Shown piece by piece: positions 1 through 44,256 of a stretch of 44,256 nucleotides of DNA. Under the pieces are notes generated by a model. The model did no database searches. It saw only the letters and a list, made by a program, of their open reading frames with translations, and was not told the origin of the DNA. Origin of the DNA: an uncultured bacterium (GTDB lineage: Bacteria; Gemmatimonadota; Gemmatimonadetes; Gemmatimonadales; Gemmatimonadaceae). Both the position numbers and the translations under genes were made by a program. Positions within the stretch are counted from its first letter, which is position 1; every line of letters starts with the position of its first letter. The stretch is from positions 1 to 44,256 of the forward strand of contig CAXBQP010000023.1 of assembly GCA_963978095.1 (NCBI GenBank), in the 5' to 3' direction.

Positions 1-122
1 GTCGCCGCCGCGCCCGCGAGACCGCCGGCGCGGGCACCGCTGCCCATCGGCGACCCACCGCCGCTCACCGGGACCGTCCGGCACGCGACCACCACGAGGA
101 GCACCAAGGCGACTCGCTTCAC
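1..122 (-). CDS. Partial (5' end only) putative lipoprotein running off the window edge
   Basis: Manual translation from GTG at 122 gives MKRVALVLLVVVAC-RTVPVSGGG..., with a basic N-terminus, hydrophobic stretch and lipobox-like Cys. GGAG SD lies just upstream (129-132). Confidence 0.6.
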   Translation of the reverse strand, partial: MKRVALVLLVVVACRTVPVSGGGSPMGSGARAGGLAGAAA

Positions 123-253
123 GCGCGACTCCGTTTCGAGAGGGATACCGGAAGCTAAGCGGGGCACGTGAATGCCAGCAAGCGCGTTGGGTTGCTAACT
201 TTCGTGCAGGGGCCGCGCTCCGGCCTTCGACCTCCCCCCGCTCCCTTCCGCCG

Positions 254-976
254 ATGCTGCACCTTCGTCTCTGCATCAACGTCGACCATGTCGCCACCGT
301 GCGGCAGGCACGACACACCGATGAACCCGATCCGGTCGCGGCGGCCCTGCGCTGCGAGGAAGCCGGCGCCGACGGCATCACGGCGCACCTGCGCGAGGAC
401 CGGCGGCACATGCAGGACGCCGACATCGAACAGCTGGCCCTGCGGTGCCGCACGCCGTTCAACCTCGAGATGGCGTGCACGGACGAGATGCTCGCGATCG
501 CCGAGCGGGTCCGCCCCGCGCAGGTGACGCTCGTGCCGGAGAAACGCGCGGAGATCACCACGGAAGGTGGTCTCGACGTCACGAAAGCCAGCGACCTGTT
601 GCAACCTGCGATCGCGCGGCTCACCGCCGCGGGAATCCGCACCGCGCTCTTCATCGACCCCGTCCCCATGATCATCGAGCGGGCCGCCTGGCTCGGCGCG
701 CACGCGATCGAACTGCACACCGGCACCTTCGCGCACCACCCGCAGGACGTGCGGCCGCTGGCGGCGCTGCAGGCCGGGGCGCGCCAGGCCGCCGCGCTCG
801 GACTCAAGGTGCACGCGGGTCACGGGCTCACCGTGCGCAATGTCGCGCCGATCGCGGCGATCCCAGAGATCGAGGAGCTCAACATCGGCCACTCGATCGT
901 CAGCATGGCCGTGTTCACGGGCATCGCGCAGGCCGTCCGCGACATGCGCCAGGTGATGGATGCCGCCCGTCGCTGA
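254..976 (+). CDS. pdxJ: Pyridoxine 5'-phosphate synthase
   Basis: NVDHVATVRQAR, GADGITAHLREDRRH, IELHTG, HAGHGL and ELNIGHSIVS motifs; 240 aa. Confidence 0.97.
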   Translation: MLHLRLCINVDHVATVRQARHTDEPDPVAAALRCEEAGADGITAHLREDRRHMQDADIEQLALRCRTPFNLEMACTDEMLAIAERVRPAQVTLVPEKRAEITTEGGLDVTKASDLLQPAIARLTAAGIRTALFIDPVPMIIERAAWLGAHAIELHTGTFAHHPQDVRPLAALQAGARQAAALGLKVHAGHGLTVRNVAPIAAIPEIEELNIGHSIVSMAVFTGIAQAVRDMRQVMDAARR

Positions 977-1051
977 CCGGTTGCGCCCGGCGGGGGGTAT
1001 GCGTTCTCTTGGGCGGTGGGCACGACGCCCCGACCTCCAACAGGAAATCGC

Positions 1052-1327
1052 ATGAGCACCGACGCCCCGATGCCCTCCGGACATGACCTGAACGCGCTGC
1101 TGGGGGCGGGGATCCAGCGACTCTCGACCATGGCTCCCGCGCTCGAGGCGCTCGACGAGCCGCTGGTCCCGATCGCGTCGCTGCTCTACCGGGGTGATGC
1201 CGCCCTCGCGCGCGCCATCACCCTCGTCGATCAACTGGCGGCCCGCGGTAGCGCGCCCGATCGCGAGCGCCTCGACGAGCGCCTCGACGAGATTCGCGAC
1301 CTGTTGCGTCTCGCCACGTCGGAGTAG
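1052..1327 (+). CDS. Small hypothetical helical protein
   Basis: ATG at 1052 follows AGGA SD. The ORF fills the gap and stops 3 nt before the next gene. Confidence 0.6.
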   Translation: MSTDAPMPSGHDLNALLGAGIQRLSTMAPALEALDEPLVPIASLLYRGDAALARAITLVDQLAARGSAPDRERLDERLDEIRDLLRLATSE

Positions 1328-1330
1328 CGC

Positions 1331-2341
1331 GTGAAACTCGATTGGCGCGGCGCGCTGGGGATTGCACTCAGCGCCGGAGCACTCTGGTGGACCCTGCACG
1401 ACGTCGACCTGGCGAAGGTCTGGCGCGTGCTCTCGAGCTCGAACCTCGCGCTGTGGATCGCCTGCACGACCGCCGCGACGGCGATCTTCCCGCTGCGCGC
1501 GCGCCGGTGGGCGGCGCTGCTCGAACCCGTGGCGGGCCGACTTCCCTTCTCCCCCCTGTGGCAAGCCACGGCCGTGGGGATGATGATGAACAACGTGGCG
1601 CCCGGACGGGCCGGCGAGTTCGCGCGCCCCTTCGTGCTGTCACGCTCCGAGCCGACGGTCAAGTTCACCGCCGCCTTCGCTTCCCTCGCGGTGGATCGGC
1701 TGTTCGATGGCGTGATCGTCCTGTTGCTGATGATCGTCGCCACGCTCGATCCGCGCTTCCCCCACGATTCACCGGCCGCCGCAGGCGTCGCCCAGTCGAT
1801 GCGCTATGCGGCGCTCTTCCTCGCCGCCGTGCTCGTGGTGCTGACGACCATGGTCTTTGCACCAGGCACGCTGTTCGCGACCTACGACGCGACCGCCGGC
1901 CGTTTCGCGCCGACCCTCGCCGCCAGGATTCGGCCACTCCTCCAAGGATTCGCCTCCGGACTCGGCGTGCTGCGCCGCCCGAGACTGGTGATCGAAGTCT
2001 TCGTTTGGGCACTGCTCCACTGGCTCTGCAATGCCGCGGCCTTCTGGCTCGGATTCCGCGCGCTCGGCATCGAGGCACCGCTCACCGCCGCGCTCTTTCT
2101 GCAGGGGATCATCGCCATCGGCGTCGCGATCCCGTCGTCGCCGGGCTTCTTCGGCTTCTTCGAGGCCGCCGCCAAAGTGGGACTCGGCCTCTACGGGGTG
2201 AGCGAGACGCAGGCCGTAAGCTTCGGGCTCGGCTTTCACATTCTCTCCTACATTCCGATCACCGTGATCGGCGCCTGGTACCTCACGCGCTTGAATCTGC
2301 GCCTGTCCGACTTCAGTGGCGGCGGAGCCACGGCGACGTGA
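1331..2341 (+). CDS. Lysylphosphatidylglycerol synthase TM / flippase-like (UPF0104) membrane protein
   Basis: Multi-TM protein with LRARRW, NNVAPGRAGEFAR, VDRLFD and PSSPGFFGFFE motifs typical of this family. Confidence 0.88.
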   Translation: MKLDWRGALGIALSAGALWWTLHDVDLAKVWRVLSSSNLALWIACTTAATAIFPLRARRWAALLEPVAGRLPFSPLWQATAVGMMMNNVAPGRAGEFARPFVLSRSEPTVKFTAAFASLAVDRLFDGVIVLLLMIVATLDPRFPHDSPAAAGVAQSMRYAALFLAAVLVVLTTMVFAPGTLFATYDATAGRFAPTLAARIRPLLQGFASGLGVLRRPRLVIEVFVWALLHWLCNAAAFWLGFRALGIEAPLTAALFLQGIIAIGVAIPSSPGFFGFFEAAAKVGLGLYGVSETQAVSFGLGFHILSYIPITVIGAWYLTRLNLRLSDFSGGGATAT

Positions 2342-3222
2342 GCGCGCGAGCACCCGCAGCGCGCGTCGCGGCTGAGGCCAAGCTGAACCTTTCGCTCCGC
2401 ATCACGGGGCGCATGGCCAACGGCTACCACGCCCTGCACACGCTGTTCCAGCGTGTGGCGCTGGCGGACATCGTCACGGTCCGCGTCGACACGCCGCACC
2501 GGAGCCTCGTCTGCGATGCGCCCGCCATCGGGCCCGTCGAGCACAACCTCGGGTGGCGCGCAGCGGCAGCGTTTTGTCAGGCAGCGGCGTGGGACACGGG
2601 CTTCGCGATCACGCTCGAGAAGCACATTCCGATCGGGGGTGGCATGGGGGGCGGCAGTGCCGATGCGGCAGCGGTCCTGCGCGCGCTCAACGCGCTCGCG
2701 CCCGCCCCGCTCGCGCCGAGCGCCCTGATGGCGATCGGCAGCCAACTCGGCGCCGATGTCCCCTTTCTACTGCTGACGCACGCCACCGCCGTCGGCACCG
2801 GGACCGGCGCCGAGCTCACGCCGATCGTCGCCCCGCCGTCGCGGGCGGTCGTGCTCGAGCTTCCCGGGTTCGCAGTGTCCAGCAAGGACGCCTTCGGCTG
2901 GTTTGCCCAGGACCGGGGTGAACGCCCTTACACGGCCGAGCCCGCGCCGCTCCCCGCGTCAGCGAGCTGGGACGAGATCCGCGGTGCCGCCCAGAACGAT
3001 CTCGAGCCTCCGGTCTTCCGACGCCATCCGTCGCTCGAAGAGCGCCGTGCCGCGTTGGCACAGGCCGGCGCCGGGATCGCGCGCATGACCGGCTCCGGAT
3101 CGACCGTCTTCGGGGTGTTCGACTCGCCCGACGAGGCCGCACGTGCCGTCCAGGCCGCCCCCACGTCACGATTTCTCACGAAAACCGTGGAACACGTGGC
3201 ACCAATCGAGGTGATCGCCTAA
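2338..3222 (+). CDS. ispE: 4-diphosphocytidyl-2-C-methyl-D-erythritol kinase
   Basis: AKLNLSLRI, GYHALHTLFQ, KHIPIGGGMGGGSADAAA, GADVPF and MTGSGSTVFG motifs. GTG start overlaps the upstream stop (GTGA); this is the C-terminal part of ORF 1342..3222. Confidence 0.95.
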   Translation: MSARAPAARVAAEAKLNLSLRITGRMANGYHALHTLFQRVALADIVTVRVDTPHRSLVCDAPAIGPVEHNLGWRAAAAFCQAAAWDTGFAITLEKHIPIGGGMGGGSADAAAVLRALNALAPAPLAPSALMAIGSQLGADVPFLLLTHATAVGTGTGAELTPIVAPPSRAVVLELPGFAVSSKDAFGWFAQDRGERPYTAEPAPLPASASWDEIRGAAQNDLEPPVFRRHPSLEERRAALAQAGAGIARMTGSGSTVFGVFDSPDEAARAVQAAPTSRFLTKTVEHVAPIEVIA

Positions 3223-3243
3223 GTTTGTAGGTCTGTCACACAA

Positions 3244-3314
3244 TGCCCTCTCGTCCAATGGCAGGACAGCGGCCTTTGGAGCCGCGAATGGTGGTTCGAA
3301 TCCACCGGGGGCAA
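3244..3314 (+). tRNA. tRNA-Gln (anticodon TTG); CCA not encoded
   Basis: Acceptor TGCCCTC/GGGGGCA, anticodon arm GCGGC-CTTTGGA-GCCGC, T arm GGTGG-TTCGAAT-CCACC; conserved ispE-tRNA-Gln-prs context. Confidence 0.96.
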
Positions 3315-3348
3315 TGGCGCGTGCAGGTCCGCGGGAAGCCTCCCGGCG

Positions 3349-3377
3349 TTGACCGGGGGACGAAAAACTTCTAGCTT
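3349..3377 (+). promoter_or_regulatory. Putative sigma70 promoter for prs
   Basis: TTGACC-N17-TAGCTT upstream of ATG 3396. Confidence 0.6.
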
Positions 3378-3395
3378 TCAAGGCTACGGCAAATC

Positions 3396-4349
3396 ATGGA
3401 CGGCTTGTCGGTACCGATGCATGGGTTTCGGGTCCTGACCGGGACCGGGAACCGGGCGCTCGCGGAATCCATTGCGGGCAGCTTGGGTGTGGAGCTCTGC
3501 AAGTGCACCGTCAATCGCTTTGCCGATGGTGAGGTGTTCGTCCGCATCGACGAGAACATCCGGGGTGCGGATGTTTTCATTGTGCAACCGACGAACCCGC
3601 CCGCCGAGAACATGCTGGAGCTTCTGCTCCTCGTGGACGCGGTGCGACGGGCCTCGGCGGCCAGAATCACGGTGGTACTGCCCTACTACGGCTATGCGCG
3701 CCAGGACCGCAAGGACCAGCCGCGCGTGGCCATCGGCGCCAAGCTTATGGCGAACATGATCATGAGCGCCGGGGCGGATCGGGTCCTCGGACTCGATTTC
3801 CATCAGCATCAGTTGCAAGGGTTCTTCGACATCCCGGTGGACCATCTGTATGCAGCCCCGGTCTTCACCGCGCACTATCGCAAGAAGAATCTGACGAATC
3901 TGGTGGTGGTCGCACCCGACGTCGGCAGTGCCAAGATGGCCCGCGGTTTCGCCAAGCGTCTCAACGGCAGCCTCGCGATCATCGACAAGCGTCGCCCGAC
4001 GGCAAACGTGGCTGAAGTCGTGAACGTGGTAGGTGAGGTCGAGGGGATGGACGTGCTGATCCCCGACGACATGATCGATACAGCGGGCACCGTGAGCGAA
4101 GCGGCGCGCGCCTTGAAGAAGTTGGGAGCCAAGGACATCTACGTCTGCGCGACGCACGCGTTGCTGTCCGGTCCGGCGAAGCAGCGGTTGTCCGATGCCC
4201 CGATCACGGAAGTGGCGGTCACGAACAGCATCTACATCCCGGAGGAACGGCAATTCTCCACCTTGAAGATCCTTTCGGTCGGCGAATTGCTGGCCAAAGC
4301 GATCCGCTTCACCCACGCTGATCAGAGCGTGAGCAGTCTGTTCGAGTAG
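3396..4349 (+). CDS. prs: Ribose-phosphate pyrophosphokinase
   Basis: FADGE, PYYGYARQDRK, VVAPDVG and DDMIDTAGT motifs. Confidence 0.98.
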   Translation: MDGLSVPMHGFRVLTGTGNRALAESIAGSLGVELCKCTVNRFADGEVFVRIDENIRGADVFIVQPTNPPAENMLELLLLVDAVRRASAARITVVLPYYGYARQDRKDQPRVAIGAKLMANMIMSAGADRVLGLDFHQHQLQGFFDIPVDHLYAAPVFTAHYRKKNLTNLVVVAPDVGSAKMARGFAKRLNGSLAIIDKRRPTANVAEVVNVVGEVEGMDVLIPDDMIDTAGTVSEAARALKKLGAKDIYVCATHALLSGPAKQRLSDAPITEVAVTNSIYIPEERQFSTLKILSVGELLAKAIRFTHADQSVSSLFE

Positions 4350-4363
4350 TCGGCACCACCCGT

Positions 4364-4393
4364 ACCACCGCAGGACCGCACCACCGCAGGACC
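4364..4393 (+). repeat. 14-nt direct repeat (ACCACCGCAGGACC x2, period 16) in the prs-rplY intergenic region
   Basis: Copies at 4364-4377 and 4380-4393. Confidence 0.8.
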
Positions 4394-4487
4394 TTTGGAG
4401 CTCCCGTGCGACGCCGGGCCGGCCTTTGACCGGGCACCCCCGTAGCGCACACTCCCTCTCTCACGTTTTCGCAGGATTCGGTTCCGG

Positions 4488-5150
4488 ATGGCTTCAACGA
4501 CTGTCAGCGCCAAGTTCCGCACCTCCACCGGCAAGGGTGCCGCCCGCAAGCTTCGTGCGGCTGGTGAGATCCCCGCCGTCATCTACGGCCACGGCCGTGA
4601 GCCGCAGGCGCTCACGCTGCACAACCACACCTTCGAACGTCTCCTCGAGAAGGTCGCCTACAAGACGACCGTGTTCGAGCTCACCTTCGACAACGGTACC
4701 ACCGCCAAGACCCTGATCCGCGAGATCCAGCGCCATTCCTTCAAGCGCTTCATCCAGCATGTGGACTTCCAGGAACTGGTGGCCGGCGAGAAGGTGACCA
4801 TGAAGGTCCCGCTGATCTTCGTGGGAACCGCCACGGGCGTCCGCGAGGGCGGCGGCATCCTCGAAGAAGTGATGCGCGAGGTCATGATCGCCTGCGACCC
4901 GTCGAACATTCCGAACCACCTCGAGATGAACGTCGCGAACCTCGCCGTCGGGCACTCGTACCACGTGCGCGACATCCCGATCCCGGCCGGCGTGGAGGTC
5001 GTCACCGATGGCGACGAGACGATCTGCCTGGTCGCGATCCCGAAGACCTCGGCCGAGCCCTCGGCCGCCGAAGCCGCTGCCGCCGCCGAGCCGGAGCTGA
5101 TCCGCAAGGCCAAGGCAGACGAGGACGCGGCTGCCGCGGAGAAGAAGTAA
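4488..5150 (+). CDS. rplY: 50S ribosomal protein L25/Ctc (long form)
   Basis: GKGAARKLRAAGEIPAVIYG and HVDFQ motifs, plus a C-terminal Ctc beta domain. Confidence 0.97.
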   Translation: MASTTVSAKFRTSTGKGAARKLRAAGEIPAVIYGHGREPQALTLHNHTFERLLEKVAYKTTVFELTFDNGTTAKTLIREIQRHSFKRFIQHVDFQELVAGEKVTMKVPLIFVGTATGVREGGGILEEVMREVMIACDPSNIPNHLEMNVANLAVGHSYHVRDIPIPAGVEVVTDGDETICLVAIPKTSAEPSAAEAAAAAEPELIRKAKADEDAAAAEKK

Positions 5151-5191
5151 TCTCCCGTGCGCTGCGCGCTGCCTCACGCGCTGCCTGAGCG

Positions 5192-5785
5192 GTGAAGGTC
5201 ATCGTCGGCCTCGGGAACCCGGGGCGCGAATATGCCGACACCCGGCACAACGTCGGCTGGTGGGTCATCGACCTGCTAGCCGACGTTTGGCGTTTCGACG
5301 GCTGGAAGAAGGACGGCCACGCCCTCGTGTCGAATGGCGTGGTCGGCAACATCAAGGTGCGGCTCGTCAAGCCGCAGACGTACATGAACCTGAGCGGCGA
5401 GGCGTTGCACCACTACCGGCGCCGCCCCTTCTGGTCGGCCAGCAGCGACCTGCTCGTCGTCGTCGACGAGGTCGCCCTGCCGGTGGGCCGTTTCCGCTTC
5501 CGCGCCAAAGGGTCCGCCGGCGGCCATAACGGGCTCAAGAGCATCGAACAGCACTTGCACACCCAGGAGTACGGACGCTTGCGCATCGGCGTCGCGCCGG
5601 CAGAGCCGGAGCGACAGATCGGCGTGCTGCGAGACTACGTGCTCGGCACGTTCGGAAAGATCGAGGCCGCGGAGATCCGGGCGCTGTTCCCGACGCTGGT
5701 CACCGCGATCGAGCTGTGGCTCCACGAGGGGATGGCGGTCACCATGAATCGATTCCCGGGGAAGGCGACGGACGGCTCGCCGTGA
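5192..5785 (+). CDS. pth: Peptidyl-tRNA hydrolase
   Basis: VGLGNPG, TRHNVG, KPQTYMNLSG and GGHNGLKSI motifs. Confidence 0.98.
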   Translation: MKVIVGLGNPGREYADTRHNVGWWVIDLLADVWRFDGWKKDGHALVSNGVVGNIKVRLVKPQTYMNLSGEALHHYRRRPFWSASSDLLVVVDEVALPVGRFRFRAKGSAGGHNGLKSIEQHLHTQEYGRLRIGVAPAEPERQIGVLRDYVLGTFGKIEAAEIRALFPTLVTAIELWLHEGMAVTMNRFPGKATDGSP

Positions 5786-7623
5786 GCGCGGCGCCGCTCC
5801 CGATGCGCATGCGCGGACCGGGCGGACTCTTGCGTGTTCCTCCGGAAGCCTCGTGGATGTCTCCGCTGCAGCGTGCGCACCGGAACGCGCTCGAGGCATC
5901 CAATGCCGCACGGGAGCTCACATTTCGCGCGGCGATCGATCGCTCGATGGCCGAGATCGCGGCCGATCCGTCCGCCGTCGCGCCGTATCGTCGTCTCGCG
6001 CGTCAGCTGCGGGACACCGGCCAAGCGGATGAGGCGCTCGACGTGCTCCGCCAGGGGATGCGCGATGCCGTGGTCGACGCTGCGTTCGTGCGTCGCGTCG
6101 CCGTCGATCTGCTCGATGCCGGCCATGGCGAGGAGGCGTTGGCGGTGCTCGACGCCACCGCGCCGCGCTTCCCGCTCGATGCCGAGCTGGTGCTGCTGCG
6201 TCGACTGGCCTTTCCGTCGGTCTTCCGCGATTCTGGGGAACCCGCGCGTTGGCGCGAGCGCTTGTCGCGCGGACTCGCCTCGCTGTCGCTGGACGACCCA
6301 GAGCTGGCCGCACTTCCGCACGCGGCGTTGATCGACGCGACGCTTCGCTTCAACCCCTACTACGTCGACTATCTCGGCGATGTGTCGCGTGATCTGCATG
6401 ACGCGTGGGGCGACTGGCTCGCGCGCCTGCTCTCGGCCTCCGCATCCACGGGCGCCGCACCAATGGAGGGTGCCACACCCGCGCCACGCGCCGCGGACAG
6501 CCGCATCCGGATCGGCATCGTCGGCGACACGTTGCGCGCGCACGTCGTCAGTGAGTTGTTCGTCGGCTGGGCGACTGCCCTGGACCGCACCCGGTTCGAC
6601 CTCCGCTGCTATGCGTTGCACACCGAAAGCGACCGGATGTCGCAGGCCTTCGAGGCCGCCTCCAGCCGCTTCGTGCAGTCGCCCGACACGGCCGTACTCC
6701 GCGCGGCGATCGTGGAGGATCAGCCGCGAGTGCTCCTGTACCTCGCCGTCGGGATGTCGTCGGCCGTCCTCGAACTCGCCGCGCAGCGCCTCGCCCCCGT
6801 GCAATGCGCGGCGTGGGGACACCCACGCACGACGGGACTGCCGACGATCGACTATTTCCTCGGCAGCGACGCGATGGAACCGCCCGGGGCCGCCGCGCAC
6901 TATCGCGAACGCCTCGTACGCCTCCCGGGGCTCGGTACGACGTTCCGGCTCCCGGATGCACTGCGGCCACTGCACATCAATCGGCGGGCGGACTTCGGGC
7001 TGTGCGATGATGACGTCGTGCTGCTGTGCGCGCAGAACGTCAGCAAGTTCCTGCCCTCCTTTGACACCGTGCTGATCGACATCGCACGACGCGTCCCGGC
7101 GAGCCGATTCGTGTTCGCCGTCGGTCATCAGCGCGGCGGCACCGTCCTGCGGCAACGCATCGCCCGGGCGTTCGAGCACGCGGGACTCGACTGGAGCCGT
7201 CACGAAGTCGCGCTCCCGGAACTCACCCCGCTCGAGTTCGACAACTTGGTGTGCGTCGCCGACGCCCTCCTCGACCCCGACGGCTGGTCGGCGGGCTACA
7301 CCGCCGTCAATGCGGTGGCCTTCGGCCTTCCCATCGTCTGTCGGCCAGGGGCGGTCGCCCGCACGCGCCAGAGCGCGGCGATCTTGACCCTGCTCGGCGA
7401 GACCCGAACGATCGCCGCGTCCGCATCCGCCTACGTCGAGATCGTCGAACGGATCGCGCACGACACCGCGTTCGTCGCCTCGGTGCGCGCGTCCCTGACC
7501 GCTCCTGAGAGGCGGGAACGTCTCGCGAGCGACCCCCGGGCGCAGGCGGCGCTGCAGGCGTTCCTCGAGTCCGCCGTCTCCCGCGTCACGGCCGATGCCG
7601 ACGCCTGCGCGCCCGCCGTTTAG
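5782..7623 (+). CDS. TPR + GT41 (O-GlcNAc transferase/SPINDLY/HMW1C-like) glycosyltransferase
   Basis: Short TPR-like N-terminus; RIRIGIVGDTLRAHVV, RLAPVQCAAWGHPRTTGLPTIDYFL, QNVSKF and ADALLDP...TAVNAVAFGLPIV motifs. The GTG at 5782 overlaps the pth stop; exact start uncertain. Confidence 0.85.
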   Translation: MSAAPLPMRMRGPGGLLRVPPEASWMSPLQRAHRNALEASNAARELTFRAAIDRSMAEIAADPSAVAPYRRLARQLRDTGQADEALDVLRQGMRDAVVDAAFVRRVAVDLLDAGHGEEALAVLDATAPRFPLDAELVLLRRLAFPSVFRDSGEPARWRERLSRGLASLSLDDPELAALPHAALIDATLRFNPYYVDYLGDVSRDLHDAWGDWLARLLSASASTGAAPMEGATPAPRAADSRIRIGIVGDTLRAHVVSELFVGWATALDRTRFDLRCYALHTESDRMSQAFEAASSRFVQSPDTAVLRAAIVEDQPRVLLYLAVGMSSAVLELAAQRLAPVQCAAWGHPRTTGLPTIDYFLGSDAMEPPGAAAHYRERLVRLPGLGTTFRLPDALRPLHINRRADFGLCDDDVVLLCAQNVSKFLPSFDTVLIDIARRVPASRFVFAVGHQRGGTVLRQRIARAFEHAGLDWSRHEVALPELTPLEFDNLVCVADALLDPDGWSAGYTAVNAVAFGLPIVCRPGAVARTRQSAAILTLLGETRTIAASASAYVEIVERIAHDTAFVASVRASLTAPERRERLASDPRAQAALQAFLESAVSRVTADADACAPAV

Positions 7624-7688
7624 ATTTCCCAGGTTGCCCCTGCGTCCTCTCCGCGGCTCGACCCGCTTCACCTCCTGATCCCCACGCA

Positions 7689-8789
7689 ATGCTGAAGCTC
7701 GGCATCGTCGGTCTGCCGAATGTCGGCAAGTCCACGCTGTTCAACGCCCTCACGGCTGCCAAAGCCGATGCGGCGAACTATCCGTTCTGCACCGTCGAGC
7801 CGAACGTCGGCATGGTCAACGTCCCGGATCCGCGCCTCGACCGACTGGCCGAGATCGTGCATCCGGAGCGCACGCTGCCGGCGGCGGTCCAGTTCGTCGA
7901 CATCGCCGGTTTGGTGAAAGGCGCGGCGGAAGGCGAAGGACTCGGCAACAAGTTCCTGGCCAACATCCGCGAGTGCGACGCCATCGTGCATGTCGTCCGC
8001 TGCTTCGATGACCCGGATGTCACGCACGTGATGGGTGGCGTGGACCCGGTGCGCGACCGCGAAGTCATCGAGTTCGAACTGGCCCTCGCTGACCTCGGAG
8101 CGGTCGAGAAGCGTCTCGACAAATCGAAGCGCGCGGCGCGTACCGGTGACAAAGACGCCGCCAGTGAACTGCCGACGCTCGAAAAAGCGCACGCGGCACT
8201 CGCCGAGGGCAAAGCGCTGTGGCATGTCACGCTCTCCGCCGAGGACACGGCATTGTTGCGTCCGCTGCAGTTGCTCACGGTGAAGCCGGTGCTGTATGCC
8301 GCGAATGTCACCGACGCCGAACTGGCCGGGGACGAAGGCACATATCTGACCGCGCTGCGCGCCGCGATCGCGGGATCGAACGAACAGGCCGAGGTGGTGC
8401 CGTTCTCCGCGCGCATCGAGGCCGAGCTCGCGGAGCTCGCACCCGAGGACCGCGCCGACTTCCTGGCGTCCATCGGCCTGGAGTCTGCCGGGCTCGATCG
8501 ACTCATTCGCGCTGGCTACCACCTGCTCGGGCTGCAGACGTATTTCACGGCGGGGGAGAAGGAAGTGCGCGCGTGGACGATCCATCGCGGGGACACCGGT
8601 CCGAAGGCGGCCGGTGTGATCCATACTGACTTCGAGCGTGGATTCATCCGCGCGGAGACCGTGTCGTACGCCGACTTCGTGACGCACGATGGGTGGAAAG
8701 GCGCGCGCGAGAAGGGAGCGGTGCGGTCGGAGGGCAAGGAGTACGTCGTGCAGGACGGAGACGTCCTGCTGTTCCGCTTCAACGTCTGA
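7689..8789 (+). CDS. ychF: Redox-regulated ATPase YchF
   Basis: GIVGLPNVGKST, ANYPFCTVEPN, DIAGLVKGA, FLANIRE and a C-terminal TGS domain. Confidence 0.98.
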   Translation: MLKLGIVGLPNVGKSTLFNALTAAKADAANYPFCTVEPNVGMVNVPDPRLDRLAEIVHPERTLPAAVQFVDIAGLVKGAAEGEGLGNKFLANIRECDAIVHVVRCFDDPDVTHVMGGVDPVRDREVIEFELALADLGAVEKRLDKSKRAARTGDKDAASELPTLEKAHAALAEGKALWHVTLSAEDTALLRPLQLLTVKPVLYAANVTDAELAGDEGTYLTALRAAIAGSNEQAEVVPFSARIEAELAELAPEDRADFLASIGLESAGLDRLIRAGYHLLGLQTYFTAGEKEVRAWTIHRGDTGPKAAGVIHTDFERGFIRAETVSYADFVTHDGWKGAREKGAVRSEGKEYVVQDGDVLLFRFNV

Positions 8790-9987
8790 CCGGCCCACTC
8801 CCGGTGGGGCTCGACGCGAGCCCCACCGCGCGCAGGACGAGCCGGATCCAGCGCAGCGGCCAGTAGAGCGCGGTGGCACCCCGTGGCAGCCGGATCCATT
8901 CCGCCTCGCGCGGTGTCGGGACGGCCGCCGCGACCGCCAGCAGTCGCGCCTGATCCCACACCGAATCCTGCGTACGGAGCAGCCAGCGACGCGACCGTGG
9001 GATCAGCTCGTTGCTCGCAACGATCGCCCGCGCGAGTTCCGAGGCAAGGGAGCCCGCCGCGCGGTCTGCCTCGACCGCGTCCGCGATCGCGCGCGGCAGC
9101 GGTGTGTCCAGGAGCAGGTGCGCAAGGGCACAGCCGGTGAGCACCGCCCGGCACCCATGGACGTGGTCGCGCGACAACTCGAGTAGCCCGTTGGCGTCGA
9201 GCGACCGATCCCGCAGGAGCGCCCGCACCACGAGCAGCCATTCGAGCGTTCGCCAGTGGTGGCGCGCGCCATGCAGCAGCTGCAACAGCAGCTCGTGCTC
9301 GAGCGGTACGATCGGCAGCGCGACCCCCGCGATCGACAGGGGCTCTGCGGCCTCGAGCAGGTCACGCAGCGGCGGGTTCCACGGCAGCGTGCGATTGGAG
9401 AATCGCCAATGCAGGTCGACATCACGAGCGACGGGATCCTCGAGGTGCCCGAACGGCAGTTGTGCGTAGGCCGCATAGATGACGGTGGCACCGCGAAGCG
9501 TCGCATCCGCGCGAAGACCGTACCCCGCGCCGCGCAACACGTCGGTCGCACGCGCGAGTTGCGCGCGTTCCACCACGAGGTCGATGTCGATGCTCGCGCG
9601 CATCGTGCAGTCACCATACGCCCGCTGGGACAACAGCGGGCCCTTGTACACGAGCGCGCGCACGCCGGCATCGGTCAGACGTCGGTGCAACGCCGCCGTT
9701 TCGTGCACCGCGCGCCAGGCGCCAGCGGCGATCTCCAGCCGCTCGTGGAGGAGGGACTGCATCGTCGGTGCCGGCACCTGTACCCCGCTCCATGCCACGG
9801 CGTCCACGACGAACGGCAGCATCCGGTGTGCGCGTGCCACGTGCTGCAGGCGTGCCCAATCCCCGAGGGCGGCCGCCTCCCGCCGGACTCGCTCGTGCGT
9901 TGATGAGTCGCCCTGCTCACAACACGCCGCCGCGAGCAGGAGCCGCATCTCGGGCGTGGCCAGCTCGCGCAGGATTGGCTCAGTCAT
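8779..9987 (-). CDS. Nucleotidyltransferase family protein (NTP_transf_5-like), lasso cluster tailoring enzyme
   Basis: YKGPLLSQRAYGDCTMRASIDIDLVV (KG...DxD) and DVDLHW motifs. ATG 9987 overlaps the kinase stop. Confidence 0.85.
   Translation of the reverse strand: MTEPILRELATPEMRLLLAAACCEQGDSSTHERVRREAAALGDWARLQHVARAHRMLPFVVDAVAWSGVQVPAPTMQSLLHERLEIAAGAWRAVHETAALHRRLTDAGVRALVYKGPLLSQRAYGDCTMRASIDIDLVVERAQLARATDVLRGAGYGLRADATLRGATVIYAAYAQLPFGHLEDPVARDVDLHWRFSNRTLPWNPPLRDLLEAAEPLSIAGVALPIVPLEHELLLQLLHGARHHWRTLEWLLVVRALLRDRSLDANGLLELSRDHVHGCRAVLTGCALAHLLLDTPLPRAIADAVEADRAAGSLASELARAIVASNELIPRSRRWLLRTQDSVWDQARLLAVAAAVPTPREAEWIRLPRGATALYWPLRWIRLVLRAVGLASSPTGSGPVRR
8802..8828. terminator. Perfect 12-bp hairpin at the convergent ychF / nucleotidyltransferase junction
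   Basis: CGGTGGGGCTCG-acg-CGAGCCCCACCG; no clear U-tract. Confidence 0.5.
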
Positions 9988-11002
9988 CGAGCGCGCGCCG
10001 GATGGCGTGCACGGCATGTGGCAACTGCTCGTAGCCCGGCCCGAACTCGATCCGATATACCGGGAGTCGTTCCACCAGCCGGCTGAGTTGCGCGAGACTG
10101 CGAGCGGCTTGTGTTCCAGCGAGGAGATGGGCGCTCGACGTGTGGGGCAAGAGCATCAGCAGCGCTTCGGGCGCCGCCACCCGGACCACTTCCGGCGCGA
10201 CCGGATCGACGTGCGGCGTCACGCGAAAGAGCGCGCGGAGCGGTATCGGGTCCTGCACCGCGCCCTGGACCGCGCCCTCGACCGCGCCCTGGAACCGGCG
10301 CGACGCGGCGGGCATCGGCAGCATGTGCTTGTCCCAGGTCGGACCGACCAATCCGAACGTCGCCGGTTCCCAGTCCGGCGGTCGCCCCAACACGGCGCCT
10401 ACGCCGCGCACGGACTGCGAGGCAAGGCGCAGATGATCCCCGCCGCGCCACGTCACCACGCCGCCATCGCGCTCACCGATCGCCAGGACGTCATCGGTGC
10501 AGAGCGCAGCACCGGTGGCACAGCATGCGGCCGCGAGCGTGGATTTTCCCGCACCGGACGGCCCCACGAATCCGATGGCCCGCCCCTGAATGATCACTCC
10601 GCTCGCATGGAGCGCGAGTGTCCCCCGGAGCCGCAACACATATCCGAGGACGGATCCCGCGACATAGCCCACAACGTCGTCCACACTGTGGGCCTGCTCC
10701 CAGCGACACCAGACGTTGGCACCGTCAGCGTCAATGAAGAACTCCGCGCCGTCCGGCAGCTGAAACCGAGTCCCGGCCCCTCCCGCCACCCACCCGATCT
10801 CCAGCGCTGCCGGGAGCGCGGTATCGGCCGGCTCGCGCCGCAGGATCGTGGCAGGGTCGATCGGCGCGTCACGCCACACCGGCAGCGCGTGGAAGTGCAC
10901 ACGCACGGTCGCGTGCTCCAGCGGCGGAATCGGGAACAATCCGGGAATGGGGTGGTCGGACGCGAGGGTCACCCCACTCGCGAAGTACCAGTGACCGCGC
11001 AC
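9980..11002 (-). CDS. HPr-kinase-like P-loop kinase (lasso peptide kinase type)
   Basis: LHASGV, Walker A GPSGAGKST and TDDVLAI motifs; lies directly downstream of the precursor. Confidence 0.88.
   Translation of the reverse strand: MRGHWYFASGVTLASDHPIPGLFPIPPLEHATVRVHFHALPVWRDAPIDPATILRREPADTALPAALEIGWVAGGAGTRFQLPDGAEFFIDADGANVWCRWEQAHSVDDVVGYVAGSVLGYVLRLRGTLALHASGVIIQGRAIGFVGPSGAGKSTLAAACCATGAALCTDDVLAIGERDGGVVTWRGGDHLRLASQSVRGVGAVLGRPPDWEPATFGLVGPTWDKHMLPMPAASRRFQGAVEGAVQGAVQDPIPLRALFRVTPHVDPVAPEVVRVAAPEALLMLLPHTSSAHLLAGTQAARSLAQLSRLVERLPVYRIEFGPGYEQLPHAVHAIRRALDD
10256..10291 (-). repeat. 3 x 12-nt in-frame tandem repeat inside the kinase (QGAV-EGAV-QGAV)
   Basis: (c/g)accgcgccct(g/c) x3 on the + strand. 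Confidence 0.8.
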
Positions 11003-11033
11003 CGTCGTCGAACGCTGGCCGACGCCCGCCGCG

Positions 11034-11201
11034 TCAACCGGAGCGCGAACTCGTCTTGGTTGAAGAGTCCTGCGGCTTCGACGTTTTAGTGGAGAGCGTA
11101 CGCGTCAGATCCGTCAGCGAACCGAACTCGCGCAGCACCGGCGCGCTGTACCGAGCAAGGGTACGCTGCGACTCGGGGCTGCCACCAATCGACTGGGTCA
11201 T
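11034..11201 (-). CDS. Lasso peptide precursor (A), 55 aa; not in the ORF track
   Basis: Manual translation: MTQSIGGSPESQRTLARYSAPVLREFGSLTDLTRTLSTKTSKPQDSSTKTSSRSG*. Contains the lasso leader motif YxxPxLxxxGxxxxxT (YSAPVLREFGSLTDLT) and sits within a B1/B2/C cluster. Confidence 0.92.
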   Translation of the reverse strand: MTQSIGGSPESQRTLARYSAPVLREFGSLTDLTRTLSTKTSKPQDSSTKTSSRSG

Positions 11202-11274
11202 TGTGCGATTCTGCGTGACGGGAGGAATGCGACGCTTTCGGAATATAGTGCGTCCGCGCCCAGCGCGGGGACTA

Positions 11275-12450
11275 TCAGGTCACCGAGGATCCGGGGCCGA
11301 CGCGCGGCGACACATCGGCCAGCTCAAGATACGCGGCAATGCGGCGCATCGCCGAGCGGCGATCGGCGAACAGATCCGGCATCTCGGCGTAAATCGTGTC
11401 AATGATCCGAGCGACCGTGTGCTCCCCAGTCGCGAGCGACGCCAGACGAGCGAACAGTGCCGCGTCTCGTGTGATGACGGGCAGGTGCGCCGTGTCCCGG
11501 CGCAGCATCTCCTGGGGGAACGTCGTGAGTTGCTCGAGCGTGGAATGCGTCACTCGGGTTCCGATTCGGCCGGAACCCGCGGGCGGCGTCACGTCCACCG
11601 ACCACCGCACCACGTACTGATCGTCCAGCGCCCTGAACCGCAGCGAGGCCGATACGTCGTCACCCGTACGCACGTCGATCGGTGTGCGCAACGGCAGCAG
11701 CTGACGCCCCCAAGGGCGGACGGGCACCCGCGGGCTGTTGCTGATCCATTCCCCGTTCGCCAGCAGGGCGTCGAACCACACCGCGATGCCATCGAGCACG
11801 CCGTCTCGCTCCACCGAAAACTGGAGATCGGCGTGCGCATCCGTCGGAGTCTCGCGCTGGTGCTCGAGGGTCCACCACGCCGTTTCCGCCGCGAGCAAGT
11901 TCTCCGGTCGGAGCTTGAGTGCTCCACGGGGCTGGACCGTGGTCCTCCGCAACACCGGTGCACAATCGAGGCCGAAGATTGGCGTGGACGCATCGGACAC
12001 CCTCGTTCCGCCGCAGTCCACTGGGGCGGCGTACAGCACGTCACGGACGAACAACTCTCGCACGCCATCGACGCACAGACGCCGGCGCGCGTCGTTCATG
12101 GAGGCGATCGCCGTACCGACGAGGGTGTGGGCGCCGCGCAGATCACCGACGAGGACGGTCGCTTTCCGTGGGAGGGTGACGGCTTCGACGGTCTCGGTGA
12201 TCCACGTGATGCGGTCGCCCACACCGTGCCGGGCGGCCAACTCCGGGCCGATCGCCAGCAATGGACTCGGTTCGATCGCATACACGTGGTCCGCGCCCGA
12301 CTGTGCGGCAATGACCGCGAAGTGGCCGGCGCCCGCGCCCACCTCGAGCACCACGTCGTCGGCCGACACCATGTGCCGCAACGCACGGGCCATGGGTGCC
12401 CCCCGGCCCGGATCCGCGAACATGGACTGGAGATGTTCGAGACTATACAT
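11275..12450 (-). CDS. Class I SAM-dependent methyltransferase, PRMT-like, with C-terminal helical extension
   Basis: MFAD.GR...ARAL N-terminal helix, motif I VLEVGAGAG, post-I VYAIE, VGDLRG, and a beta-barrel segment DGIAVWFDALL...ISNSP...RPWGRQLLPL resembling the PRMT THW-loop region. ATG 12450 is 5 nt after the cyclase stop. Confidence 0.82.
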   Translation of the reverse strand: MYSLEHLQSMFADPGRGAPMARALRHMVSADDVVLEVGAGAGHFAVIAAQSGADHVYAIEPSPLLAIGPELAARHGVGDRITWITETVEAVTLPRKATVLVGDLRGAHTLVGTAIASMNDARRRLCVDGVRELFVRDVLYAAPVDCGGTRVSDASTPIFGLDCAPVLRRTTVQPRGALKLRPENLLAAETAWWTLEHQRETPTDAHADLQFSVERDGVLDGIAVWFDALLANGEWISNSPRVPVRPWGRQLLPLRTPIDVRTGDDVSASLRFRALDDQYVVRWSVDVTPPAGSGRIGTRVTHSTLEQLTTFPQEMLRRDTAHLPVITRDAALFARLASLATGEHTVARIIDTIYAEMPDLFADRRSAMRRIAAYLELADVSPRVGPGSSVT

Positions 12451-12455
12451 GCCGC

Positions 12456-14255
12456 TTACGGTATCCCTGCCCGCAACCAGTTGTCGAGTGCCAGGACACG
12501 CCACGCGTGATCGATCGCGTCCGTCGCGGTACCCGCCAGCGCCGTATTCACCTGCGCCGGGTCCACCCAGCGGCTGACTCGGTCGCTGACCGTTGGCGGA
12601 TGCGCCCCCTGCTCCGCACGCCAGGTCGCCACGATGGACGACGACGGCGTCCGGACCGGTGTCTTGGGACGACGCAACACCTCGTCCGGCAGCGTGCCGC
12701 GAAAGGCGCGACGCAGGAGTTCCTTGCGCTGCAACCACGGTGTCGTGGGAAGCGACATCACCAATCCCAGCAGCCGCAGGTCCATGAGCGGCCACGCCAC
12801 CTCGTGCCGCAGCGCCCCAAGGACGCCGAAATCAGGCTGCGTCACCATCTGGAAAAACGGATGCGTGACCCGAGCCACGGTATCCGGACGGACCAACGCC
12901 GTCATGTCATGGCATGGCAGCGGAACGGCGCGTGCGGCGGCGTCCCGCCACCGAGCCGCCAGCCACGCTGGAGCCGGCGGCTCGACCTCGGGTGGGGACC
13001 ACCACTCGCGCAGCCGCAGCCCCGTGTGCGGCTTGCGTCCACTCTGGACGGCGAACCGCGCGAGACGCGCGATGGTGCGCACGGTTCCGAACCGTCGACG
13101 CTCCTCGGCGAACGACGAGGGGAGCAGCAGCCCGTCGCCATCCTCCCCATTCAGCTGCACGCGCCCATGCGCGGCCATCGCCGCCACGATGCGCATCTCA
13201 CGTCCGTTCGAGACGGAGTTGGTGGGCTCGGGCAGTCGCTCGCGGGGGATCTCGTCGACCCGCATCCCCGAGTACCCAAAGGTCGTCACCACATGTCGTG
13301 TCCCCAGCCGCTGCGCGACACGGCGCGCCAACGGCGGTTCCGGGTCGTCCATCGCGTCCGGCCCGGCGATCGTCACCGAGGTCACGTCGACCCCCGGACG
13401 CACGCGGCGAGCGGTGGCCGTGAGACTCGGCGAATCGAGCCCGCCGGACAACGGGATCACTACCTCCGGCAGCCGCATGCGATCGGCGACCGCATCGCCA
13501 AGCACTGCATGGAACTCGGCGATCACCTCGCGGTCGGACCTCCGTGACGGCGCCGGCGACGGCGGCTGCCACCAGACGCGGCGCCGAATCGAGGGGCCGC
13601 CGAGGGCAATGCTCGACCCGGACGCGAGCCGATGGACATCCGCGAACACCGTCCGCGTGACGTCCGTGGCGTACCCGACGGCCAAGGTGGAGGCGATCCA
13701 CGCATCGTCGAGCCCGTCCGACACGTCGGGATGCGCACGCACCGCGTCGATGGACGACGATACCACGATTCCGCCGCGGATCGACGCCCAGTACACCGGG
13801 CGGATCCCCAGGGCGTCGCGCGCCACCAGTCCGCGGCCGGCGCCGGGATCCCACAGGACGAACGCATAGTCCCCCAACACGCGGGTGAGCATCTCCTCCC
13901 CCCACGCCTCCCAGGCCGCCAGCAGCAACCCCTCGTCGTCGCCGATCGCCGGCGGACGCACCCCTGCGACGCGCAGCGCCTCTCGCAGTTCGCGTTGCGC
14001 ATCCACGCGGACATTGCCGGTCAACAACACGCCGCGTGCCGATCGATGCGGACCGCACCGCGCGCCCTCGCGCGTGGTCATCAGCGCATGCACCATGGCC
14101 ACCCCACCACGGGGCGCGTCGCTGTCCCTCGGGGCGACCGTGACCGCGTTGAGGTCGTCGTGGGGGGCCCGCGCGAGTTCCGCGCGCAGGCGGGCGAGGA
14201 CGGCGGGAGCGAGCGGCGGACCGTCGACGGTGATGACCGCCGCGAAGGCGCTCAC
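12456..14255 (-). CDS. Lasso cyclase (asparagine-synthetase-like, C protein)
   Basis: GDYAFVLWD, ARDALGIRPVYW, LSGGLDS and KELLRRAFRGTLPDEVLRRPK motifs. It lacks the N-terminal catalytic Cys of glutamine-hydrolysing AsnB and is adjacent to B1/B2. Confidence 0.92.
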   Translation of the reverse strand: MSAFAAVITVDGPPLAPAVLARLRAELARAPHDDLNAVTVAPRDSDAPRGGVAMVHALMTTREGARCGPHRSARGVLLTGNVRVDAQRELREALRVAGVRPPAIGDDEGLLLAAWEAWGEEMLTRVLGDYAFVLWDPGAGRGLVARDALGIRPVYWASIRGGIVVSSSIDAVRAHPDVSDGLDDAWIASTLAVGYATDVTRTVFADVHRLASGSSIALGGPSIRRRVWWQPPSPAPSRRSDREVIAEFHAVLGDAVADRMRLPEVVIPLSGGLDSPSLTATARRVRPGVDVTSVTIAGPDAMDDPEPPLARRVAQRLGTRHVVTTFGYSGMRVDEIPRERLPEPTNSVSNGREMRIVAAMAAHGRVQLNGEDGDGLLLPSSFAEERRRFGTVRTIARLARFAVQSGRKPHTGLRLREWWSPPEVEPPAPAWLAARWRDAAARAVPLPCHDMTALVRPDTVARVTHPFFQMVTQPDFGVLGALRHEVAWPLMDLRLLGLVMSLPTTPWLQRKELLRRAFRGTLPDEVLRRPKTPVRTPSSSIVATWRAEQGAHPPTVSDRVSRWVDPAQVNTALAGTATDAIDHAWRVLALDNWLRAGIP

Positions 14256-14698
14256 GGTGCGCTGGAGTAGGCCGCCAGCGCGGCGAACCGGGCGAACTCG
14301 GCGTCACCGACGACCACCAGCCCATCGCTCTCCACCCACGCATGGGCGTCGATGGGTCGCCCGTCGCCGGCGGCGGGGGCCACGCCGATCCGGAGTACGG
14401 CCGCCACCCCTTGCGCGCGGAGCAACCATTCCGCCGCCAGCGCTTGGGGGAGGCAGGGGGCGCTCGGGAAGGTCCGGGCGGCCCGGCTCAGCGCTCGGCG
14501 CACCGCCCAGGCGTGCATCGGCGACGCCACCGCCGCCGAGCGGTGGCGTGCTGCGAGGCGTGCGTCCATCCACGCACGGATCCTCGGAAAGGGGACGAGC
14601 ACGAGTGCCATGCGGAAGACGACCAGCCACCAGACGGCGCGCCAGGACAGGGTGCGCTCCGCCGCGCTGAGCGCCGCGAGGCTACGAAGTCGGCTCAC
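14252..14698 (-). CDS. Lasso leader peptidase (B2, transglutaminase-like)
   Basis: PCLPQALA, LRIGV and AHAWVE (Cys-His catalytic motifs); GTG start at 14698. Confidence 0.93.
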   Translation of the reverse strand: MSRLRSLAALSAAERTLSWRAVWWLVVFRMALVLVPFPRIRAWMDARLAARHRSAAVASPMHAWAVRRALSRAARTFPSAPCLPQALAAEWLLRAQGVAAVLRIGVAPAAGDGRPIDAHAWVESDGLVVVGDAEFARFAALAAYSSAP

Positions 14699-14981
14699 CC
14701 ACAAGGTCGAGCAGGCCTTTGTCCGCGAGTTCGGCGCTGATCCGGAGGACATCGCGTTCCGCCGTGTCTCGGTCGACGTCGAAGGTCGCGGTGACATGGT
14801 CCACGACCGCAGCCAGCGCGACCGGCTGTTGCATCCGTCCCCAAATGGTGGCACCCACGGCATTGAGGCCGAAGTAGATGCCATCCGTCATGTGCAGGAT
14901 GACCGCTTCGCCGGAGAGTGTCGTGGAGACTTGATGCGTCGAGGCGACCACGCGCGACGAGAGAGCCAAAGGCTGGGACAT
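14682..14981 (-). CDS. PqqD-family RiPP recognition element (lasso B1)
   Basis: 99 aa; LSGEAVILHMTDGIYFGLNAVGATIW and FDVDRDTAERDV...L...GLL. Confidence 0.95.
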   Translation of the reverse strand: MSQPLALSSRVVASTHQVSTTLSGEAVILHMTDGIYFGLNAVGATIWGRMQQPVALAAVVDHVTATFDVDRDTAERDVLRISAELADKGLLDLVGEPTS

Positions 14982-14987
14982 GGGTGC

Positions 14988-15017
14988 AACATAGTGACCG
15001 CCGAGTCCGGGCGGCAA
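14988..15017 (-). promoter_or_regulatory. Putative promoter of the lasso operon (probably leaderless)
   Basis: Minus strand TTGCCG-N18-TATGTT-N6-ATG. Confidence 0.55.
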
Positions 15018-15048
15018 TCGCGGGACACGGGTACGCGCTTTGACCAGG

Positions 15049-15077
15049 TTGACTCCCGCGCCGTGCGCAGGTATGTT
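15049..15077 (+). promoter_or_regulatory. Putative sigma70 promoter of the rpsF operon
   Basis: TTGACT-N17-TATGTT. Confidence 0.7.
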
Positions 15078-15196
15078 GAGAGGCTGTTGATGTTCAACCA
15101 TCACGATCCAGTGCCCTCCCGGGGCCTTCGGATCACTCTCCCGCCGCGCCGGCAACCCGCGACGGGCGTTCCAGACCAAAGGGAGGATTGCCCACA

Positions 15197-15559
15197 GTGA
15201 CTCGTGCCTACGAGGCGGTGTACATCTTCGATTCTGCGCTCGAAGACGCCGCCATCAACGAAAAGATGACGAAGCACCACGCGCTCCTCGGAGCGACGGG
15301 TGAGATCGCCCTGAACCATTGGGGGCGTCGTCAGCTCGCGTACAAGATCGGCTCCAAGGAGTCGGGGTATTACATCGTCGCGAAGTTCGAGTGCGACCCC
15401 ACGGCCCTCCCCGAGTTCGAGCGATCGCTCAAGCTCGACGAGAGCGTGATCCGTTGGCTCATCTCGGTCGACGAGCACGAGCTCGGCGCCCCGCCGATGA
15501 CCGAAGAACAGCTCGCCGCCCGCGCCCGCGGCGACGATGACGACGACGACGAGGATTAA
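15197..15559 (+). CDS. rpsF: 30S ribosomal protein S6
   Basis: YEAVYIF, WGRRQLAYKI and LKLDESVIR motifs. GTG 15197 is better spaced from the GGGAGG SD than TTG 15188. Confidence 0.97.
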   Translation: MTRAYEAVYIFDSALEDAAINEKMTKHHALLGATGEIALNHWGRRQLAYKIGSKESGYYIVAKFECDPTALPEFERSLKLDESVIRWLISVDEHELGAPPMTEEQLAARARGDDDDDDED

Positions 15560-15562
15560 CGC

Positions 15563-15784
15563 ATGCGCCGCCAGAGAAAGTCGTGCCCGATTACCGAAGC
15601 GGGCATCCGCTTCGTGGACTACAAGGACGAGCGTTTCCTCGCCCGCTTCATCACCGAGAACGGCAAGATCCTGCCGAGCCGGTTGAGCGGCGTCGATGCC
15701 CGTCACCAGCGCCAGTTGGCGCGGGCGATCAAGAAGGCCCGCTACCTCGCGCTGTTGCCGTACATGCGGGGCGGCCAGTCGTAA
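15563..15784 (+). CDS. rpsR: 30S ribosomal protein S18
   Basis: [15 protein letters not shown] and [19 protein letters not shown] motifs. Confidence 0.98.
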
Positions 15785-15797
15785 GGCTGGCATCGTG

Positions 15798-16853
15798 ATG
15801 GAGGACGGGGCTGCTCGCCGGGAGTTCCCGGTCGAGACCGCGCATGATCATGTGCGCGAACGTGGGTGGGGCCGCGTCACGTTGGTGCTGGTGCTGTTTC
15901 TCATGGTCCCGATCACCCCGCTCCGCCTGCTCTGGCCGGTGGAGAACATGCTCCTGCTGCTCGTGCCGGCGTTCGCCGTCTGCACGGTGGTGGGCTGGAT
16001 GCGGGGCGGGCGTTTCGGCCTCATGCTGCTTTGGGTGGCGGTTGCGGTGTCCATCCTGCTCCCGCTGACATCGGCGGGAGTGGACCGGATCGAGTTGTTG
16101 GCGGCAGGCTGGTCGCTCTTCGTGGCGGCCGCGTTCGGTGCCAGTGCGCTCGTGCGATCGCATGAGTCGCCGCGGCCGTTCTTGCCGAGGGCGCTCGGTG
16201 CGATCGCGCTGACGATCGTGTTGGCGGCCATTGCGGCCGTCGCCGTCCCCGATGGGGGGGCGCGACTGACGCAGGCAGTGTCGGGTGAGCTCGATCGGCG
16301 GGCTGCGCAAACGATCCAGAACTGGCATGTGTCGCAGGGGGCGCCGGAGATGAAGGATTTCATCGCGGCGAACCCGGAGTGGATGACGATCATGCAGGAT
16401 GGGGAACGGCAGTTGCCGATCCTGGCACGGCGCGGGGGGCAACTGTACCCGGCGATGTTGGCGTTGGAGTCGTTGCTGGCCTTGGCATTGGCGTGGGCCC
16501 TGTACCATCGGCTGGCGCGGACCAGAATCGGACCGCCGCTGGCTCGGGTCCGGGAGTTCCGCTTCAATGACCAGTGGGTATGGGGCTTCATCCTGGGCCT
16601 GATGTTGGTCGTCGTGCCGGGGGTCGCCCCGCTGCAGTTGGTGGGCTACAATCTGCTGGTGTTCTTCGGAGTGCTGTACGCGGCGCGCGGATTCGGCGTG
16701 TTGGTCTGGATTCTCGCCCCGGGAAAGATCGTGACGATCCTGCTCACGCTGGTCGTGGCCGTCTTCTGGTACTTGGTCGGCCCGTTGGCGCTGGGGTTGG
16801 GTGTGGGTGATACGTGGCTGGACTGGCGCAACCGCGCCAGGCAGAAATCCTAA
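15798..16853 (+). CDS. DUF2232/YybS-like membrane protein
   Basis: Multi-TM protein between rpsR and rplI ending LGLGVGDTWLDWR; start uncertain. Confidence 0.8.
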   Translation: MEDGAARREFPVETAHDHVRERGWGRVTLVLVLFLMVPITPLRLLWPVENMLLLLVPAFAVCTVVGWMRGGRFGLMLLWVAVAVSILLPLTSAGVDRIELLAAGWSLFVAAAFGASALVRSHESPRPFLPRALGAIALTIVLAAIAAVAVPDGGARLTQAVSGELDRRAAQTIQNWHVSQGAPEMKDFIAANPEWMTIMQDGERQLPILARRGGQLYPAMLALESLLALALAWALYHRLARTRIGPPLARVREFRFNDQWVWGFILGLMLVVVPGVAPLQLVGYNLLVFFGVLYAARGFGVLVWILAPGKIVTILLTLVVAVFWYLVGPLALGLGVGDTWLDWRNRARQKS

Positions 16854-16871
16854 CGTTTGAGAGAGGGTCCC

Positions 16872-17318
16872 ATGGAAGTCATTCTGCGACAGGCGGTCGA
16901 TAAGCTCGGTCATCCGGGCGACATCGTGAAGGTCTCGGCGGGCTACGCACGCAACTTCCTGCTGCCTCGCGGCGCCGCCTACGAGGCGACTCCGGGCAAC
17001 AAGAAGCGGATCGCCCAGGAAAAGGAGCGGCTTGAGGCGGCGGAGAACGCCCGCATCGCCGCCGCTCAGGAATACGCGAACAAGCTCGAGCAGGTCTCGC
17101 TCACCTTCTCCGCGCGCGTCGGCGACGAAGGCAAGCTCTTCGGTTCGGTGACCTCGGCGGACATCCAGCACCAGCTGGAAACCCAGGGGTTCCCGGAAGT
17201 CGAGAAGCGAATGATCGACCTGCCGGAGCCGATCCGCGCGCTGGGCGTCTACAAGGTGCCGATCCGGCTCCACGCCGACGTCAAGCCCGAGATCAAGGTC
17301 TGGATCATCAAGGCCTGA
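16872..17318 (+). CDS. rplI: 50S ribosomal protein L9
   Basis: MEVILRQAVDKLG, GYARNFLLP and GKLFGSVT motifs. Confidence 0.98.
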   Translation: MEVILRQAVDKLGHPGDIVKVSAGYARNFLLPRGAAYEATPGNKKRIAQEKERLEAAENARIAAAQEYANKLEQVSLTFSARVGDEGKLFGSVTSADIQHQLETQGFPEVEKRMIDLPEPIRALGVYKVPIRLHADVKPEIKVWIIKA

Positions 17319-17364
17319 GCGCGCGCCGGTACCGCCCGATGCGGGCGCTCCGCCCCGCTTCACT

Positions 17365-17395
17365 GACGCCCCGCTTTGCGGGGCGTTATTGTTTT
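17365..17395 (+). terminator. Intrinsic terminator after rplI
   Basis: GACGCCCCGC-ttt-GCGGGGCGTT followed by ATTGTTTT. Confidence 0.7.
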
Positions 17396-17503
17396 CCGGA
17401 AGCCTCGCCCGCTCCTGCACCGCGAGGTGCGGCCATGCGGCCAGGGAACATTCGGCCGCGACCGTCCTACAACCCGTTCAGGGCCCTACCGCATTCCCGA
17501 CTC

Positions 17504-17875
17504 ATGAGTGCCGTACCTGCTGCCAGCACCACCATCGGTCTCGACCACGCGCGACGTGCGGCCGCGACGTGCCTGGATCACAAAGCCGCGGACGTCGTGC
17601 TGCTGGACCTGCACGGCGTGACCGACATGACCGACTATTTCGTGGTCGCGTCGGGGACATCAGACACGCATGTGCGCGCCGTGGCCCGTCACGTGGTGGA
17701 GCGGCTCTCCCGCGACGGCGTGTCCGTGGTCTCGGTAGAGGGGTTGGAAGAGGGCAAATGGGTCCTGCTCGACTTCCTGAATTTCGTGGTGCATGTGTTC
17801 CACCCGTCGATGCGGTCGTACTACCAACTCGAGCGACTCTGGGGTGATGCCCCCGAGCTCGCCGTGACACCCTGA
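17504..17875 (+). CDS. rsfS: Ribosome silencing factor
   Basis: KAADVVLLD, DYFVVASG, WVLLDF and YYQLERLWGDA motifs. Confidence 0.96.
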   Translation: MSAVPAASTTIGLDHARRAAATCLDHKAADVVLLDLHGVTDMTDYFVVASGTSDTHVRAVARHVVERLSRDGVSVVSVEGLEEGKWVLLDFLNFVVHVFHPSMRSYYQLERLWGDAPELAVTP

Positions 17876-17889
17876 GTGGGGGTTCGCTG

Positions 17890-20800
17890 ATGTCTCGTCG
17901 CTGGATCGCCGTCGTCTCCCGCCCGTTCGCGCGGGCCGTCCTGCTGGTGGCATGCCTCGTGTCGACCGCGCTCGCACCGGATGTCGTCCGCGCACAAGGC
18001 TACTTCGGGCAGAACCAAGTCCAGTTCCAAGTGTTCCAGTGGCGCGTCTACAAGACCGAGCATTTCGACGTCCACTACTACCAGGGCATGGCGGAGGGCG
18101 CCAAGATCGCCGCCCGCATGGCGGAGCGGTCGTACGCCAGACTGTCGCGCCTCATGGGGTACACGTTCAAGGAACGGAAGCCGATCGTCGTCTTTGCCTC
18201 CCGCGGGGATTTCGCGCAGAACAACGTCACGGGGGATCTGGGCGAAGGCACCGGCGGCGTGACCGACGCGATGCATCAGCGCAACATGTTCTTCTTCGGC
18301 AGCGATCTCGCCGAAGTCGAGCATGTCATGGCGCACGAGATGGTGCACCAGTTCCAGTACGACATCATGTTCAAGGGGCGCACGGGCGGCGCGCAGCAGA
18401 TGATCGAGGGCGACAACCTGCCGCTCTGGTTCGCGGAAGGGATGGCGGAGTACCTGTCGATCGGCCCGGACCACAAGGCGACCGACGCGATCATGCGCGA
18501 CGCGGCCCTCAACGGCAATCTGCCCACGATCAAGCAGTTGAAGGATGAACCCAACCGGTTCTTCCCGTATCGCTACGGAGAATCGTTCTGGCGTTTCATC
18601 GGCCAGCGATGGGGAGACGAGATCGTCGGCGAGATCCTGCAGGCCACGGCGACGATCGGAGTGGAGCGTGGCTTCAAGCGCCATACCGGCTTCGAGCTCG
18701 ACGAACTCGGCGACGAGTGGAAGGAAACGCAACAGACGAACTATCTGCCCGCGGTCGCAACGCTCGAGCGTCCACGCAAGAACGCGCAGGCGCTGCTCAA
18801 CGAGAAGAAGACCGGCGGGATCATCCCCGTATATGTGGCACCGGCACTCTCGAGCGACGGCAAGCAGATCGCGTACATCTCCACCGGGTCGCTGTTGCGG
18901 GCGGAGGTGTTCCTCGACCTGTACCTCGCCGACGCCACGACCGGCAAGCGCACCAAGCGGCTCACGAACAGCGTGCTGAATCCCGAAACGGAGGAACTGC
19001 GCTACGTCTATTCGCAGAGCGCCTTCTCCCCCGACGGGCGCACGCTGGCCTATACCGGCATGCGCAAGGGCAAGGATGTCCTCTTTTTGCTCGACCTGCG
19101 GTCACGCGAGGTGATCCGCCGGCTCGACACCGACCTCGATGCGATGGTGGGCCCGACCTTCTCGCCGGACGGGAAGCGGATCGCGTTCAGTGGCAGCAAG
19201 GGCGGATCGACCAACATCTACGTCATCGATGCGGACGGGCGGAACCTCAAGCAACTGACGAACGGATGGTATGCCGGACTGATGCCCTCGTGGTCGCCGG
19301 ACGGCCGCAAGATCGCATTCGTCAGCGACCGCGGACCGAAGACGAACCTCGAGTTGCTCCGCTTCGGAAAGTGGGAGATCAACCTCCTCGATCTGGCGAC
19401 GGGTGCGATCGAGACCATCCCCGGTCAGGGCGGCAAGAATCTCAACCCCGCCTGGGCGCCGGACGGGAAATCGCTGGCATTCATCAGTGACCGCACCGGG
19501 ATCGCGCAGATCTTCCTGTACGATTTCGAGGCGAAGGAGCACTACCAGCTGACGCGCTACATCGGCGGCGTGCTCTCCCTGACGGAAAACAGTCCGGCCA
19601 TCACCTGGGCGCGCCAGGCGGACAAGTTGGCGTTCGTGTACTACGACAACAACGACTACACGGTGTGGTCGATCTCGAACCCGCGCCAACTCAAGAAGGA
19701 GCCGTACCGCGAACCGACGGCCACCGCCGTGGTCGCGAGCGCGGAACGTCCCCCGGTGACCGCCGAGGATTCGGCGACGGCACGTCGTGCGCAGGCGGCG
19801 ATGGCGGTGTCGGACATTGCCAAGGCCTCGAAGGATTCCGCGCTGGCCGTGCCACCCAACCCGCGTCGAGTGTCCATCTATCGCGGGGTGGGTGGGATGC
19901 GCGCGTCGGGGGAACTCCCCGCGCCGGGAAGCCCCGGCGCGACCTCGCCGGTGTCGGTGGCGGCGCTCATGGACAGTTCCTCGCTCGCCCTGCCGAGTGA
20001 CGCCAGCATCAAGGACGAGCCGTACAAGGCGGAGCTCCGCGCGGAAGCGGTGCAACGGCCGCAAGTCGGATATGCCCAGGACAACTACCAGCGGGGCGTC
20101 TACGGCGGCACCGCCATCCTCTTTGCCGACCTGCTGGGCAATCGCCAGCTGCTTGCCGGCCTCGCCATCAATGGACGGGTGGAGGAGGCGCAGGTCGCGC
20201 TCAACTACACGAACTTCTCCAATCGGCTGAACTTCTCGACCGGATTCAATCAGAGTCCATTCTACCTGTTCACCGGGTACTCGACGGATCAGGTCGGGAC
20301 CGGTCAGTACTATCAGCGTCAGTCGCTGATGCGCTACATCGTCCGGACGGCGAACTACAATGCGATCTACCCCATCAATCGCTTCACGCGATTCGAGATC
20401 GGCGCCGCCTACACGAACATCGACCGCAGCGCGATGTATCTGTCCCAGGGCATCGACTTCAACTCCGGGTACAGCACTGGGTTCTACGTCGACAGCGTGC
20501 GGGGGTTGGGGTCGTTGAACTTCGTGAACCCGGTGGCCGCGTTCGTCTCGGATAATGCGCTGCAGAGCTACACGGGGCCCATCTACGGGCACCGGTACCG
20601 CGTCGAAGTCTCCCCGTGGGTCGGCGTGCGGGACACGAAGGGTTTCGTGAACGTGCTCGCGGACCTGCGGCGCTACGATGCGATCGCGTTCAGCTTCCTG
20701 ACGCTGGCCACCCGCCTCTATGCGGACATCTCGCAGGGACCGGGCGAGAGCCTCATCCAGAAATACATCGGCGTCCCGCAGTACATCCGGGGCTACGACC

Positions 20801-21198
20801 GGGAGAACTACCTGTCGTCGAATTGCGGATCCACGAACGCCAATGACTGCAACGCCCTGATGCAACTGGTGGGCAGTCATACGTTGGTGATGAACGCGGA
20901 ACTGCGATTCCCGCTGATCCGGCGCTTCGAGCTTGGCGTGTTGCCGGTCTCCTTGCCGCCGCTGGACGGTCTGTTCTTCTACGACGCCGGCATGGCGTGG
21001 AGCTCCGGGCAGACGCTCACGGCCGCCAAGCCCGACGTGTACGATTTCAACAAGCAGCGGTTCCTGCTGCGGAGCTACGGCTACGGTCTGCGGTTGAACC
21101 TGTTCAACTTCGCGATCATTCGGTGGGATTACTCGATTCCGCTGGACTCGTTCAACCACAAGGGCTATTGGTGGTGGTCGATCGGTCAGTCGTTCTGA
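17890..21198 (+). CDS. Outer-membrane protein: zincin (MA-clan) peptidase domain + PD40/TolB-like propeller + Omp85/BamA-like barrel
   Basis: Signal peptide; HEMVH...WFAEGMAEY; repeated P(A/S)(W/F)SPDGxxIAF; YIRGY, NAELRFPL and a C-terminal Phe. Confidence 0.82.
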   Translation: MSRRWIAVVSRPFARAVLLVACLVSTALAPDVVRAQGYFGQNQVQFQVFQWRVYKTEHFDVHYYQGMAEGAKIAARMAERSYARLSRLMGYTFKERKPIVVFASRGDFAQNNVTGDLGEGTGGVTDAMHQRNMFFFGSDLAEVEHVMAHEMVHQFQYDIMFKGRTGGAQQMIEGDNLPLWFAEGMAEYLSIGPDHKATDAIMRDAALNGNLPTIKQLKDEPNRFFPYRYGESFWRFIGQRWGDEIVGEILQATATIGVERGFKRHTGFELDELGDEWKETQQTNYLPAVATLERPRKNAQALLNEKKTGGIIPVYVAPALSSDGKQIAYISTGSLLRAEVFLDLYLADATTGKRTKRLTNSVLNPETEELRYVYSQSAFSPDGRTLAYTGMRKGKDVLFLLDLRSREVIRRLDTDLDAMVGPTFSPDGKRIAFSGSKGGSTNIYVIDADGRNLKQLTNGWYAGLMPSWSPDGRKIAFVSDRGPKTNLELLRFGKWEINLLDLATGAIETIPGQGGKNLNPAWAPDGKSLAFISDRTGIAQIFLYDFEAKEHYQLTRYIGGVLSLTENSPAITWARQADKLAFVYYDNNDYTVWSISNPRQLKKEPYREPTATAVVASAERPPVTAEDSATARRAQAAMAVSDIAKASKDSALAVPPNPRRVSIYRGVGGMRASGELPAPGSPGATSPVSVAALMDSSSLALPSDASIKDEPYKAELRAEAVQRPQVGYAQDNYQRGVYGGTAILFADLLGNRQLLAGLAINGRVEEAQVALNYTNFSNRLNFSTGFNQSPFYLFTGYSTDQVGTGQYYQRQSLMRYIVRTANYNAIYPINRFTRFEIGAAYTNIDRSAMYLSQGIDFNSGYSTGFYVDSVRGLGSLNFVNPVAAFVSDNALQSYTGPIYGHRYRVEVSPWVGVRDTKGFVNVLADLRRYDAIAFSFLTLATRLYADISQGPGESLIQKYIGVPQYIRGYDRENYLSSNCGSTNANDCNALMQLVGSHTLVMNAELRFPLIRRFELGVLPVSLPPLDGLFFYDAGMAWSSGQTLTAAKPDVYDFNKQRFLLRSYGYGLRLNLFNFAIIRWDYSIPLDSFNHKGYWWWSIGQSF

Positions 21199-21286
21199 CG
21201 CGATTGTCATCGGCACGGCGCGGCGGCCCGGGGGACCAGGGTCGCCGCGCTTTTCCGTCGCGGGGGGCCTCCGGTTAGATTCCAGC

Positions 21287-22801
21287 GTGCGCAGATCGCT
21301 CCTTTTCCTGCTCGCGCTCACCGCCTGTTCCGGGGGTGACGCGTCGAGCCGCAACGCATCGGCGTCGGCGGCCAACGGTCCCGACGCGATTCTGGTGCGC
21401 GTCCCGAAGGACGGGGGAGCGGCGAAGGCGTATCGTTTCGGTCGTGACTCCGCGCTGTGGACGTCCTCGGAGCGGGTCCCTCCCATGCGGCGCGTGCTCG
21501 GATTCGACGACGAGCAAGGGGCGATCGCCTATCTCGACGACAAGGGGAGCGCGAGCCGCCTGGATCTGCGTCTCGCGGTCGCCACGCCGGCGGCGACGGG
21601 GACACTCACCGGCGTCACGAGCGCGGACGGATGGGCGGTGTACGGGTTGGCGACCAACGGGCAGGTGTCGCGCACGACGCCCAGCGGCAGCTGGTCGTAT
21701 GCGCCGGCTCCCCCCGCGCGCCTGCTGATTCCGCTACCGGACGGCTCGCTCGTGCTCGTGCATGACGAGGGCAATCGCTCGCGCCTGCGGCGGCTCCGGC
21801 CACCGGAGCCAAGGATCACCGACACCAACTCGGTGCCACATCCGGCGCTGGTGATGCGCACGGACATCGGGGACCGCATCTACTTCACCGGTGACTCCGG
21901 CCTCGTGGGCATCCGGGTGCGCGACTTCACGCGCACCAAGACGATCAAACTCCCACAGCGGGCGACGGCACTGGTCGCGACGCCGAGTGGCGACCGCATT
22001 TTTGTGGCGCTCGAGGGGAAGAAGCGGTTCGCGATCGTCGATCGCTACGCCGACAAAGTGGACCGCACCGTGGATCTCCCGGATGTGGCGACGGCCCTGC
22101 GCATCGACTCTGACGGGCAATATCTGCTGATCAAGGGGGCCTCCAGCGACTCGACCTTCGTGTTCGCGATCGGGAGTGGGCGACTCATCGGGGCCGTTCG
22201 GTCCGAATGGCGCGAAGACCTCCCCGTGGTCGGTCCGGACGGCGGGATCGCCATCGTTCGGGACAGCGATGTGGTGATCATCGATGCAGAGTCGCGCCGG
22301 GAGCGTGTGCGGTTCCGCGGAGGCGCCGGCGACCGGTGGACGTTGGTGCGGTGGAACGGGTTCCGCCCGCGCGCCGCCGGCCTCGACTCCCCGGTCACGT
22401 TCGATGATGACTCCACCGACGATCGCGCCGCCGGACCGCCCGCCGATACCGCTCGTGCGGCCTCGTCGGCGCCGGAGCCAGTACCGGCCGTCATCAAGCC
22501 GGTTGCCCCATCCGCCGCGCCCCCTGCACCGGCATCACCGACTTCGCCGAAACCCAGTCCGCCGGCCGCGCCCACCGGGCGCTGGACGATTGCCTTCGCA
22601 TCGCTGCTCTCCGAGGAGCGCGCCAAAGCCATGGCGCAGTCCATCAAGGTGGACGGCAAGCCTACGCAAGTGCTTGCGATGTCGACCAATGGCACGACCT
22701 CGTGGCGCATCGTCTTCGGGCCCTTCGATTCTCGTGACGCCGCCGAGAAGGCGGGCAAGAAGACGGGGCTCCCGTATTGGGTGTTCGAGGCCACGCCGTG
22801 A
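21287..22801 (+). CDS. Lipoprotein with beta-propeller-like region, Pro-rich linker and C-terminal SPOR domain
   Basis: Lipobox LTAC; C-terminal WRIVFGPFDSRDAAEKA. Confidence 0.78.
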   Translation: MRRSLLFLLALTACSGGDASSRNASASAANGPDAILVRVPKDGGAAKAYRFGRDSALWTSSERVPPMRRVLGFDDEQGAIAYLDDKGSASRLDLRLAVATPAATGTLTGVTSADGWAVYGLATNGQVSRTTPSGSWSYAPAPPARLLIPLPDGSLVLVHDEGNRSRLRRLRPPEPRITDTNSVPHPALVMRTDIGDRIYFTGDSGLVGIRVRDFTRTKTIKLPQRATALVATPSGDRIFVALEGKKRFAIVDRYADKVDRTVDLPDVATALRIDSDGQYLLIKGASSDSTFVFAIGSGRLIGAVRSEWREDLPVVGPDGGIAIVRDSDVVIIDAESRRERVRFRGGAGDRWTLVRWNGFRPRAAGLDSPVTFDDDSTDDRAAGPPADTARAASSAPEPVPAVIKPVAPSAAPPAPASPTSPKPSPPAAPTGRWTIAFASLLSEERAKAMAQSIKVDGKPTQVLAMSTNGTTSWRIVFGPFDSRDAAEKAGKKTGLPYWVFEATP

Positions 22802-24195
22802 GCGACGCGCCGCACGACGAGGTGCACGACGAGGTGCACGATCTGTCCGGCACCGACGACGGCCCCCTGCTCGCCCCTCCCGTGAACCACTGGGAGGCTG
22901 AGGGGCTTCGTCTTGTCGAATCGCTCCGTGACGTGTCGTCAGCCCTGGTCGTGGGGCTCGACCCGGATGCGACCGCACGCGTGGCAATCGGGCTCGCGCA
23001 GGGCTGGCGGAGCAAGAAAGGGGTTGCCGTGGGCGACCTCACGGGTTTCGCATTTCCACTGTACGAGCTCGCCGGGGGTGAGGACGCCGCGGGCCTCACC
23101 GACTGCTTCCGCGACGACCTCTCGCTCAATGACATCGCACGTCCAGCCCCGCGTGCCGAGGGACTTTTCGTTCTTCCGGCGGGAACCCCGCCGATCGCCA
23201 CCGAGGCGTTCTTCCGGCACGAGCGCTGGGAGAAGTTGATCGGGGGGTTCGCGCAGGCCGGCGGGTTGCTGTTGCTGATTGCCCCGCTCGGAGCGGTCGG
23301 ATTGGAGCATCTGGCATCGCTGGTGGGCGGAGTGATTGCGGTGGACGTGCCGCAGAATCGGCGTCAGGCCTACCACCTGCTCGGCGCCGCGAATGCCCCG
23401 GAGGCCCGCGGTCAGCCCGGGCGAGGATGGGGGCCGACCGCGGCCCCGTCGGGGCGTGCTCCCGGACCCGGACGGCCGCCGTTGGCGGCCCGGAGAACGC
23501 GACGCCTCGTCGCGGTGATCGGCGCCTTGGGCCTGCTGATATCGGCGGGTTGGGGGGCTCTTGTCTGGCGGTCAGGGCACGCCTCCGCTCCCCGAGCTAG
23601 AATCGTGCCCCCACCGGTGCCTGCGGCCCGGGACACCACGCCGGTGCAACTCGTGGTTCCGAAGGCCGACACGATCCCGATCAGCGACCCCACCGCCGGG
23701 GCGGATTCGCTACTCGGCGTCCCGTATGCCGTCAATGTCGTAGCGGCGAATACGGTCGCGGGTGCAAATTCCGTGCTTCAAGATGGAGAGAAGGCGATCC
23801 TCCTCCCCGCGGTGACCGTATCCCCGGTCACCCTCGGTGGCGGAACGGTATGGTATCAGGTGATCATCGGGGCGTATGCGACGCGCGCCGACGCGGACGA
23901 CATGCTGCAGCTGCTGCGGCGCAAAGGGGTCGTGCGCACCGATGGGGGCGTGGTGGTCCGACTGCCGTATGCGCTGCTCGTGGCGGACGGCGTTTCGGTG
24001 ACGGAGGCGCACGCGGTGGTCTCCGGCTGGCGGGCGAAGGAGATCATGGCGTATGCCCTGTTGCAGGCGGATGGGCGGGTGCGCGTGCTGGCTGGTGCGT
24101 TCGAGACGCCGGCGCAAGCCGCACCGTTGGCTGCACAGTTGCGGCGCGCCGGGGTTCCGGCGTCGGTCGTTTATCGTCTAGGGAGAATGTTCTAA
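22798..24195 (+). CDS. Membrane-anchored SPOR-domain protein with degenerate ParA/BY-kinase-like N-terminal domain
   Basis: GLTDCFRDDLSLNDIA...GLFVLPAGTPP, one TM, then WYQVIIGAYATRADA and RVLAGAFETPAQA (two SPOR-like repeats). Confidence 0.7.
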   Translation: MSDAPHDEVHDEVHDLSGTDDGPLLAPPVNHWEAEGLRLVESLRDVSSALVVGLDPDATARVAIGLAQGWRSKKGVAVGDLTGFAFPLYELAGGEDAAGLTDCFRDDLSLNDIARPAPRAEGLFVLPAGTPPIATEAFFRHERWEKLIGGFAQAGGLLLLIAPLGAVGLEHLASLVGGVIAVDVPQNRRQAYHLLGAANAPEARGQPGRGWGPTAAPSGRAPGPGRPPLAARRTRRLVAVIGALGLLISAGWGALVWRSGHASAPRARIVPPPVPAARDTTPVQLVVPKADTIPISDPTAGADSLLGVPYAVNVVAANTVAGANSVLQDGEKAILLPAVTVSPVTLGGGTVWYQVIIGAYATRADADDMLQLLRRKGVVRTDGGVVVRLPYALLVADGVSVTEAHAVVSGWRAKEIMAYALLQADGRVRVLAGAFETPAQAAPLAAQLRRAGVPASVVYRLGRMF

Positions 24196-24196
24196 C

Positions 24197-27100
24197 GTGC
24201 GGTTGACCAAACTCGAGTTGCATGGCTTCAAGTCCTTCGCGGACCCGACCGAACTCCTGTTCAGTCAGGGCGTCACCGCGGTCGTGGGGCCGAACGGCTG
24301 CGGCAAGTCCAACGTGTCCGACGCGGTGCGGTGGGTCCTGGGCGAGCAGCGGGCGCGCCTGTTGCGCGGCGCCAAGATGGAGGAAGTCATCTTCCAGGGA
24401 TCGTCCGCCCGCCGCGCGGTGAACCTCGCCGAAGTCTCGCTGCATTTCGAAAACGACGATGGTGCCTTGCCGGTGCCGTTCAAGGAAGTCGTGATCACCC
24501 GGCGCCTGTCGCGCTCCGGCGAAAGCGAGTACTTCCTGAACCGCGCGCCCTGCCGCCTGCGCGACATCCATGACCTCGTGCGAGGCACCGGCCTCGGCGC
24601 CGACAGCGGCGTGGTGATCGAGAGCAAGATGATCGACGCACTGCTGTCGGATCGTCCGGATGACCGCCGCGAACTCTTCGAAGAAGCGGCGGGCGTCGGA
24701 CTGTATCGCGACCGTCGCCGGAGCACCGAGCGCAGCCTCGAGCAGACCACCGCCGACATGGCGCGCCTCGACGACCTGATCAACGAGGTGACGAGCCAGG
24801 TGCGGTCCCTGGCGCGCCAACGGAAGCGCGCCGAACGGCACGCCGAAATCACCACCCGCCGATTCGCCGTGGAGCTCACCCTCGCCTCGCGCGAGATGGC
24901 GGCATGGAAGGACGAACTCGAGCAGCTCGACGCGCGTCTGGTGCAACTGCGCGCGCAGCTGCCGCACGCGCAGAATGAGGTCGTGGTCAAGGAATCACAG
25001 CGCGATACGGCGCACGCCGCGCGTGCGGCGGCGGAAACCGTGCGGCACGAGCGGGCTCGGGTGGCGGGTGAGGCACGCGAAGCGGCGCTCACGTTGCAGG
25101 GGGAGATCGCGGTCGCCGAGGAACGCCACCGCAATGCCGTGAGCCGTCGGGAGCGCGCCGAGGCGGAGCGCAGTGAAGGCGCGGCGATCGGCGAGCGCGT
25201 GGTCGCCGAGTGGGAAGCCGCACGCGAGGAGGAAGCGCAGACGACCATCGCGTTGCAGGCCGCCGTCGAGGCACTGCAACAGCAGACGGCCGTCGAAGAA
25301 GCCACTCGCACCGCCGTGACGCAATCGCGCTCGGCGCTGGAGCGCGCCGACCAGCACGTGCGCTCGCTGCGTGACGCACTGCGCCGCCTGGAACTCGACC
25401 GCGAGGGGGCAGAGCGCGAACTCGCGGATGTCGCACAACGCTCGGCCACGCTCGCGGTGGAACATGAGGCGCTCGCGTCCACGCAACGACTCGCGGAACG
25501 CGAACTCGCCACGGCCGACGAACAGCTTGCGATCGCACAGAGCGCCGCACTCGAGGCGGATGCCGCACTGTCGCAGGCGCGGGATCATGCCCGCGACTGG
25601 CGCGAGAAGGACACCGCCGCCCGCGCCGACGCGCGCAAGGCCGAGGAAGCGACCGCCGGCCTCGCCGGTCGGGTGAACGCCATCGAAGGACTCGAACGCG
25701 AGCGCGTGGGCCTCGCCCCGGGCGCGGCACGACTGCTGAAGGACCGCGAACAGTTCGGCGAGGGTGCGGTTCTCGGTCCCTTGTCCGATTACATCGGTGC
25801 CGATGCGACCACCGCGATGTTGGTGGAGCGCTTCCTCGGCCCCACCGTCCATGCCGTCGTGATCCGCGATGCGGCAGTGGCCACGGCCGTGCGTGAGTGG
25901 CACGGGCGGACGAACCCCGGTGCCCTGCTGCTGCTGCCCCTCGACGTCGTGGCGCAGCTGCCGGACGCCGCCGAAGCGGAGGAGCTATCCGCCTCGGTGC
26001 AAACGGACGGCCCCGTCCGTGGATGGGTACGGACGTTGCTCGGCCGCGTGAAGGCCGTGGACTCGGGCTCGGCGTTCGTCGATGCTCGCGGTGCCGTGTG
26101 GCTCCCAGATTCCACATCATCGGATGGTCCCCTCCGTCGTCGCGCCGAGCTGACCAAGTTGCGCGAGTCACTCACGCTCAGCGAGGCCGCCCGCGATCAC
26201 GCCACGGCCGCACTCGCCGAAGTGCACGCGGCGTTGCTGACGGCGGAGTCCCAGGCCACGGCGTCCGCGGATGCGTCGACCCAGGCGCACGCGCGGTCCC
26301 AGCAGGTCGCCTTGCAACGCGCCGAACGTGAGCGTGCATACCAACGCGCCACGCGGGAGCTCGCGGATGCCGTCGCCCTCAGCGAACGGCTCTCCGGTCG
26401 CCGGAATGACCTCACCACCCGCGTGACGCAGAGCATCGCCGCCCAGGAAGAACAAGGGGTCGCGCTCGCGACCGCCGAACAGGTGGCGAGCACGGCGCGC
26501 GAGACGCTCGCCGAGTCCGACCGGGCGCAGGATGCGGCACGAGAGGCGCGTTCGGGAGCGCAAGTTTCGCACGCCCAAGCCCAGGCCCGTCGGGAAGTCG
26601 CCACGGAGCGGCGGGCGCGTCTCGAGCGCGAGCGGGCCCATGCGGCCGCACGCCTCGAGACCCTGCAGCAGGAGCTCAGCGCGCTCGCCGAAGGCGATGC
26701 GGTGCTCGAGCGACAGATGCAGGAATGGCGCGACTCGCTGGCCGGACGCCAGCGCACGCTCGCCGAAGCCGAAGCGTCGCTGGCCGACGCCGAGCAGGGC
26801 GTACGCACCGCGGACGCCGAGCTCGCGGCGGTCGAGCAGGCACTCGATCAGTCCCGCCATGACGTTACGGCACTTGGCGAATCGTTGCATGCCGCCGAAC
26901 TCCGACACACCGAGCTGTCCGGCAAGCGTGCCGCGATCACCGAGCGGCTCGAGGCCGAATGGCGTCGCCCGCTCGGCGACCTGTTCGCCGATTACACCCC
27001 CGTCGAGGCCGAGGACGAGGCGCTGCGCGCCGAGGCCGACGAACTGCGTTCGGCCTTGGAATCACTGGGCCCGGTGAACCCGTTGGCCATCGAGGAGCAC

Positions 27101-27721
27101 GAGGAAGAAGTGAAGCGCCTCGACTTCCTCACCGGCCAACGCGCCGACCTCGCGGCGGCGCAAGTCTCCTTGCAGCAGGCGATCAAGGAGATCGACGTCA
27201 CCGCGCGCGAGATGTTCATGAAGACCTTCACGGAGGTCCGCGAGAACTTCCGCCAGATCTTCCAGACGCTGTTCGGTGGCGGCGAGTGCGATCTGAAGCT
27301 CGAGAACCCCGATGCGCCCCTCGATTGCGACATCGAGGTGCATGCGTCGCCGCGCGGCAAGAAGACGCAGCGCATCCACCTGCTGTCGAGCGGGGAGCGC
27401 GCGCTGGTGGCGCTCTCGTTGCTGTTCGGCATCTTCCTGACCAAGCCCAGTCCGTTCTGTCTCCTGGACGAAGTGGACGCGCCGCTCGACGACGCGAATG
27501 TGGGGCGCTTCGTGAAGATGTTGAACCAGTTCAAGACGAACACCCAGTTCATCGTCATCACCCACAACCCGCGCACCACGACCGAGGCGGCGGATGCCGT
27601 CTACGGTGTGACGATGCAGGAGCCCGGGGTCAGCTCCTTGGTGAGTGTACGCATGAAGGGACCGGCGGTGGACGACGGCGACGCGTCCGCAGAATCCGAG
27701 ATTCCCATCACGACCGGCTGA
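24197..27721 (+). CDS. smc: Chromosome segregation protein SMC
   Basis: GFKSF, Walker A GPNGCGKSN, coiled coils and hinge, signature LLSSGE, Walker B LLDEVDAPLD. Confidence 0.97.
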   Translation: MRLTKLELHGFKSFADPTELLFSQGVTAVVGPNGCGKSNVSDAVRWVLGEQRARLLRGAKMEEVIFQGSSARRAVNLAEVSLHFENDDGALPVPFKEVVITRRLSRSGESEYFLNRAPCRLRDIHDLVRGTGLGADSGVVIESKMIDALLSDRPDDRRELFEEAAGVGLYRDRRRSTERSLEQTTADMARLDDLINEVTSQVRSLARQRKRAERHAEITTRRFAVELTLASREMAAWKDELEQLDARLVQLRAQLPHAQNEVVVKESQRDTAHAARAAAETVRHERARVAGEAREAALTLQGEIAVAEERHRNAVSRRERAEAERSEGAAIGERVVAEWEAAREEEAQTTIALQAAVEALQQQTAVEEATRTAVTQSRSALERADQHVRSLRDALRRLELDREGAERELADVAQRSATLAVEHEALASTQRLAERELATADEQLAIAQSAALEADAALSQARDHARDWREKDTAARADARKAEEATAGLAGRVNAIEGLERERVGLAPGAARLLKDREQFGEGAVLGPLSDYIGADATTAMLVERFLGPTVHAVVIRDAAVATAVREWHGRTNPGALLLLPLDVVAQLPDAAEAEELSASVQTDGPVRGWVRTLLGRVKAVDSGSAFVDARGAVWLPDSTSSDGPLRRRAELTKLRESLTLSEAARDHATAALAEVHAALLTAESQATASADASTQAHARSQQVALQRAERERAYQRATRELADAVALSERLSGRRNDLTTRVTQSIAAQEEQGVALATAEQVASTARETLAESDRAQDAAREARSGAQVSHAQAQARREVATERRARLERERAHAAARLETLQQELSALAEGDAVLERQMQEWRDSLAGRQRTLAEAEASLADAEQGVRTADAELAAVEQALDQSRHDVTALGESLHAAELRHTELSGKRAAITERLEAEWRRPLGDLFADYTPVEAEDEALRAEADELRSALESLGPVNPLAIEEHEEEVKRLDFLTGQRADLAAAQVSLQQAIKEIDVTAREMFMKTFTEVRENFRQIFQTLFGGGECDLKLENPDAPLDCDIEVHASPRGKKTQRIHLLSSGERALVALSLLFGIFLTKPSPFCLLDEVDAPLDDANVGRFVKMLNQFKTNTQFIVITHNPRTTTEAADAVYGVTMQEPGVSSLVSVRMKGPAVDDGDASAESEIPITTG

Positions 27722-27871
27722 CCGACCCCGCACGAGCCCCCGCCGGGCCGTCTCCGAGCCCTGAGCGTGGCTGGACGCCCCTTGGAATATCGATTCCACG
27801 GGGCGCTCGTGTATATTGCAAGGTTCGTCCCTCACCGAGGGGCGGATCCGCCTTTTCTCGGGGTTTCTGTC

Positions 27872-28912
27872 ATGCTGGTCGTGATGTCGCATACCGCCAC
27901 CCAGGCCGACGTCGAGCTGGTCTGCTCGACGATTTCCGCCATGGGTTACACCCCCGCCCCGATGCCTGGCGCGCAGCGCACGGCCGTCGGTTTGGTGGGG
28001 AACGATGGACGCGTGGATGATTCGCTGATCGCCGAGTTGCCGGGCGTGTCGCGCGTCATCCACGTCTCGAATCCGTACAAGCAGGTCTCCCGTGAGTGGC
28101 GCCCGGAGAACACGATCGTCACGATCGCGCCCGGTGTGAGCTTCGGCGGTACGAGCGTACCGGTCATCGCCGGCCCGTGCTCGGTGGAGAACGAAACGCA
28201 GATTCTCGCCGCGGCGCACGCCGTCAAGGCGGCCGGTGCCACTGCGTTGCGCGGGGGCGCCTTCAAACCACGAAGCTCCCCGTACTCGTTCCAGGGCATG
28301 GGCAAGAAGGGACTCGAGCTCTTGGCGCTGGCCAAGCGCGAGACGGGACTCCCGATCGTCACCGAGGCGATGGACGACGGCGGAGCGTACATGGTCGCCG
28401 AGTATGCCGATTGCATCCAACTCGGCGCGCGCAACATGCAGAACTACTCGTTGCTGAAGACGGTGGGCAAGATCGGAAAGCCCGTCCTGCTCAAGCGCGG
28501 AATGGCCGCGACGATCCAGGACCTGCTGCTGAGCGCCGAGTACATCCTGTCCGAGGGAAACCCGCACGTGATCCTGTGCGAGCGCGGCCTCCGCAGTTTT
28601 GACTCGACGTCGCGCAACTTGTTCGACCTGACCGCGATCCCCGTGGTGCATCAGCTGTCCCACCTCCCGATCGTGGCCGATCCGAGCCATGGCACGGGGC
28701 GCCGTGACAAGGTCCTGCCGATGGCGCGCGCTGCCGTCGCGGCGGGGTGTGACGGGCTCATCATCGAGGTGCATCCGCAGCCCGATCAGGCGAAATCGGA
28801 CGGCGCGCAGTCGCTCAACCCCGAGCAGTTCGGGGAGTGCATGAAGCAACTGCACCGCGTGGCGGTCGCCGTGGACCGGAAGATCGCCGTCGCACCGTCC
28901 GAGGCGGGCTGA
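27872..28912 (+). CDS. aroF: 3-deoxy-7-phosphoheptulonate (DAHP) synthase, type I-beta, with N-terminal regulatory domain
   Basis: [30 protein letters not shown] and DPSHGTG motifs. Confidence 0.93.
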
Positions 28913-28914
28913 CC

Positions 28915-29589
28915 GTGCGTCGCGTGGCGGTCGCGCTGGCAGTGGCATCGCTCCTCTCGCCGCACCGCGCCGCCGCGCAGGATTCGACGTTCGCCGCCCT
29001 GGACCGCGCCGTCGGCCTGTACGGGAGCGCGACCACGGTGCGCGCCAGGCTGGAGCAGACGCTCACCAACCCGCAGACGAAAAGCACCTTCAACGCCAAG
29101 GGCGAGCTCTTCCAGCGCGACCGCAAGCAGTTCGCGCTGCGATTCACCGAGCCCGCGGCCGATGCCATCGTGAATGACGGCACGACGTTCTGGGTGTATC
29201 TCCCCAGTACCATGCCGGGGCAGGTGATGAAACTGCCGATGGCCGCCAGCGGCACCTTCGATTTCCTGACGCAACTGCTGCGGGCGCCGCGCGAGTCGTA
29301 CGTCGTCACCGCCCGTGCCGACACCTCCGTCGGTGGACATCGGACCGCCGCGTACGCGCTGACGCCGCGCAAGGCGAACTCGCCCTTCCTGCGGGCAACG
29401 CTGTGGATCGGTCGCGACGATGACAAGCTCTGGATGGTCGAGACGGTCGAGCCCAGTGGCATGGTCCGGCGGGTGCGTTTCACGACGATGGCACTTGATG
29501 TATCGCTGCCGGACGGGGCGCTCCGCTTCACGCCCCCGGCGGGCGTGAAGATCGTCGACCCACAGGCGATGATGGCGGGAAAACCATGA
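28915..29589 (+). CDS. lolA: Outer-membrane lipoprotein carrier LolA-like protein
   Basis: Signal peptide; ARLEQT, IVNDGTTFWVYLP and FTPPAGVKIVD. Confidence 0.82.
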   Translation: MRRVAVALAVASLLSPHRAAAQDSTFAALDRAVGLYGSATTVRARLEQTLTNPQTKSTFNAKGELFQRDRKQFALRFTEPAADAIVNDGTTFWVYLPSTMPGQVMKLPMAASGTFDFLTQLLRAPRESYVVTARADTSVGGHRTAAYALTPRKANSPFLRATLWIGRDDDKLWMVETVEPSGMVRRVRFTTMALDVSLPDGALRFTPPAGVKIVDPQAMMAGKP

Positions 29590-29678
29590 ACGTCGCCCCG
29601 TAGCCCTCGCGGCACGTTCTGCACCAACGAACGTGTGGCGCGACTCGTAGATTCTTCGTCACCAGACTTCGGAGAATC

Positions 29679-31283
29679 ATGATGAACTTTGCCCCGAGCG
29701 CGCGCGCCCTGCGGCGCGCCGCCACTGCCACCGCGTTGACCATGGGGGCCCTTCCCGCCGGCCTCGCGGCACAGGAAAAGGTCGACGTCGCAACGATGGA
29801 GCGCATCAAGACCGAGGCCATGCAGCGGTCGCAGGTCATGGATCTCATGAGCTGGCTCACCGACGTGCATGGTCCGCGACTCACGGGCTCGCCGATCACC
29901 CAAGCCGCGGGAGACTGGGCCCTAGCGACGATGAAAGGATGGGGTTTGGCCAACCCGCATTTCGAAAGCTGGGGTCCGTTCGGCCGCGGTTGGACCAATG
30001 AGCGATTCTCGTTCCAGGCGGTCGGGCCGCACCCGTTCCAGATCGCCGCGGTCCCGCGCGCGTGGAGCGCGAGCACCAGGGGGAAGGTCACGGGCGCGGC
30101 GGTGATGCTCACCGCGACCTCGCTCGACGATCTCCAGAAGATGCAGGGACAGCTCAAGGGGAAGTTCGTGATGATCGGCGCTATGCGCGACGTGGCGATG
30201 CACCTCGCCCCGGAAGCGTCACGACTGAGCGATTCGGCACTGGCGATCATGGCGGCGGCGCAGCCGGCGGTACCGGGAGGTGCCGGACGCGGTGGTCGCG
30301 GTGGCCCTGGAGGAACCGGCGTACCGCGCCCCTTCAATGCCATGCAAGACACGACGGCGCTTCGCTGGCTCGAGAAGGAAGGGGTCGCGGCGATCCTCGT
30401 CCCCTCGCGCGGTGATGGCGGCACGATCTTCACCGACAACGGGAACAACCGCAGCAGCAAAGCGCCGCAGCTCCCGGTGGTGCACGTCGCCATCGAGGGA
30501 TACGGCCGCATCGCGCGTGAGCTCGAGCGCAAACAGCCGGTCACGCTCGAGATGGACATGCAGAACAAGTTCTACGGCAACGACGACGCCCCGTCGTTCA
30601 ATGTGATCGCCGAGATCCCCGGAACCGACCCCAAGTTGAAGGACGAGGTCGTCATCATCGGTGGTCACTTCGATTCCTGGCACGGTGGCACCGGTGCCAC
30701 CGACAACGCCGCCGGCTCGGCGACGATGATGGAGGCCATGCGAATCCTCAAGACGCTCAACGTGAGCCCGCGCCGCACGATCCGCATCGGACTGTGGACG
30801 GGCGAGGAACAGGGCCTGTTCGGATCACGCGCCTACGTTCGCCAGCACTTCGGCTACAGCGATTCCACCGGCAACCACTTCACGCCGGAGCACGCGAAGT
30901 TCGCCGCCTACTTCAATGTGGACAACGGAACCGGCAAGATCCGCGGCGTCTACCAGCAGATGAACGCCGACGTGGCGCCGATCTTCAATGCCTGGATGGG
31001 TCCCTTCAAGGACATCGGGATGAAGACGCTGACCATCTCCAACACGGGCGGCACCGACCATCAGTCGTTCGACGCGGTCGGACTCCCGGGCTTCCAGTAC
31101 ATCCAGGACGGGATCGAATACAACACCCGTACGCACCACTCGAACGCGGATGTCTACGAGCGCATCCAGGCCGAGGACATGAAGTTCAACTCGGCGGTGC
31201 TCGCCGCGTTCGCCTGGCAGGCGGCGCAGCGCGACGACAAACTCCCGCGCAAGGCGGCACCGGCGCCGCGTCCGATCCCGTAA
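29679..31283 (+). CDS. Secreted M28-family (carboxypeptidase Q-like) metallopeptidase
   Basis: Signal peptide; GPRLTGS, GGHFDSW, GATDNAAG, WTGEEQGLFGS, GGTDH and THH motifs. Confidence 0.92.
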   Translation: MMNFAPSARALRRAATATALTMGALPAGLAAQEKVDVATMERIKTEAMQRSQVMDLMSWLTDVHGPRLTGSPITQAAGDWALATMKGWGLANPHFESWGPFGRGWTNERFSFQAVGPHPFQIAAVPRAWSASTRGKVTGAAVMLTATSLDDLQKMQGQLKGKFVMIGAMRDVAMHLAPEASRLSDSALAIMAAAQPAVPGGAGRGGRGGPGGTGVPRPFNAMQDTTALRWLEKEGVAAILVPSRGDGGTIFTDNGNNRSSKAPQLPVVHVAIEGYGRIARELERKQPVTLEMDMQNKFYGNDDAPSFNVIAEIPGTDPKLKDEVVIIGGHFDSWHGGTGATDNAAGSATMMEAMRILKTLNVSPRRTIRIGLWTGEEQGLFGSRAYVRQHFGYSDSTGNHFTPEHAKFAAYFNVDNGTGKIRGVYQQMNADVAPIFNAWMGPFKDIGMKTLTISNTGGTDHQSFDAVGLPGFQYIQDGIEYNTRTHHSNADVYERIQAEDMKFNSAVLAAFAWQAAQRDDKLPRKAAPAPRPIP

Positions 31284-31296
31284 CCAGTCGTACGAT

Positions 31297-31345
31297 GCGA
31301 ACGAAAGGGGCGGCGGCCGATTCGGCCACCGCCCCTTTTGTTCGC
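31297..31345. terminator. Bidirectional intrinsic terminator between the convergent peptidase genes
   Basis: GCGAACGAAAGGGGCGGCGGCCG...CGGCCACCGCCCCTTTTGTTCGC inverted repeat with A/T tracts. Confidence 0.85.
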
Positions 31346-31359
31346 GCGTACCCGGCGGA

Positions 31360-32988
31360 CTACTGCTGATTCGATCCGGACGGACCGCTGGGGACCGGCT
31401 TCGTCGTCGCCTTCACGGGCCGTTGCGCCAGTCGCTGCAAGAGTGCCTCAGGGGCCGTGACGCCACGCAGCAACTCCAACGCCTTGGCCACGACGGGATC
31501 GCCGGTCGCCGAGCGCTGTGCGGCACCGGGGACTCCGAACTTCTGCCGCGCGACCTCGAGTCCGAGCACGCGATCGATCGCCTCGTGCGCCCGGTCATAC
31601 ACCTCACGCGACACATCCAGGTTCGTGCGCTGCATCTTCTGCCACAGCTGTTCGCGCATCGCCGCGGTCACCGTGAACTCTGGCGAGTTCACCGCCGGGT
31701 CGCGCGCGATCTGCACGGCAACGGCGGTCAGGGCCTCGCGAAATGGCCGCACGCGGCTTCCGACCGCCGTGACCCACGCCCGCTCCGCCGGTGGCGGCGC
31801 GCTGTCCCCAGCGACGATGTCGGGGATGATGCCGCCACCGCCGATCACCGTGCGTCCACGCTCGGTCTTGTAGCGCGGCCGCTGCGAATCCGTCAGCGTC
31901 GAGTCCGCGTTGGCCGCGTGGTGCGGTCGGCTGATCGTGCGTCCGACCGGCGTGTACCAGAACGCATTGGTGATGCGGATCGCGCCGCCGTTGTCCAGCG
32001 CGATCACCTGCTGGGCACTTCCCTTGCCGTAGCTGGACCGCCCGATCACCAGCGCACGATCGTGATCCTGCAGCGCACCCGCGACGATCTCGGCCGCGCT
32101 CGCGGTGCCACTGTTCACGAGCACCACCATCGGAAGGGTCGGCCAGCGCTGCGCATCCTTGGACACGAACTCCGTCGTCGTCCCCGGCATGCGTCCGCGC
32201 GTGCTCACGATCTTTTTTCCCACGTCGAGAAAGAGATCGGCGACCGCCACTCCCTGGCTCAGCAGCCCGCCCGGATTGCCGCGCAGATCGAAAATCAGCG
32301 CGTGTGCGCCCGCCTTCACGAGCGAATCCACGGTCTCGGCCACCTCGATCGCGGTGGAATCGCTGAACGTGCTCAGCGCGAAATATCCGACGTGCTGGGG
32401 CAGCATCTGGGCACGCTGCACGGAACTCACGTGGATATCGCTCCGCTCGAGCACGAAGGGAATGCGGACGCCGCCGCGCTGGATCGTGAGCTTGAGTTGC
32501 GATCCCAGCGGACCCCGCAGCGCATCGCGCGCTTCTTCGACCGTCCACCCCCGCATCGATTGCCCGTTCAGTTCCACCAGCCGATCGCCCGCCCGAATCC
32601 CGGCATGCTCTGCCGGCGATCCGAGGCGGGGCTGGATCACCACGATCCATCCCTCCCGCAGATCGACCGAGAGCCCAACGCCTCGGTAACTCCCGCTCGT
32701 CACTTCCCGCAGGCGCTTCAGGCGTTCGGGCGGGAGATACGAACTGCTGGGATCGCCGAGTTCACTCACCACACCGATCGCGGCCCGGCGGTAGATCTCG
32801 TCGACGGAGATGCTGTCCACCCAGTTCTTCTGCACGCGCTTCATGACCGATTCGAACAGCCGCGCCCCTTCCGACGCGCTGAGCCGCGCGCTGTGCGCCG
32901 GGGGCCGCATCGCCCGCTGGACGAGCCACCCTCCCGTGACGAAGCTCGCCGCGATCAGCACCAACGCGGCACGCCAGCGACGATTCAT
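31360..32988 (-). CDS. S41 C-terminal processing protease (PDZ + S41)
   Basis: GVGLSV (PDZ), DLRGNPGGLL, SGTASAAEIVAGALQD and SYGKGSAQ motifs. Confidence 0.95.
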   Translation of the reverse strand: MNRRWRAALVLIAASFVTGGWLVQRAMRPPAHSARLSASEGARLFESVMKRVQKNWVDSISVDEIYRRAAIGVVSELGDPSSSYLPPERLKRLREVTSGSYRGVGLSVDLREGWIVVIQPRLGSPAEHAGIRAGDRLVELNGQSMRGWTVEEARDALRGPLGSQLKLTIQRGGVRIPFVLERSDIHVSSVQRAQMLPQHVGYFALSTFSDSTAIEVAETVDSLVKAGAHALIFDLRGNPGGLLSQGVAVADLFLDVGKKIVSTRGRMPGTTTEFVSKDAQRWPTLPMVVLVNSGTASAAEIVAGALQDHDRALVIGRSSYGKGSAQQVIALDNGGAIRITNAFWYTPVGRTISRPHHAANADSTLTDSQRPRYKTERGRTVIGGGGIIPDIVAGDSAPPPAERAWVTAVGSRVRPFREALTAVAVQIARDPAVNSPEFTVTAAMREQLWQKMQRTNLDVSREVYDRAHEAIDRVLGLEVARQKFGVPGAAQRSATGDPVVAKALELLRGVTAPEALLQRLAQRPVKATTKPVPSGPSGSNQQ

Positions 32989-33653
32989 GACGGCACCAAC
33001 AGTTCGCGCGCGATGTCGGGGAATCGCGCGACGATCACGCTAACGACACGCGCCGCGACCTCCTCCACACTCCCGTGCGCGGCGACCGCGACGATCGGCC
33101 CGCATTCCGGATGGTTCGTTTGCCACTCCGGCGTCGCGAACTCGGCAAAGGCCGCTTCGACACGCGCATGGAACTCGACGCCGGAACCTTCCATCCGGTC
33201 GTGGCCACCCCGCGCACCGGCGCGCAACAATCCTTCGTCCGCGCTCAGCGTGAGCAGGACGGTGAGGTCCGGGATCAGCCCCCCCGTCGCCAGCGCGTTG
33301 GCGGCGCGGACTTCCGGCTCCCGCATCTGACGGCCGGCGATCTGATACGCATATGTCGAGAGGAAAAAGCGGTCCAGGAGCACAGTCGTCCCGGCCTCGA
33401 GCGCAGGACGCAGTTCGTCGCGCACCAGTTGCGCCCGCGACGCCATGAACAGCAACGCCTCGGCGGTCGGGGTGATCTGCTGTGCGGGATCGAGGAGCAG
33501 GCGGCGGATGTCGTCACCGAGCGGCGTCCCGCCTGGCTCACGCCAGGTGGCCGTTCGGATCGACGCCGCCGTCAGACGCGCCGCGAGGCGGGCGAGCTGG
33601 GTGCTCTTCCCCGCCCCTTCTCCCCCCTCGAAGACGATCACGCGGCCCGGCAT
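32985..33653 (-). CDS. tmk: Thymidylate kinase
   Basis: FEGGEGAGKST, REPGGT, EALLFMASRAQ and DRFFLSTYAYQ motifs. Confidence 0.97.
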   Translation of the reverse strand: MPGRVIVFEGGEGAGKSTQLARLAARLTAASIRTATWREPGGTPLGDDIRRLLLDPAQQITPTAEALLFMASRAQLVRDELRPALEAGTTVLLDRFFLSTYAYQIAGRQMREPEVRAANALATGGLIPDLTVLLTLSADEGLLRAGARGGHDRMEGSGVEFHARVEAAFAEFATPEWQTNHPECGPIVAVAAHGSVEEVAARVVSVIVARFPDIARELLVPS

Positions 33654-33660
33654 CGGCTCC

Positions 33661-34014
33661 TTAGCCGAGCGTGATGATGGAACTCGTGGCACCCTTGCGG
33701 ATGCCGTCCATGATCCACTGGTTCACTTGCTGCATGACCTTTTCGTAGTTCTCGTTCGCGACGAGCACTCGCTGGTAGGTCGGGTTCACTTGGACCTTGG
33801 AGAGCAAGGCATCCAGTTGCGCTTCCATCTCCGGTGTCGGGTTCTCCCCGCGCTCGATCATGGCTTGGGCGTCGGTGCGGATCTGCTCCATCTGCTTGAG
33901 CAGGCCCAACGCTTCACTGTCGCCGCTCATCGCCTCATTGGCGCGCTTCACGGCTTGATATTCGTTGCTCTGCCCGATCAACCGCCCGAGTTCGGCAGCA
34001 CGTTCGCTCAACAT
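33661..34014 (-). CDS. YlbF/YmcA-family (Com_YlbF) regulator
   Basis: 117-aa helical protein, MLSERAAELGRLIGQSNEYQ...NPTYQRVLVANENYEKVMQQVN; AGGAG SD upstream. Confidence 0.75.
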   Translation of the reverse strand: MLSERAAELGRLIGQSNEYQAVKRANEAMSGDSEALGLLKQMEQIRTDAQAMIERGENPTPEMEAQLDALLSKVQVNPTYQRVLVANENYEKVMQQVNQWIMDGIRKGATSSIITLG

Positions 34015-34015
34015 C

Positions 34016-34870
34016 TCAGGACTCCTTGCGTCGGGCCACGACGAAGCGCTCGCGGCCGGTGAGGTCCAACCGGATCTCGACCCCGCGGTAGTGCGGGTCG
34101 CCCTCCACGACATCACGGACGAGCCGGGCTCTCGTGCTGTCGACTTCCATCAGCAGCACCCCACCCGGTTGCAACACGTCGGGTGCCCCCGCCACGAGCG
34201 TCCGGATCGCCGCCATGCCATCCGCGTCGCTGAACAGGGCCAGATGCGGTTCCCAGTCGCGCACCGCCGCCGGGAGATCACCCGCTTCCGCCGGTGAAAT
34301 ATAGGGAGGGTTCGAGACGATGGTACGCACCCGCTCGCCGCGCAGCGGCGCCAGCAGGTCCCCCTGCCGAAACTCGAGGAGGGGACGCCGCGCCTCGGAG
34401 ATCGCGGTCAGGTTCCCGCGTGCGACCTCCAACGCATCCGGCGAGACATCGGTCGCGATCACGCGGTCGTAGCTGCCCTCCGCCGCGAGGGCGAGGGCGA
34501 TGCACCCGGACCCGGTGCAAATGTCGGCGATCGTCCCCACGCCGCCGCTCGCCATGAGTGCCAGGTCCACCAGCACCTCGGTTTCCGGGCGTGGGATCAA
34601 CACGCGGGCGTCCACGGCGAGGGTCAGGTGGCGGAAGGCGGCTTTGCCCACGGCGTACGGCATCGGCATCCCGCGCATGAGGCGGGCGGCGGCGGCGCGA
34701 ATCGCACCCTCCGTGTGCTCGTCGATCGGGCGTGCGCGGTTGGCGCTTGGCCAGAATCGTGGTGTGTCGAGCAGGGCAGCGATCAGGTCCCGCGCGTCGG
34801 CGCGGGCGGGGGGCACGTGGGGTCCCGCCAATGCATCGGCCAGCTCGTCCAGCAGCTCGCCGACGGTCAC
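34016..34870 (-). CDS. prmC: Release factor glutamine methyltransferase
   Basis: [19 protein letters not shown] and SNPPY motifs; directly downstream of prfA. Confidence 0.96.
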
Positions 34871-35934
34871 TGGTCCCCCATGTCCTCCTCCAAACGTGCC
34901 AACTGCACCGCCTCGATCAGGGGCCCGATCTCGCCGTTCATGACGCCGGGGAGATTGTGCGTGGTGAAGTTGATCCGGTGGTCCGTCACGCGGCTCTGCG
35001 GCCAGTTGTAGGTGCGAATCTTGGCCGATCGGTCGCCGGTGCTGACTTGGCTCTTGCGCATCTTGGAGCGTTCGGCTTCCTGCTGCGAGACGCGGAGGTC
35101 GAGCAGACGGGCGCGGAGCACTTCCATTCCCTTGAGTTTGTTCTGCAACTGGGACTTCTGGTCCTGCTGACTGACCACGAGTCCGGTCGGGATGTGGGTG
35201 ATGCGCACGGCCGAATCGGTGGTGTTCACCGACTGTCCGCCCGGACCCGAAGCGCGGAAGACGTCGATCCGGAGGTCTTGGGGGTCGATCTTGAGGTCGA
35301 TCTCGTCGGCCTCCGGCAACACCGCCACGGTCGCCGCCGAGGTGTGGATGCGTCCCGCGGCCTCGGTGGCGGGAACGCGCTGGACGCGATGCACGCCGCT
35401 CTCGCCGCGCATGTCACCAAAGGCACCGTCCCCGACGACCTTGAAGATGACTTCCTTGACGCCGCCCAGGGTCCCGTCGGACATCGTGATGATCTCGATC
35501 TTCCAGCCGCGGCGCTCGATGTAGCGGGAGTACATGCGCCAGAGGTCCGCGGCGAAGAGGGCGGCTTCGTCGCCCCCGGTCCCGGCGCGCAGCTCGACGA
35601 TCGCATTGCGGTCATCCAGCGGGTCACGCGGAATGAGCAGCGGCTTGAGCTGTTCTTCGGTGGCGGCGATGGTCGCCGCCAGCCGATCGAGCTCGGCGCG
35701 AGCTTCGGCCGCCATTTCCGCGTCGTCGCCATTGGCGAGTTCCCGAGTCTCGATCAGCTCCTCGTCGGCCTTGGCCAGGACGTGCGCGAGCTCGGCGACC
35801 TGGGTGAGTCGTTGCGACTCACGACCCAGAGACGCCAAGAGCTTCGCGTCCCGGAGTGTTTTCGGGTCGAGAAGCTCTTGTTCGACGACCGCCTGGCGCG
35901 CGAGCGCGCCGGCGAGCAACGAGCGGAGGCTCAG
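34867..35934 (-). CDS. prfA: Peptide chain release factor 1 (start uncertain: CTG 35934 or TTG 35919)
   Basis: [23 protein letters not shown] (PxT), GPGGQSVN and KIRTYN motifs. Confidence 0.96.
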
Positions 35935-35943
35935 GTGCTCGCC

Positions 35944-36150
35944 TTAGGCCGTGGCCTTGGCGTACTTCTGGCGGAAGCGCTCAACACGACCCGCGGTGTC
36001 GATCAGCTTCTGCTTGCCCGTGAAGAAGGGGTGGCACTGGGAGCAGATGTCGAGATGGATCTCGTGCTGCGTCGAGCGCGTCTCGAACGAGTTCCCGCAG
36101 GCGCAGATGACCTTGGCGGTCGCGTACACGGGATGGATGTCGGGCTTCAT
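35944..36150 (-). CDS. rpmE: 50S ribosomal protein L31 (Cys-containing form)
   Basis: [24 protein letters not shown] and GRVERF. Confidence 0.97.
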
Positions 36151-36185
36151 GGGAGCACCTCGGTAGTATTCAGGACTAGCCTTGA

Positions 36186-36214
36186 ACAATAAAGGGCGAT
36201 CAGCCCTGAGGCAA
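36186..36214 (-). promoter_or_regulatory. Putative rpmE-prfA operon promoter
   Basis: Minus strand TTGCCT-N17-TATTGT. Confidence 0.6.
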
Positions 36215-36228
36215 GTGCGGGCGATGCC

Positions 36229-36244
36229 AGTGACGCCCGTCACA
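36229..36244. promoter_or_regulatory. CRP-box-like site
   Basis: AGTGA-CGCCCG-TCACA, a 9/10 match to TGTGA-N6-TCACA, upstream of a Crp-family gene. Confidence 0.6.
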
Positions 36245-36270
36245 GACCGGGCGGCGGCCGGTGCCGTACT

Positions 36271-36299
36271 TTGACAGCCGTGCCCCGGAGGCGTAACTT
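36271..36299 (+). promoter_or_regulatory. Putative sigma70 promoter of the Crp-family gene
   Basis: TTGACA-N17-TAACTT. Confidence 0.72.
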
Positions 36300-36322
36300 C
36301 GCCACGGTCAACATCCTACCTC

Positions 36323-36994
36323 ATGACTGCGTCCTTCCTCGCCACGGTCCCCCTTTTCAAGTCGCTCGACGCCACCGAACTCACCAAGTTCGGCGAACTC
36401 GTGCGCGAGAAGAGTTATCCCAAGGGGAGCGTCATCCTGTTCGAGGACGACCCCGGCGACAGCCTCTTCGTCGTGCGTTCCGGACGTGTCAAGGTGGTGC
36501 TCGTCGCGGAAGACGGTCGCGAGGTGATCTTGGGCATTCTGGGCGTGGGGGAACACGTCGGCGAGCTCTCCCTCATCGACGACCAGCCCCGTTCGGCGCA
36601 CGTGATTGCCATGGAAGACACCACGCTGCTGGTGTTGCGCCGCGATGACTTCCGTCGCCGCGTCGAAGCGAGTCCGGCGGTGGCGTGGTCGTTGCTGACC
36701 GAGTTGTCGCGCCGTTTGCGGCGGGCGGACGGCAAGATCGGCGCGTTGGTGCTGCTCGACGTCCCCGGGCGCATCGCGCGGCTGCTGCTCGATTCGGCGG
36801 ACGAGAGCGGCGGACCGCTCATCGACAAGCCGATCACGCACCAGACGATCGCCCACGTCATCGGGGCGAGCCGGGAGACGGTGTCCCGGGCGATGCGCGG
36901 CTTCCAGGACGCCGGGTGGATCACCGTCGAACGCCGCCGGATCCGGATCATGAATCCCTCCGCGCTCACGCAGCGCGCGCAGCAGCGAGGGTGA
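36323..36994 (+). CDS. Crp/Fnr-family transcriptional regulator (cNMP-binding)
   Basis: GELSLIDDQPRSA phosphate-binding cassette; HTH THQTIAHVIGASRETVSR. Confidence 0.95.
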   Translation: MTASFLATVPLFKSLDATELTKFGELVREKSYPKGSVILFEDDPGDSLFVVRSGRVKVVLVAEDGREVILGILGVGEHVGELSLIDDQPRSAHVIAMEDTTLLVLRRDDFRRRVEASPAVAWSLLTELSRRLRRADGKIGALVLLDVPGRIARLLLDSADESGGPLIDKPITHQTIAHVIGASRETVSRAMRGFQDAGWITVERRRIRIMNPSALTQRAQQRG

Positions 36995-37091
36995 AGGTGC
37001 AACGTCCCGTCGCCCCGACCTCCTCGCGCCTGCCCGGCACTCCCCTCCACGCACTGGCGGCCGGCACACTTGGCCTGATCAGGAAGCACCC

Positions 37092-37967
37092 ATGACCTTG
37101 CGCGTGACATTCTGGGGAACGCGCGGCTCGATCGCGAGCCCCGGGCCGTCGACCGTGCGCTACGGGGGGAACACCCCGTCGGTGGAGCTGCGCACGGAAT
37201 CGGGATGGCTGGTAATCCTCGATGCCGGCACGGGGATTCGCGCCCTCGGCAATCACCTGTTGGCCCAGGCGAACGGGAAGGTCATCGCGGGTGACATCTT
37301 TCTCACCCACGCGCACTGGGATCATATCCAGGGACTCCCTTTCTTCGCCCCGATCTTCCAGGGCGGGAACAACTTCACGATCTGGGGATCGGCGTCGCTG
37401 CAAACCAGCATCGACCGCGTGGTGCGCGACCAGATGAATCCCGTGGTCTTTCCGGTGGCCTTCGACGAGTTGAGCGCGTCCATCTACTTCCGCAAGATTC
37501 ACGAAGGGGATGTCTGCAGCGGCACCGGCTACGAGGTCACGGCGATGGACGTCCAGCACCCGGGTGGGGCGCTGGCGTATCGCTTCCGGGAGCCGGGACA
37601 ATCGGGCCGTTCGTTCGTCTACGTGTCAGACAACGAGCTCCAGCCGCACGCACGATACGACACCCCCGCGGGCTGGCGCGCCAAGCTGGTGGAGTTCGCG
37701 CGCGCCGCAACCGTGTTGGTGCACGACACGACGTACACGACGGAGGAATACCCGAGCCACCGCGGGTGGGGGCACTCGACCTATCAGGACGGCGTCGAGT
37801 TGGCGCTGGAGGCCGGCGTCGAAACGCTCGTGCTCTTTCATCACGAGCCGCGGCGCTCGGATGCGCAACTCGACGCGCAGGTCGCAGCATGCAGGGCGCT
37901 GGTGCAGGAGCGCGGGGCCACGCTACACGTGATGGCGGCCGCGGAAGGTCTCACACTGACGGTTTGA
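37092..37967 (+). CDS. MBL-fold metallo-hydrolase (possible cyclic-nucleotide phosphodiesterase)
   Basis: WGTRGSI, YGGNT, LDAGTG, THAHWDHIQG, WGHST and FHHEP motifs. Confidence 0.9.
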   Translation: MTLRVTFWGTRGSIASPGPSTVRYGGNTPSVELRTESGWLVILDAGTGIRALGNHLLAQANGKVIAGDIFLTHAHWDHIQGLPFFAPIFQGGNNFTIWGSASLQTSIDRVVRDQMNPVVFPVAFDELSASIYFRKIHEGDVCSGTGYEVTAMDVQHPGGALAYRFREPGQSGRSFVYVSDNELQPHARYDTPAGWRAKLVEFARAATVLVHDTTYTTEEYPSHRGWGHSTYQDGVELALEAGVETLVLFHHEPRRSDAQLDAQVAACRALVQERGATLHVMAAAEGLTLTV

Positions 37968-37992
37968 GCATTACTTCTTGAGGAGGAGTCAG

Positions 37993-38691
37993 ATGAAGCG
38001 TTCCACCGTGATGTCGATCATCGGAAGCGTGGCATTGTTCGGCGGGGCCCTGCAGGCGCAGGGAAAGCCGGGGCTCGGCCTGCTCCCCTTCACGAACAGC
38101 GCGACCGGCAAGGCGCACGACGAACTCGCCCCGCTGGCCAAGGGGTTGGCCGACATGACGATCGAGGAGTTGCTCCCGAATCCGAGCATCCGCGTCGTCG
38201 AGCGTGACCAGATGAACAAGATCATGGATGAGCAGAAGCTCTCGTCCTCCGGCGCGGTGGATCCGTCCACGGTGGTCAAGCTCGGCAAGATCGTCGCGGC
38301 GAAGTACATGCTGACGGGGGCCTACATCACGATGGGCAACTCCCTCGTCCTCACCATGAAGGCGTTCAGCGTCGAGACGTCGGAGATCGTCTGGACGGGC
38401 AGCGTCACCGGCAAGACGGACAACATCCTCGTCCTGATCAACCAGCTCGCGTCGAAGGCGACCAAGGGGCTCAACCTGCCGCCGCTCGCCCCGGTCCAAG
38501 AGCAGGCGCAGCAGGCCAAGGCGGAGCGCATCAAGCTGCCGCTGCAGGAGGCGCTGAAGTTCGCCCGTGCGCTGGATGCCAAGGATGCCGGCAAGAAGGA
38601 CGAGGCGGTCGCGCTCTTCAACCAAGTGCTCGACAAGTTCCCCGAATACGATCTCGCCAAGAAGGAGAAGGCGTCGATCGCCGGGAAGTAA
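37993..38691 (+). CDS. CsgG/HfaB-like secreted protein with C-terminal TPR-like helices
   Basis: Signal peptide; LLPFTN, RVVERDQMNKIMDEQKL and VKLGKIVAAKYMLTG; AGGAGG SD. Confidence 0.8.
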   Translation: MKRSTVMSIIGSVALFGGALQAQGKPGLGLLPFTNSATGKAHDELAPLAKGLADMTIEELLPNPSIRVVERDQMNKIMDEQKLSSSGAVDPSTVVKLGKIVAAKYMLTGAYITMGNSLVLTMKAFSVETSEIVWTGSVTGKTDNILVLINQLASKATKGLNLPPLAPVQEQAQQAKAERIKLPLQEALKFARALDAKDAGKKDEAVALFNQVLDKFPEYDLAKKEKASIAGK

Positions 38692-38703
38692 GCGGTCGTT
38701 CGC

Positions 38704-38737
38704 ATCCGCCGGTGCTCCATCGGGAGCGCCGGCGGAT
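38704..38737 (+). terminator. Hairpin after the CsgG-like gene
   Basis: ATCCGCCGGTGCTCC-atcg-GGAGCGCCGGCGGAT; weak U-tract. Confidence 0.55.
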
Positions 38738-38772
38738 TCGCAATTCCGGCCGGTCGGTGTGAGATTTTCTGC

Positions 38773-40749
38773 GTGCTGATTCCGCAGATCCATGTCGCCG
38801 ACGGTTGGGCCGTGCCGGCCCTCGACCAGCTGACCGCTGCCGGTCGTGCCGAGGTGGTGCGCGAGGCCGCGCTCCCGGATCCGGCCTCGCTCGATCGGGA
38901 ACGGGCGCACGTGGTGGTGGTCCCCCTCGCGATGGCTTCCGATGTCTCGATCGCGCCGTTGGCCGAGCTCGCCGGTGTGATCGGACTCGCTGGTGCGGCG
39001 GGCGCGTGGCCCGATCTCACCGCGCTCGAGGGACTCCTGTCCGGACTCCTGACCCCGGACACGCCAATCGACGCGGCGCGCCTCACGCTCCGCGCCGGAT
39101 TGCGGCACGGGGCCACATTGTTGGCCTCCCGGCGCGCGTCGCAGTTCGACGCCCGCGACGCCGGCGATGTCCGCGAGTTGGCCCGCGTCGGCGTGGCGCT
39201 CTCCACGGAGCGGGACCTCGGCACCCTGCTGGGCTTGATCCTCACGCAGGCGCGGCGCATCGCGGGCGCGGATGCCGGCTCGATCTTCCTGGTGATGCGG
39301 CCTCGCGAGGGGCCGCCAACGCTCCGCTTCACGCTCACGCAGAACCACAGCATGCCCGAGCTCCAGCTCCAGGAGTTCGAAATGCCGATCGACCACCACT
39401 CGTTGGCGGGATACTGCACCATCACGCGCGAATCGCTCCGGATCGACGACGTCTACGATCTGCACGGCGACATGCCGTACCGCTTCAACCGTGCGGTCGA
39501 CGACGTGACGGGCTACCGGACGAAGTCCACGCTGGTGATTCCGATGCAGACGCACCTGCAGGAAGTCGTTGGCGTGGTGCAGCTCATCAACCAGAAGCGG
39601 AACCCGAATGCGGTACTGCGCACCCACGAAGATGTCGCGCGGGAAGTGGTTCCGTTCGATGTCCGCTCGGTGGAGATGGTCGAGGCGCTGGCTTCACAGG
39701 CCGGCGTGGCGATCGAGAACAGTCGCCTGTACGAGGACATCGAACGGCTGTTCGAGGGGTTCGTGACCGCCGCCGTCACGGCGATCGAATCACGCGACCC
39801 CGCCACGAGCGGCCACTCATGGCGTGTGGCGACCCTGACGTGCACGCTCGCGGAAGCGGTCGACCGCGGTGGCACCGGCCGCTATCGCGAAACGACGTTC
39901 ACGCGCGATCAGCTGCGTGAGCTGCGGTACGCCGGACTGCTGCACGATTTCGGGAAGGTCGGTGTCCGCGAACAGGTGCTCGTGAAGCAGAAAAAACTGT
40001 ATCCCGGGGATCTCGATCTCGTCAAACAACGGGTGCTGTTGCTCCAGCAGCGGGCAGACCTCCAGTTCGAGCACCACCGGGCTGAGTTCCTGTACACGCA
40101 CGGTCGCACCGGATATGCCGAGGCCGTGGAGCAGCTGGATGCCGCGCGCCGCGCCGAACGTGACCGGTTGCACGAGTTCCTCGAAGCGGTCGTCGCGGCG
40201 AACGAGCCCACGGTGCTGCATGAACGGAACTCCGACGCGATCCGGGCGAGCCACCTGCAGACGTTCGTCGACCTCGACGGGATCGAACGGCCGTTGCTCG
40301 ATGAGAACGCGCTGCGCTTTCTGATGATCAGCCGCGGGAACCTGGACGCCGCGGAACGCCGGGAGATCGAGTCGCATGTGACGCACACCTTCCGGTTCCT
40401 CGACCAGATCCCGTGGACGACGGCGTTGCAGGGCGTTCCCTCGATCGCGTACGGGCACCACGAGAAGCTCAACGGCGCGGGCTATCCGCGGCAACTGACC
40501 GCGGAGGCGATCCCGGTGCAAACGCGCATGATGACGATCTCGGACATCTACGATGCGCTGACCGCCACCGACCGCCCGTACAAGCGCGCGGTCCCGCTGG
40601 ATCAGGCGATCCGTATTCTGCGTGCCGAGGCCGCCGAGGGCGCGATCGATGCAGAACTGCTGGACACGTTCGTCGAGGCGCGTGTGTTCGCGTCGGTCCA
40701 GCAGGACCTCGAGCGGCGGCGCTCCGGGGCGACCGCGCTACCGGCCTGA
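38773..40749 (+). CDS. GAF + HD-GYP phosphodiesterase
   Basis: GAF (FNRAVDDVTGYRTKSTLVIPM, GVVQLIN), TSGHS, LLHDFGK, HHEKLNGAGYP and DIYDALT..RPYK motifs. Confidence 0.93.
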   Translation: MLIPQIHVADGWAVPALDQLTAAGRAEVVREAALPDPASLDRERAHVVVVPLAMASDVSIAPLAELAGVIGLAGAAGAWPDLTALEGLLSGLLTPDTPIDAARLTLRAGLRHGATLLASRRASQFDARDAGDVRELARVGVALSTERDLGTLLGLILTQARRIAGADAGSIFLVMRPREGPPTLRFTLTQNHSMPELQLQEFEMPIDHHSLAGYCTITRESLRIDDVYDLHGDMPYRFNRAVDDVTGYRTKSTLVIPMQTHLQEVVGVVQLINQKRNPNAVLRTHEDVAREVVPFDVRSVEMVEALASQAGVAIENSRLYEDIERLFEGFVTAAVTAIESRDPATSGHSWRVATLTCTLAEAVDRGGTGRYRETTFTRDQLRELRYAGLLHDFGKVGVREQVLVKQKKLYPGDLDLVKQRVLLLQQRADLQFEHHRAEFLYTHGRTGYAEAVEQLDAARRAERDRLHEFLEAVVAANEPTVLHERNSDAIRASHLQTFVDLDGIERPLLDENALRFLMISRGNLDAAERREIESHVTHTFRFLDQIPWTTALQGVPSIAYGHHEKLNGAGYPRQLTAEAIPVQTRMMTISDIYDALTATDRPYKRAVPLDQAIRILRAEAAEGAIDAELLDTFVEARVFASVQQDLERRRSGATALPA

Positions 40750-40763
40750 GCGGCCGGGCGGCG

Positions 40764-42296
40764 TCATCCCCACCCGCCGCCGCCGGGGGTTTCGATCGTC
40801 ACGACATCACCGGGTTTCAGCTCGAGGCGGCACTTGGCCGGGATCGGCGCCCCGTTCAGCAGGTTCCGCCCGGTGGCTCCGGCGTGTCCTCCCGAAGCCC
40901 CCGTGGGGCCACGGGAGCGGCGCTCAGTGAGCAGGGTCACGGTGCAGGGTTCCTGGACCTCGTAGCTGCGGATCACGCCGTCGCCGCCACGGTGCTTCCC
41001 CGCCCCGCCCGAGCCGCGGCGCACGGCATATTCGGTAATGCGGATCGGGTAACTCCGCTCCAACGCCTCGATCGGTGTGTTGCGCGTATTGCTCATGCCG
41101 ACATGGACGGCACTGGGTCCGTCGCCGTGCGGACTGGCGCCCTGCCCACCGCCTAGCGTCTCATAGAAGGTCCAGCCGCGCCCGCCGAAGGTGATGTTGT
41201 TCATCGTCCCCTGGCCCTGGGCGATCGTCGGCAACCCGGCATCCGCCAGCGCGGCGAAAATCAGATCGGTGACGCGCTGCGAGGTCTCCACGTTCCCCGC
41301 CGCAACGGCCGAGGGCCATCGGGCATTCAGGAAGCAATCCTCCGGCGTCTGAATGCTGATGGGTCGCGCGATGCCTTCGTTGGTGGGGACATCGTCCGAC
41401 ATCAGCGACCGGAGCACGAACATCGCGGCCGATCGCGTGACGGCGATCGGACAGTTCAGATTGCCCCGGACGCGGGCTGACGTGCCGGCGAAGTCGAGAT
41501 GCAGCGTGCCGCCGGTGATCGTGGCGGTCACGGCGAGTGGGATGGCCTGCTCCGAGACGCCGTCGCCCTCCAGGATATCCTCGGCGTGTCCGGTGACGGT
41601 GCCGAACTCCAGCAATCGCGCGGTGGCGCGGCGCGCGGTGTATTGCAGCAGGGCGTCGCATCCGGCGGCGAGTCGGTCGGCGCCTTCGCGCGCGACCAAC
41701 GTCCGCCACCCCGATGCGCCGGCCGCGCACGCGCTGCGCTGCGCGGCGAGATCGCCACGCCGCTCCTCCGGCGTGCGCACGTTGGCCAGAATGAGCTCGA
41801 GGATGGCATCGTCCATCACGCCGCGCCGCACCAGCTGGATGGGCGGAAGGATCAGCCCTTCCTGCACGAGCTCGGTCGCTCCCTGCGGCATCGACCCCGG
41901 ACTCATGCCGCCGACATCCGCATGATGCGCGCGCACGGCCGCATAGCCCGCGACTTCCCCCTCGAGATCGATGGCCTCCACGAGGGTCAGGTCCGGGAGA
42001 TGCGACCCGCCGTGGAACGGACTGTTCAGGATGAACACGTCACCCGGCGACGGCTGGCGGTCGCGCACCGCGCGCACGGACTCCGGCATGGCGCCGAGGT
42101 GCACGGGAATGTGCGCCGCTTGGGCCACCATGCGTCCCTGCGCGTCGAAGAGTGCGGAGGAGGCGTCGCGCCGCTCGCGAATGTTCGGCGACAGCGATCC
42201 GCGTTCCAGCACGGTCCCCATCTCTTCGGCGATCATCGCCACGGCGTTGGCCATGACGGCCAGATCCAGCGGATCGAAGGTCGGACGAGAACTCAT
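40764..42296 (-). CDS. Hydantoinase B / 5-oxoprolinase subunit
   Basis: SPNIRERRDAS, AHIPVHLG, GGSHLPD, HHADVGG and FYETLGGG motifs. Confidence 0.94.
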   Translation of the reverse strand: MSSRPTFDPLDLAVMANAVAMIAEEMGTVLERGSLSPNIRERRDASSALFDAQGRMVAQAAHIPVHLGAMPESVRAVRDRQPSPGDVFILNSPFHGGSHLPDLTLVEAIDLEGEVAGYAAVRAHHADVGGMSPGSMPQGATELVQEGLILPPIQLVRRGVMDDAILELILANVRTPEERRGDLAAQRSACAAGASGWRTLVAREGADRLAAGCDALLQYTARRATARLLEFGTVTGHAEDILEGDGVSEQAIPLAVTATITGGTLHLDFAGTSARVRGNLNCPIAVTRSAAMFVLRSLMSDDVPTNEGIARPISIQTPEDCFLNARWPSAVAAGNVETSQRVTDLIFAALADAGLPTIAQGQGTMNNITFGGRGWTFYETLGGGQGASPHGDGPSAVHVGMSNTRNTPIEALERSYPIRITEYAVRRGSGGAGKHRGGDGVIRSYEVQEPCTVTLLTERRSRGPTGASGGHAGATGRNLLNGAPIPAKCRLELKPGDVVTIETPGGGGWG

Positions 42297-44182
42297 GCGC
42301 GCTCCAGCAGCCAGCCGCCCACGGAAAGCGGCCGTGCGATCCAGTCGTCGGCGACGACCATGGTGGCATCGGATAGCGTGACCACGGAAGGGCCGCGCGT
42401 GTCCTGTTGCGAGGGCGCGGGCGGTGCAAACCGTACCGGGACGGGGATGCCCGACACGGCGACGCGCACCGCGACGATCTCCACCGGTCGATCGAGGGTG
42501 AATCCGTATCGGGCCTGGTGCAACGCCGAGAAACGGTCCGCCATCGCGGGACCGTCGTCCTCAGGGGCACAGACGAGGTCGAGTTCGTGCCCCTGCCCCG
42601 CATAGCGGACCCGCGCCGTCCAGTGCGACCGCGCCTCCGATGAACCGACCGGCCCGGCCTCCCCGACGAGTCCCTCGAGCAGGGTGCGCCACGCCTGCGC
42701 CGTCACGTCGCGGGCGGCGCGCATGACGCTCGCGGCCGCTTCCCGGCGTTCCGGTGCGATCGCGAGTCCGAGCGCGCTGAGCACGCCCGCGTGCGGTGGC
42801 ACGATGATCGTGCGCATGCCGAGCAGATCGGCCAGCGCACAGGCATGGAGCGGCCCGCCACCGCCGAACGCCAGCAGCGCACATGAGCGGGGATCGATGC
42901 CGCGCTCGACACTCACGCGGCGCAACGCACGGGCCATCTCCGCGTCGGCGATCGCGATGATGGCGGCAGCGGTCCGTGTCGCATCGGTCCCCAACCGATT
43001 CGCGAGGTCGGCGATGGCCGCCCGGGCCGCGTCGGCGTTGATGCGCACGCCGCCGGACAACTGGGCCGCATCGAGACGTCCCAGCGCGATATGCGCGTCC
43101 GTGACCGTGGGCAACGTGCCGCCCCGGCCGAAGGCCACGGGTCCGGGCACGGCACCTGCACTCCGTGGACCGACGCGGAGCGCCCCGCCGTCGTCGATCC
43201 ACGCGATGCTTCCACCGCCAGCGCTGACGGTTTCCACGAGGACGCGGGGCAAGGCGATCGGAACGCCCGCAACACTGCCCCCGGGTTCCACCAAGGGGTC
43301 ACCATCGAGAATCAGCCCGGCGTCGGCACTCGTGCCGCCGATGTCGATCGTGAGCGCCCGCTGCATGCCCGCGGCACGCAGGACCGCCGCCGCGCCCACG
43401 ACGCCTCCGGCGGGGCCTGAAAGTGCCAGCGCGGCGGCGGTGTGTGAGGCCTCCATGGCGGTGCGCATGCCGCCGCCGGAGGTCATGACGTTCGGCGCCG
43501 GGTACCCCCCGACCGCAAGGCGGGAGGACAAATGCTCCAAGTACGTCGCCACGCGAGGACGGGAATACCCCTCGGCCACCGCGGTCGCCGTGCGCTCGTA
43601 TTCCCGGATTTCCGGCAACACCTCCGATGAGCAGACGACCGGCACATCGGGCAAGCGCTGTCGAAGGACTCCGGCGAGCATCTGCTCGGCGGACGCGTCC
43701 TCATAGGCATGGAGCAATCCGACGACGACGATTTCCGGATGCAGCGCCGCGACCGCGTCGGCCACGCGATGGGCTTCAACGTCGAGCAAGGGCGTCCGCA
43801 CTCCGTCAGGGGTGCGACGCTCCCGCACGGCAATCACCCGCTCGGGTGGGACGAGCGCCGAGGGATGCTGCTTGGTCAAGTCGTACAGGGAGGCCCGTTC
43901 CTGTCGGCGGAGTTCGAGCAGGTCCGTGGCATGTTCGGTGGCGCAGAGCACGACGCGCGCACCACGCCGCTCGAGCAGCAGGTTCGTGACGACGGTCGTC
44001 CCATGGGCGACACGTCCGATTGCCGGTCCGCCGGCGCCGAGCGCCTCCAGTGCCGCCGCCACGCCCTGGCTTTGATCCGACGGCGTGGACAGCACTTTGC
44101 GCGTGTCCACGAAACCGTCGCCGCGGACGGCGACAAGATCCGTGAAGGTACCACCGACGTCGATTCCGACCGAGAGACTCAT
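42293..44182 (-). CDS. Hydantoinase A / 5-oxoprolinase subunit
   Basis: GIDVGGTFTD, HGTT, SGPAGGV, DIGGTSAD, AGGGS and FGGGGPLHA motifs. Confidence 0.95.
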   Translation of the reverse strand: MSLSVGIDVGGTFTDLVAVRGDGFVDTRKVLSTPSDQSQGVAAALEALGAGGPAIGRVAHGTTVVTNLLLERRGARVVLCATEHATDLLELRRQERASLYDLTKQHPSALVPPERVIAVRERRTPDGVRTPLLDVEAHRVADAVAALHPEIVVVGLLHAYEDASAEQMLAGVLRQRLPDVPVVCSSEVLPEIREYERTATAVAEGYSRPRVATYLEHLSSRLAVGGYPAPNVMTSGGGMRTAMEASHTAAALALSGPAGGVVGAAAVLRAAGMQRALTIDIGGTSADAGLILDGDPLVEPGGSVAGVPIALPRVLVETVSAGGGSIAWIDDGGALRVGPRSAGAVPGPVAFGRGGTLPTVTDAHIALGRLDAAQLSGGVRINADAARAAIADLANRLGTDATRTAAAIIAIADAEMARALRRVSVERGIDPRSCALLAFGGGGPLHACALADLLGMRTIIVPPHAGVLSALGLAIAPERREAAASVMRAARDVTAQAWRTLLEGLVGEAGPVGSSEARSHWTARVRYAGQGHELDLVCAPEDDGPAMADRFSALHQARYGFTLDRPVEIVAVRVAVSGIPVPVRFAPPAPSQQDTRGPSVVTLSDATMVVADDWIARPLSVGGWLLERA

Positions 44183-44256
44183 GCGCGCGATCCCTGATGA
44201 AGCGCCCTTCGGACGACGAATGCCAACGCGAGATGCCCTGGCACGAGGAGTGCGAC
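44179..44256 (-). CDS. Partial (3' end) upstream gene with hydrophobic C-terminus
   Basis: Open frame ...VALLVPGHLALAFVVRRALHQGSRA*, whose TGA overlaps the hydantoinase A ATG (ATGA). Confidence 0.5.
   Translation of the reverse strand, partial: VALLVPGHLALAFVVRRALHQGSRA

Follow-up and report, generated by a model that had tools for sequence, protein, structure and literature searches.

What would a lasso peptide pathway do with an enzyme of the protein arginine methyltransferase (PRMT) fold, and with a precursor core devoid of the bulky residues that normally serve as plugs? This question is raised by a gene cluster in the window, the 44,256-nucleotide stretch of DNA from an uncultured member of the Gemmatimonadaceae that was analysed here. 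Lasso peptides form compact and highly stable scaffolds that can act as antibiotics or bind receptors, and every new tailoring enzyme broadens the range of products obtainable from them. A PRMT-fold enzyme with replaced arginine-binding residues, working in a bacterial RiPP pathway, would be a new peptide-modifying activity. We hold with considerable confidence that the window contains an intact split-B lasso cluster of the kinase/nucleotidyltransferase type known from paeninodin, pseudomycoidin, and Bsf, together with a PRMT-fold methyltransferase (MT), operating by the pathway proposed below, a reading based on the genes present, their domain families and catalytic motifs, the MT fold, and co-occurrence across phyla.

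The seven lasso genes are tightly packed on the minus strand at 8779-14981 in the order B1-B2-C-MT-A-K-N, where 14981 is the start of B1 and 8779 the final base of the N stop codon. The features are as follows:

B1, 14682..14981, minus strand: 99 aa, PqqD-like RiPP recognition element (RRE)
B2, 14252..14698, minus strand: 148 aa, transglutaminase-like leader peptidase, its start overlapping the end of B1
C, 12456..14255, minus strand: 599 aa, asparagine-synthetase-like lasso cyclase
MT, 11275..12450, minus strand: 391 aa, SAM methyltransferase of the PRMT fold; its C-terminal tail, at about residues 320-380, is helical and RRE-like
A, 11034..11201, minus strand: 55-aa precursor
K, 9980..11002, minus strand: 340 aa, HprK-like peptide kinase
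N, 8779..9987, minus strand: 402 aa, PF14907 nucleotidyltransferase, PsmN-like by annotation
Variable island, 8788..15033, no strand: limits set by blastn against the empty site of the relative G026
GT41-like glycosyltransferase, 5716..7623, plus strand: probable accessory tailoring gene, with a PF13844 match

The original prediction of a complete lasso cluster that also encodes a PRMT-like enzyme alongside a kinase and a nucleotidyltransferase is thus borne out in its seven genes, their order, the domain calls, and the end points, and the antiparallel placement between ychF and rpsF is confirmed by the flanks (ychF on one side; rpsF, rpsR, and rplI on the other). B1 and B2 overlap by 17 nt and B2 and C by 4 nt; spacings of 5, 73, and 31 nt separate C from MT, MT from A, and A from K; K and N share 8 nt, and N runs 11 nt into the convergent ychF. 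Homologues in related genomes match the cluster ORFs over almost their whole length, which rules out chance reading frames of GC-rich DNA. No gene for an ABC exporter (D) was found between ychF and rpsF in the window island, and the clusters of the window genus lack one; such a gene does occur in L001, L032, and L010, loci from other phyla, where most MT-family loci seem to carry it, as verified for two.

The core enzymes are recognizable by domain and motif. B1 matches PqqD (PF05402) at 61.6 bits against a cut-off of 23.4 and NF033536 (lasso_PqqD_Bac) at E 8e-15, under that model's cut-off, while B2 scores 71.5 bits with Transglut_core3 (PF13471) and 76.2 bits, over a cut-off of 33, with NF033537 (lasso_biosyn_B2); it has a single Cys (Cys82) and His119 in a DAHAW motif. 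C matches Asn_synthase (PF00733) at 93.9 bits along with GATase_7, has the PP-loop SGGLDS at residue 270, and reaches E 2.4e-42 to the lasso cyclase model NF033535, under its strict cut-off. N belongs to NTP_transf_5 (PF14907; 134.9 bits against 31.2), of which we take PsmN itself to be a member, and its motif G116...D134-I-D136 contains the DxD. HprK-related matches to K are weak (E 2e-7 to 3e-3), and its residues 132-171 hold the motif H132...G..G.GKS...DD171, which agrees with the lasso-kinase motif given in PMC10368454.

Precursor A scores 19.5 bits with the lasso leader model NF033521, whose cut-off is 19, and is the sole match in its genome. The leader motif YxxPxLx3G occupies residues 18-27, and P21, G27, and T33 are invariant across 47 family precursors. 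In known lasso peptides the core starts with Gly, Ala, Ser, or Cys, and the ring acceptor Asp or Glu stands at core position 7-9. Cleavage after Leu36 would yield Ser1 (Ser37) with Asp9 as acceptor; counting from Thr33 as -2 would make Thr the first core residue and put Asp at position 11, outside 7-9, so the Ser1-Asp9 reading needs a cut two residues later. We infer on this basis a leader at 11094-11201 and a probable core, STKTSKPQDSSTKTSSRSG, at 11037-11093. The core was predicted to be atypical and proves to be so: Ser and Thr make up 57% of it, against a mean of 21% for the 47 family precursors, and there are no aromatic residues. Bulky residues are few, and none is of a sort that commonly acts as a plug; threading of the product is accordingly uncertain. 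Among the loci read, a Ser/Thr/Lys-rich core is common to the window and one other relative. The precursor ends in ...SRSG, which places a Gly at the C-terminus, not the Ser acceptor of the paeninodin and pseudomycoidin kinases. A [KR][ST] pair, followed by 0-3 residues, falls inside the last six residues in 46 of the 47 family precursors; its basic residue is Lys in most of them and Arg in about a third, and the motif is also kept in clusters that have no MT (L101, G046, and G050).

Characterized kinase-bearing systems offer the nearest comparisons. The psm cluster of Bacillus pseudomycoides DSM 12442 (PMC6993621) likewise encodes a precursor, split B1/B2, a cyclase, an HprK-like kinase, and an "uncharacterized NTP transferase." Its kinase phosphorylates the precursor, PsmN is required for placing a hexose on the phosphate, and the catalytic Asp pair of PsmN (D134/D136) has a match in D134-x-D136 of the window N. 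The psm cluster differs in its Bacillota host, ABC exporter, C-terminal Ser acceptor, and lack of a methyltransferase, whereas the window has the PRMT-fold MT, the GT41-like neighbour, a terminal Gly, and no exporter in the island. Like the window cluster, bsf of Bradymonas sediminis FA350 (PMC10368454) combines A, B1, B2, C, K, and N beside ribosomal protein genes, its kinase has the H...G..G.GKS...DD motif also seen in the window K, and its conserved Thr departs from the customary -2 position, as would hold for the window precursor if the core starts at Ser37. The paper describes lasso HprK-like kinases as phosphorylating linear precursors with the aid of B1, which accelerates the bsf reaction; unlike the window, bsf has an ABC exporter, Ile at leader position -2, core Ser3 as the BsfK target, and no methyltransferase. 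In the paeninodin type (PadeK, ThcoK, and SyanK; PMC9266682 and PMC8498205), an HprK-like kinase again tailors the precursor before leader removal, but the acceptor is a C-terminal Ser, the plug residues are aromatic, and a PRMT-fold enzyme is lacking.

The methyltransferase is one point at which the window cluster departs from these systems. MT is a class I methyltransferase with a weak PRMT_C match; its family profile aligns with PRMT6/8/1 at E about 1e-48, and its AF2 model (pLDDT 84.6) retrieves PRMT6/PRMT2 in Foldseek at E about 1e-24. The model has the type I PRMT fold, a Rossmann domain and beta-barrel with a SAM-binding motif, and MT shares with the eukaryotic type I enzymes (PRMT6, PRMT1, PRMT2, and CARM1) the whole-domain fold, the SAM-binding GxGxG, and the N-terminal helix motif, while differing from them in its D...G for E...E, its RPW for THW, an extra C-terminal three-helix domain, and its bacterial RiPP context. 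In PRMTs the double-E Glu pair holds the guanidinium, and both the second Glu of this pair and the THW His are needed for arginine methylation. Mapped onto CARM1, the double-E loop of MT has D103 and G112; across the family, Asp is invariant at the first position and the second varies. The THW loop reads R-P-W in the window MT, the His replaced by Pro and the Trp kept, and x-x-Y in the family consensus. With the second Glu and the His missing, arginine methylation is not supported, and the "PRMT-like" of the original prediction stands for the fold but not for this activity. If MT were nevertheless a true arginine methyltransferase, acting on the single core Arg (in SRSG) to give an arginine-methylated lasso peptide, then the strong PRMT matches, the retained Trp, and the basic residue before the conserved Ser/Thr would all be accommodated; we think this unlikely given the substitutions at Glu and His, the prevalence of Lys at that basic position, and the persistence of [KR][ST] in clusters that have no MT.

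The C-terminal tail of MT bears a weak likeness to the helices of the leader-binding domains in lasso B1 and PqqD proteins. It aligns with B1 in hhalign at P 4.7e-4 over 26 columns with a probability of 33% (B2 control, P 0.34), Pfam PqqD matches it in 3 of 32 family members, and PDB PqqD 3g2b is found at a weak E of 0.18. The top Foldseek matches to the tail model, which consists of helices only with no beta-sheet, are TbiB1 and PqqD at weak E values of 1.2-1.7. SAM-dependent tailoring of lasso precursors is otherwise known from StspM/LasF (C-terminal methyl ester) and from PIMT homologues (aspartimide; cellulonodin-2 and lihuanodin), which PMC9266682 describes as mitomycin-7-O-methyltransferase-like and PIMT, families other than that of MT. 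PCMT matches only 1 of the 32 MT-family members, and weakly, the best family matches being PRMTs.

The genomic company of MT points to a role on the peptide. We found 363 MT relatives in species genomes, and counts of neighbours within a 7-kb radius of the best 80 of these loci gave K in 71, C in 64, and N in 53; where at least 6 kb was present on both sides (46 MT loci), the figures were 41, 41, and 32. A strong MT match was obtained in 20 of 61 related genomes; 19 of the 20 also carry K, and 12 genomes have K without MT. The combination of MT, K, and N, put forward in the original prediction as an undescribed novelty, is instead what a large family spanning several phyla regularly carries, and no peculiarity of this locus. 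The accompanying statement that no characterized example of the combination is known does hold in our literature searches, which found no product reported for any family member and no paper on this MT in a lasso pathway; the MT-carrying subfamily is nonetheless widespread, and MT itself, on which we found no paper, is spread over hundreds of species in at least 8 phyla. MT could conceivably act away from the peptide altogether, protecting the producer by methylating some cellular component, such as a ribosomal protein in the manner of PrmA, or riding along as an unrelated passenger. Pfam PrmA is matched by 31 of 32 family members, the island adjoins ribosomal protein genes, and the exporter that the genus clusters lack often doubles as an immunity function. 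Against this, MT lies within the operon between C and A only 5 nt from C, K is mostly directly beside it in the 71 of 80 loci, across phyla and in loci with an ABC exporter among them, and the tail has its weak likeness to B1/PqqD. We judge such a role very improbable and take MT to be directed at the peptide.

Within the genus, the cluster occupies the identical position between ychF and rpsF, each of its genes having a full-length homologue, and the island is kept there in at least 14 same-genus loci, its proteins 45-67% identical against 95-99% for the flanks. In blastn, homology to L099 ends at window position 8787 and restarts at 15034, and the close relative G026 has about 56 bp there, an empty site; another close relative has the cluster without MT. 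The description of the cluster as inserted was right about its location, and the locus fits better with an old, hypervariable island occupying a genus-wide site, lost or absent in one relative.

A fourth tailoring gene probably lies outside the 8779-14981 limits first drawn. The 5716-7623 product matches PF13844 (glycosyltransferase family 41, GT41) at 60.5 bits against a gathering cut-off of 25, and the true start of its gene is probably downstream of 5785. G026 lacks the gene through a precise indel spanning window 5793-7615, and a GT41-like gene stands beside ychF in only 2 of 61 related genomes, those of the window and of the relative sharing its kind of core. L010 and 12 of 80 metagenome loci have a GT41 relative within a lasso cluster. 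Because ychF stands between GT41 and the cluster, the link is drawn from co-occurrence in two closely related genomes and from these associations elsewhere.

From this material we infer an order of steps, a phosphorylation site, a methyl acceptor, and a part for GT41. B1 would bind the YxxPxLx3G leader of the 55-aa precursor, and K would phosphorylate a core Ser or Thr on the still-linear peptide, likely at the conserved [KR]-[ST] near the C-terminus, here Arg-Ser-Gly. The PF14907 enzyme may then extend the phosphate with a sugar or nucleotide, perhaps jointly with GT41, and MT would use SAM to methylate an acceptor, probably something other than a canonical arginine. B2 would cut off the leader, and C would close the isopeptide ring, probably from Ser1 to Asp9 of STKTSKPQDSSTKTSSRSG.

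The product might instead be a branched-cyclic or linear modified peptide, or the cluster might be silent or decaying. The core is free of aromatic residues and poor in bulky ones, pseudomycoidin made without K and N was reported unthreaded (PMC6993621), bsf yielded no mature product in five hosts according to PMC10368454, and one close relative has lost the island. Seven intact ORFs with catalytic motifs and near full-length homologue alignments, however, and retention of the island across the genus, make this outcome distinctly unlikely, and we favor a functional lasso pathway. The pseudomycoidin authors propose in PMC6993621 that bulky groups on the phosphate may be the lasso lock. More speculatively, and with a probability that we put well short of even, the steric lock may be made post-translationally here rather than by bulky residues: K, N, in this case GT41, and an MT that has abandoned arginine chemistry would build a methylated phospho-glycosyl group on the conserved C-terminal [KR]-[ST] of a nearly aromatic-free core, all encoded by a hypervariable island whose diversification far outpaces that of the housekeeping genes around it. 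Cores nearly without plug residues make the pseudomycoidin idea directly testable in this family, and a single chromosomal site provides the natural comparison cases: an empty site, an MT-less variant, and two glycosyltransferase-bearing variants.

The minus-strand lasso peptide cluster between ychF and rpsF consists of seven closely packed genes, neighbors overlapping by 4-17 nt or being separated by gaps of 5-73 nt. Family assignments come from Pfam and NCBIfam matches, and the genes discussed here are as follows.

14981-14682, minus strand: B1, PqqD-like RRE, 99 aa (PqqD, 61.6 bits)
14698-14252, minus strand: B2, leader peptidase, 148 aa (lasso B2 NF033537, 76.2 bits; cut-off 33)
14255-12456, minus strand: C, lasso cyclase, 599 aa (Asn_synthase, 93.9 bits)
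12450-11275, minus strand: MT, PRMT-fold methyltransferase, 391 aa
11201-11034, minus strand: A, precursor, 55 aa (lasso leader domain NF033521, 19.5 bits; cut-off 19)
11002-9980, minus strand: K, HprK-like kinase, 340 aa (HprK-related matches, all weak)
9987-8779, minus strand: N, nucleotidyltransferase, 402 aa (NTP_transf_5, PF14907, 134.9 bits)
7689-8789, plus strand: ychF, flank of the island
15188-15559, plus strand: rpsF, flank of the island
5716-7623, plus strand: GT41-family glycosyltransferase, directly upstream of ychF (PF13844, 60.5 bits)

The gene calls of the original prediction are correct, and the cluster is real and intact, with all seven genes present and their catalytic motifs in place. 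K contains H132...G..G.GKS...DD171, and the motif H...G..G.GKS...DD has been reported for lasso kinases (PMC10368454); N carries G116...D134-I-D136, C carries SGGLDS, and B2 has a single Cys together with His119. Searched for further copies, the window's genome, which is 91% complete, yielded no precursor or B2 other than the one of each at the island. Housekeeping genes flank the island (prs, L25, ychF, S6, S18, a DUF2232 protein, and L9), and at a GC content of 0.65-0.75 the island does not stand out from them. A minus-strand scan for sigma-70 promoters and terminators returned nothing useful, and the RNA 3' of A shows no more stable folding than shuffled sequences do (z -1.0). The stop regions of the convergent N and ychF genes overlap by 11 nt (8779-8789), and there is therefore no space for a terminator between them. 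Downstream of rplI, a 1102-aa PD40/WD40-like beta-propeller repeat protein is encoded at 17890-21198 on the plus strand, and it seems unrelated to the cluster.

The nearest relatives of MT are bacterial proteins of about 380 aa with 30-38% identity and the Pfam domains PrmA and PRMT_C. A profile of the 32-sequence MT family matches the solved PRMT6, PRMT8, PRMT1, and PRMT2 structures with E about 1e-48, and in Foldseek the AF2 model of MT (pLDDT 84.6) matches PRMT6 and PRMT2 with E about 1e-24 and TM 0.61-0.77. Because both the family profile and the model match PRMTs, the earlier description of this enzyme as PRMT-like is right for its fold. PRMTs use the Glu pair of the double-E loop and the THW loop for arginine. 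In an alignment of MT with CARM1, the Glu pair falls on D103 and G112 and THW on R-P-W, and in the MT family Asp always occupies the first double-E position, the second position varies, and the consensus has x-x-Y in place of THW. Judged by these alignments, the arginine-handling residues of PRMTs are not retained in MT.

C-terminal to the beta-barrel, the model has about 70 aa folded as a tail of three helices, and several weak concordant results raise the possibility that this tail is a truncated RRE. Compared by hhalign with an alignment of B1 proteins, the tail gives a weak P of 4.7e-4 across 26 columns (B2 control, 0.34), and 3 of the 32 MT family members touch Pfam PqqD. The PqqD structure 3g2b is among the matches to the tail at a weak E of 0.18. 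The top Foldseek matches of the tail are PqqD and leader-bound TbiB1, a lasso B1 protein (5v1u; probability 0.92, rmsd 1.4 across 48 columns), both lying at E 1.2-1.7, with no match reaching 0.001.

The island belongs to a subfamily of kinase-type lasso clusters that is large, spans several phyla, and has the PRMT-fold enzyme as its hallmark. A scan of one genome per species yielded 363 MT relatives, and the best 80 of these loci were examined by tblastn of the window's proteins, counting genes within 7 kb; 46 of the 80 have at least 6 kb on both sides of the MT relative. K lies within this distance in 71 of the 80 loci (41 of the 46 with long flanks), C in 64 (41), N in 53 (32), B1 in 44 (30), and B2 in 35 (25), the last two counts being probably too low because both proteins are small and divergent. 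None of these five genes is near MT in 4 of the 80, one of which is a 2.9-kb contig. The host labels span Cyanobacteria, Acidobacteriota, Gemmatimonadota, Chloroflexota, Proteobacteria, Verrucomicrobiota, Planctomycetota, and Bacteroidota. The usual order in other loci is B1-B2-C-A-K-MT-ABC exporter-N, with the exporter confirmed in two of them (L001 and L032). The window's own order C-MT-A-K-N occurs again in L005, a locus labeled Gemmatimonadota, which makes this phylum the probable source of the window.

The original prediction of an undescribed subclass stands insofar as no characterized product of this subfamily was found in the literature searched, but the architecture is widespread across phyla. 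That search, which covered full texts mainly from outside the subscription journals, also produced no report of lasso pathways with a PRMT-fold or PrmA-like enzyme. Two reviews of lasso modifications name only a C-terminal O-methyltransferase and the PIMT type as lasso methyltransferases (PMC9266682, PMC8498205), and the word "methyltransferase" is absent from one supplementary file of PMC10368454. The co-occurrence of these genes may already be listed in the RODEO survey of Tietz et al. 2017 or in subscription journals. Particular to the window are its Ser/Thr/Lys-rich core, the hypervariable ychF-rpsF island, and the GT41-like neighbor.

Small ORFs with the leader motif are present in clusters of the family, and in an alignment of 47 such precursors P21, G27, and T33 do not vary and Y18 hardly does. 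A [KR][ST] pair lies inside the last six residues of 46 of the 47, 35 have no Phe, Trp, or Tyr C-terminal to the leader, and the typical core follows the pattern x-[VIL]-G-x5-D-G-G...[KR][ST]x. The window's core, TL-STKTSKPQDSSTKTSSRSG, is unlike this: Ser and Thr make up 57% of it versus a family mean of 21%, and it has neither DGG nor an aromatic residue, which bears out its earlier description as atypical. Among the relatives whose loci were inspected, this Ser/Thr-rich type was found in G020 only. If the usual Thr(-2) rule is applied to the window's precursor, the first core residue is Thr and Asp falls at position 11, whereas a cut two residues later gives Ser1-Asp9. By inspection of the family sequences, the later cut also puts G/A/S first in most members and yields 7-9-residue rings. 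In most family precursors, the first plausible ring residue (G/A/S) comes four residues after the conserved Thr instead of two (leader end in the window, 11094-11105), and these precursors would have either an unusual cut site or rings bigger than any known. Two or three precursor genes occupy the island in four same-genus genomes (L093 in G004, L110 in G025, L100 in G012, and L109 in G023); the window has one.

In the pathway that we propose, B1 would bind the leader and K would phosphorylate the still linear precursor on a Ser or Thr, for which the conserved [KR][ST] pair near the C-terminus is the best candidate. Known phosphate acceptors are the C-terminal Ser of paeninodin and pseudomycoidin (PMC9266682, PMC8498205), and BsfA is phosphorylated at Ser3 with B1 assisting (PMC10368454). 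N, perhaps with GT41, would then extend the phosphate, MT would place methyl groups on some acceptor, B2 would cut off the leader, and C would close the ring. Since the cores have hardly any plug residues, the lasso may be locked by the added groups, an idea raised for pseudomycoidin (PMC6993621).

A comparison of cores from clusters with and without MT gave no clear candidate for the methyl acceptor. The [KR][ST] motif is retained in the MT-less clusters of L101, G046, and G050, and Lys-rich cores are alike in G044, which has MT, and in G046 and G050, which do not. The cores of nine MT-less precursors contain 4, 6, 4, 2, 2, 2, 0, 0, and 0 aromatic residues, and the mean over the 47 aligned precursors, 46 of them MT-linked, is 0.38, with four of the aromatics coming from the MT-less L101. 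Because the genomes compared are related, the greater number of aromatics in MT-less cores is a lead and not a test.

Although ychF separates it from the cluster, GT41 is probably a fourth tailoring gene of the system. It is missing from the close relative G026 as a clean indel (window 5793-7615), and in G020 it is 56% identical, with flanks there at 95-99%. Of the 61 related genomes, only G020 and the window's own have it at E 1e-20, and these are also the two with the Ser/Thr-rich core. Among 128 loci examined, GT41 relatives were found only in G020 and in L010, from a MAG labeled Lysobacterales, where 1225-5568 on the minus strand encodes an ABC exporter together with a GT41 protein of 752 aa. 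GT41 lies downstream of the exporter there, the exporter is divergent from B1, and the two likely form one operon divergent from B1-B2-C-A-K-MT; a nucleotidyltransferase was not found in the L010 locus. Of 80 metagenome loci encoding GT41 relatives, 39 reach a length of 10 kb or more. Lasso genes are present in 12 of the 80 (MT in 6 loci, K in 6, C in 6, and N in 3), and in L166 the GT41 relative begins 47 nt after MT. Since the cores of these clusters are not all Ser/Thr-rich, the link between GT41 and such a core holds for the two related genomes only. PsmN, the pseudomycoidin protein, has been considered either a new kind of glycosyltransferase or the maker of a substrate for a host glycosyltransferase, and one cyanobacterial kinase-type cluster encodes a recognizable glycosyltransferase (PMC6993621). 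A division of labor between N and GT41 in the window would fit these remarks.

The ychF-rpsF island is hypervariable, with natural empty and MT-less variants. The cluster adjoins ychF and/or rpsF in 14 of 18 same-genus loci fetched, both flanks being visible in 11 and ychF alone in 3; the others are three short contigs and G018, in which a different, aromatic-rich type lies elsewhere in the genome. Amino-acid identity between the window and G020 is 96% for ychF, 96% for rpsF, 99% for rpsR, and 95% for rplI in the flanks; within the cluster it is 48% for N, 45% for K, 67% for A, 47% for MT, 47% for C, 58% for B2, and 65% for B1. This divergence may stem from diversifying selection or from the swapping of entire alleles through recombination in the flanks. 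In G026, where ychF is 97% identical, the site is empty: homology to the window ends at 8787 and restarts at 15034, with about 56 bp between. At this empty site (about 6158-6215 of locus L099, contig G026:C11), rpsF comes about 211 bp after ychF, and G026 lacks the GT41 gene along with the 6.2-kb lasso island. In L101 (G010:C76, 4560-9517), the island is B1-B2-C-A-K-N without MT, and four aromatic residues are present in its core, RVDFSGHLDGGWFIFPLRTG, the highest count in the set. A strong MT match (E 2.4e-29 or better) is present in 20 of the 61 related genomes and weak matches alone (between 1e-4 and 1e-6) in a further 10. K accompanies the strong match in 19 of the 20, the exception being a genome 76% complete, and occurs without MT in 12 of the 61; these tallies take in the unpublished genomes G006, among the 20, and G036, among the 12, neither of which underlies any further claim. 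Away from the island, G020 has a fragment of a second PF14907-like nucleotidyltransferase, 43% identical to N, which lies upstream of prs where the sequence examined ends (L091, G020:C47, 3-746, minus strand).

Follow-up and report, generated by a model that had tools for sequence, protein, structure and literature searches.

A lasso-type precursor from a freshwater Gemmatimonadaceae bacterium whose only acidic core residue lies at position 11 under the standard count

The rings of characterised natural lasso peptides all contain 7-9 residues, as stated in sources as late as 2025 (PMC9266682, PMC12214591 and bioRxiv 10.1101/2020.11.25.399105), and this rule is hard-coded in prediction tools; LassoPred, by its own description, refuses a core that has no Asp or Glu at positions 7-9 (PMC12214591). 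The rule also shapes ideas on how the thread is trapped. In a 44,256-nucleotide stretch of DNA (the window, by which we mean the whole stretch that was analysed) a 55-codon gene encodes a true precursor of lasso type that, under the standard count, lacks one of the defining features of the class, an acceptor at positions 7-9. Counted canonically, its core has no acidic residue at these positions, and one is found there (at position 9) only if counting starts from Ser37. The source is a freshwater, Gemmatimonas-like Gemmatimonadaceae bacterium. The locus raises the question of where the leader of such a precursor would be cut and how wide a ring its enzymes would close.

A short gene with an orthodox lasso leader

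The gene lies on the minus strand and begins with an ATG, and its translation is MTQSIGGSPESQRTLARYSAPVLREFGSLTDLTRTLSTKTSKPQDSSTKTSSRSG, an exact match to the one given in a first-pass annotation of the window, which had proposed a 55-residue lasso precursor. The gene and its parts are as follows.

11034..11201, minus strand (read from 11201 down to 11034): precursor gene A, 55 amino acids plus stop, ATG start
11100..11201, minus strand: leader, residues 1-34, delimited from the sequence
11100-11150, minus strand: recognition motif YSAPVLREFGSLTDLTR, residues 18-34, fitting YxxPxLxxxGxxxxxTx
11037..11099, minus strand: core in the canonical register, residues 35-55, 21 amino acids, placed by the Thr(-2)/Tyr(-17) rule
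11067..11069, minus strand: codon of Asp45, the sole acidic core residue and probable macrolactam acceptor, judged from the sequence and its relatives
11037..11045, minus strand: C-terminal Arg53-Ser54-Gly55, a copy of the [KR][ST]x(0-3) end motif and putative phosphorylation site

Within residues 18-34 of the leader, Thr33 stands at -2 and Arg34 at -1. The NCBIfam lasso leader model NF033521 gives this segment 19.5 bits, its curated cut-off being 19 (20.4 bits for the homologue in genome G020 and 19.3 bits for a 95% identical metagenome protein), which, together with the complete set of B1, B2 and C genes alongside, bears out the proposed precursor. We regard it as close to certain that the 55-codon ORF is a genuine lasso-type precursor. 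Ser and Thr make up 12 of the core's 21 residues, and the sequence STKTS occurs twice. The 10-residue tail that follows Asp45, SSTKTSSRSG, has no Cys and no aromatic residue, and its only large side chains are those of Lys49 and Arg53, so that the plug-less, Lys/Arg-only tail noted in the first-pass annotation is indeed what the gene encodes.

A frame this short might have stayed open by chance in DNA so rich in GC (67.8% G+C across the window), with the true precursor elsewhere. No Shine-Dalgarno sequence was seen before the window precursor's ATG, its GC3 is only weakly raised (0.63-0.70) and short ORFs are plentiful in the window, all of which would suit that explanation. Against it stand the leader model score above cut-off and the rarity of the motif: the window's six frames contain a single copy of its strict form followed by 12-32 residues and a stop, and in 200 mononucleotide shuffles such copies numbered 0.015 on average, three shuffles having one. 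Moreover, the G020 homologue occupies the equivalent slot between the methyltransferase and kinase genes and is preceded by a strong ribosome-binding site, and no second precursor match was found in the source genome, which leaves this ORF as the sole match. The bias of its variation toward synonymous changes also argues against a chance frame. Over residues 17-45, the window precursor and the G020 homologue share 12 codons exactly, differ synonymously at 11 and differ non-synonymously at 6. In contigs drawn from four studies of freshwater metagenomes, the ORF varies at 8 sites, all of them at a depth below 5, and five of the eight are seen in more than one run (two or three). Six of the changes are synonymous and fall at third codon positions, the other two (L36I and S52T) are conservative, and the probability that at least six of eight sites fall at one codon position is 129/6561, or ~0.02, if the sites are assumed to be independent. 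Thr33, Thr35, Ser37 and Asp45 do not vary in these contigs. A 55-residue, 95% identical protein (P0002), found on six contigs in a predicted-protein collection, differs from the window precursor by S8N, S52N and L36I, the last being thus seen independently of the metagenome contigs, and its presence among predicted proteins indicates that the ORF is called by gene callers in near relatives. Taken with this evidence, the chance-frame explanation is close to refuted.

The sequence is present in 10 DNA datasets from 8 aquatic or freshwater metagenome studies. Two metagenome-contig loci matched with the two closest precursors were rejected as spurious open frames. RNA folding around the precursor, examined for a hairpin or attenuator, was no better than that of shuffles (z -0.64 and +0.96), and no promoter-like or terminator-like sites were found in 10900-11400.

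A lasso operon with three tailoring genes

The precursor belongs to a seven-gene minus-strand operon encoding, in order, B1, B2, C, a methyltransferase, the precursor, a kinase and an NTP_transf_5 protein. The genes around it and those that flank the cluster are listed by coordinate.

7689..8789, plus strand: ychF GTPase (YchF-GTPase_C, E 1e-37), the convergent flank that marks the cluster end
8779..10017, minus strand: NTP_transf_5 'uncharacterised nucleotidyltransferase', 412 amino acids (PF14907, 134.9 bits vs 31.2)
9980..11002, minus strand: probable HprK-related P-loop kinase, 340 amino acids, start uncertain (TIGR04352, Hpr_kinase_C)
11275..12450, minus strand: PRMT-fold methyltransferase, 391 amino acids from the ATG at 12450 (phmmer vs PDB)
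12456..14255, minus strand: C, asparagine-synthetase-like lasso cyclase, 599 amino acids (Asn_synthase, 93.9 bits, plus GATase_7)
14252..14704, minus strand: B2 leader peptidase, ~150 amino acids (NF033537, 76.2 bits vs a cut-off of 33)
14682..14981, minus strand: B1, PqqD-type leader-binding protein, 99 amino acids (Pfam PqqD, 63.3 bits, E 2.7e-17)
15188..15559, plus strand: rpsF (TIGR00166, S6, E 9.1e-18), the divergent flank that marks the cluster start

The row of genes is bounded upstream by rpsF-rpsR-rplI, which run on the plus strand from 15188, and no ABC exporter gene (D) was found between ychF (7689-8789) and rpsF (15188). Two minus-strand ORFs, at 7668-8879 and 5635-7689, were considered as extra cluster genes on the strength of their conservation in tblastn searches and were rejected as antisense shadows of two plus-strand genes, ychF and a GT41/TPR gene.

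The three maturation genes lie on the precursor's strand, at most 3.8 kb upstream of it. B1 scores 56.7 bits against NF033536, under the cut-off of 80. B2, whose start codon is uncertain (TTG at 14704 or GTG at 14698), also matches Transglut_core3 with 73.3 bits; its Cys84 and His121 do not vary across 11 relatives, and the genome (2.98 Mb in 101 contigs) has no other strong match to B2. The cyclase matches positions 2-354 of the 354-position Asn_synthase profile and scores 145 bits against NF033535, under that model's lineage-specific cut-off. A predicted complex of B1, B2 and the precursor was outscored by a control in which B2 had been replaced, and the prediction is given no weight for or against the reading.

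The remaining three genes flank the precursor, with the kinase and nucleotidyltransferase genes downstream and the methyltransferase gene upstream. The kinase matches TIGR04352 with E 2.1e-7 and 30.4 bits, under the cut-off of 200, and Pfam Hpr_kinase_C with E 0.0033, likewise under cut-off; a profile of 12 relatives retrieves the HPr(Ser) kinase 3tqf at E 1.2e-4, with dephospho-CoA kinases equally good at 7.5e-5. Its Walker A residues Gly147, Gly152 and Lys153-Ser154-Thr155 are invariant among the relatives, and on the basis of this motif and the sub-threshold matches we assign the protein, provisionally, as HprK-related. For the methyltransferase, phmmer against the PDB returned CARM1 at E 1.6e-15 over residues 6-271, covering both domains, and further matches to PRMT6, 2, 1, 3, 5 and 7. 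The Glu positions of the CARM1 double-E loop align with Asp and Gly in this protein, and the T-H-W of CARM1 aligns with R-P-W. We take the Glu pair of the double-E loop and the THW loop to be catalytic residues in CARM1. The cluster pairs lasso genes with a PRMT-fold methyltransferase, a combination for which our literature searches found no published link.

In the systems reported so far, the lasso kinase phosphorylates either the Ser at the precursor's C-terminus (paeninodin, pseudomycoidin) or Ser3 (BsfA), and PsmN then adds one or two hexoses to the phosphate (PMC6993621, PMC8498205, PMC9266682, PMC10368454). Pseudomycoidin without its phospho-hexose is described as unthreaded, and a role for this group as a lock was proposed by its authors (PMC6993621). 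By analogy, we infer that the [KR][ST] end of the window precursor (Arg53-Ser54-Gly55) is a kinase site, and this end motif, the kinase and the nucleotidyltransferase would together fit a pseudomycoidin-style, modification-based lock. The suggestion in the first-pass annotation that tailoring might supply the lock is strengthened by the tailoring genes on both sides of the precursor and by the pseudomycoidin precedent, to the extent that the analogy holds.

Cleavage register and ring size in the precursor family

The precursor is one member of a large natural family. In a sample of 401 genomes of the bacterial family, 60, from 20 of 77 genera, were matched at E <= 0.01 by a profile of five precursors. 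A 58-row profile at E <= 0.001 matched 67 genomes in a 401-genome sample of the phylum, including 42 of the 93 that belong to the family; this tally takes in two genomes flagged as unpublished (G047 and G565), the sequences of which were not used. The 58-row profile also retrieved 3510 representative proteins, or clusters, at E <= 0.001 from a library of 1.84 billion proteins, 115 of them at E <= 1e-10. A two-row precursor alignment searched against genome contigs matched the G020 contig only, and the nearest relative in a named record is a MAG of 'uncultured Gemmatimonas sp.'. The window's gene set recurs in relatives: at 42 relative loci searched by tblastn with the window proteins, over flanks of up to ~10 kb per side as contigs permitted, C was found at 30, the kinase at 30, the NTP_transf_5 protein at 29 and the methyltransferase at 26. 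At twelve of the 42, mostly belonging to a group with the core pattern T-V-G...R-R-T-G-F/Y, the search found none of these four genes. In all such family counts, the genomes are a sample and the relatives are not independent of one another.

To set the window's Asp45 in this context, we compiled 63 unique genome-derived precursors with a filter that demanded [YW]xxPx[LV]xxxG (and so fixed Pro(-14) and Gly(-8)), either Thr or Ser at -2 and an Asp in core positions 7-12, most rows being also required to have a basic-hydroxyl C-terminus or two small residues after the Asp. Thr(-2) is found in 63 of 63, the filter having permitted either Thr or Ser, and Leu(-12) in 61 of 63. Numbered canonically, the conserved Asp is Asp9 in 44 precursors and Asp10 in 15; the four with Asp11 are those of the window and G020 and one of the two precursors in each of G012 and G014. 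An Asp is aligned in 58 of 58 rows of a further alignment (A5), and none of the 63 cores contains Glu. In 61 of the 63 the core ends with the motif [KR][ST]x(0-3), a count that is partly circular as the motif is one of two alternative filters. Core position 1 is Ala in 20, Thr in 18, Lys in 13, Ser in 4 and Arg in 3, with Ile, Val and Asn among the others (2.45 bits); position 2 is Val in 42; position 3 is Gly in 37, Asp in 12 and Ser in 7 (1.85 bits); and position 6 is Gly in 40 and Ser in 14. MAFFT alignment and a comparison of entropies both place the extra residues of the longer cores between position 6 and the Asp, with V2-G3-x-x-G6 keeping its distance from the leader unchanged.

The library relatives give a similar distribution. 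The best 150 of the 3510 matches include 148 single-core peptides, and Thr(-2) is found in all 148; the regular expression applied here left position -2 free, and the search profile, built from Thr-bearing rows, favours Thr. Among these 148, Asp9 is found in 124 and Asp10 in 23, whereas Asp11 does not occur; in 117 the Asp9 is the only acidic residue in core positions 6-13, in seven it is accompanied by an acidic residue at 8 (or at 7 and 8), and a single peptide has no acidic residue in this range. Position 1 in library relatives may also be Met, His, Gln or Asp.

These data bear on what the first-pass annotation had said of the core. Its statement that placing Thr33 at -2 yields Thr1 and a single acidic residue at position 11 is confirmed in the sequence, and the alignment of homologous precursors that it proposed as a check indicates that the doubt over ring size is genuine and extends across the family, whose members have the Asp at 9, 10 or 11. 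The annotation had treated both possible registers as atypical. Each does break one textbook rule, but the oddity is not limited to this gene: Asp10 or Asp11 occurs in 19 of the 63 genome-derived precursors and Asp10 in 23 of the 148 library relatives, and Thr1 is common in the family.

From these sequences we favour canonical cleavage after Arg34, and hence an 11-residue Thr35-Asp45 ring, over a 9-residue Ser37-Asp45 ring, and place the former tentatively at a little under an even chance. Most weight is given to the invariant Thr(-2), which is held at a fixed distance from YxxPxL; the arrangement of YxxPxL at -17 to -12 with Thr at -2 is the rule given in PMC10368454, and in metanodin, according to the reported mass spectrometry, the true start was the one that Thr(-2) predicts, even though Asn1 was unprecedented (PMC12670498). 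Under this count most of the family is orthodox, as Asp9 predominates both in the genome-derived set and in the library. Enzymatic closure beyond nine residues appears feasible, since the fusilassin enzymes are reported to make an unnatural 10-residue ring (bioRxiv 10.1101/2020.11.25.399105, PMC8498205). The 11-residue ring is nevertheless without precedent among characterised natural rings, our searches of the article literature found no natural lasso ring of more than nine residues, and a 2026 review states that making the ring one residue larger or smaller usually lowers production strongly (PMC13352647).

The main alternative is that B2 cuts two residues further on, after Leu36, yielding a 19-residue product with a Ser37-Asp45 ring. 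Position 3 would then be the true start throughout the family, usually Gly, a classic first residue, and Asp9, Asp10 and Asp11 would become 7, 8 and 9, the known range of ring sizes. This would account for the greater conservation of position 3 than of position 1, which under the canonical count reverses the general lasso pattern of a conserved position 1 and most variable positions 3-7 (bioRxiv 10.1101/2020.11.25.399105), and for its constancy within clusters whose precursors differ at position 1 (Ala or Lys in L063 and L052; Ser versus Arg in G012b/G014b). It would also spare G012 and G014, each with an Asp10 and an Asp11 precursor in a single cluster, from having one cyclase make 10- and 11-residue rings; the products would have 8 and 9, as described for the caulosegnins (PMC13352647). 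In the window, Thr35-Leu36 would even supply a Thr(-2), and kinase-linked precursors with another residue at -2 exist, BsfA having Ile (PMC10368454). The register first suggested on this ground, with Thr35 as -2, does contain an intact nine-residue Ser37-Asp45 ring; what it lacks is a conserved Thr(-2), as the would-be -2 residue varies among relatives and is Ala in the closest homologue, G020. Furthermore, the shift would move the invariant Thr to -4 and the Tyr to -19, against the fixed spacing in all studied leaders as given in PMC10368454, would turn the Asp found at position 3 in 12 of the 63 precursors into a first residue that is not known elsewhere, and runs counter to metanodin, in which the Thr(-2) rule beat first-residue expectations (PMC12670498). 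Outside the family, members of this leader family have Asp8 cores, five of them new (two in G525 and one each in G303, G412 and G032) and others in G057 and G127; a general shift of two residues would leave these with impossible 6-residue rings. We judge cleavage after Leu36 the less likely of the two, though by a modest margin, and the canonical register remains the preferred one.

In either register Asp45 is, in our assessment, very probably the ring acceptor. Its partner could in principle be the side chain of Lys39 rather than the N-terminal amine, which would enclose seven residues, and Lys39 is kept in both the window and G020. However, the 63 precursors have no invariant Lys column (position 5 is Arg in 14, Thr in 12 and Lys in 10, with others, and position 8 is Arg in 13, Asn in 11 and Lys in 9), and Arg, present at position 5 of G012b, is unable to form the bond. 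Such a ring is highly improbable.

A further argument against an 11-residue ring is that the Lys/Arg-only tail would be too slim for it unless modified. The cluster might accordingly mature its precursor into an unthreaded product, branched-cyclic or linear, in which the ring is too wide or the tail too slim and the Ser/Thr-rich peptide is heavily phosphorylated or glycosylated. The abundance of hydroxyl residues and the repeated STKTS in the core, the missing aromatic plug and the three tailoring genes around the precursor are consistent with this outcome, and unmodified pseudomycoidin, when purified, was reported to be branched-cyclic (PMC6993621). Against it, the B1/B2/C set is complete and conserved, and the Asp is followed by Gly in 50 of the 63 relatives, as expected of a ring-closing site. 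We consider an unthreaded product distinctly improbable.

Proposed maturation and comparison with known systems

A maturation route built on canonical cleavage can be proposed as follows. B1 would bind the YxxPxL part of the leader, and with the leader still attached the HprK-related kinase would phosphorylate a hydroxyl in the C-terminal Arg-Ser-Gly. The NTP_transf_5 protein may then extend this phosphate with a hexose or nucleotidyl group, as PsmN does, and the PRMT-fold methyltransferase would add a methyl group. B2 would cut after Arg34, at a position set by the invariant Thr33, and C would then link Thr35, through its alpha-amine, with the Asp45 side chain. The product would have 21 residues and an 11-residue macrolactam, two residues beyond any characterised lasso ring, and if anything holds the short Lys/Arg-only tail within so wide a ring, it would be the bulky C-terminal modification. 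The whole chain of steps, 11-residue ring included, is a tentative proposal to which we give slightly less than an even chance. Somewhat more doubtful, though possible, is the broader idea that Gemmatimonadaceae make lasso or lasso-derived macrolactams of 10-11 residues (here Thr35-Asp45), in which a phosphate-linked C-terminal lock replaces bulk and permits the ring to drift past 7-9.

The family, which counts 3510 representative clusters and was found in 60 of the 401 genomes sampled from a single bacterial family, keeps its leader and enzymes while the Asp varies between positions 9, 10 and 11, sometimes in one cluster. It is therefore a matched natural series in which to test whether the ring limit is chemical or merely historical, or alternatively a route to the first lasso peptidase that cuts off-register. 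A literature search found no characterised Gemmatimonadota lasso peptide announced in the titles and abstract openings that it returned.

A close known counterpart is provided by pseudomycoidin (psm, Bacillus pseudomycoides), which, as described in PMC6993621, likewise combines split B1/B2 and C with an HprK-type kinase and an 'uncharacterised NTP transferase'; on this wording PsmN is a putative counterpart of the window's PF14907 protein. It too has a plug-less tail, for which a phospho-hexose has been proposed as the lock, and its Ala1-Asp9 ring is the commonest pattern in the window's family (Ala1 in 20 of 63 and Asp9 in 44 of 63) (PMC6993621). Pseudomycoidin differs in being from a Firmicute, in its ABC exporter and C-terminal Ser acceptor and, in the account given there, in having no methyltransferase (PMC6993621), whereas the window precursor ends in Arg-Ser-Gly and has its Asp at position 11, and its cluster has a PRMT-fold methyltransferase and no exporter gene. 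Paeninodin-type systems resemble the window in their split B protein and in an HprK homologue, which there acts before leader removal (PMC8498205, PMC9266682). Their kinase is reported to need a C-terminal Ser (PMC8498205, PMC9266682), whereas the window precursor ends in Ser-Gly and the hydroxyl residue in its family lies 0-3 residues from the end.

Other systems parallel single aspects of the locus. Metanodin, as described in PMC12670498, is also metagenome-derived, was missed by automatic tools and has a non-standard first residue with a start predicted by Thr(-2), but it has a nine-residue ring, is gammaproteobacterial and, in the text of that report considered here, is mentioned with neither a kinase nor a nucleotidyltransferase (PMC12670498). 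The fusilassin variant, the only known 10-residue ring, indicates that a lasso cyclase can close more than nine residues, but it is engineered and only one residue over the limit (bioRxiv 10.1101/2020.11.25.399105, PMC8498205). Finally, BsfA and its kinase BsfK from Bradymonas sediminis, as presented in PMC10368454, share with the window a kinase-linked precursor that breaks one rule, which for BsfA is Ile at -2. Both have YxxPxL at -17 to -12, and Ser3 within the BsfA ring is phosphorylated by BsfK, the window precursor also having a Ser at core position 3 (PMC10368454). The Gly1-Asp8 ring of BsfA lies within the rule (PMC10368454), whereas the window precursor pairs an orthodox leader with an unorthodox ring spacing.

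Methyltransferase of the lasso cluster

The minus-strand lasso cluster carries, next to its 55-residue precursor, a gene whose product matches a eukaryotic enzyme over both of the latter's domains:

11275-12450, minus strand: PRMT-homologous methyltransferase (match to CARM1, both domains, E = 1.6e-15)

This bacterial enzyme is homologous to the protein arginine methyltransferases of eukaryotes. Alignment to CARM1 shows that it lacks the two Glu residues of the double-E loop, their positions being taken by an Asp and a Gly. The methyltransferase accompanies the precursor in 26 of the 42 related loci, and a literature search for a PRMT-like enzyme tied to lasso peptides found none.

The 73-nt spacer that separates this gene from the precursor (11202-11274) shows zero differences in those X4 and X5 metagenome contigs that span it, in contrast to the neighboring precursor ORF, which contains eight variable sites. 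Directly past the methyltransferase stop codon, the spacer contains a 6-bp hairpin composed of G+C; the fold of this region is no better than that of shuffled sequences.

Precursor core and related precursors

Ser and Thr account for 12 of the 21 residues in the precursor core (11037-11099, minus strand), which contains the pentapeptide STKTS twice, at residues 37-41 and 47-51. These copies are possibly repeated kinase sites, one located in the ring and the other in the tail. In the closest homologue of the precursor (genome G020), the first copy is kept and the second is degenerate.

At 12 related loci (among them L055, L062, L064, L067, L072, L074, L077, L079, L080 and L081), tblastn searches with the window's proteins detected no B1, B2, C, kinase or nucleotidyltransferase within the available flanks (up to about 10 kb per side). 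Most of these loci encode precursors of the T-V-G-x-R-G-R-R-D ... R-R-T-G-F/Y type, which are often paired. The precursors at the 12 loci are either orphans or are served by far more divergent enzymes. The precursor-profile search of 1.84 billion library proteins also recovered some that contain two to five tandem lasso leader motifs within one frame:

P0003, 382 aa
P0004, 199 aa
P0005, 133 aa

The C-terminal domain of P0003 looks like a self-cleaving tail-fibre chaperone.

Flanking ORFs and an isopeptidase-like match

Two long minus-strand ORFs, at 7668-8879 and 5635-7689, are conserved in tblastn searches (45-62% and 38% identity, respectively). Both were rejected as genes, the former being an antisense shadow of ychF and the latter of a GT41/TPR gene:

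7689-8789, plus strand: ychF
5716-7623, plus strand: GT41/TPR gene

Of the 42 related loci, 21 contain the ychF shadow, which makes ychF a frequent neighbor of the lasso cluster. Elsewhere in the window, the lasso isopeptidase model Atxe2 weakly matches one protein:

17890-21198, plus strand: TolB-propeller/peptidase protein, 1102 aa

At 47.9 bits, its score lies below the model's cut-off of 400 and probably reflects only a propeller or peptidase fold in common with Atxe2.
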